A stretch of 30,095 bases of DNA from NCBI GenBank assembly GCA_017882655.1, contig JADGPB010000001.1, forward strand, positions 1 to 30,095, given 5' to 3'. Under the pieces are notes generated by a model that saw only the letters and a program-made list of their open reading frames with translations, was not told the origin of the DNA and ran no database searches. The first letter of the stretch is position 1. Every line of letters begins with the position of its first letter. This DNA comes from Propionibacteriales bacterium. GTDB taxonomy: Bacteria > Actinomycetota > Actinomycetes > Propionibacteriales > Propionibacteriaceae. Made by a program: the position numbers and the translations under genes. This document shows, in pieces, positions 1-30,095 of this stretch.

Positions 1-2
1 CC

Positions 3-44
3 CGGCCGGGCTACGTGGACGACGACCTCGCCCCACACCACTGA
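3..44 (+). CDS. 3' end of an unknown gene truncated by the window start (…RPGYVDDDLAPHH*)
   Basis: Frame 3 reads with G/C-ending codons to a TGA at 42-44, convergent with cysK. Too short to identify. Confidence 0.3.
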   Translation, partial: RPGYVDDDLAPHH

Positions 45-110
45 CCCCTCGGCGAGAGCACCTGTACCCCTCGGCGAGAGCACCTGTACCCCTCGGCGAG
101 AGCACCTGTA
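45..110. repeat. Three exact tandem copies of the 22-bp unit CCCCTCGGCGAGAGCACCTGTA
   Basis: Read directly at 45-66, 67-88 and 89-110, with no spacers. Each unit contains the interrupted palindrome CTCG-G-CGAG. Lies between convergent stop codons. Confidence 0.95.
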
Positions 111-114
111 TCGG

Positions 115-1047
115 TCAGTCGACCAAACCCTCGAACAGCACGGTCGACAGGTAGCGCTCGCCGAAGTCGCAGGTTATCGCGACGATCGTCTTGCCGGCGT
201 TCTCGGGACGTTTCGCCAGGTCGAGCGCCGCCTTGAGTATCGCGCCCGACGAGATGCCGGCGAGGATGCCCTCCTTCGTCGCCATGTCCCTCGCTACCGC
301 GACCGACTCGTCGATACTGACGGTGATGACCTCGTCGTAGACGCTGCGGTCGAGGACCTCCGGGATGAAGTTCGCGCCCATGCCCTGGATCTTGTGCGGG
401 CCGGGCTTGCCACCGGAAAGGATCGGCGACTCGGTCGGCTCGACCGCGACGACCTTGATCTCCGGGTTCTGCTCCTTGAGGTACTGGCCGGCGCCGGAAA
501 TCGTGCCGCCCGTGCCGATGCCGGAGACGAAGATGTCGACCTTGCCGTCGGTCGCCTGCCAGATCTCAGGACCCGTCGTCTCGTAGTGGATCTTGGGGTT
601 GGCCGGGTTGGCGAACTGCCGCGCGAGGATCGCCCCGGGACGCTCCCCCGCGATCGCCTCGGATCTCTCCACTGCGCCGCGCATGCCCTCGGATGCCGGC
701 GTCAGGATGAGCTCCGCCCCGAACGCCCGGAGCAGCGCCCGGCGTTCCTTCGACATCGACTCCGGCATGGCGAGCACGAGCTTGTAGCCGCGCGCCGCAG
801 CGACCATCGCCAGCGCGATGCCGGTGTTTCCGCTTGTCGCCTCGACGATCGTGCCGCCCGGCTTGAGGCTGCCGTCGGCCTCTGCCGCGTCGATGATCGC
901 CGCGCCGATGCGGTCCTTCACCGAGTTCGCGGGGTTGTAGAACTCGAGCTTGACCGCCACCGTGGCGTCGATACCTTCCGCCATGCGGTTGATCCGCACC
1001 AACGGGGTGTTGCCGATGGCTTCGGTGATGTTGCTGAGAATGGGCAT
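115..1047 (-). CDS. cysK: Cysteine synthase A (O-acetylserine sulfhydrylase, PLP-dependent)
   Basis: Motifs [16 protein letters not shown] (PLP lysine), [15 protein letters not shown] and [12 protein letters not shown] at 1047 is preceded by a GGAGG RBS, so it is preferred over the TTG at 1059. Confidence 0.96.
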
Positions 1048-1131
1048 CGAGACCTCCAAGAGAGTGACCGATCAGGTTCGCAGGCTAGCCGAGCGATGCG
1101 GCTTTCTCCATGGGTCGTACGAGCCTTGTGG

Positions 1132-4100
1132 TCAGCCAGGCTCGAAGAGCCCTCGGATGTCGTCGGCGGTGAGTGGGGCACCGAGGCCGGCGGCGTCGCC
1201 GACGACGGAGTCGAACAGGTGGCGCTTGCGCTCCTGGAGGGCGACGACCTTCTCCTCGATCGTGTCCTCGCTGACGAGCCGATAGACCATCACCGTGTTC
1301 TCCTGACCGATGCGGTGCGCACGGTCGATCGCCTGGTTCTCGACAGCCGGGTTCCACCACGGGTCGAGCACGAACACGTAGTCAGCCTCCGTGAGGTTCA
1401 GCCCGAAGCCACCTGCCTTGAGGCTGATGAGGAACACCGGGTCGGTACCCGTCTTGAAGGAGTTGATCCGCTGCTCGCGGTTGCGTGTGCGCCCGTCGAG
1501 GTAGACGTACGAGATCCGCTCCGCGTCCAGACGCGTCTTCACCAGCGCAAGGAAGCTCGTGAACTGGCTGAAGACGAGAGCGCGGTGACCCTCCGCGATC
1601 ATGTCACCGAGCATCTCGACCAATGCGTCGATCTTCGCCGACACCGGCGGCTGGCCGGCCTCCACCAGCGCCGGTGACAGGCTCAGCTGCCGCAACCTCG
1701 TCAGAGACGCCAGTACCGTGATCCGGTTCCTGTCGAGGTCGCCGACGAGACCGAGCACCTGCTTGCGTACGGCGGCCAGGTGCCTGTCGTACAGTCGGCG
1801 ATGTCCCGCTGACAAGGGGATCGACAGCACCTGCTCCTGCTTGGGCGGCAGCTCGGCGGCCACCTCCTCCTTCGTGCGGCGCAACAGCACTGGCCGCACC
1901 CGTCGCCGCAACCGCGCCAGCACATCCGGGGCGCTGTCGGTCTCGATGGGCTGGCGGTACGTCTCAGTGAACGCATCGGGGCTGGGGAACAGGCCGGGCG
2001 TCGCGATCGACAGCATCGACCACAGGTCCATGAGGTTGTTCTCCATCGGCGTGCCGGTGACGGCGAACTTCACGCGAGCACGCAGCCGCCGAGCCGCCTT
2101 GTAGGTCGCCGCCTGCCGGTTCTTGACGAACTGCGCCTCGTCGAAGATCACGGCGCCCCAGGGGGCCGCCCCGTACTCCTCCTCGTCGAGACGCAGGAGC
2201 GTGTACGAGGTGACGATGATGTCCGCCCGTGCCCTCAGCTCCGTCAGCGGCTCGGCGCGCTTCGCGCTGGTCCGCTCCACGACCTCCAGCCGCAGGCCGG
2301 GCGCGAACATCCGCGCCTGGTCCGCCCACGTCGGACCGACCGACGTCGGAGCGACGACCAGAACGGGCGGGCTGTCCGGCTCGTCGGCCCGGACGCGCAG
2401 GATCGCCGCGAGCAGCTGCACCGTCTTGCCGAGCCCCATGTCGTCGGCGAGGATCCCACCGACTCGGGTCTGCCACAGGAAGGTCAACCAGCGGTAGCCG
2501 ACCAGCTGGTACGGACGGAGCGTGGCGGTCAGTCCGTCCGGCACGGGGACCTCGGGCACGGACGTGACGTCCAGCAGCCCGGACACAGCCTGCCGCCACG
2601 ACGACGACTGCTCGGCCACCACACCGAGCGCCATGAGGTCTTCCCACAGCCCCGCGTGCTCGGCGCGCAGCCGGAGCCCGGATTCGCCCCCGGCCAGGAG
2701 CGTCGCCTCCGCGATCACAGCGCGCAGCTGCTCCAGCTCGGGCCGGTCGAGGCTGAACCAGGTCCCTCCGGCCAGTACGAGGTGTGTCTCGCCCCTGGCC
2801 AACGCCGCGAACAGCTCCGCGAAGTCGACCTCCTCGCCGTCGATGGACACCTGGACGTCGAGGCTGAACCAGTCACCCGCGCCGTCGCGCGGGTCGGTCA
2901 CGGCGAGCGTCACGGTCGGCGCCGCCTCGCTGAACCGATAGTCGGGCCGCTCGCCGAACTTCCTCACCTCCACCCGGTCCGACGCCTCCAGCACCGGGAG
3001 CCAGGTCGTTACGAACACCGCCGACGCTGTTCCGGTCAGACGCGCATGAGGTACGAGACGTGCCGGGCCGGGGGCCGCCTCGACCACCGCCCACGGCTGC
3101 CGCGGCAGGAGCCCGACCAGCTCTGCCTCTGCTTCTCCGTCCCGCACCGCAGAGGCGTCCGACTCGGCACCGACGTCGATCACCTCGTCGCCGATGCGGT
3201 AGCGGAAACCCCACGTGAGGTCGGTGGTGTGCCCTGGTTCGTACCTCACCTCGAGAGTCACGACCGGCGGGTGGATCTCCGGCACGTACACGTCGTCGTC
3301 GACGAGCACCCGTACCGTCCGCCGGAGGGGCGGCAGGAACACTGCCAAGAACTGGGTGGCGTCCGCGGCCGGGATGTCGATCCGCTGGTTCCTCGTGGCC
3401 AACCGCTCCTGCGACGGCGAGAGCGGCTCGGCGAAGGCCCCGAGAAGGAGCTCGCCGTCGGACTGCAGGATGACGCCGTGCGCAGGCCCACCGACCAAGG
3501 TCACGTCCCGGCGTTCCCAGTCCCGCCCGTCAGCCCGGACACCAGAGTGCAGCTCGAGGCCATCCGCTGCGGCCGCGACACGAGCCACGACCTCGATCGG
3601 ATCGTCGAGTATCCGTACCGGCGGCGTGTCACGCCCGGGAACGATCTCGACTCCCGAGTCGACGACCCGTCTCAGGGCCGACCACAGGTGCGGGCCGAAG
3701 GTCGCCAACGCGGCCGGCTGGTTCCCGTACCCGTAGAAGTTGCCGGTCGAGAAGCGCAATCGGCCCAGGCTGTCGAGGCTGTGCCGTTGCCTGTCATCCC
3801 ATCCGGACCTCCAGGGTTCGCGCACGTCGTCCCAGGATGCGCCGGTCTTCACCCACTTGCCTCGCGCGCCACGTTGCACCGGAAGCAGCGAGAGCGCCCC
3901 GTAGTGGTCGACGACCAGCAGCCCCAGCGGGGTCAGCTCCGCTCTCGAGCGCCGAGCCGGGGACGTCAGCTCCTCCATCTCTCGACGCCACGTCGGCGCG
4001 GCGGTCCGACGCTTCGCGTTCGCTGCGAGAGCGACAGCGGCGCCGTGCTTGCAGTTGACCCGGACAGGGCAGGTGCATCTGCTCGTCACCCCTCCGCCCG

Positions 4101-4332
4101 GCCGGATCGTCACGACCGTCTCGTACCTGCGCTTGTGCGAACCCAACACCGCGGCCTGCACCACCGTCGCCTCGCCGGAGGACGCCACCATGAGCGCCTC
4201 AACCCGGCCCTGGCTCAGATACGTCTCCCCTGCGACAACGGTCACGTGACCGAACGTCACCGACAGGAGCGCGGGGGTGACCGCCAGCACGGGATCGATG
4301 GGTTGGGTCACACCTGCGACCCTATGCGCCAT
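1132..4332 (-). CDS. SWIM zinc finger + SNF2-family (DEAD/DEAH-like) helicase/ATPase
   Basis: N-terminal [11 protein letters not shown] (SWIM CxCx4CxH); [17 protein letters not shown] (Walker A), DEAQ (Walker B), [40 protein letters not shown]. Start may be GTG at 4311. Confidence 0.93.
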
Positions 4333-4951
4333 ACGGCAGGGACGACTCCACGGCCACTGTTCCCACCGTGTCGACGACTGCCGCGCCCTGGGTGAGCGAC
4401 GCCACCAGCCCCAGTACGTCCTGCCCCCGGTCTGCCGTGATGAGCAGGGACGCGTCAGCGCCGTACTCGGGCTCGACCGTCAGCCCGCGCGCGGTCAAGT
4501 CGTTGATGAGGCGGCCGACGTCGGCGTACGAGACGTGGGCGCGCCACCGCGGACGCAGGACGCGCTCGACGCGGGGCGCCTGCGCGAGGGCGGCACCGGC
4601 CGCATCGCCGTACGCCCGTGCCAGCGGTCCGGCACCCAGCTTCACGCCACCGAACCAGCGGGTCACGACGCAGACGACGTCGACCAGACCGGAGCCGTGC
4701 ACGGCGGCGAGGATCGGCATCCCGCCCGTACCTGCCGGCTCGCCGTCGTCCGACGAGCGCTCGATCGGCTGAGCATCGGCCACATCGAGGACGAACGCCG
4801 AGCAGTGGTGGCGCGCGCCGGCGTGGGCCTTGCGGGCTGCGGCGATGACGGTACGGGCCGCTTCCTCGTCATCGACCCGCGCGATCTCGGCACGGAACAC
4901 CGAGCGCTTGATCTCCAGAGTCGCGAATCCCTCGTAGCCACGCGGGAGCAT
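4322..4951 (-). CDS. yigZ: YigZ / IMPACT family protein
   Basis: EIKRSVF, ARHHCSAF, SSDDGEPAGTGG, VVTRWFGGVKLGAGPLARAY are the IMPACT/YigZ signatures. Alternative start GTG at 4966. Confidence 0.9.
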   Translation of the reverse strand: MLPRGYEGFATLEIKRSVFRAEIARVDDEEAARTVIAAARKAHAGARHHCSAFVLDVADAQPIERSSDDGEPAGTGGMPILAAVHGSGLVDVVCVVTRWFGGVKLGAGPLARAYGDAAGAALAQAPRVERVLRPRWRAHVSYADVGRLINDLTARGLTVEPEYGADASLLITADRGQDVLGLVASLTQGAAVVDTVGTVAVESSLPYGA

Positions 4952-4978
4952 CAGCACCGCGCCCACCCCATGAGGAGA

Positions 4979-6532
4979 TCAGCCCGAGGCGGCACGCCGC
5001 GCCTGCCGCCGGCTCTGGACGTACCACCAGACGATGGCCACGAGCACCAGGGCCTGGGCGATGACGCACGCGGTGTCCCGGATGCGGGCGCCGATCAGGC
5101 CGATCACCGGTCCGTACTCGATCGCACGAGCGGTGACGAACGCGGCCGACAGCCACGTGGTACGCCACAGCATCAGGCCGTCGAGCCTGCTGGCCGCGGC
5201 GATGGCCAACGGCGTCCAGGCCATGAGGTCGTACCAGCTGAACGAGTTCGGTGTGGTGACAAGCCACGACGCGTACAGCACCACGGCCGTACGGACGGCC
5301 ACCGAGGTCGGATCCTTCATCGGGTCGAGCACGTGGTCGGCGATACCGGGCAGCGGCCGGACCTCCAGCAGCCGGAACAGCATCGCCGCCACGACGCCCC
5401 AGGCGACGATCGCGATGCTGTTGATGATGATCTTGGAGATGTTCCAGCTCAGCCCCTGGTGGGTCAGCAGCCCGAACACCGGGCCGGCCCAGGCGCCCGC
5501 GTTCACGTACGTGGTGTTGCGTGCCGCCGAGATCAACGCCGCCGGCTGCCAGAGTCCGTAGCAGATGGCCAGCGGCACGGCGGCTGCGCCGACGATCACG
5601 GCCAGCTTCTTGGGCTCCCGCCGGTAAGCCCACAGGATCGCGAGCCCGAACAGCACCATGTTCACCTTGGTGGCGCCGGCGAGCCCGATCAGCAGGCCTG
5701 CCAGCCAGGGCCGGCGACGCATCGCTGCGATCGCCGCGAACGCGAACATCACGGCGAACGCCTCGTTGTGCGCCTGCGCGGTGACCGCCCACAGCATCGC
5801 CGGGTTGACGAGGGTGAAGATCGCCACCCTCGACTGGAGCAGCGAGTTCCCCGCCGCCATGCGATAGGCCATGATCCCGATGAGCAGCATCGGCACGAGG
5901 CACATCATCTGCAGCCAGAACACGACATCGTGCATGGACGTACCGCCGAGCTGGTTCGCGAGCATCTGGCTCGCTGACACGATCGGCCCGTACACGCTCG
6001 GTGTGTCCTGCCACGGGTGCTCGGTCCAGCGCAGCACCGTGTCGAACTGGGTGCGGAAGATCTCGCCGACCGTGATCTCGTACGGGTCGCGGCCGAGCAC
6101 CTGCAAGCGACCGTACGCGGCGTACATCATGACGTCTGCGCTCGTCATCGGTGTGACGAGCGAGACCGAGACCTGCAGCGCGATCCCTAGCCAGAGCAGC
6201 TTCTTCGGCACCGGACGCCACCCCGCGGCGAGTGCCCGGATGAGTATCCACATCCCCACCGCGCCCAACATGATGCAGAGGTAGGTCCCCATCACTGCGG
6301 TCCAGTCGCCGAGCGCGATGTTCCAGGTGGACGGGATGTACCAGGGGGGCAGCAGGCTGCCGTACCTCGGTCCCAGCGACAGCGTCACCGCCGACGGCCC
6401 GAAGAACGAGACGCAGAGGATGCCGAGCGTGGAGCCGATGATCAGGGCGAGCCCGACGACGGGACGGCTGAGCCACGAGCTCGGTTCGTACTGTCGGGAC
6501 GGCTTCCACCGCCGGGGTTGGAGGCGGTTCAT
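4979..6532 (-). CDS. Polytopic GT-C glycosyltransferase, MptA/MptB-like (polyprenol-phosphomannose-dependent alpha-mannosyltransferase family)
   Basis: Many hydrophobic segments; SADVMMYAAYG (DxxxY loop), GRDPY, WQDTPSVYGP, AHNE and K in GATKVN match the MptA/MptB pattern. Donor and acceptor cannot be established from sequence. Confidence 0.78.
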   Translation of the reverse strand: MNRLQPRRWKPSRQYEPSSWLSRPVVGLALIIGSTLGILCVSFFGPSAVTLSLGPRYGSLLPPWYIPSTWNIALGDWTAVMGTYLCIMLGAVGMWILIRALAAGWRPVPKKLLWLGIALQVSVSLVTPMTSADVMMYAAYGRLQVLGRDPYEITVGEIFRTQFDTVLRWTEHPWQDTPSVYGPIVSASQMLANQLGGTSMHDVVFWLQMMCLVPMLLIGIMAYRMAAGNSLLQSRVAIFTLVNPAMLWAVTAQAHNEAFAVMFAFAAIAAMRRRPWLAGLLIGLAGATKVNMVLFGLAILWAYRREPKKLAVIVGAAAVPLAICYGLWQPAALISAARNTTYVNAGAWAGPVFGLLTHQGLSWNISKIIINSIAIVAWGVVAAMLFRLLEVRPLPGIADHVLDPMKDPTSVAVRTAVVLYASWLVTTPNSFSWYDLMAWTPLAIAAASRLDGLMLWRTTWLSAAFVTARAIEYGPVIGLIGARIRDTACVIAQALVLVAIVWWYVQSRRQARRAASG

Positions 6533-7899
6533 GGCTCGTCCGACCTGGCCGGCGCGTACTTGCGGCGACGCATCGGCGAGAGAGCCTCGCGTACGAGCAC
6601 GGCGCCGGCCAGCAGCGTCAGCACCCCCAGCGTCACCCCCACGGCGACGATCATCGGCACGGTGTCACGACCGGCGGGGATCTCGAGCGGCCCTGCAGAG
6701 GGAGTGGAGGTCGGCGTCGCGCTCACCGTAGCCGACTGCGGGAACGGCCCGAAGACGGCGCGCGCCGGGTCGACCACGCCGTAGCCGAGCTGGGCGTCCG
6801 GCACGGCACCGGGCGGCGGGTCGGCGGTCAGCTCGAGGCGACGCGTGACCTCGGCCGGCGTGAGGCTCGCACCCTCGGCCTTCGCCTTCTGCAGCATCAG
6901 CGCGACGACGCCGGTCACGATCGGCGCCGCGAAGCTCGTACCAGGCTCGGTGTTCCAGACCTGCGACGTCTTGAGGAAGGTCTCTGTGCTCATCGTCCGG
7001 CCCTCGGGGGCGGATGGCAGCAGCGCGACGATGGCATCTCCCGGGGCCGCGACGGTGACGTTGACGCCGACACCCTCCTCGGACGAGGGGTGCGGCGCGT
7101 CGGACGTCGTGGTCATGCCGACCGAGATCACCCCGGGGTACGACGCCGGGTAGCGGGGACCGTGGTCCCCCGCGTTGCCGGACGATGCAACCACGACGAT
7201 GCCGTGCGCGACCGCGTTGGCTACGGCATCCCGTACGGCCGTGTCGTCGGATCCCGCCTGGCTGATGTTGATGATGTCGACGCCGGTTGTTGCCACCGCG
7301 TCGTTGATCGCCGCGGCGAGCGGTGCCTGGTCCTCCACGTCCGTGTCGCTCTTCAGCGCCCGCATCACGATCACCGAGGACCCTGGCGCCATGCCGGAGA
7401 AGTTGGAGTCGTCCTCGTCGAGCGCCTGCGCGTTGATGAGCGACACGACCCGCGTGCCATGGGCGCAGTTGAGCCCGTACCCACCACTGTCCACGTTCCG
7501 ACCGATCTCGGCTTTGTCGCTGCCGACGTAGTCGACGAGCTTCCAGGTCGGCTTGACGCCGGGCGTGGTGGGCGACGCCCGCAGGAACGGCGAGATGCCG
7601 ATCTGGGCTGCCGTGTCGATCACGGCGATCGTGATGCCGGTACCGGTGATGGGCCGTCCCTTGGCATCGTTCTGCGCCCAGACCTGGTCAGGCTTGAGCC
7701 GGCTGATGTGCCAGGCGTCGGTGAGCTTGCCGGTCACCTGGCCCGCCTGGGTCGTCGGGTAGCACCACTCCGGACGGAGTTCACTTCCCAGCGCGTACGC
7801 GGCCGCCGGTCTCAGCACGCTCACGGCCATGACGATCGCGGCGGCGAGAACGCTGACCGCCACGCGACGTACGGGTGAGGTTCGTGGCATGCGCATCAC
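6529..7899 (-). CDS. mycP: Mycosin-like S8 subtilisin protease of the T7SS
   Basis: N-terminal signal peptide; triad AVIDT (D), AHGT (H), GTSFAAP (S); oxyanion ASSGN; LGYGVVDP; Pro/Thr linker, C-terminal TM helix and basic tail. Overlaps the eccC stop (GTGATG at 7894-7899). Confidence 0.9.
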   Translation of the reverse strand: MMRMPRTSPVRRVAVSVLAAAIVMAVSVLRPAAAYALGSELRPEWCYPTTQAGQVTGKLTDAWHISRLKPDQVWAQNDAKGRPITGTGITIAVIDTAAQIGISPFLRASPTTPGVKPTWKLVDYVGSDKAEIGRNVDSGGYGLNCAHGTRVVSLINAQALDEDDSNFSGMAPGSSVIVMRALKSDTDVEDQAPLAAAINDAVATTGVDIINISQAGSDDTAVRDAVANAVAHGIVVVASSGNAGDHGPRYPASYPGVISVGMTTTSDAPHPSSEEGVGVNVTVAAPGDAIVALLPSAPEGRTMSTETFLKTSQVWNTEPGTSFAAPIVTGVVALMLQKAKAEGASLTPAEVTRRLELTADPPPGAVPDAQLGYGVVDPARAVFGPFPQSATVSATPTSTPSAGPLEIPAGRDTVPMIVAVGVTLGVLTLLAGAVLVREALSPMRRRKYAPARSDEP

Positions 7900-10800
7900 T
7901 GCTGGGCCGGGAGGTTGGCCACCTGGACGAGGACGGAGCCCGCGCGGCTGACGAGTGTGCCGCGGCCCGGAGGTAGTGCCGTCGGCCGCGTGTTGCCCCA
8001 GAGGATGCCTTCGTCCTTCGAGCCGCTCATGATGAGCGCCGGGTTCACGGCGTCCTTGATCCTGCCGATCACCTGGTCCATGACCGCGCGGCCGGCGCCG
8101 CCCATGCCGCGGCTGATGATCAGGTGCAGGCCGATGTCACTGGCCTGGGTGATGAACTCCTGCAGCGGCTGCAAAGCGTTGGCCATGGAGGTGGAGACGA
8201 GCTCGTAGTCGTCCACGACCACGAAGACCTCGGAGCCCTTCCACCACGACTTGTCGCGCAGCTGCTGGCTGGTGACGTCGGGTCCGGGCAGGCGCGCTGA
8301 GAGCGCGGGCGCCACGTCCTTGCACGCCTGGATGCCGGACTGCTGGCTCGGTGCGTACCGGATGATGTACTCGTCGGGGATGAAACCCAACAGCGAGCGC
8401 CGGTAGTCGAGGACGAGGAACTTCGCCTCCTTCGGCGTGTAGCGCTTCAGCAGCCCGTCGATGATGACCCGCAGCGTCGTCGACTTGCCGCACTCCGGAC
8501 CGCCGAAGATCATGAGGTGCGGCTCGGCCTTCGGGTCGTACGTGACGGGCGCGAGGTCGATCTCGTCAATGGCCCACGGCACGGTTTTGCGCAGCGGGTC
8601 GTACGTGACGGGCGGGAGCGCGGTGAGCGGCAGGTCGGCGGGCAGCATCCGGACCTCGGCGGCACGCGGGCCCTGCCAGGCGGCCCTCAGCCGGGCGGTC
8701 AGCTGGCGCTGTCCGTCGGAGGCCGAGTCGGCGTCCTCGACGCCGTCGATCCGCGGCAGGCCGACGAGCATGTGGAGGCCGTCGCTGGACAGGCCGCGTC
8801 CGGGACGACTGGCCGGTACGACGGCGGCGAGCTTGCGGTTGATCTCGGACTCGAACGGGTCGCCGAGCTTCAGCTCGACCCGGCTCTGCAACAGGTCGCG
8901 GATGCCGAGCCGGAACTCGGACCACTTGTTCGCGCTAGCCATGACGTGGATGCCGTAGCCGAGGCCACGTGCCGCGAGGTTCGTGATGACCGGGTCCTGG
9001 GCCTCGAACTCGCCCCGCAGCGTCATCCAGCCGTCGACGACGAGGAAGACATCGGTCGGGAAGCGGTCGGGGGGGATGCTGCCGTCGCGCCGGCCGCGGC
9101 GGTAGCTGACGATGCCGTCGATGCCCGCCTCGGCGAAGAGCACCTCGCGGGACTGCAGCAGCGAGGTCATCTCGGCGATGGTGCGGCGTACGCGGTCGAC
9201 GTCCAGCCGGCCGCACGCCGAGCCGACGTGCGGGAAGTCGCGCATGCTCGTGAGTGAGCCGCCGCCGAAGTCGAGGACGTAGAAGCCGATCTCCGCGGGC
9301 GTGTGGGTCAGGGCGAGGCCGGCGATCGTCGCGCGGAGCGCCATGGACTTGCCGGACTGCGGGCCGCCGACGACGGCGAGGTTGCCGCCAGCGCCGGAGT
9401 AGTCCAGCCACATCGGGTCGCGCCGCTGCTGCCGCGGCCGGTCGATGAGGGCGACGGGGCCCGACAGGGTGCCGCGGAACCTGGGGTCCGGCACGGTGAG
9501 CCCGCGGCCCGGGATCTCGACGAGCTGGCCGCCGAGCAGGCCGTCCATCGTCGGCGGGTAGTCGAGCGGTGGCAGCCACACCTTGTGCGCCGGCCAGCCG
9601 TGCCCCTTGAGTCGCCCCACGGCGATGCCGAGCAACGTGTCGTCCTCGTCGTCGGCGGGTTCGGGGACGTGAACGACCAAGTCAACGGGGGTTTCAGCCT
9701 GCGGACGGATCGGTTCGGGCTCAGGGTCGGGCGGTCGTACGACCGGTACGTATCCCGCGTCGAACTCGAGCACGGGCGGCGCCCACGCCTTCTTGCCCAG
9801 GCCACCGATCACACCGCCTGCGTCGTCGGCGTCGACCTCGACGGGCGCGCTGCTGCCGTGCCACGGCCCCGACACGTACGCAGCCTTGAACCGCACCATG
9901 TTCGTGGTGTCGAACTTCAGGTAGGCGTTGCCGGGCGGGCTCGGTAGCTCGTACGCGTCCGGCACGCCGATGACCACGCGCGACTCGGCCGGCGAGAACG
10001 TACGGAGAGCAACGCGGTACGACAGGTACGTGTCCAGGCCACGCAGCTTGCTCTCCTCGAGCCGCTGCGACGCCAGCAACAGGTGAACGCCGATCGAGCG
10101 TCCGATCCGGCCGATCTGGATGAACAGGTCGATGAACTCGGGACGTGCGGTAAGCAGCTCGGAGAACTCGTCGACGACGATGAACAGGCTGGGCATCGGC
10201 GGGATGTCGGCGCCGTCGGTCCGCGCGGCCTCGTACTCCTCGCGGTTCTTGATGTCCTTGTTCTTGAGCAACGCGTTGGTCGCGCCGAGCACCTCCATGC
10301 GGCGCTCCATCTCGCCCGCGATCGCGTCCTGCATGCGGTCGACAAGCGTGAGCTCGCCCTCGAGGTTGGTGATGACCGCGGACACGTGCGGCAGTTCGTC
10401 GAGGCCGGCGAACGTCGCGCCGCCCTTGAAGTCGACGAGCACGAAGTTGAGCTGCTCCGAGCTGTGCGTCATCGCCAGGCCGAGCACGAGCGTGCGGAGG
10501 AACTCGGACTTGCCGGAGCCGGTCGCGCCGATGCACAGGCCGTGCGGGCCCATGCCGCCCATCGCGGACTCCTTGATGTCCAGTTCGACAGGGCGGCCGT
10601 CCTCGGTGGCGCCGACAGGGACGCGCAGGCGCTGGTGGAGCGGACGTGGCCGCCAGGCCTGTCGTACGTCCAGGGTCAGCGGGTCGCCGACCCCCAGCAT
10701 CGTGGGGTAGTCCTTCGGCGCCTCGATGACCAGCTCGGGGGCATCCTCGTCCTCGCCGATCGCGAGGACAGGCATGCGGTACGGGCTGAGCTGACGGGCG

Positions 10801-11978
10801 AGCATCTCCGCGTACACAAGCGGCACCTGGTCCGGCTTGCCGAACGGTGTGGGCGCGATCTGGCCGGACTGTACGCGGCGGTGCAGGGTCACCTCGTCGG
10901 GTGTGACGTCGAGGACCGCGACGCCCTGCTCGATCCGGCGGGGCCGCTCGCGCTGACCCGTGATGTCGATCGTGCTGGTCGTGGTCGTCGGCGTCGCGAA
11001 CATGTCGGCGCTGATCCCGTCGACGCCGTCGACAACCACCACGACGTGTACGGGGTCGCCGGAGGAGACGCCCTGGCTCCCGTCGGACACCTGGGTGAGC
11101 TCGAGTCCCGAGCGGGCGAAGAACCTGACCGGGCCGACCCCGTCGGTACGTGTCGGGTGCTGTACGTGCGGCAGCCACTTGACCCAGTTCCAGCGCTCGG
11201 CGTTCTCCGGTGACGCGACGACCATGAGCCGCACCTCGGACGGTGCGTGCCAGGCGGCGATCTGGGCGACCATCGAGTACGCGAGCCGTCGCGAGGCCTC
11301 GAGGTCGCCGACCAGCTCGAACCGGCTGAATCCGCGGAGGTTGACCTGCAGCGGCACGGTCGGGACGGTCAGGTGCGTGCGGATGAAGCGGCGCAGCGCT
11401 CCGGTGGTCAGCGGCTCGAGGTCCTCGACCGGCTTGGACTCGGGCGGCACGATCCGCTTGGCGAACTGCTGCCGCCCGACCGAGATCCGGATCGACAGGA
11501 AGTCGTCGGCGTCGGGCCTGCGCTCCCACATCCGCCGGGCGCCGGCGAGCGACCAGAGCGTGTCGGGCGCCGGGTGACGCCACATCACTGCCCGGCGCTG
11601 GTCGGAGGCCGTCTTGCGTACCTGCCGGCGCGTCTGGCCGAGGTAGCGGAAGTAGTCCCTGCGGCTCGCGTCCAGCTGCTGCGACTCGTCTTGGTTGCCG
11701 CGGCCCATCTGGCTGACCATCATGCCGATCATCGAGACGCCCATGAGGCCGCCCGCGACCGCTCCCATCCCGAGCTTGGTGCCTCCGCCGAGCATTCCCG
11801 AGTACATGAGGCCCATGGCCGCCACGCCCGCGATCATCGGGAGAACGCGCAGGACGGCTCCGAACGTCTGCTTCGCGGCGGGTGGCGGGATCTCCGGCGG
11901 GGACTCGAGCAGCAGGTCTCCCCTGGGCATGGGCGGTGGCGTCGCCCGCTTGCCGCGGGAGAAGACAACCGTTGCCAT
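7896..11978 (-). CDS. eccC: T7SS FtsK/SpoIIIE ATPase EccC (EccCa and EccCb fused; two TMs, three ATPase domains)
   Basis: N-terminal TM pair; GATGSGKS/FIVVDEF, GGPQSGKS/FLVVDGW, GGPECGKS/FVVVDDY; PHGLCIGATG, RLEE and LPPGRG are EccC hallmarks. ATG at 11978 has an AGGA RBS (ORF track starts at 12014). Confidence 0.95.
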   Translation of the reverse strand: MATVVFSRGKRATPPPMPRGDLLLESPPEIPPPAAKQTFGAVLRVLPMIAGVAAMGLMYSGMLGGGTKLGMGAVAGGLMGVSMIGMMVSQMGRGNQDESQQLDASRRDYFRYLGQTRRQVRKTASDQRRAVMWRHPAPDTLWSLAGARRMWERRPDADDFLSIRISVGRQQFAKRIVPPESKPVEDLEPLTTGALRRFIRTHLTVPTVPLQVNLRGFSRFELVGDLEASRRLAYSMVAQIAAWHAPSEVRLMVVASPENAERWNWVKWLPHVQHPTRTDGVGPVRFFARSGLELTQVSDGSQGVSSGDPVHVVVVVDGVDGISADMFATPTTTTSTIDITGQRERPRRIEQGVAVLDVTPDEVTLHRRVQSGQIAPTPFGKPDQVPLVYAEMLARQLSPYRMPVLAIGEDEDAPELVIEAPKDYPTMLGVGDPLTLDVRQAWRPRPLHQRLRVPVGATEDGRPVELDIKESAMGGMGPHGLCIGATGSGKSEFLRTLVLGLAMTHSSEQLNFVLVDFKGGATFAGLDELPHVSAVITNLEGELTLVDRMQDAIAGEMERRMEVLGATNALLKNKDIKNREEYEAARTDGADIPPMPSLFIVVDEFSELLTARPEFIDLFIQIGRIGRSIGVHLLLASQRLEESKLRGLDTYLSYRVALRTFSPAESRVVIGVPDAYELPSPPGNAYLKFDTTNMVRFKAAYVSGPWHGSSAPVEVDADDAGGVIGGLGKKAWAPPVLEFDAGYVPVVRPPDPEPEPIRPQAETPVDLVVHVPEPADDEDDTLLGIAVGRLKGHGWPAHKVWLPPLDYPPTMDGLLGGQLVEIPGRGLTVPDPRFRGTLSGPVALIDRPRQQRRDPMWLDYSGAGGNLAVVGGPQSGKSMALRATIAGLALTHTPAEIGFYVLDFGGGSLTSMRDFPHVGSACGRLDVDRVRRTIAEMTSLLQSREVLFAEAGIDGIVSYRRGRRDGSIPPDRFPTDVFLVVDGWMTLRGEFEAQDPVITNLAARGLGYGIHVMASANKWSEFRLGIRDLLQSRVELKLGDPFESEINRKLAAVVPASRPGRGLSSDGLHMLVGLPRIDGVEDADSASDGQRQLTARLRAAWQGPRAAEVRMLPADLPLTALPPVTYDPLRKTVPWAIDEIDLAPVTYDPKAEPHLMIFGGPECGKSTTLRVIIDGLLKRYTPKEAKFLVLDYRRSLLGFIPDEYIIRYAPSQQSGIQACKDVAPALSARLPGPDVTSQQLRDKSWWKGSEVFVVVDDYELVSTSMANALQPLQEFITQASDIGLHLIISRGMGGAGRAVMDQVIGRIKDAVNPALIMSGSKDEGILWGNTRPTALPPGRGTLVSRAGSVLVQVANLPAQQ

Positions 11979-12118
11979 GCGGGGTCCTGTCCGTGAGGGT
12001 GCCGACGCCATCATGCCGCAGAGCGGGGCCTTGGGGGTTCCTCGCTGCTCGCGCTCTCGGGTCAGTCACCGAATCGTGACCGCCTCGCAGTCCGTACACC
12101 CATGATCCTTCCGCGCAT

Positions 12119-12124
12119 TAGTCT
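12119..12124 (+). promoter_or_regulatory. Putative -10 box (TAGTCT) for a leaderless eccD transcript
   Basis: TANNNT hexamer 7 nt upstream of an in-frame GTG at 12132, with no SD sequence. Confidence 0.45.
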
Positions 12125-12131
12125 GACGTCC

Positions 12132-13523
12132 GTGACCACTCCTGCGACCGAGGACCTCGCGCGCGTCACGGTGATCTCGCCGAGCCGGCGGATCGACGTC
12201 GCCCTGCCGGGGTCCACGAGCCTTGGTGAGTGCCTGCCGACGATCGTGAGGTTCTCCGGGTACGAGCCGGGCTCGACCCAGGAAGCCGTACACGCGTGGG
12301 TCCTGCAGCGGCTCGGCGAGGATCCGCTGGACCCGACGAAGCGCGTGTCGGCCCTCAACCTGCGCGACGGCGAGACGCTGCATCTGCGCTCGCGCGACAA
12401 CACGATCCCGGACGCCGCGTTCGACGACGTCGTCGACGCGGTCACCACGGCCACCACCACCCGTCCCTCCTGGACGCCGGCCCAGAGCCTGTGGTTCGGC
12501 GTCGTGACGATGGTCGCGCTGCTGCTCGCGATCCCCGTGGCCCTGCTGGTCACCACGACGGACACGAGCCCGCTCGCCCAGAACCTCGAGACCGTCGCGA
12601 CGCTGTTCTTGTCCGTGGCGGCGATGGTCGGCTCGATCGTGCTGTCACGCGCGTTCGGGCGGTTCCTGCCGGCGGCCGGCCTGGCATGGGCCGCGACCGT
12701 ACTGGCTGTGGTCGGCGGGCTGTACATCATGCCGGGCGAGACCTGGCCGCTACGGGTCCTGCTGGCGTCGGCGTGCGGGATCGTCGCGTCCGGTACGGCG
12801 TGGCTGGCGGCACGCATCCAGCCGTACGCGCACCTTGCGATCACCTTGAGCGCCAGCGTCACGCTCGTCGCGACGATGGTGATGGTGCTGCTCGGCGGCT
12901 ACGCCGCGCAGGTCTCGGCCGTCACCATCGCGCTCCTGCTGGCGCTGACCCCGACGCTGCCGATGCTCTCGTACCACGCCGCCCGCGTCGCCATGCCCAA
13001 CCTCCCGGCGAACGCGCAGCTGCTGATGGAGGACGAGACGCCGGTACAGACCGACATCGTCGGCCGGGCGCTCACCGCCGATCGCGTCCTCGGCTCCTTC
13101 CTCGGCGCGACTGGCATCACGGTGGGACTAGGGATGATCCCGGTGCTGCTCACCGGTACGTGGCTGGCCCTGGCGCTCACCGCGGCGGTCGGCCTGGCGC
13201 TCGTGCTGCGCGCACGCGTCTTCGTCGGACGCGTCCAGCGCTTCGCGCTCCTGATGCCTGGCACCCTCTTCGGGCTGGCGTCCGTACTGCTGTTCCTGCT
13301 CGCGCTGCCCAGCGTCGCCCGCATCCCGATCGGCCTCACGATCGCGCTGATCGCCACCGTCGCGCTCGCCGGCTACACCGCGAGCATGTACAACCAGATC
13401 CTCGCCCCCATCTGGGGCAGGCTGGGGGATGTACTCGAGTGGCTCGCCCTCATCGCCGTCATCCCTCTGGTCCTCGGCGTCCTCGGCACGTACACCTGGG
13501 TCATGAGCCTCACCGCCCACTGA
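12132..13523 (+). CDS. eccD: T7SS integral membrane protein EccD
   Basis: N-terminal ubiquitin-like YukD domain (RVTVISPSRRIDVALP…LRDGETLHL), DDVVDAV linker, then about 11 hydrophobic helices ending …LEWLALIAVIPL. Alternative start ATG at 12102. Confidence 0.9.
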   Translation: MTTPATEDLARVTVISPSRRIDVALPGSTSLGECLPTIVRFSGYEPGSTQEAVHAWVLQRLGEDPLDPTKRVSALNLRDGETLHLRSRDNTIPDAAFDDVVDAVTTATTTRPSWTPAQSLWFGVVTMVALLLAIPVALLVTTTDTSPLAQNLETVATLFLSVAAMVGSIVLSRAFGRFLPAAGLAWAATVLAVVGGLYIMPGETWPLRVLLASACGIVASGTAWLAARIQPYAHLAITLSASVTLVATMVMVLLGGYAAQVSAVTIALLLALTPTLPMLSYHAARVAMPNLPANAQLLMEDETPVQTDIVGRALTADRVLGSFLGATGITVGLGMIPVLLTGTWLALALTAAVGLALVLRARVFVGRVQRFALLMPGTLFGLASVLLFLLALPSVARIPIGLTIALIATVALAGYTASMYNQILAPIWGRLGDVLEWLALIAVIPLVLGVLGTYTWVMSLTAH

Positions 13524-13541
13524 GGCGGTACTTGAGGCAGG

Positions 13542-14546
13542 TCACTCTGGGCAGCCGCAACTTCCGCGAATGACGACTTCGCAGGTCAACGTCATCGACT
13601 CTCGGGGAGCACCGCCGGTGGTGATTCTCTCGTGCAGCCGTTGGGCCAACAGCGAAGCAAGCTCCCGGATGGGCTGCCGGACGGTGGTGAGTCCAGGCAT
13701 TGTGTACCGGGCGAGCATGATGTCGTCGAACCCGGTGATCAGGATGTCGTCCGGGCAGCGCAGCCCCCGACGCCACAAGGCCTTCATCACTGACATCGCC
13801 AACTCATCGTTGGCGCACACCAGCGCGTCGCAGCGGTTCGCCTCGGCGAGCACCTCGTCGACCACCTGCAGGCCGAACCTCTCGACCGCCGGCACCTTGA
13901 AGGCCGCCATCGGGACATCCAACCCCGCCTCCATCACCGCCTCCAGGTACGCCGCGTACCGCTGCCGGACATCGCGGGTCTCCGAGATGCCCACGAAGCG
14001 CGGACGTCTGACCCCGTGCCCGATCAGATGCTGGACGAGTTCGCCTGTCGGCTCCCCGTTCTCGACTCCGATCGAGTCGCAGCCGGGGATCGGACTACGT
14101 CCGGTCACTACTACCGGGACGCGGGACGCAACGAATGCCACCACCTCGTCCGGCACGGTCAAGTGCGTGATCACCACGCCGTCGACCATGCCGGAGAGGT
14201 TCACGACCCGTTCGATCAGGCGCCCCGGTTCAGTGTCTGCCACGACCGGGCGCACGCTCACCCCGTTCTGCGCCGCTACGGACAGGTAGCTCGCCAGCAA
14301 CTCGGCGTAGTAGGGGCCGATCACAGCGGGCGTCACGAAGCCGTGGGTCTCCTGGCGCAGCTGATTCGCCCGGCCCCGAAACGGGCTGTAGTCGAGCTGC
14401 CCCACTGCCTTCAAGACACGCTGGCGCGTCGCCTCCGACGCTGGCGCGGACCCTTGCAGGACGCGCGACACGGACGAGATCGACACCCCGGCGAGTTTGG
14501 CCACCGTGTAGATGGTGGCCGGCCTTTGCTCTTCATCCTGGGGCAC
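13542..14546 (-). CDS. LacI-family transcriptional regulator
   Basis: TIYTVAKLAGVSISSVSRVL HTH, hinge LDYSP, sugar-binding domain with CANDELA, ITGFDDI and LTTVRQP. Confidence 0.95.
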   Translation of the reverse strand: MPQDEEQRPATIYTVAKLAGVSISSVSRVLQGSAPASEATRQRVLKAVGQLDYSPFRGRANQLRQETHGFVTPAVIGPYYAELLASYLSVAAQNGVSVRPVVADTEPGRLIERVVNLSGMVDGVVITHLTVPDEVVAFVASRVPVVVTGRSPIPGCDSIGVENGEPTGELVQHLIGHGVRRPRFVGISETRDVRQRYAAYLEAVMEAGLDVPMAAFKVPAVERFGLQVVDEVLAEANRCDALVCANDELAMSVMKALWRRGLRCPDDILITGFDDIMLARYTMPGLTTVRQPIRELASLLAQRLHERITTGGAPRESMTLTCEVVIRGSCGCPE

Positions 14547-14552
14547 TGACTC

Positions 14553-14558
14553 AGTTTA
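14553..14558 (-). promoter_or_regulatory. Putative -10 box (TAAACT) for a leaderless lacI-family transcript
   Basis: TANNNT 6 nt upstream of the GTG start with no SD sequence. An adjacent TGAAACTA half-site (14561-14568, minus strand) resembles the motif at 20500-20579. Confidence 0.5.
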
Positions 14559-14624
14559 CGTAGTTTCATGATCGAGAGTGTGTTTGTGCCTGAACCCGCG
14601 TGGGCCAGCGAAGGACGGGAGGAC

Positions 14625-16574
14625 TCAGGCCAGGGCCTCGGCAAATGGGTTCGGGATGGCTTCAACGAGCCGCCTCGTGTACTCGTCCTTAGGGTTGCGG
14701 ATGACGTCGATGGCCTCGCCCCGTTCCACGATCTCTCCGTTGTTGAGCACGATCACTTCGTCCGCAAGCATGCGCGCGCTGAGCAGGTCGTGGGTGATGT
14801 AGAGGATGCCTACGTCAGAGTCCTGCACGAGCTTGTGCAGCAGTTTCAGGATCTCCGCGCGGATCGAAACGTCGAGGCTCGAGATCGGTTCGTCAGCGAT
14901 CACCAGCTCGGGCTGGGCAGCGAGCGCCCGCGCGATCACGACACGTTGGCGCTGCCCGCCGGACAGTTCGAAACCGTAGCGTCCGCGGTACTGTCCCGGC
15001 GGAGTGAGTGCGACTGCCTCGAGGAGTGAGTCGATCTCGGCGCGCAACTGCTTGCCGCGCATCTTCCGGTGGTTCTTCAGAGGCCTCGAGAGGATGTACT
15101 CGAGGGTCTTGTTCGGGTTCAGCGAGCTGTACGGGTCCTGGAAGACCATCTGGACGAGCTTCCGGAAGCGTGCCAGGTCAGCGCCACCCAAGCCTCCGAC
15201 GTTGAGCGGCCCGCTCTTGGAGTGGAAGACGATCTCCCCCGATGTCGGGCGCTCCACCCCCGTGATCATCTTCGCGATCGTCGACTTTCCCGAACCGGAC
15301 TGACCAACCAGCGCAGTCACCATGCCGCGGCGCAACTCGAAGCTGACACCCTTGATGACCTCGTTCTCCTCGATCCTGAGGCCGCGCCGGGTCCGGAAGG
15401 TCTTGGTGACGTCCTTCACCTGGAGGAAGACCTCGTTGGACAGCGCCTCCTCCGTCTCCCCTACGGACTTCACGAACTCAGGCCCTTGGAAACGGCGCGT
15501 TTTCGGTGGCAAACCGGGTGTGTCCGGCGCTTCGCGCTGCAGGTGGGCGACGTGGCACGCCACCCGCTGCAGCACCTCGGGGGGTCTCTCGGACTCTGCC
15601 TCAGCGCTGGTGGTCTCGGGTGCCACCGTGACTTCGGCCGCCGCTGGCGCGATCGTCAGCAGCCCTGGCTCGACGCTCAGGCAGCGTTCGATCTTCTCAG
15701 GGCAGCGCGGGGCGAACAGACAGCCCTGGTGCTCGCGGGACAGGTCCGGCGGACGCCCGGGCACGTAGGTGATTCGGACGGTCTCGTTGCGCGGGTCGGC
15801 GTAAGACCCCAGCAGCCCCTTCGAGTAGGGGTGCAGCGGGTCGCGGAGGAGCGCACGCGTCTTGTTCTCCTCGACGATCCGGCCGGCATACATCACAAGG
15901 ATCCGGTCGGACATGTCGAGGACCGTGCCGATGTCGTGGCTGATGAACAGCACCGCGAAGCCTTGTTCGCGTTGGAGTCGCCGCACGTTCTCGAGGATCG
16001 AACGCTGGACGACGACGTCGAGGCCGGTCGTGGGCTCGTCCAGCAGGACGAACTTCGGGTCGTTGGCCAGCGCCAGAGCGAGGTTGACCCGCTGCTTCAT
16101 GCCGCCGGACAACTCGTGGGGGTATGCGTTGATGAAGCGGTGGTCGATCATTACCAGGTCGAAGAGCTCCTTGATGCGATCGACAACAGCACCCTTGCGC
16201 AGCGTGCTGTGGAGTTCGATGGCGTCCCGGAACTGCGGCTCGACTCGGGCGACGGGGTTGAGCGCGTTCATCGAGCTCTGGAAGACAGTTGAGATGTCGC
16301 GCCACCGGTATGGCCGCAGCTCCTCCTGGCTCATCGTCGTGATGTCCATGCCGGCGAACACGATCTGGCCGGCAGCGATCCGTCCTGGTCGCTCGGTGAG
16401 ACGAAGGATCGCGTTCGCGAGTGTCGACTTGCCCGAGCCGGACTCGCCGATGAGTCCCACGAACTCCCCAGGGTCGATCGTGAATGAGACGTCTTCGACC
16501 GCGTTGAGCGCGGCGTGCAGTTTGGGTTCGTAGCGCACGGTGAGGTTCTTCACCTCGAGCAGCGGAGCGGGCAT
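14625..16574 (-). CDS. Fused double ABC ATPase (DppD/DppF-like) of an Opp/Dpp-type importer
   Basis: Two NBDs: GESGSGKS…LSGGMKQR…LLDEPTT and GQSGSGKS…LSGGQRQR…IADEPIS; HPYSKGLL and a CLFAPRC…C…CH C-terminal extension. Confidence 0.93.
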   Translation of the reverse strand: MPAPLLEVKNLTVRYEPKLHAALNAVEDVSFTIDPGEFVGLIGESGSGKSTLANAILRLTERPGRIAAGQIVFAGMDITTMSQEELRPYRWRDISTVFQSSMNALNPVARVEPQFRDAIELHSTLRKGAVVDRIKELFDLVMIDHRFINAYPHELSGGMKQRVNLALALANDPKFVLLDEPTTGLDVVVQRSILENVRRLQREQGFAVLFISHDIGTVLDMSDRILVMYAGRIVEENKTRALLRDPLHPYSKGLLGSYADPRNETVRITYVPGRPPDLSREHQGCLFAPRCPEKIERCLSVEPGLLTIAPAAAEVTVAPETTSAEAESERPPEVLQRVACHVAHLQREAPDTPGLPPKTRRFQGPEFVKSVGETEEALSNEVFLQVKDVTKTFRTRRGLRIEENEVIKGVSFELRRGMVTALVGQSGSGKSTIAKMITGVERPTSGEIVFHSKSGPLNVGGLGGADLARFRKLVQMVFQDPYSSLNPNKTLEYILSRPLKNHRKMRGKQLRAEIDSLLEAVALTPPGQYRGRYGFELSGGQRQRVVIARALAAQPELVIADEPISSLDVSIRAEILKLLHKLVQDSDVGILYITHDLLSARMLADEVIVLNNGEIVERGEAIDVIRNPKDEYTRRLVEAIPNPFAEALA

Positions 16575-16575
16575 G

Positions 16576-17544
16576 CTAGGCGTCCTCTCGCAGGTGCGGG
16601 TTGCTGATGAGGTCGATGCCGAAGTTGATCAGGGTCAGCGCCATGACCAGGCCAGAGAGGACCAGGCCCGGCAGGAGCAGCCAGATCCACAGGCCCTGGG
16701 CGAGCGCGCCCTGTAGCTGGGCCTGGTACAGCATGGTCCCCCACGACACCGACTCCGTGTTGCCGAGGCCGAGGAAGGAGAGGCCTGCCTCCGCCCCGAT
16801 GGCGCCGGTGGCGGCACCGAAGAAGCCCGCCGCCACCAAGGACATCATCTGAGGCAATATCTCTCGGAAGATGATCGTGAAGGTGTTGTCGCCGGCGAAC
16901 TTGGCGGCTGTCACGAAGTCACGGTTCCGCAGGGTGATGATCTGTGCCCGCTTCCCGCGGGCCGGGCCGGCCCAACTGATGATTCCGATGATCAGGATGG
17001 TGAACCAGATGCTGCGCACCTCGGAGTAGGCCATCAGGGTGATGATGAGCGGCAACGTCGGGACGACGAGTGCGACGTTGGTGAAGAACGACAGCACGTC
17101 ATCCACCCAGGTGCCTTCGAGATACCCCGACACCAGGCCTATGAGGAGAGCGACCGTTGTTGCGAACAGGCCGCCGAACAGGCCGACGGTGAGCGACACG
17201 CGTGTGCCCCAGATCAGCTGGCTGAGGATGTCGGCGCCCTGGGTCGTTGTGCCGAGAAGGTGCGCCGAGCTGGACAGCTCGACGGGGTTGAATGTCAGGT
17301 TGTCGGCCCGGTACGGCGCGATCCACGGAGCGAAGACCGCAAGGAGGATGTACAGGCCGAGCAGGATCACGCCGCAGCGCGCCTTCTTCGACGACCAGAT
17401 CACCTGCCACCAGGCCGGGCCCATGGACTCGATCTCATCGATCTGAGCTTCTGCGCTTATGAGAAGACCTGGGTCGTCACTCATAGTGCTCGGCGGTGAG
17501 GAATCGATTCCCTCGACGGGCACGAGTGGTTGCGTGGGTGTCAC
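16576..17544 (-). CDS. ABC transporter permease (DppC/OppC-like)
   Basis: HLLGTTTQGADILSQLIWGTRVSL, FVTAAKFAG (EAA-like loop), LSFLGLG, SWG; GTGA overlap with the upstream permease. Confidence 0.92.
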   Translation of the reverse strand: MTPTQPLVPVEGIDSSPPSTMSDDPGLLISAEAQIDEIESMGPAWWQVIWSSKKARCGVILLGLYILLAVFAPWIAPYRADNLTFNPVELSSSAHLLGTTTQGADILSQLIWGTRVSLTVGLFGGLFATTVALLIGLVSGYLEGTWVDDVLSFFTNVALVVPTLPLIITLMAYSEVRSIWFTILIIGIISWAGPARGKRAQIITLRNRDFVTAAKFAGDNTFTIIFREILPQMMSLVAAGFFGAATGAIGAEAGLSFLGLGNTESVSWGTMLYQAQLQGALAQGLWIWLLLPGLVLSGLVMALTLINFGIDLISNPHLREDA

Positions 17545-18530
17545 GAACTCGCCTTCCTCGCGCGCGGGTCGAGAACGCCGTAAAGCATGTCCGCGATGAG
17601 GTTCGCGAGCAGCGTTCCGACGATGGTGAACAGCAGGAGGGCCTGCAGAAGCGGATAGTCCTTGCTCGTGGCGGCCTGACCCATGATGCGGCCCAGGCCG
17701 GGGTAGTCGAAGGTCTGCTCGATGAGCAGTTGCCCCCCGAGGATGCCGCCCAGCGCCATAGCGAAGCCGGTGATCGACGGCAGCAGGGCGTTGCGAGCGG
17801 CGTAGCGCAGGGCGACCTGCCGGTCGGGGACGCCCTTGGCCTTGGCCAGACGGATGTAGTCCTCGCCGAGGTTCATGATCATGGTGTTTCGCATCCCCAG
17901 GATCCAGCCGATGGGCGTCAGCAACAACAACACCGCCGCTGGGAGGACGGAGTGGTAGACAGCGTCGGCGAGAAACTGAGCGTTCAGGCCAGGGGTTGAG
18001 GCGTCGTAGCCGCCCGACGTGGGGAACCAGCCGAGAATATAGCCAAATGCGAACAACAGCAGCAGTGCGATCCAGAAGGCCTGCAGGGTCCCGATGAATG
18101 TTGAGCCCAGGGTCACGACAGAATCGAATACCGAGTTCCGCTTCCAGGCGGCCAGGGCGCCGAGAACCATGCCGACCACGAATGACAGCAGCATCGTGAC
18201 TCCGACGAGGATCAGCGTCCAGGGCAGCGCCTTCATGATGACAGTGGTCACCGGCGTCGGGAAGTAGGTGTACGAGACACCGAAATCGCCTCGGAGCAGC
18301 TGCTTGATGTAGGCGATGTACTGGTCGAACAGGGTCCCCCCTGGCGCACCGAGCATGGCGCGCATCGCCCGGATCTTGTCCGGGTCAAGCTCGGCGTCCT
18401 TGCCCGCGAGCTTCTTGATCATCATCTCGGCGGGGTCGCCGGGCTGAAGGCGCGGGATCAGGAAGTTGAGCGTGACCGCCGCCCAGAGGGTGAGCAGGAA
18501 GTACCCGACTCGGCGGGCGAAGTAGCGCAT
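17541..18530 (-). CDS. ABC transporter permease (DppB/OppB-like)
   Basis: MRYFARR…PGDPA, GDFGVSY, DYIRLAKAKG, IEQTFDYPGLG, KDYPLLQ. ATG at 18530 has an RBS (ORF track extends to 18623). Confidence 0.92.
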   Translation of the reverse strand: MRYFARRVGYFLLTLWAAVTLNFLIPRLQPGDPAEMMIKKLAGKDAELDPDKIRAMRAMLGAPGGTLFDQYIAYIKQLLRGDFGVSYTYFPTPVTTVIMKALPWTLILVGVTMLLSFVVGMVLGALAAWKRNSVFDSVVTLGSTFIGTLQAFWIALLLLFAFGYILGWFPTSGGYDASTPGLNAQFLADAVYHSVLPAAVLLLLTPIGWILGMRNTMIMNLGEDYIRLAKAKGVPDRQVALRYAARNALLPSITGFAMALGGILGGQLLIEQTFDYPGLGRIMGQAATSKDYPLLQALLLFTIVGTLLANLIADMLYGVLDPRARKASS

Positions 18531-18641
18531 CGTCAACCCTTTCCGGCCGTCAACGGCACCCGAGCTGAGGCGTCTTGCGGCGTTCTGGTGGGAATGCATC
18601 CGGCCGGAGCCGGGGAGCCGCAAGAGAGCGCGGCCCGGGTG

Positions 18642-18674
18642 GCGGGGCGCCGCCGGAGGAAATCGGCGCCCCGC
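18642..18674. terminator. 11-bp perfect stem-loop between the SBP and permease genes (mRNA stabiliser or partial terminator)
   Basis: GCGGGGCGCCG (18642-18652) and CGGCGCCCCGC (18664-18674) are exact reverse complements with an 11-nt loop. There is no U-tract. Confidence 0.6.
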
Positions 18675-18697
18675 GTGGGGGATTCAGCTCGGCGCGC

Positions 18698-20395
18698 TCA
18701 CTTGGCCGACTTCAGTCGCGTCATGATCATCAGCATCTCTGAGTTGGTCGCGTACGGGTCGGCCTCGCTGGGCCAACCCACCGCCTTGTCAGTGCGGTAG
18801 ATCATGCGGGCCGGCGCGTAGAACAGCGGTGTCACCGGGGCCTGTGTGACCATGACGTCGACCAGTTGGCCCACGAGCGACTTCTGCTCGGCCGGATCCG
18901 TGGAGCCCGACAGCTTCGTGACAATCGCATCCGTCGCAGGGTTGCTGTACCTACCGACGTTGGAGCGTACCTCGGTCTTCGTCGGGAACAGGCCGCTCGA
19001 CAGCTTCGCACCGAGGTTGCGGGCGACCTCGCAGCCGCCGTTCAGGTACTCGATCAACGCGTCGAAGTTGCCGCTCTTCTTCTGCAGGTCGACGGCGTCC
19101 GGCGGGCTGGTGATGAGCTTGGCGTCCAGCTTCATCTCTTTCAGGTTGCGGACGATGATGTCGGCGGCGCCCTGGTAGTCGATCCAGCCGGCCTGCACCG
19201 AGAAGGTCACCGGCATTGCCTTGCCGTCCTTGGTGGTCCGGAAACCGTCGCTGCCGACGGCGTATCCTGCAGCGTCCAGCATCTGGTTGGCTTTGGCGGT
19301 GTCATATTTCAGCACCGTGTCGGTGTTGGCCATGGCGTCGGGTAGCAGCGCCTTTGCGTATGGCAGCTTCAAGCCTGTTTGCGACGCGACACCCATGACG
19401 CCGTAGGTGGCCTTCTGGGTCATCTGCTCTTTGTCGAACCCTTGGCTGACGGCCACCCGGAATGCGGAGTCGTTCCATGGCGCCTTCGTCAGATTCGGGG
19501 TGAAGACGGTGCTGCCGGCCGGGGCGTACCAGAAATGGTTCAGTTCCGGATCCTTGGCCTGGAAGGAGTTGGCTGGATTTGGAATCTCGCCCCAGTACGC
19601 GTCCAGCTGGCCCGACGTCAGCTTCAGGGCGGCATTGGTTGCGTCGAAATTGCCCGCAAGGACCAGGTGGTTGATCTTCACCTTGTCTGCCTGCCAGTAA
19701 TCCTCGCGGCGATCCAGGACGAGTTTCCGTCCATTGTACGAGCCGACCTTGAAGGGGCCGGTGCCGACGGGCTTCGTGTCGACGTATTTCGACGGATCGC
19801 CGACGCTGCTCCACACATGTTGGGGCACGATCTTGGCGGTGATCAAGCTGTCGAACTTGGCGGCGGCATTACCGGTGAAGTCGATGACGACCTTGTTGCC
19901 GTCGACAATGACGGATTTGGCGCTGCCGCCAAAGGTGTCGCTCCACAGGCCGATGTCGTCCAGCGCGGGATACTGCTTCTTCATGTTGAGCGTGAACGCC
20001 ACGTCCTCCGCCGTCAGTGGCTGGCCGTCCGACCACTTGACGCCATCGCGGATCGTGAAGGAGAGCTTGGTCGGACCGTCCCACTTGTAGTCGGTGGCAA
20101 GCCACGGAACGACCTGACAGTTCATGGAACTGCGGATCATCAGCGGCTCATAGAAGTACGTCTTCGACGTCGAGCTCGGCGACCAAGGATTGTAGTTCTC
20201 GATGCCGGCGACGTTGTCCGCCACCTCGGCGGGCAACGTCAGCTGCTCGATCATGTTCTCGGTGCCGTTCCGGTTCACTGATCCGGACGCGGCCGGGCCA
20301 GCATTGCTCTGGGTAGCCACTTTGCCGGAGCAGGCGCCGAGGGTGAGCGCACCGGACAAGACAAGAGCGGCCGCGAGCGTCCATCTGCTCTTCAT
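18698..20395 (-). CDS. Family 5 (Opp/Dpp-type) ABC solute-binding lipoprotein, probably oligosaccharide-binding
   Basis: Lipobox LTLGA-C; PWLAT…W, GVKWSDGQPLTAEDVAFT, PVGTGPF, FRVAVSQGFDK. ATG at 20395 has an AAGGAG RBS. The sugar substrate is inferred from neighbouring GH genes and the LacI gene. Confidence 0.9.
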   Translation of the reverse strand: MKSRWTLAAALVLSGALTLGACSGKVATQSNAGPAASGSVNRNGTENMIEQLTLPAEVADNVAGIENYNPWSPSSTSKTYFYEPLMIRSSMNCQVVPWLATDYKWDGPTKLSFTIRDGVKWSDGQPLTAEDVAFTLNMKKQYPALDDIGLWSDTFGGSAKSVIVDGNKVVIDFTGNAAAKFDSLITAKIVPQHVWSSVGDPSKYVDTKPVGTGPFKVGSYNGRKLVLDRREDYWQADKVKINHLVLAGNFDATNAALKLTSGQLDAYWGEIPNPANSFQAKDPELNHFWYAPAGSTVFTPNLTKAPWNDSAFRVAVSQGFDKEQMTQKATYGVMGVASQTGLKLPYAKALLPDAMANTDTVLKYDTAKANQMLDAAGYAVGSDGFRTTKDGKAMPVTFSVQAGWIDYQGAADIIVRNLKEMKLDAKLITSPPDAVDLQKKSGNFDALIEYLNGGCEVARNLGAKLSSGLFPTKTEVRSNVGRYSNPATDAIVTKLSGSTDPAEQKSLVGQLVDVMVTQAPVTPLFYAPARMIYRTDKAVGWPSEADPYATNSEMLMIMTRLKSAK

Positions 20396-20499
20396 TGAAA
20401 CATTCTCCTTCTCAACCCTCGTCATTGGGGGGGAGGATCCCGAGGGCCCTTGGGCACAGAGTATGGCCGGCGGGACCCAATGGCTAGGCATTCTGGCCC

Positions 20500-20579
20500 T
20501 GAAAGAACTTTCTGTGCGGCGCGGAACTATTTCCACAAATGGGTGAAACTGGTTCCTCAGCAGGCCTGGCCTGGTTTCC
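20500..20579. promoter_or_regulatory. Four degenerate palindromic sites at exact 22-bp spacing (putative LacI-type operators)
   Basis: TGAAAG-AA-CTTTCT (20500), CGGAAC-TA-TTTCCA (20522), TGAAAC-TG-GTTCCT (20544), CTGGCC-TG-GTTTCC (20566), in the divergent SBP/GH94 intergenic region. Confidence 0.5.
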
Positions 20580-20606
20580 ACGAGAAGCCAGTGCTAGACA
20601 TGGGAC

Positions 20607-23600
20607 GTGCTCCAATCATCCAGCCGCGTGTTACGACCACCCTTGGAACTGACCTCGGGGGATGCCCATGCTGAGTTCACCTCAGCAATGTCACCGACGC
20701 GTTTCGACGTAGCTGGCCTGAGCATGATTCTTTACCCTGCCAGCCATTTCGAGGCTGGGCTGACCGGGCTGTACCTCCGGCCGCGGGAGAGCGGCGCCCC
20801 CGCTGTCCCGATGCTCGGCCCGGCATCAGAAGGAACAACGTCGATGGCGGGTGACGCCATCGTGCGTCGCGGGCGCCACGGCGCCTTGGAGTGGAGCGTC
20901 GAGTTCTCCTTCGGCCCCGGCGGCCACGACTGGCGTTGGCAGGTCGGGCTGCACAACCGGTCAGGGAAGGCCTTGGCGTGCGATCTGGTCGCAACGCAGG
21001 ATTTCGCACTGGCACCCTACGAAGTGGTCAGAACCAACGAGTACTTCGTAAGTCAGTACTTGGATCTATCCGTCATCAGCGATCCCGAGTTCGGCAACGC
21101 TGTCGCCGTCCGGCAGAACATGCCGGGCGATCGTCAGCCTTGGGCGGTCCTCGGCTCTCTGGGCCGCGGTATGGGCTGGGCGACTGATGCGCTACAGCTA
21201 CGGACGCTGCGGAACGGACGACCGGTCCTGGACGTGTCGCACCTCCCGTCCAGGCGCCTTCAGCACGAGCACACGCTAGCCGCTCTGGCTTCCGACGAAC
21301 TGAACGTCGGCCCTGGTGAAACGGTCTTCGCTGGCTTCTTCGGTGCCTTCGTCGAAGACCACCCGGACGCCACTGGCCCCGCGGACGCCGACCTGGTCCG
21401 GCGGGTGCACGCCGCATCACGGGAGCGGGCCCGAGGTGAGGCGTCACCGGATGACGCCGGCGAACCGGGCAGAGGCGACGCGAGCGCCCCCGAGACCGAC
21501 AAGGGTGTTCCGCGAGGGACCATCTTCGACTCCCCCGTGGCACCCGCGTCCCCTCTGTCGGACGCGATCGCGGAACGCTGGTTCCCAGGCAGCCGAGACC
21601 TCGTCGAGATCGCACCCGACGGGTCGGCGTGGGCGTTCCGGACGGAGTCCGGCGAGCACGTCACGGCACGGGAGAAGGAGTTGTCGGTCCTGCGCCCGCA
21701 CGGCCAGATCCTTCGGACGGGCGACGGGATCACCCCCGAGGCGGGCACACTCACCTCGACGATCTGGATGCGGGGCGTCTTTGCGTCCCAGGTCACCGCG
21801 GGGCACGTGAGCCTTGGCGGGTTGGTTTCCGGCGACCGCACCTACCTCGGTCTGCAGGACGCTCACGGTCTGCGCGCCTTCGTGCGGCGAGCCGGCGCTT
21901 GGGAACTGCTGGACGTCCCGACCGCCTGGACGCTCGGGCTCGATGGTGCGCGATGGCTGTACGACCTGGCCGGCTCCGAGGTGGAGGTCGCCACCAGGGC
22001 CTGTGTGGACGCCCACCGCCTTGAGTTCACGATCCGCACCGTCGGCGACATCGACCTCATACTGCTGGCCGTTCAGCTGGCGCTCGGCGCCGACGACGGA
22101 CAGACGCCCGAACGCGTCACCATCGAGGGCAGCGGCCCGGTTGTCGCCGCATCCGGAGGCGGACGCATCCTGCGCCTGGATTTCGGCGACCGGGACGTCG
22201 AGTACGGCGGCGACGAGCTTCTGTTCGCCGATGGCGAGAGCCGCGACCTGCCCTGGCTGTGCTGCGCTCTCGACGCCCCCGGCGAAACGGCATTCTCTCT
22301 CACCTCCGGGGTGGCCGCGGCGGACGCCGGGCCCGAGCCGTTACGGCAGCCCGCCCTGTGGTCCGAGCTGCGCGCCGGGCTCGGCCTGGCCGGAACCGCC
22401 CGCGACGAGAACGTCGTCACCTTGGACGCGATCCTTCCCTGGTTCGCCCACGACGCCCTGATCCACTACCTGTCGCCGCGCGGACTCGAGCAGTACACCG
22501 GCGGCGCCTGGGGCACCCGCGACGTCTGTCAAGGCCCGGTGGGCCTGCTCACCGCTCACGCGCACGACGACGCGCTACGCGACGTCCTGCTGCGGGTCTT
22601 CCGCGACCAGAACGCGCGCGGGGACTGGCCGCAGGCCTTCGACTACCTGCCCCCCGACGGCGAGATCGGGCAGCGGGACGCCCACGGCGACGTCGTCTAT
22701 TGGCCCCTGCTCGCCCTGGGCGACTACCTACTCACCACCGGCGACACCGCGCTGCTGGCCGAGGAGCTGCCCAGCCGCGGCGACGGCGCCCGGACGCCAC
22801 CGGCGCCGATCGCGGAGCACGTACACCGGGCTATCGAGCACATCGAGTCGACCCTCGTCCACTCCACACCGCTGCCTGCGTACGGCCACGGCGACTGGAA
22901 CGACTCGCTGCAGCCGGCCGACCCCAAGCTGGCCTCGCACATGGTCTCCACCTGGACAGCCACCCTGCAGTCCCAGGCGCTCAGCCGGCTGGCACAAGGC
23001 CTCGCCGCCGCCCGCGCGGAGCCCGAGCTCGGCGCGCGCTGCGCCGAGCTGGCGGCCGCCACGCGCGCATCCCTCGGCGAGCTGCTGCTCGCCGACGGCG
23101 TCCTGTCCGGATACGCGGTGTTCGACCAGGACCCAACCACGCCGGAACTGCTTGTGCACCCGCGAGACCACCGGACCGGACTCACGTACGGCGTCCTTCC
23201 CTGGGTCCACGCCATCGCGGGGGATCTAGTCTCCCCCGAGCGGGCGCGCCATCACCTCGACCTGTTGCACGCCCACCTGTGGGGTCCCGACGGCGCCCGC
23301 CTGTTCGACAAGCCGCCGGTCTATCGCGGCGGCCCGATGGAGGTGTTCAAGCGCGCGGAGGCGGCGACGTTCTGGGGCCGGGAGATCGGCCTGATGTACA
23401 CCCACGCCCATCTGCGCTACTGCGAGGCGCTCGGCCGGGTCGGCGACGCGCAACGGCTCTGGGACGGCCTGCTGCTCGCCGTCCCGCTCGGACTGAGTGA
23501 TCGGGTACCGGTGACGCGCCCACGCCAGACCACCTGCTACTACTCCAGCTCTGACGCGGTCTTCGCCGACCGGGTTCAGGCTGGGGAGCAGTACGCCGAC

Positions 23601-23963
23601 ATTGCCCGCGGCGCGGTGCCGCTGGAGGGGGGCTGGCGCGTCTATTCGTCGGGCCCAGGGTTGTTCCTGCGGCTCGTCGTCGAGTGCCTGTTGGGCGTCC
23701 GGCGCCGGTCGGACGCTGTGGAGGTCGACCCCGTCCTGGCCCCCAGCCTGGACGGCCTCGAGGCCCGAGTGCCCTACCCGGGCGGCCCGCTGACCCTGCG
23801 GTACGCGGTGCGCGGTCCCGGCCACGGTGTGCGGTCGGTGCGAGTGGACGGCGTCGACGTCCAGACAACCCCCCTGATCAACCCCTACCGGACGCCCGGT
23901 GTCGCGGTTGCGAGCAGCGCGCTCCGCCCGGGGTCCGTAGTGGACGTGGAAGTGGGGCGATGA
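20607..23963 (+). CDS. GH94 glycoside phosphorylase, 1,2-beta-oligoglucan phosphorylase (SOGP)-like
   Basis: About 1,118 aa; SPRGLEQYTGGAWGTRDVCQGP, YGHGDWNDSLQP (GH94 catalytic Asp motif), FWGREIGLMYTHAHLRY, GWRVYSSGPG. The size and motifs fit my recollection of the Listeria Lin1839/Cphy_0694 SOGP group rather than ~800-aa cellobiose phosphorylases. The start is uncertain (20607 or 20628). Confidence 0.8.
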   Translation: MLQSSSRVLRPPLELTSGDAHAEFTSAMSPTRFDVAGLSMILYPASHFEAGLTGLYLRPRESGAPAVPMLGPASEGTTSMAGDAIVRRGRHGALEWSVEFSFGPGGHDWRWQVGLHNRSGKALACDLVATQDFALAPYEVVRTNEYFVSQYLDLSVISDPEFGNAVAVRQNMPGDRQPWAVLGSLGRGMGWATDALQLRTLRNGRPVLDVSHLPSRRLQHEHTLAALASDELNVGPGETVFAGFFGAFVEDHPDATGPADADLVRRVHAASRERARGEASPDDAGEPGRGDASAPETDKGVPRGTIFDSPVAPASPLSDAIAERWFPGSRDLVEIAPDGSAWAFRTESGEHVTAREKELSVLRPHGQILRTGDGITPEAGTLTSTIWMRGVFASQVTAGHVSLGGLVSGDRTYLGLQDAHGLRAFVRRAGAWELLDVPTAWTLGLDGARWLYDLAGSEVEVATRACVDAHRLEFTIRTVGDIDLILLAVQLALGADDGQTPERVTIEGSGPVVAASGGGRILRLDFGDRDVEYGGDELLFADGESRDLPWLCCALDAPGETAFSLTSGVAAADAGPEPLRQPALWSELRAGLGLAGTARDENVVTLDAILPWFAHDALIHYLSPRGLEQYTGGAWGTRDVCQGPVGLLTAHAHDDALRDVLLRVFRDQNARGDWPQAFDYLPPDGEIGQRDAHGDVVYWPLLALGDYLLTTGDTALLAEELPSRGDGARTPPAPIAEHVHRAIEHIESTLVHSTPLPAYGHGDWNDSLQPADPKLASHMVSTWTATLQSQALSRLAQGLAAARAEPELGARCAELAAATRASLGELLLADGVLSGYAVFDQDPTTPELLVHPRDHRTGLTYGVLPWVHAIAGDLVSPERARHHLDLLHAHLWGPDGARLFDKPPVYRGGPMEVFKRAEAATFWGREIGLMYTHAHLRYCEALGRVGDAQRLWDGLLLAVPLGLSDRVPVTRPRQTTCYYSSSDAVFADRVQAGEQYADIARGAVPLEGGWRVYSSGPGLFLRLVVECLLGVRRRSDAVEVDPVLAPSLDGLEARVPYPGGPLTLRYAVRGPGHGVRSVRVDGVDVQTTPLINPYRTPGVAVASSALRPGSVVDVEVGR

Positions 23964-24057
23964 GCCGCCCAGACGATCGTCCCTGGCTGGTCGTGGTCGG
24001 CGACCGGAGTGGTTCAACTCATTGACCACGGGTCACCGACAGGACGGAGGACGGACG

Positions 24058-26400
24058 ATGATTGAGGTCTCGAAGCGTCGGCTGCTCGTGGACGGCCGGC
24101 CCCGGATCGTACTGGCGGGCGAGTTGCACTACTTCCGCGTCCCGCGTGCCGAATGGGAGCAGCGCCTCGAGTTGGCCGTCGAGATCGGATGCGACACGAT
24201 CGCGAGCTATATCCCATGGCTGTTCCACGAGCTGCCCGACGGGGCGATCGACGTCGCTGGCGCCAGCGCGCCGGAGCGGGACGTAGGGGCGTTCATCGAC
24301 CTGTGCGGCGCCCACGGGTTGTCCTTCCTCGCCCGGCCGGGGCCGTTTGTGATGGCCGAACTGAAGAACGAGGGTCTGCCCTTCCGGCTGTATGCCGAGC
24401 ACCCGGAGATCATGCCGTCCGGCTGGGACGGCCGCCCCGCACCCACGGCCACGGTGGACTACCTCGCGCCCGCGTACCTGGACGAGTGCGACCGCTGGTA
24501 CGGCGCCATCATGCCGCTGCTGGCAACCCGGCTGGCGACACGCGGTGGACCGGTGACGGCTGTCCAGCTCGACAACGAGGTGGGCATGCTGGCCTGGGTC
24601 TCGAACTCTCCCGACCTGACGCCGCAGGCGCTGCGCGAGCTTCGAGGCTGGATCCGAGAGCACCGGGCTGGCGCCGCGAGCGTCTACCCCATGATCGACG
24701 CGGCGGACCAGACGTGGGCGGACGCCGTGCGCACGCCTCGGGAGCAGTGGGCGGGGGCGCTACGGATCGACCTGTCCCGATTCATGCGGTGGCGATTCGC
24801 CAGCTACATCGAGCACCTGCGGGCGCGCGCCGAGTCGCTCGGGGTGACAGGTGTGCCGTTCTGCATCAACATCCATGGCACGTCCGACGGCGGCGGCGAG
24901 TCCTTCGGCATCGGAATCAGCCAGCTCGTCGACGCCTATGCCGGTGTCTCGGGGATGCTGTCGGGCTCGGACCACTACGTGGGGAACCTCACCCTCGACA
25001 CCTACACCGATCTGTACGTGATGAACGCGCAGCAGGCTGCAGTTCACGGCGCCGACCAGCCGGTGACCTCACTGGAGTTCGAGGCCGGAACCGGCGACTA
25101 CGGCGGCGGGTTCGACCTACAGTACGAGCCCTCCACAATCGACCTGAAGACACGGCTGCACGTCGCGCAGGGCGTGCGGTTGTTCAACTACTACCTGCTG
25201 GCCGGCGGCATCAACCCGCCACTGGACGTAGCGGTTCACGACGGCAATGACCGGCTCAGCTTCACCGGCGAGCGCCACGGCACCGCCGCGCCGATCGGTC
25301 CCGAGGGCCAACGCGGCGACACGTTCACAGCGACGCGCAAGGTCATTCGTGCGATCCGCGCCGCGGAACCCTGGCTCGCAGACGCCGACCAGGAGCTCGA
25401 CGACTTGAGCCTGGGCCTCATCCTGGACGCCTACGCCACCGAGTACACCCATCCGGACAGCGCGGCAATGGTGGGCGCTGCAGCGGACCTCCACCTGCAC
25501 CGTGGAGCCGGCGAGCGCCGAGCCTTGGCCAAGTCGGCGTTGATGCTGGGCTACCGGTTCGACGCCACTCATCTCGAACGGTCGGCGGTCCGCGTCGGCA
25601 CCGATGGTCGTCCGGCCTGCCTGCTGGTCGCGACAGCCCGCCACATGGACGAGGCCGTACAGCAGCGCTTGGTCGACCATGTGGCGGCCGGCGGGTCGCT
25701 GGTGGCGCTCGGCCCGGTGCCGGAGGTGGATCTGTCCGGTGCAGTGTGCGCTGTGCTCGCCGAGGCACTCGGACTGCGTCCGGGGCCGGTGCTCGCCGAC
25801 GGACCCCACAGCTACCCGAGCGTCATCGCCCACGGCTGGGCCGCTCCGTTCCCGGAGACCCGGGTGGGCTGGCGGCAGTCGCTGGACGGCTCAGCCGGGC
25901 AGATGGTCCTCACCGATGTGGGGGGCACGGTGTGCGGCGTCGAGGCGACACACGGCCTCGGACGGGCCGTCGTGCTCGCTGCCGCTCTCCCCAGCAGCCC
26001 CATCCTGTTCGGACGAGTCCTCGATCGGCTCGGCGTGCGTCGCGGGCTCGAGCTCACGGCATCCGTCCCGGGCGTATTCGCGACCACGACGCGAGATGGC
26101 GCCGGCAACCGGCTGCTGCACGTGATCAACATCTCCGGCTACCGACCCGACGTCTCGATCAGGGTGGCGGGCGTCGACCGCGAGCTGAGGCTGCGTCCCG
26201 CGCCACACGCCGGGTACATGTTGCCGCTGGGTGTCGAACTCGGGCAAGCGCGTCTGGCTTGGGCGAATGCGGAACTGCTTGCCGTCTCGGGCGGCCAGGT
26301 GCGCTTCGGACCGCCTGCCGGGGACGTTCTCGAGGTTGAGTGGGATGGCAGCCGCCCCACCCTTCCCATTGTTCGTGGGCCCATCGCCGACCAAGGCTGA
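24058..26400 (+). CDS. GH35 (clan GH-A) glycosidase/transglycosidase, possibly a beta-1,2-glucosyltransferase
   Basis: GELHYFRVP, YIPWLFHE, ARPGPFVMAE, VQLDNEVG (acid/base E174), TSLEFEAG (nucleophile E340 or E342), FNYYL, followed by a trimerisation-like domain. ATG at 24058 has a GGAGG RBS. The default annotation would be beta-galactosidase. Confidence 0.8.
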   Translation: MIEVSKRRLLVDGRPRIVLAGELHYFRVPRAEWEQRLELAVEIGCDTIASYIPWLFHELPDGAIDVAGASAPERDVGAFIDLCGAHGLSFLARPGPFVMAELKNEGLPFRLYAEHPEIMPSGWDGRPAPTATVDYLAPAYLDECDRWYGAIMPLLATRLATRGGPVTAVQLDNEVGMLAWVSNSPDLTPQALRELRGWIREHRAGAASVYPMIDAADQTWADAVRTPREQWAGALRIDLSRFMRWRFASYIEHLRARAESLGVTGVPFCINIHGTSDGGGESFGIGISQLVDAYAGVSGMLSGSDHYVGNLTLDTYTDLYVMNAQQAAVHGADQPVTSLEFEAGTGDYGGGFDLQYEPSTIDLKTRLHVAQGVRLFNYYLLAGGINPPLDVAVHDGNDRLSFTGERHGTAAPIGPEGQRGDTFTATRKVIRAIRAAEPWLADADQELDDLSLGLILDAYATEYTHPDSAAMVGAAADLHLHRGAGERRALAKSALMLGYRFDATHLERSAVRVGTDGRPACLLVATARHMDEAVQQRLVDHVAAGGSLVALGPVPEVDLSGAVCAVLAEALGLRPGPVLADGPHSYPSVIAHGWAAPFPETRVGWRQSLDGSAGQMVLTDVGGTVCGVEATHGLGRAVVLAAALPSSPILFGRVLDRLGVRRGLELTASVPGVFATTTRDGAGNRLLHVINISGYRPDVSIRVAGVDRELRLRPAPHAGYMLPLGVELGQARLAWANAELLAVSGGQVRFGPPAGDVLEVEWDGSRPTLPIVRGPIADQG

Positions 26401-26426
26401 GGTTGCTGCGACCGTCCGGCTGCTAG

Positions 26427-27089
26427 CTACCTCGGGCCGAACAACAACCCGTACTCGGTCGGTGTCGGGGGGATCGCGACGCGGTTCACCCGGCGCGGCA
26501 TGCAGAGGGCGACCTCGTTGGCCTCGAGGTTGTTCGTGAGGCGGAGCTGGCGGGGGTTGAGGGCGTACGCGCGGCGGAGGTTGTCGGTCGTCTTCGCGTC
26601 GCACGGTGATGCGAGCGCCATGTCGCACGAGCGCAGGAGGTGGATCGCGCCGGAGTGCGAGGCGTCGGCGGTCATCATCACCGCTTGCCAGGGGCCCAAA
26701 GCCACCGTCGTACCGTCGAAGTCGGCGGCATCGTCGATCACGAGGCTCGGCCGGTACGGGCGGCCCTGGCTCGGCAGGGCATCGTTCGGCTCGAGGAAGT
26801 CGAGCGTGCCGCCGCACCGGATCACGGCTCCTGCGAGCCCCTGCCAGCGCCGACGCTCGTTGGCGATGATCGACAGGTGCGCGCCGAGCGAGATGCAGCG
26901 GAACGCGAGGAGCCACGTCACGTAGTCCGGTACGGCGAGCAGCAGGCGGGTCGGATTGGGCCGGAACAGCCGGATCGTGATCGGGCTGCTACGACCATGG
27001 CCGAGCAGCAGGCCCGACGGCCCCGTACGTACCACCGTCTCCTGCCGTGCCGAGCCGTCCTCGACCTCAGGCAGCACCCACTGGCTCAT
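26427..27089 (-). CDS. Hypothetical protein (220 aa) translationally coupled to eccE; T7SS-associated
   Basis: Begins MSQWVLPEV at ATG 27089 (ATGA overlap with the eccE stop, GAGG RBS). No TM segment. Contains GLLLG…PITIRLFRP, SLVIDD and GPWQAV. The ORF-track extension to 27401 is spurious. Confidence 0.8.
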   Translation of the reverse strand: MSQWVLPEVEDGSARQETVVRTGPSGLLLGHGRSSPITIRLFRPNPTRLLLAVPDYVTWLLAFRCISLGAHLSIIANERRRWQGLAGAVIRCGGTLDFLEPNDALPSQGRPYRPSLVIDDAADFDGTTVALGPWQAVMMTADASHSGAIHLLRSCDMALASPCDAKTTDNLRRAYALNPRQLRLTNNLEANEVALCMPRRVNRVAIPPTPTEYGLLFGPR

Positions 27090-28249
27090 CGCCCACCTCG
27101 TCCCAGCGGCACGGTGGCCAGCATCGTCGGCACCTGCGCGCCCCCGGGGGAGTCGAGCCGTACGGACGTACCGAGCCGCTCGACGGTGTGGTCCATCGCC
27201 GACTGCGCACCCGCGGCGTCGATCGTGACCAGCCGCAGGCCGCCGGTGGAACGGGCATGCGGCGTGAACGTGTACGAGGTGACGGCGAACAGCACCGGCG
27301 CGTCGGCGATCGCGTCCTGGACCAGCTGGTAGCCGATCGAGGCGTTCGTGCCCCAGCGGCGGATCATGCGGCCGGTGTGTACGAGGCCGTCGCAGGTCCA
27401 CGTCGTCCAGTCCTCGGCGGAGCGGCGTTCGCCGTTCTCAGGCCCCGATCCGGCGACCAGGCTCAGCACCTCGTACAGCTCCATCGGCGCCAAGGCACGG
27501 GTGACGATTCCTTGTCGCTTGAGCACCGTCTGCACCCGGTGCAACCCGAACCGCAACGTCGCGTAGACCCCCTCGTTGCTCGCTCCCCTCCGCGCCACCG
27601 CTTCCAGGCACAGCCTCGGGTCGAGGCGCAGGCACAGCCACGTACGACGCATCGTCGGCGGCGGTGCCTCCGAGGTGATCTCGCGGTACGCGGCCGCGGC
27701 GACGGAGTTCTCGCCCAGCAGCACGGTCGTCGGCGCCGGCACGGTGTAGGTGACGATCTGCACGCCGGCGAAGATGATGTCGTCCTGGCGGGTGAGGCCG
27801 CTCAACGCGTCGAGGTCTATGGCCTCGCCCTTGTCGGCGAGCAGCTCGTCGTCCGAAGCGAGCGCCAGCACAGCGGTCCACGCCTCCCCATCCGCGATCA
27901 GCCCAAGCTCGCCGCCACGGCCCAGAGACGTCTGCGCCACTGTGAGGCCCGGCATCCACTCGGCGAGCGGTACGAGGTCGGCGGGCAGCTCGGCGGGGAT
28001 CTTGGTCGACGGCGAGCGGCGCGCGTAGCCCACCCATCGCCGCAGCCACCCGATCGCCGGGTGCCCCTTGAACGGGATGGCGAGGCCGATGATGAGGATC
28101 GCGAGCAGCCCGGCCCAGAGGTACTGACGGGACAGAGCGAGCAGTACGACACCGAGCAGGGCGATCTCGATGACGATCGCCCAGGTCATGGCGAGCCGTG
28201 GCGCCGCCGCGCGAGGAGGAAGGACGATGTCCTGATCGCCGCGTGCCAT
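27086..28249 (-). CDS. eccE: T7SS membrane protein EccE
   Basis: Two N-terminal TM helices, then GLIADGEAWTAVL, RRTWLCLRLDP and QVPTMLATVPLG typical of EccE. ATG at 28249 has a GGAGGGAG RBS. Confidence 0.85.
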   Translation of the reverse strand: MARGDQDIVLPPRAAAPRLAMTWAIVIEIALLGVVLLALSRQYLWAGLLAILIIGLAIPFKGHPAIGWLRRWVGYARRSPSTKIPAELPADLVPLAEWMPGLTVAQTSLGRGGELGLIADGEAWTAVLALASDDELLADKGEAIDLDALSGLTRQDDIIFAGVQIVTYTVPAPTTVLLGENSVAAAAYREITSEAPPPTMRRTWLCLRLDPRLCLEAVARRGASNEGVYATLRFGLHRVQTVLKRQGIVTRALAPMELYEVLSLVAGSGPENGERRSAEDWTTWTCDGLVHTGRMIRRWGTNASIGYQLVQDAIADAPVLFAVTSYTFTPHARSTGGLRLVTIDAAGAQSAMDHTVERLGTSVRLDSPGGAQVPTMLATVPLGRGGR

Positions 28250-28393
28250 GGGCCCGCTCCCTCCCGCGCCGTCAGCCGACGCCCCGCGCCACACTCTGCC
28301 AGACGAGTGGGGCGATCCGGGGTGCCAGACGACGACCGGGTGGCCCTTCGCCTGCCACAATGGCCGTGTTTTCGTACCCCGTCAGGAGCGGAC

Positions 28394-29719
28394 ATGGCCC
28401 AGCGCAAGGAGCTGCTGAAGGCACACGCCTTCACTCAGCAGCGACTCGTGGCTGCGCTCGTCGACCGCGACCCGGACAACCCGACCCCTCCGCTGCGCCG
28501 CCTCGGCCTCGGGACGTTCGTCTCGATACTGGTCGCCACGGTGCTCGTGGGTGGCTTCGCCCTCTTCGGCTACATCACCAAACCGTCGACGAACGCATGG
28601 TCCCAGGACAAGCCCCTCGTCATCGTCGACACCGACTCAGGCGTGGTGTTCTTCACGCTGGACGGCAAGATGATCTACCCCGCCACGAACATCACCTCGG
28701 CGCGGCTCATCACGGGCGGCGACACGATCGTGAAGGCGACCACCGCGGCCCTGGCCTCCGCAGAGCGGGGCGCCCGGTACGGCATCGTCGGCGCTCCCTC
28801 CCAGCTGCCCGACAAGTCGACGATGACGACCTTCCCGCTCCGCGTCTGCTCCCTGCCGGCGACGAAGAACGTGCGCTACACGGTGCTGGACACCCGTGCG
28901 CCCGGCGCCTCGTCGGACGCAGCCATCGGTCTCGAGGTCAACGGCCGCACGTACCTCGTCGTGGGCGGTGTGGCTCACCTCGTCCCGGACGGGTCGCCGC
29001 TGCTCGGCAACGCCACGTCCCTCAAGGGGACCGAGGCCTTCCTCAGGTCACTCCCGCAGGGCCAGGAGATCAAGCCGTTCAGCGACGCGACCAAGGGCAA
29101 CAAGGCCCACAGCGGCCAGAACCCGGTCGGCACGATCGTCTACACCGGCGACCAGACGGACAAGGCGAGCTGGAACTACTACATCCAGCTGATCGACGGC
29201 TACTCGGCGATCAGCTACCTCGACGCGATGGTCAACAACCTGACACCCACGGCCGTCCAGGCCAGCTATGTCGCGAGCAACCGCAGCGAGATGCAGAACT
29301 CCGCCACCCCCGGGCTGCCTATGGGGCCGGTCGGCTTCACGTCGACGGACACGACCAAGACGAGCGTCTGCGCCACGTACACAGCCGGCGGCGTCAACCC
29401 GAAGATCACGATCGGCGACACGGTCGCCGGGCCGACCGACACGAAGGCGACCCCAGCCGTCAGCACGTACGACCGGGTGACGACCGCACCCGGTGGCGGC
29501 GCGCTCCTGCGGTCGCTCGGCACCGACGCCGACGGGGCGACGTTCCTGATCTGGCAAGGGCAGAAGTACGGGATCCCCGACCTCGAGAGCCGTACGTCCC
29601 TCGGCTACGCCACGGGCGTCGACATCGGCACCGTACAACCGGCTCTGCTGTCGCTCGTCCCCGACGGGCTTCCCGCCGGAATCGCCCTCGACAAGACCCA
29701 CGCGAACCACCCTGCGTGA
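28394..29719 (+). CDS. eccB: T7SS protein EccB
   Basis: MAQRKELLKAHAFTQQRLVAALV…DPDNPTPPLRR, a single TM, YPATNITSARL, YGIVGAPSQLP, two conserved Cys, PGGGAL, KYGIP…SLGY, LLSLVPDG. ATG at 28394 has a CAGGAG RBS. Confidence 0.92.
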   Translation: MAQRKELLKAHAFTQQRLVAALVDRDPDNPTPPLRRLGLGTFVSILVATVLVGGFALFGYITKPSTNAWSQDKPLVIVDTDSGVVFFTLDGKMIYPATNITSARLITGGDTIVKATTAALASAERGARYGIVGAPSQLPDKSTMTTFPLRVCSLPATKNVRYTVLDTRAPGASSDAAIGLEVNGRTYLVVGGVAHLVPDGSPLLGNATSLKGTEAFLRSLPQGQEIKPFSDATKGNKAHSGQNPVGTIVYTGDQTDKASWNYYIQLIDGYSAISYLDAMVNNLTPTAVQASYVASNRSEMQNSATPGLPMGPVGFTSTDTTKTSVCATYTAGGVNPKITIGDTVAGPTDTKATPAVSTYDRVTTAPGGGALLRSLGTDADGATFLIWQGQKYGIPDLESRTSLGYATGVDIGTVQPALLSLVPDGLPAGIALDKTHANHPA

Positions 29720-29931
29720 CCTCGTACCTGCCGTTCGGCAGCCCCTCTGAGTACGCTCACCCAGACGGGCGGGTAGTGGCGCTCAACTTGGTCCGAATGT
29801 TCTCTCAACCGGGTGAGAGGTGACCCCCGCCGCGCCTACTGTCGGGTCATCAACCCGCAGCACCGAGGGATCGGACCTGCAGACCACTACGAAAGACCCG
29901 GGGACGATCCCCGAAACCTGATGGAGGAACC

Positions 29932-30095
29932 ATGTCGGGCAACACAACTGTTGATCGCGCAGAAATGGCCAAGGCCGCGCAGCAGATCGAGGAGAAGGCG
30001 GGCCAGATCCACCAGACCCAGCAGACTCTCGGCAACCAGATCCAGAACCTGATGGGACGCTGGCAGGGCAACGCCGCCAATGCCTTCCTGCGGGC
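29932..30095 (+). CDS. WXG100 (ESAT-6/CFP-10-like) T7SS substrate, truncated by the window end
   Basis: Translated by hand (absent from the ORF track): MSGNTTVDRAEMAKAAQQIEEKAGQIHQTQQTLGNQIQNLMGRWQGNAANAFLR…, with a central W-Q-G in a helical protein and a GGAGG RBS at 29923-29927. Confidence 0.9.
   Translation, partial: MSGNTTVDRAEMAKAAQQIEEKAGQIHQTQQTLGNQIQNLMGRWQGNAANAFLR

Follow-up and report, generated by a model that had tools for sequence, protein, structure and literature searches.

A SOGP phosphorylase gene paired with a GH35 gene in an actinobacterial cassette, putatively for the import and breakdown of beta-1,2-glucooligosaccharides

Described systems for the use of beta-1,2-glucans

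Many Gram-negative bacteria use beta-1,2-glucans in signalling and osmoprotection, and the consumption of these sugars by other microbes is only now being worked out. For alpha-1,4-linked sugars, Escherichia coli divides the work between MalP, MalQ and MalZ: the phosphorylase fails on the shortest oligomer, MalQ rebuilds its substrate while releasing glucose, and the glucosidase MalZ is dispensable.

For the beta-1,2 linkage, SOGP (EC 2.4.1.333) phosphorolyses beta-1,2-glucooligosaccharides (Sop-n) from Sop3 upwards but not sophorose (Sop2), and its N-terminal domain Ndom1 shapes the pocket in the monomeric enzyme (PMC5309861). In Listeria innocua, LacI controls the cluster lin1838-1843, which encodes an ABC importer whose binding protein is of the CUT1 class; the cluster includes a GH3 gene (Lin1840) and no GH35.

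The GH35 beta-1,2-glucosyltransferase IaSGT (IALB_1185) of Ignavibacterium album (PDB 7VKW-7VL5, 7X87; Kobayashi 2022, PMC8861115) disproportionates Sop2-5 without hydrolysis. It is poor on Sop-n, with a Km of 120-300 mM for Sop2 and Sop3, and its favoured acceptors are aryl and alkyl glucosides; its residue R349 is missing from many of its homologues (PMC8861115). In I. album, a SOGP-like gene adjoins IaSGT and the cluster has no glucosidase (PMC8861115). In Chloroflexus aurantiacus, Chy400_4165-4178 (FEBS J 2026) is a beta-1,2-glucan cluster in which an IaSGT homologue occurs together with a GH3 and a putative SOGP, and disproportionation was proposed as the metabolic role of the GH35 Chy400_4177, beside the putative SOGP (PMC13731917). 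The idea of SOGP working with GH35 disproportionation is consequently not new; what we add is a large actinobacterial GH35 clade, its link to an Opp-type importer, the recurrent loss of GH3 and a conserved candidate operator.

The Thermococcus exo-beta-D-glucosaminidase TkGlmA (PDB 5GSM) belongs to the same three-domain GH35 branch (Pfam GLMA_2nd) and is a hydrolase, so that the IaSGT/GlmA branch is not one of transferases only. The GH1 cluster of S. griseus (PMC12369401) was set aside as a model, being a different system (CUT1, GH1, GH193).

The cassette and its two enzymes

The window, the whole stretch of 30,095 nucleotides analysed here, comes from an 80%-complete MAG of a Propionibacteriales bacterium and holds the following features:

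13542..14546, minus strand: LacI-family repressor gene (Pfam LacI and Peripla_BP_3), the last in the importer operon
14625..16574, minus strand: fused two-domain ABC ATPase of OppD/OppF type (Pfam ABC_tran twice, and oligo_HPY)
16576..18623, minus strand: two ABC permease genes (Pfam BPD_transp_1, OppC_N)
18698..20395, minus strand: family-5 solute-binding lipoprotein of 565 aa (Pfam SBP_bac_5)
20500..20513, no strand assigned: candidate LacI operator TGAAAGAACTTTCT in the divergent promoter region, the sole match in the window
20607..23963, plus strand: GH94 SOGP gene, 1118 aa (Pfam SOGP_N, match to LpSOGP 5h3z)
23964..24057, plus strand: 94-base spacer, site of a GH3 beta-glucosidase gene in relatives (tblastn, junction alignment with loci L013 and L014)
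24058..26400, plus strand: GH35 enzyme of the IaSGT/GlmA branch, 780 aa (PDB IaSGT 7vkw, AlphaFold model), with a predicted glucose-specific subsite -1; putatively a beta-1,2-glucosyl transferase or else an exo-glucosidase

The LacI gene and the ABC importer (14625-20395, minus strand) had both been named in the original prediction, and Pfam recovered both. With its SBP_bac_5 protein and fused OppD/F-type ATPase, the importer belongs to the Opp/Dpp class; its permease genes (16576-17544 and 17541-18623) overlap by 4 bases. In related loci, LacI homologues likewise stand beside the importer, the ATPase is syntenic at 52-85% identity, and the permeases adjoin GH35 in 64 of 80 cases. The binding protein starts at ATG 20395, with a ribosome-binding site and the lipobox MKSRWTLAAALVLSGALTLGAC, for which the alternative start GTG 20581 was dropped. 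Its nearest solved structures are family-5 sugar binders (chitooligosaccharide 6lzv/1zty, mannoside 4pfu, cellobiose 2o7i) and not peptide binders, and it probably binds sophoro-oligosaccharides. The operator motif TGAAAGnnCTTTCA, with up to two mismatches, recurs in 33 of 45 intergenic regions between the binding-protein and SOGP genes (10.5 kb in total), compared with just 45 matches across all 1.67 Mb of loci.

The GH94 reading frame (20607-23963, plus strand) has the length of 1118 aa first given for it, with GDWND at aa 762-766 and RGLEQYTGGAWGTRDVCQGP at aa 625-644. Its Pfam domains are SOGP_N, SOGP_2nd, GH94 and SOGP_4th, the four-domain plan of the SOGPs of Lachnoclostridium phytofermentans (LpSOGP, PDB 5H3Z) and Listeria innocua (PMC5309861), including the SOGP-specific N-domain (E 2.1e-46, aa 24-242), which is the extra beta-sandwich Ndom1. 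The alignment with LpSOGP spans aa 43-509 and 605-1103 (E 5.8e-143, 481 bits), whereas cellobiose phosphorylases reach ~1e-9 and ~40 bits and are rejected. Judged by its sequence, the GH94 protein is assigned to SOGP, in line with the original prediction, and not to cellobiose or laminaribiose phosphorylases. The catalytic acid D760 of LpSOGP corresponds to D766 within GDWND, the -1 subsite residues R630, D631, W758 and E917 to R638, D639, W764 and E926, and the phosphate-site residues Y922, H924, S1005 and S1006 to Y931, H933, S1014 and S1015. At +1/+2, where specificity for the beta-1,2 linkage is determined, R907, R916, Q621, D631, Y1004 and N138 are kept as R916, R925, Q629, D639, Y1013 and N144, and A626 is also conserved. 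Differences from the L. phytofermentans enzyme are Thr for G623 and Phe147 for Y141; the latter abolishes the hydrogen bond between Y141 and R907.

GH35 follows directly downstream on the same strand, as had been noted. A GGAGGA ribosome-binding site precedes its start at ATG 24058 and, together with the junction alignment, rules out TTG 24022. Given this start, the earlier numbering of three glutamates is right: E101 (FVMAE, nt 24358), E174 (DNE, nt 24577) and E340 (SLEF, nt 25075) align with E102, E176 and E343 of IaSGT at the spacing predicted. The enzyme was placed relative to IaSGT, Chy400_4177 and GlmA by HMMER and Foldseek scores, the GH35 tree being built without these three. By sequence (E 2e-48 against 7vkw), profile search (2.4e-73, GlmA second) and fold it is closest to IaSGT, not to beta-galactosidases. 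Its AlphaFold model (pLDDT 83.7, pTM 0.89) has the predicted three-domain fold common to IaSGT and GlmA; the top 12 Foldseek matches are all IaSGT chains (TM 0.87-0.88), with which it is colinear over the three domains, compared with a TM of 0.79 for TkGlmA. Neither IaSGT nor the window enzyme has a signal peptide. In the clade profile, IaSGT scores 251 bits over 630 residues and beta-galactosidases at most 107 bits over the first ~175 residues only, and a beta-galactosidase is rejected on this ground. A GlmA-type glucosaminidase is likewise rejected, since the DNE motif has Asn173 where TkGlmA has the amino-group-binding Asp D178; the window context is moreover one of glucan, not of chitin.

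The nucleophile, the acid/base and the -1 subsite are identical to those of IaSGT, including the Asn before the acid/base: Y52, E102, N175, E176, N275, E343 and Y378 correspond to Y51, E101, N173, E174, N271, E340 and Y379, and all 78 actinobacterial GH35 homologues share the seven without exception. These comparisons establish, at the level of sequence, both the family identity of the enzyme and the conservation of its catalytic residues. The acceptor side differs. R349 is replaced by G346, a position with Gly in 73 of the 78 homologues and Ala in the other 5, W279 by T275, the +2 contact Q106 by E105, and L100 by Met; the enzyme hence lacks both the R349 side chain that holds the +1 glucose firmly in IaSGT and the Q106 contact. 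The original prediction had cautioned that the acceptor preference might differ from that of IaSGT, and the Gly at this key +1 position bears the caution out. Positions of the hydrophobic pocket remain hydrophobic (M99, M177, L178, V181), and a clade-specific invariant G-D-Y follows the nucleophile. The plus-subsite loops (98-106, 178-183, 348-354 and 391-404) have a pLDDT below 50, and we draw no conclusion on the acceptor site from the model. At 22% full-length identity to IaSGT, and being equally far from the hydrolase GlmA (22%), the enzyme cannot be sorted by sequence into transferases or hydrolases.

Secondary loss of GH3 from a three-gene operon

A GH35 search in a phylum-wide sample of 400 genomes gave two weak N-terminal matches only. 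As the patchy distribution of the family makes even sampling unsuitable, loci were instead retrieved by pattern and complemented with a family-level survey of SOGP. GH3 presence was scored by tblastn, because the GC3-based gene caller missed some GH3 genes or placed them on the wrong strand. SOGP is present in 51 of 80 GH35 loci, and about 40 of the 80 have the layout SOGP-GH3-GH35, in which stop and start codons overlap and which is the commonest among the relatives. This matches the content of the Chloroflexus cluster, which differs from the window in having kept GH3, the window's binding protein being of family 5. The survey of SOGP+GH35 against SOGP+GH3 envisaged at the outset found the three-gene form in 30 of 46 informative SOGP loci, next to 5-6 loci with SOGP and GH3 only and 4 with SOGP and GH35 only. 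The dominance of the three-gene form speaks against a simple redundancy of GH3 and GH35.

In the window, tblastn with the operon GH3 of a relative found no match, and the cassette lacks GH3 and GH1 genes as originally stated. The sister locus L014 keeps a 330-aa GH3 remnant at the position of the spacer; this and a further remnant in L031 give the direction of change as loss. The gap in the window is a secondary, lineage-specific deletion from a SOGP-GH3-GH35 operon. Across the loci, GH3 has left the operon at least six times with SOGP and GH35 retained, and both retained genes are under purifying selection: after the loss, dN/dS between the window and L013 is 0.17 for GH35 and 0.20 for SOGP.

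The claim that no beta-glucosidase is at hand holds for the cassette, but fails for the genome: other contigs of the same MAG hold nine GH3 matches and one GH1, which excludes an organism devoid of beta-glucosidases. As these ten could hydrolyse sophorose, a MalP/MalQ-like arrangement free of glucosidases is not supported at the level of the cell. With GH3 deleted from the ancestral operon and many GH3 genes elsewhere, the proposed routing of sophorose "without hydrolysis" is unsupported as worded. The strong solved matches of the relatives' operon GH3 include both known sophorose-preferring enzymes; in four isolate genomes with a GH3-less operon, no orthologue of this GH3 was found elsewhere, the best match being 36-45% identical. 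Aestuariimicrobium soli, Pedococcus bigeumensis S9.3A and Serinicoccus kebangsaanensis are cultured strains with the GH3-less form, and Terrabacter lapilli has the three-gene operon.

GH35 and the fate of sophorose

The reading we prefer, tentatively and with a chance that we place just short of even, is that the cassette imports and degrades beta-1,2-glucooligosaccharides, GH35 mainly transferring glucosyl units in a cycle with SOGP. The region 13542-26400 would act under LacI control as one unit that takes up Sop-n and degrades them in the cytoplasm, in which the family-5 lipoprotein and the Opp-type ABC system may bring in short Sop-n and SOGP would strip glucose units as glucose-1-phosphate down to sophorose, which is beyond its reach. 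GH35, putatively a retaining enzyme whose -1 site is specific for glucose, would then take over sophorose, a task presumably shared in most relatives with the GH3 encoded between the two genes. Its main reaction would be glucosyl transfer, 2 Sop2 -> Sop3 + glucose or disproportionation more generally, and the net outcome with SOGP would be Sop2 + Pi -> glucose + glucose-1-phosphate. In this scheme, GH35 and SOGP may act like MalQ with MalP, the lost GH3 being the counterpart of the dispensable MalZ. The likeness to E. coli lies in the working scheme, provided that transfer is correct; the enzymes are related neither in fold nor in family, and the analogy has no bearing on family membership. 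With its GH3 deleted, the locus would be a natural case of the published idea of sophorose recycling by GH35.

What we infer here is which substrate is imported, that GH35 transfers rather than hydrolyses, and that the two enzymes work together. The arrangement resembles that of I. album in its SOGP-like neighbour and its lack of a cluster beta-glucosidase, although the host is actinobacterial. The importer is Opp-type in place of a Listeria-type binding protein, and compared with the Listeria cluster GH3 is deleted and GH35 present. In favour of this reading stand the identities and conserved catalytic residues of both enzymes, the lack of hydrolysis by IaSGT, the frequent company of SOGP, the repeated loss of GH3 with SOGP and GH35 kept under purifying selection, the four isolate genomes lacking an orthologue of the operon GH3, and the role proposed for Chy400_4177. 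Against transfer stand the replaced acceptor residues, the low identity, the weak use of Sop-n by IaSGT, the occurrence of GH35 without GH94, the GH3 and GH1 genes elsewhere, and the low pLDDT of the active-site loops.

The occurrence of GH35 without GH94 bears on a different outcome. All ten genomes checked that have a GH35 locus lacking SOGP are free of GH94 genome-wide, and their GH35 homologues have identical active-site residues and form LacI-ABC-GH35 units; Actinopolymorpha pittospori and a Streptomyces are examples of a lone unit in a genome devoid of GH94. GH35 thus needs no phosphorylase partner, and the notion that it exists to feed SOGP is weakened. Such lone units are complete catabolic units only if GH35 frees a usable sugar, which makes a hydrolytic role a serious rival to MalQ-like transfer. 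The pathway would then be the same, with GH35 a hydrolytic exo-beta-1,2-glucosidase replacing GH3 and splitting sophorose, perhaps also longer Sop-n or sophorosides, and no MalQ-like cycle. This is a real possibility, though one we would not bet on. It agrees with the hydrolytic nature of the equally distant GlmA, with the loss of the IaSGT acceptor residues R349, W279 and Q106, and with the loss of either GH3 or GH35 from SOGP operons, as expected if either clears sophorose. However, IaSGT, the nearest characterised enzyme, acts without hydrolysis, and a plain duplicate of GH3 is unlikely to last as part of a dominant, translationally coupled three-gene operon over many genera.

The association of GH35 with its importer bears on a further alternative. 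A family-5 binding protein accompanies 30 of 31 SOGP loci with GH35 and none of 13 without it; it is with the Opp-type importer, and not with SOGP, that GH35 is associated. It is conceivable, if unlikely, that GH35 glucosylates other glucosides from a sophorose donor, yielding sophorosides, or acts on another imported beta-glucoside, sophorose being left to the nine GH3 and one GH1 elsewhere. The preference of IaSGT for aryl and alkyl glucosides and the retained hydrophobic pocket fit this role, but biosynthetic glucosylation would be odd in a repressor-controlled catabolic import operon, and the clade context is strongly linked to SOGP, GH3 and GH144 genes.

Returning to glucosyl transfer, it can be taken further, in a form that we consider speculative and less likely than not: the clade may be a dedicated sophorose disproportionator that takes Sop-n well through changes at its acceptor site (R349 replaced by Gly, then the invariant Asp-Tyr). 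It would be self-sufficient with SOGP and save one ATP per sophorose, repeated deletion of GH3 would mean that the cycle suffices, and the module of GH35 and Opp-type importer would open disaccharide use, as MalQ does for maltose. The three-gene ancestor SOGP-GH3-GH35 with repeated loss of either helper enzyme, the lone units without a phosphorylase and the strict link to the Opp-type importer are natural experiments on the role of GH35. If GH35 disproportionates sophorose efficiently, it would offer, together with SOGP, a useful route from cheap sophorose to beta-1,2-glucan; if it is a plain glucosidase, the finding shrinks to a re-annotation.

A cellobiose phosphorylase with a beta-galactosidase or exo-beta-glucosaminidase, serving lactose-like, cellodextrin or chitosan oligomers, accords with homologue names and with the Pfam families GH35 and GH94, but is highly improbable given the scores of GH94 (~40 against 481 bits) and of the clade profile (at most 107 against 251 bits), the Asn173 in place of the amino-group-binding Asp of GlmA, and a context in relatives of SOGP, GH144 and a GH3 like the sophorose-preferring enzymes. 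Mislabelling had been anticipated from the sequence, and every named GH35 homologue indeed carries the label "beta-galactosidase", which is applied uniformly to a large group that numbers at least 561 stretches across species-representative genomes.

Cassette, phosphorylase and GH35 enzyme

The window is the entire contig C203 of a MAG of 2.9 Mb (495 contigs, about 80% complete), has a G+C content of ~69%, and finds its closest relatives among Propionibacteriales MAGs.

Gene map of the window (assigned by Pfam unless stated)
115-1059, minus strand: PLP-dependent enzyme
1132-4332, minus: SNF2 helicase
4322-4966, minus: UPF0029 protein
4979-6532, minus: GT87-like protein
6529-7899, minus: mycosin
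7896-12014, minus: EccC
12102-13523, plus: EccD
13542-14546, minus: LacI, sugar cassette
14625-16574, minus: fused OppD/F-type ATPase, sugar cassette
16576-18623, minus: two permeases, sugar cassette
18698-20395, minus: family-5 solute-binding lipoprotein, sugar cassette
20607-23963, plus: GH94, sugar cassette, divergent from the importer genes
24058-26400, plus: GH35, sugar cassette, divergent from the importer genes
26427-27089, minus: unnamed gene (220 aa) directly downstream of eccE; no Pfam match
27086-28360, minus: EccE
to 29719, plus: EccB

A type VII (ESX) secretion locus surrounds the 12.9-kb sugar cassette, with eccD (12102-13523) on one side and the convergent eccE operon (26427-28360) on the other; the G+C content of the cassette is lower (0.63-0.66 versus about 0.70). 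Near the 80 related cassettes there are no Ecc genes, and the insertion site is therefore peculiar to the lineage of the window.

The GH94 protein carries the SOGP-specific N-terminal domain (Pfam SOGP_N, 2e-46) and matches the SOGP of L. phytofermentans (LpSOGP) with 481 bits (E 5.8e-143), whereas cellobiose phosphorylases reach just ~40 bits. When the residues of the LpSOGP structure paper (PMC5309861) were mapped by HMMER alignment, the catalytic acid D760 corresponded to D766, inside GDWND, and retention extended to the phosphate site, the -1 site and, at +1/+2, R907, R916, Q621, D631 and Y1004 (LpSOGP numbering); the only differences at mapped positions are Y141 to Phe and G623 to Thr. 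Judged by its sequence the protein is thus an SOGP, as originally predicted, and does not group with cellobiose or laminaribiose phosphorylases.

The motifs and coordinates first proposed for the cassette were all confirmed, including the GH35 start at ATG 24058, which is preceded by GGAGGA; an upstream TTG was rejected as start. The closest solved relative of GH35 by sequence is IaSGT (IALB_1185), the beta-1,2-glucosyltransferase of Ignavibacterium album (E 2e-48 with the single sequence; E 2.4e-73, colinear across 630 residues, when a profile of 15 homologues is used). Archaeal glucosaminidases (GlmA) rank second and beta-galactosidases far behind, in agreement with the expectation that the enzyme is not one of the latter. 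Identity is 22% to both IaSGT and GlmA, and the AlphaFold model (pLDDT 83.7) superimposes with TM 0.87-0.88 on IaSGT chains and 0.79 on GlmA. The seven catalytic or -1 subsite residues of IaSGT reported by Kobayashi et al. (PMC8861115), Y52, E102, N175, E176, N275, E343 and Y378, are all present, and are invariant in 78/78 aligned actinobacterial homologues. Asn173 occupies the place of the amino-group-binding Asp of GlmA, which argues for glucose at subsite -1. The plus side, however, has changed: R349, named as key to +1 specificity in IaSGT (PMC8861115), is Gly, W279 is Thr, Q106 (a +2 contact) is Glu and L100 is Met. GH35 thus belongs securely to the IaSGT/GlmA branch, but IaSGT-like acceptor handling is not secure. 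The model is confident overall and falls to pLDDT <50 precisely in loops lining the plus subsites, and mobility has been described for the corresponding part of IaSGT.

Low-pLDDT loops of GH35 (AlphaFold)
24349-24375: residues 98-106
24589-24606: residues 178-183
25099-25119: residues 348-354
25228-25269: residues 391-404

Operon types, importer and regulation

More than 1100 GH35 homologues were found at E below 1e-20, and every named one is called "beta-galactosidase", the mislabelling that had been foreseen. A relative is encoded on at least 561 stretches of species-representative genomes. In the best 80 loci GH35 is adjoined by an Opp-type importer in 64 and by SOGP in 51. The layout seen most often, in about 40 of these 80, is SOGP-GH3-GH35, where stop and start codons overlap.

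SOGP-GH3-GH35 operon of Terrabacter lapilli (L015)
4394-7792: SOGP
7794-10004: GH3
10001-12331: GH35

Among the strong matches of the operon GH3 to solved structures are both GH3 enzymes known to prefer sophorose, BT_3567 (third-ranked, E 6.5e-144) and Lin1840 (E 4e-125); the top-ranked entry is an unnamed GH3, 5tf0.

SOGP occurs in 53/301 genomes of the GTDB family of Terrabacter. Forty-six loci had enough flanking sequence (those retrieved in the survey, together with L015, L073 and L084; one further SOGP-GH3 locus, at a contig end, was left out) and comprise 30 with SOGP-GH3-GH35, five with SOGP-GH3 only, four with SOGP-GH35 only and seven with neither. The SOGP-GH3-only loci have a different, Listeria-like set consisting of LacI, a CUT1 binding protein, two permeases, a GH144-like gene, SOGP and GH3. 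A family-5 binding protein is present in 30/31 SOGP loci with GH35 and in 0/13 without it. As the loci are mutually related, this is to be read as a pattern rather than as a statistic; GH35 thus goes together with the Opp-type importer. Two kinds of SOGP operon exist side by side in the Terrabacter family (L095:931-12799 versus L015:1-12331): one has LacI, a CUT1 importer, a GH144-like gene, SOGP and GH3 but no GH35, and in the other an Opp-type importer is divergent from SOGP-GH3-GH35.

The binding protein of the window, nearest to family-5 members that bind chitooligosaccharides, mannosides and cellobiose, starts at 20395 with the lipoprotein signal MKSRWTLAAALVLSGALTLGAC, so that the divergent promoter region spans about 210 bases. 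Within it lies the palindrome TGAAAGAACTTTCT (20500-20513), a motif found in 33/45 equivalent intergenic regions and nearly absent elsewhere across 1.67 Mb of loci. We regard it as a good candidate for the LacI operator.

Loss of GH3

The partner of the window in the GH35 tree is L013, likewise devoid of GH3, and their sister L014 (support 100) retains a GH3 remnant between SOGP and GH35 (9012-10004; 330 aa), in which the middle is deleted and the start of the N-domain and an Fn3-like end are left. A 45-aa GH3 trace persists in L031 (about 9811-9945). The absence of GH3 from the window cassette is a deletion, and the tree requires six or more changes to account for the state SOGP-GH35 without GH3. 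Comparison of the two loci that lack GH3, the window and L013, shows purifying selection still acting on both remaining genes (dN/dS 0.17 for GH35, 0.20 for SOGP). No orthologue of the operon GH3 was found elsewhere in four isolate genomes with GH3-less operons, the best match being 36-45% identical. Genome G623 has two SOGP loci, one with GH3 cut to a trace (L111, identical to L031) and one with intact SOGP-GH3-GH35 (L137), which suggests that duplication can come before the loss. A truncated GH35 (47% coverage) lies downstream of SOGP-GH3 in L132 (about 6217-7333).

Other contigs of the MAG encode nine GH3 genes, one GH1 gene and one GH144-like gene, so the original prediction that sophorose is used without hydrolysis is not supported as it stands. 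The GH1 beta-glucosidase (G000:C43:962-2320, minus) and the GH144-like protein (G000:C364:187-699, minus; 653-aa open frame), a possible endo-beta-1,2-glucanase, are on separate short contigs, and the organism may be able to cut longer beta-1,2-glucans too.

Role of the GH35 enzyme

Short Sop-n would be taken up by the importer and trimmed by SOGP to sophorose, giving glucose-1-phosphate, and GH35 would dispose of the remaining sophorose. As its main role we tentatively favour glucosyl transfer over hydrolysis, because IaSGT, the closest enzyme to have been characterised, is purely a transferase and because the long persistence of the three-gene operon speaks for different tasks of GH3 and GH35; by analogy, the two beside SOGP may resemble MalZ and MalQ beside MalP. 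Our confidence is held down by the changed acceptor site, the poor kinetics of IaSGT on Sop-n and the existence of lone GH35 units. Loci with GH35 but neither SOGP nor GH3, mainly LacI-ABC-GH35 units, make up 26 of the best 80 (Streptomyces, Micromonospora, Actinopolymorpha and others) and have the same active-site residues as the window GH35. In ten such genomes that were checked, SOGP_N and the GH94 catalytic domain were absent throughout (10/10); positive controls were found. GH35 therefore does not need a phosphorylase, which counts against the first reading of the original prediction, the recycling of sophorose to SOGP, and keeps alive a hydrolytic role, a serious rival that we consider somewhat less probable than transfer.

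Part of this picture is known. The I. album cluster likewise has an SOGP-like gene with GH35 and no glucosidase (PMC8861115), and disproportionation was proposed as the metabolic role of the Chloroflexus GH35, next to putative SOGP and GH3 (PMC13731917); in the searchable literature, only these two works link GH35 to SOGP. New are an uncharacterised actinobacterial GH35 clade, which has an acceptor-site signature of its own and is coupled to an Opp-type importer, the recurrent loss of GH3, documented with intermediates, and the candidate LacI operator.

Ten loci of the deep GH35 clade without SOGP have a GH39-family gene as companion of GH35. A CUT1 binding protein and a GH144-like (Glycoamylase/DUF3131) gene are additionally present at one Micromonospora locus.

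Loci with GH39 or GH144-like companions
L071: 269-2095
L078: 5337-7211
L079: 2140-3993 and 4149-5984
L090: 1103-3001
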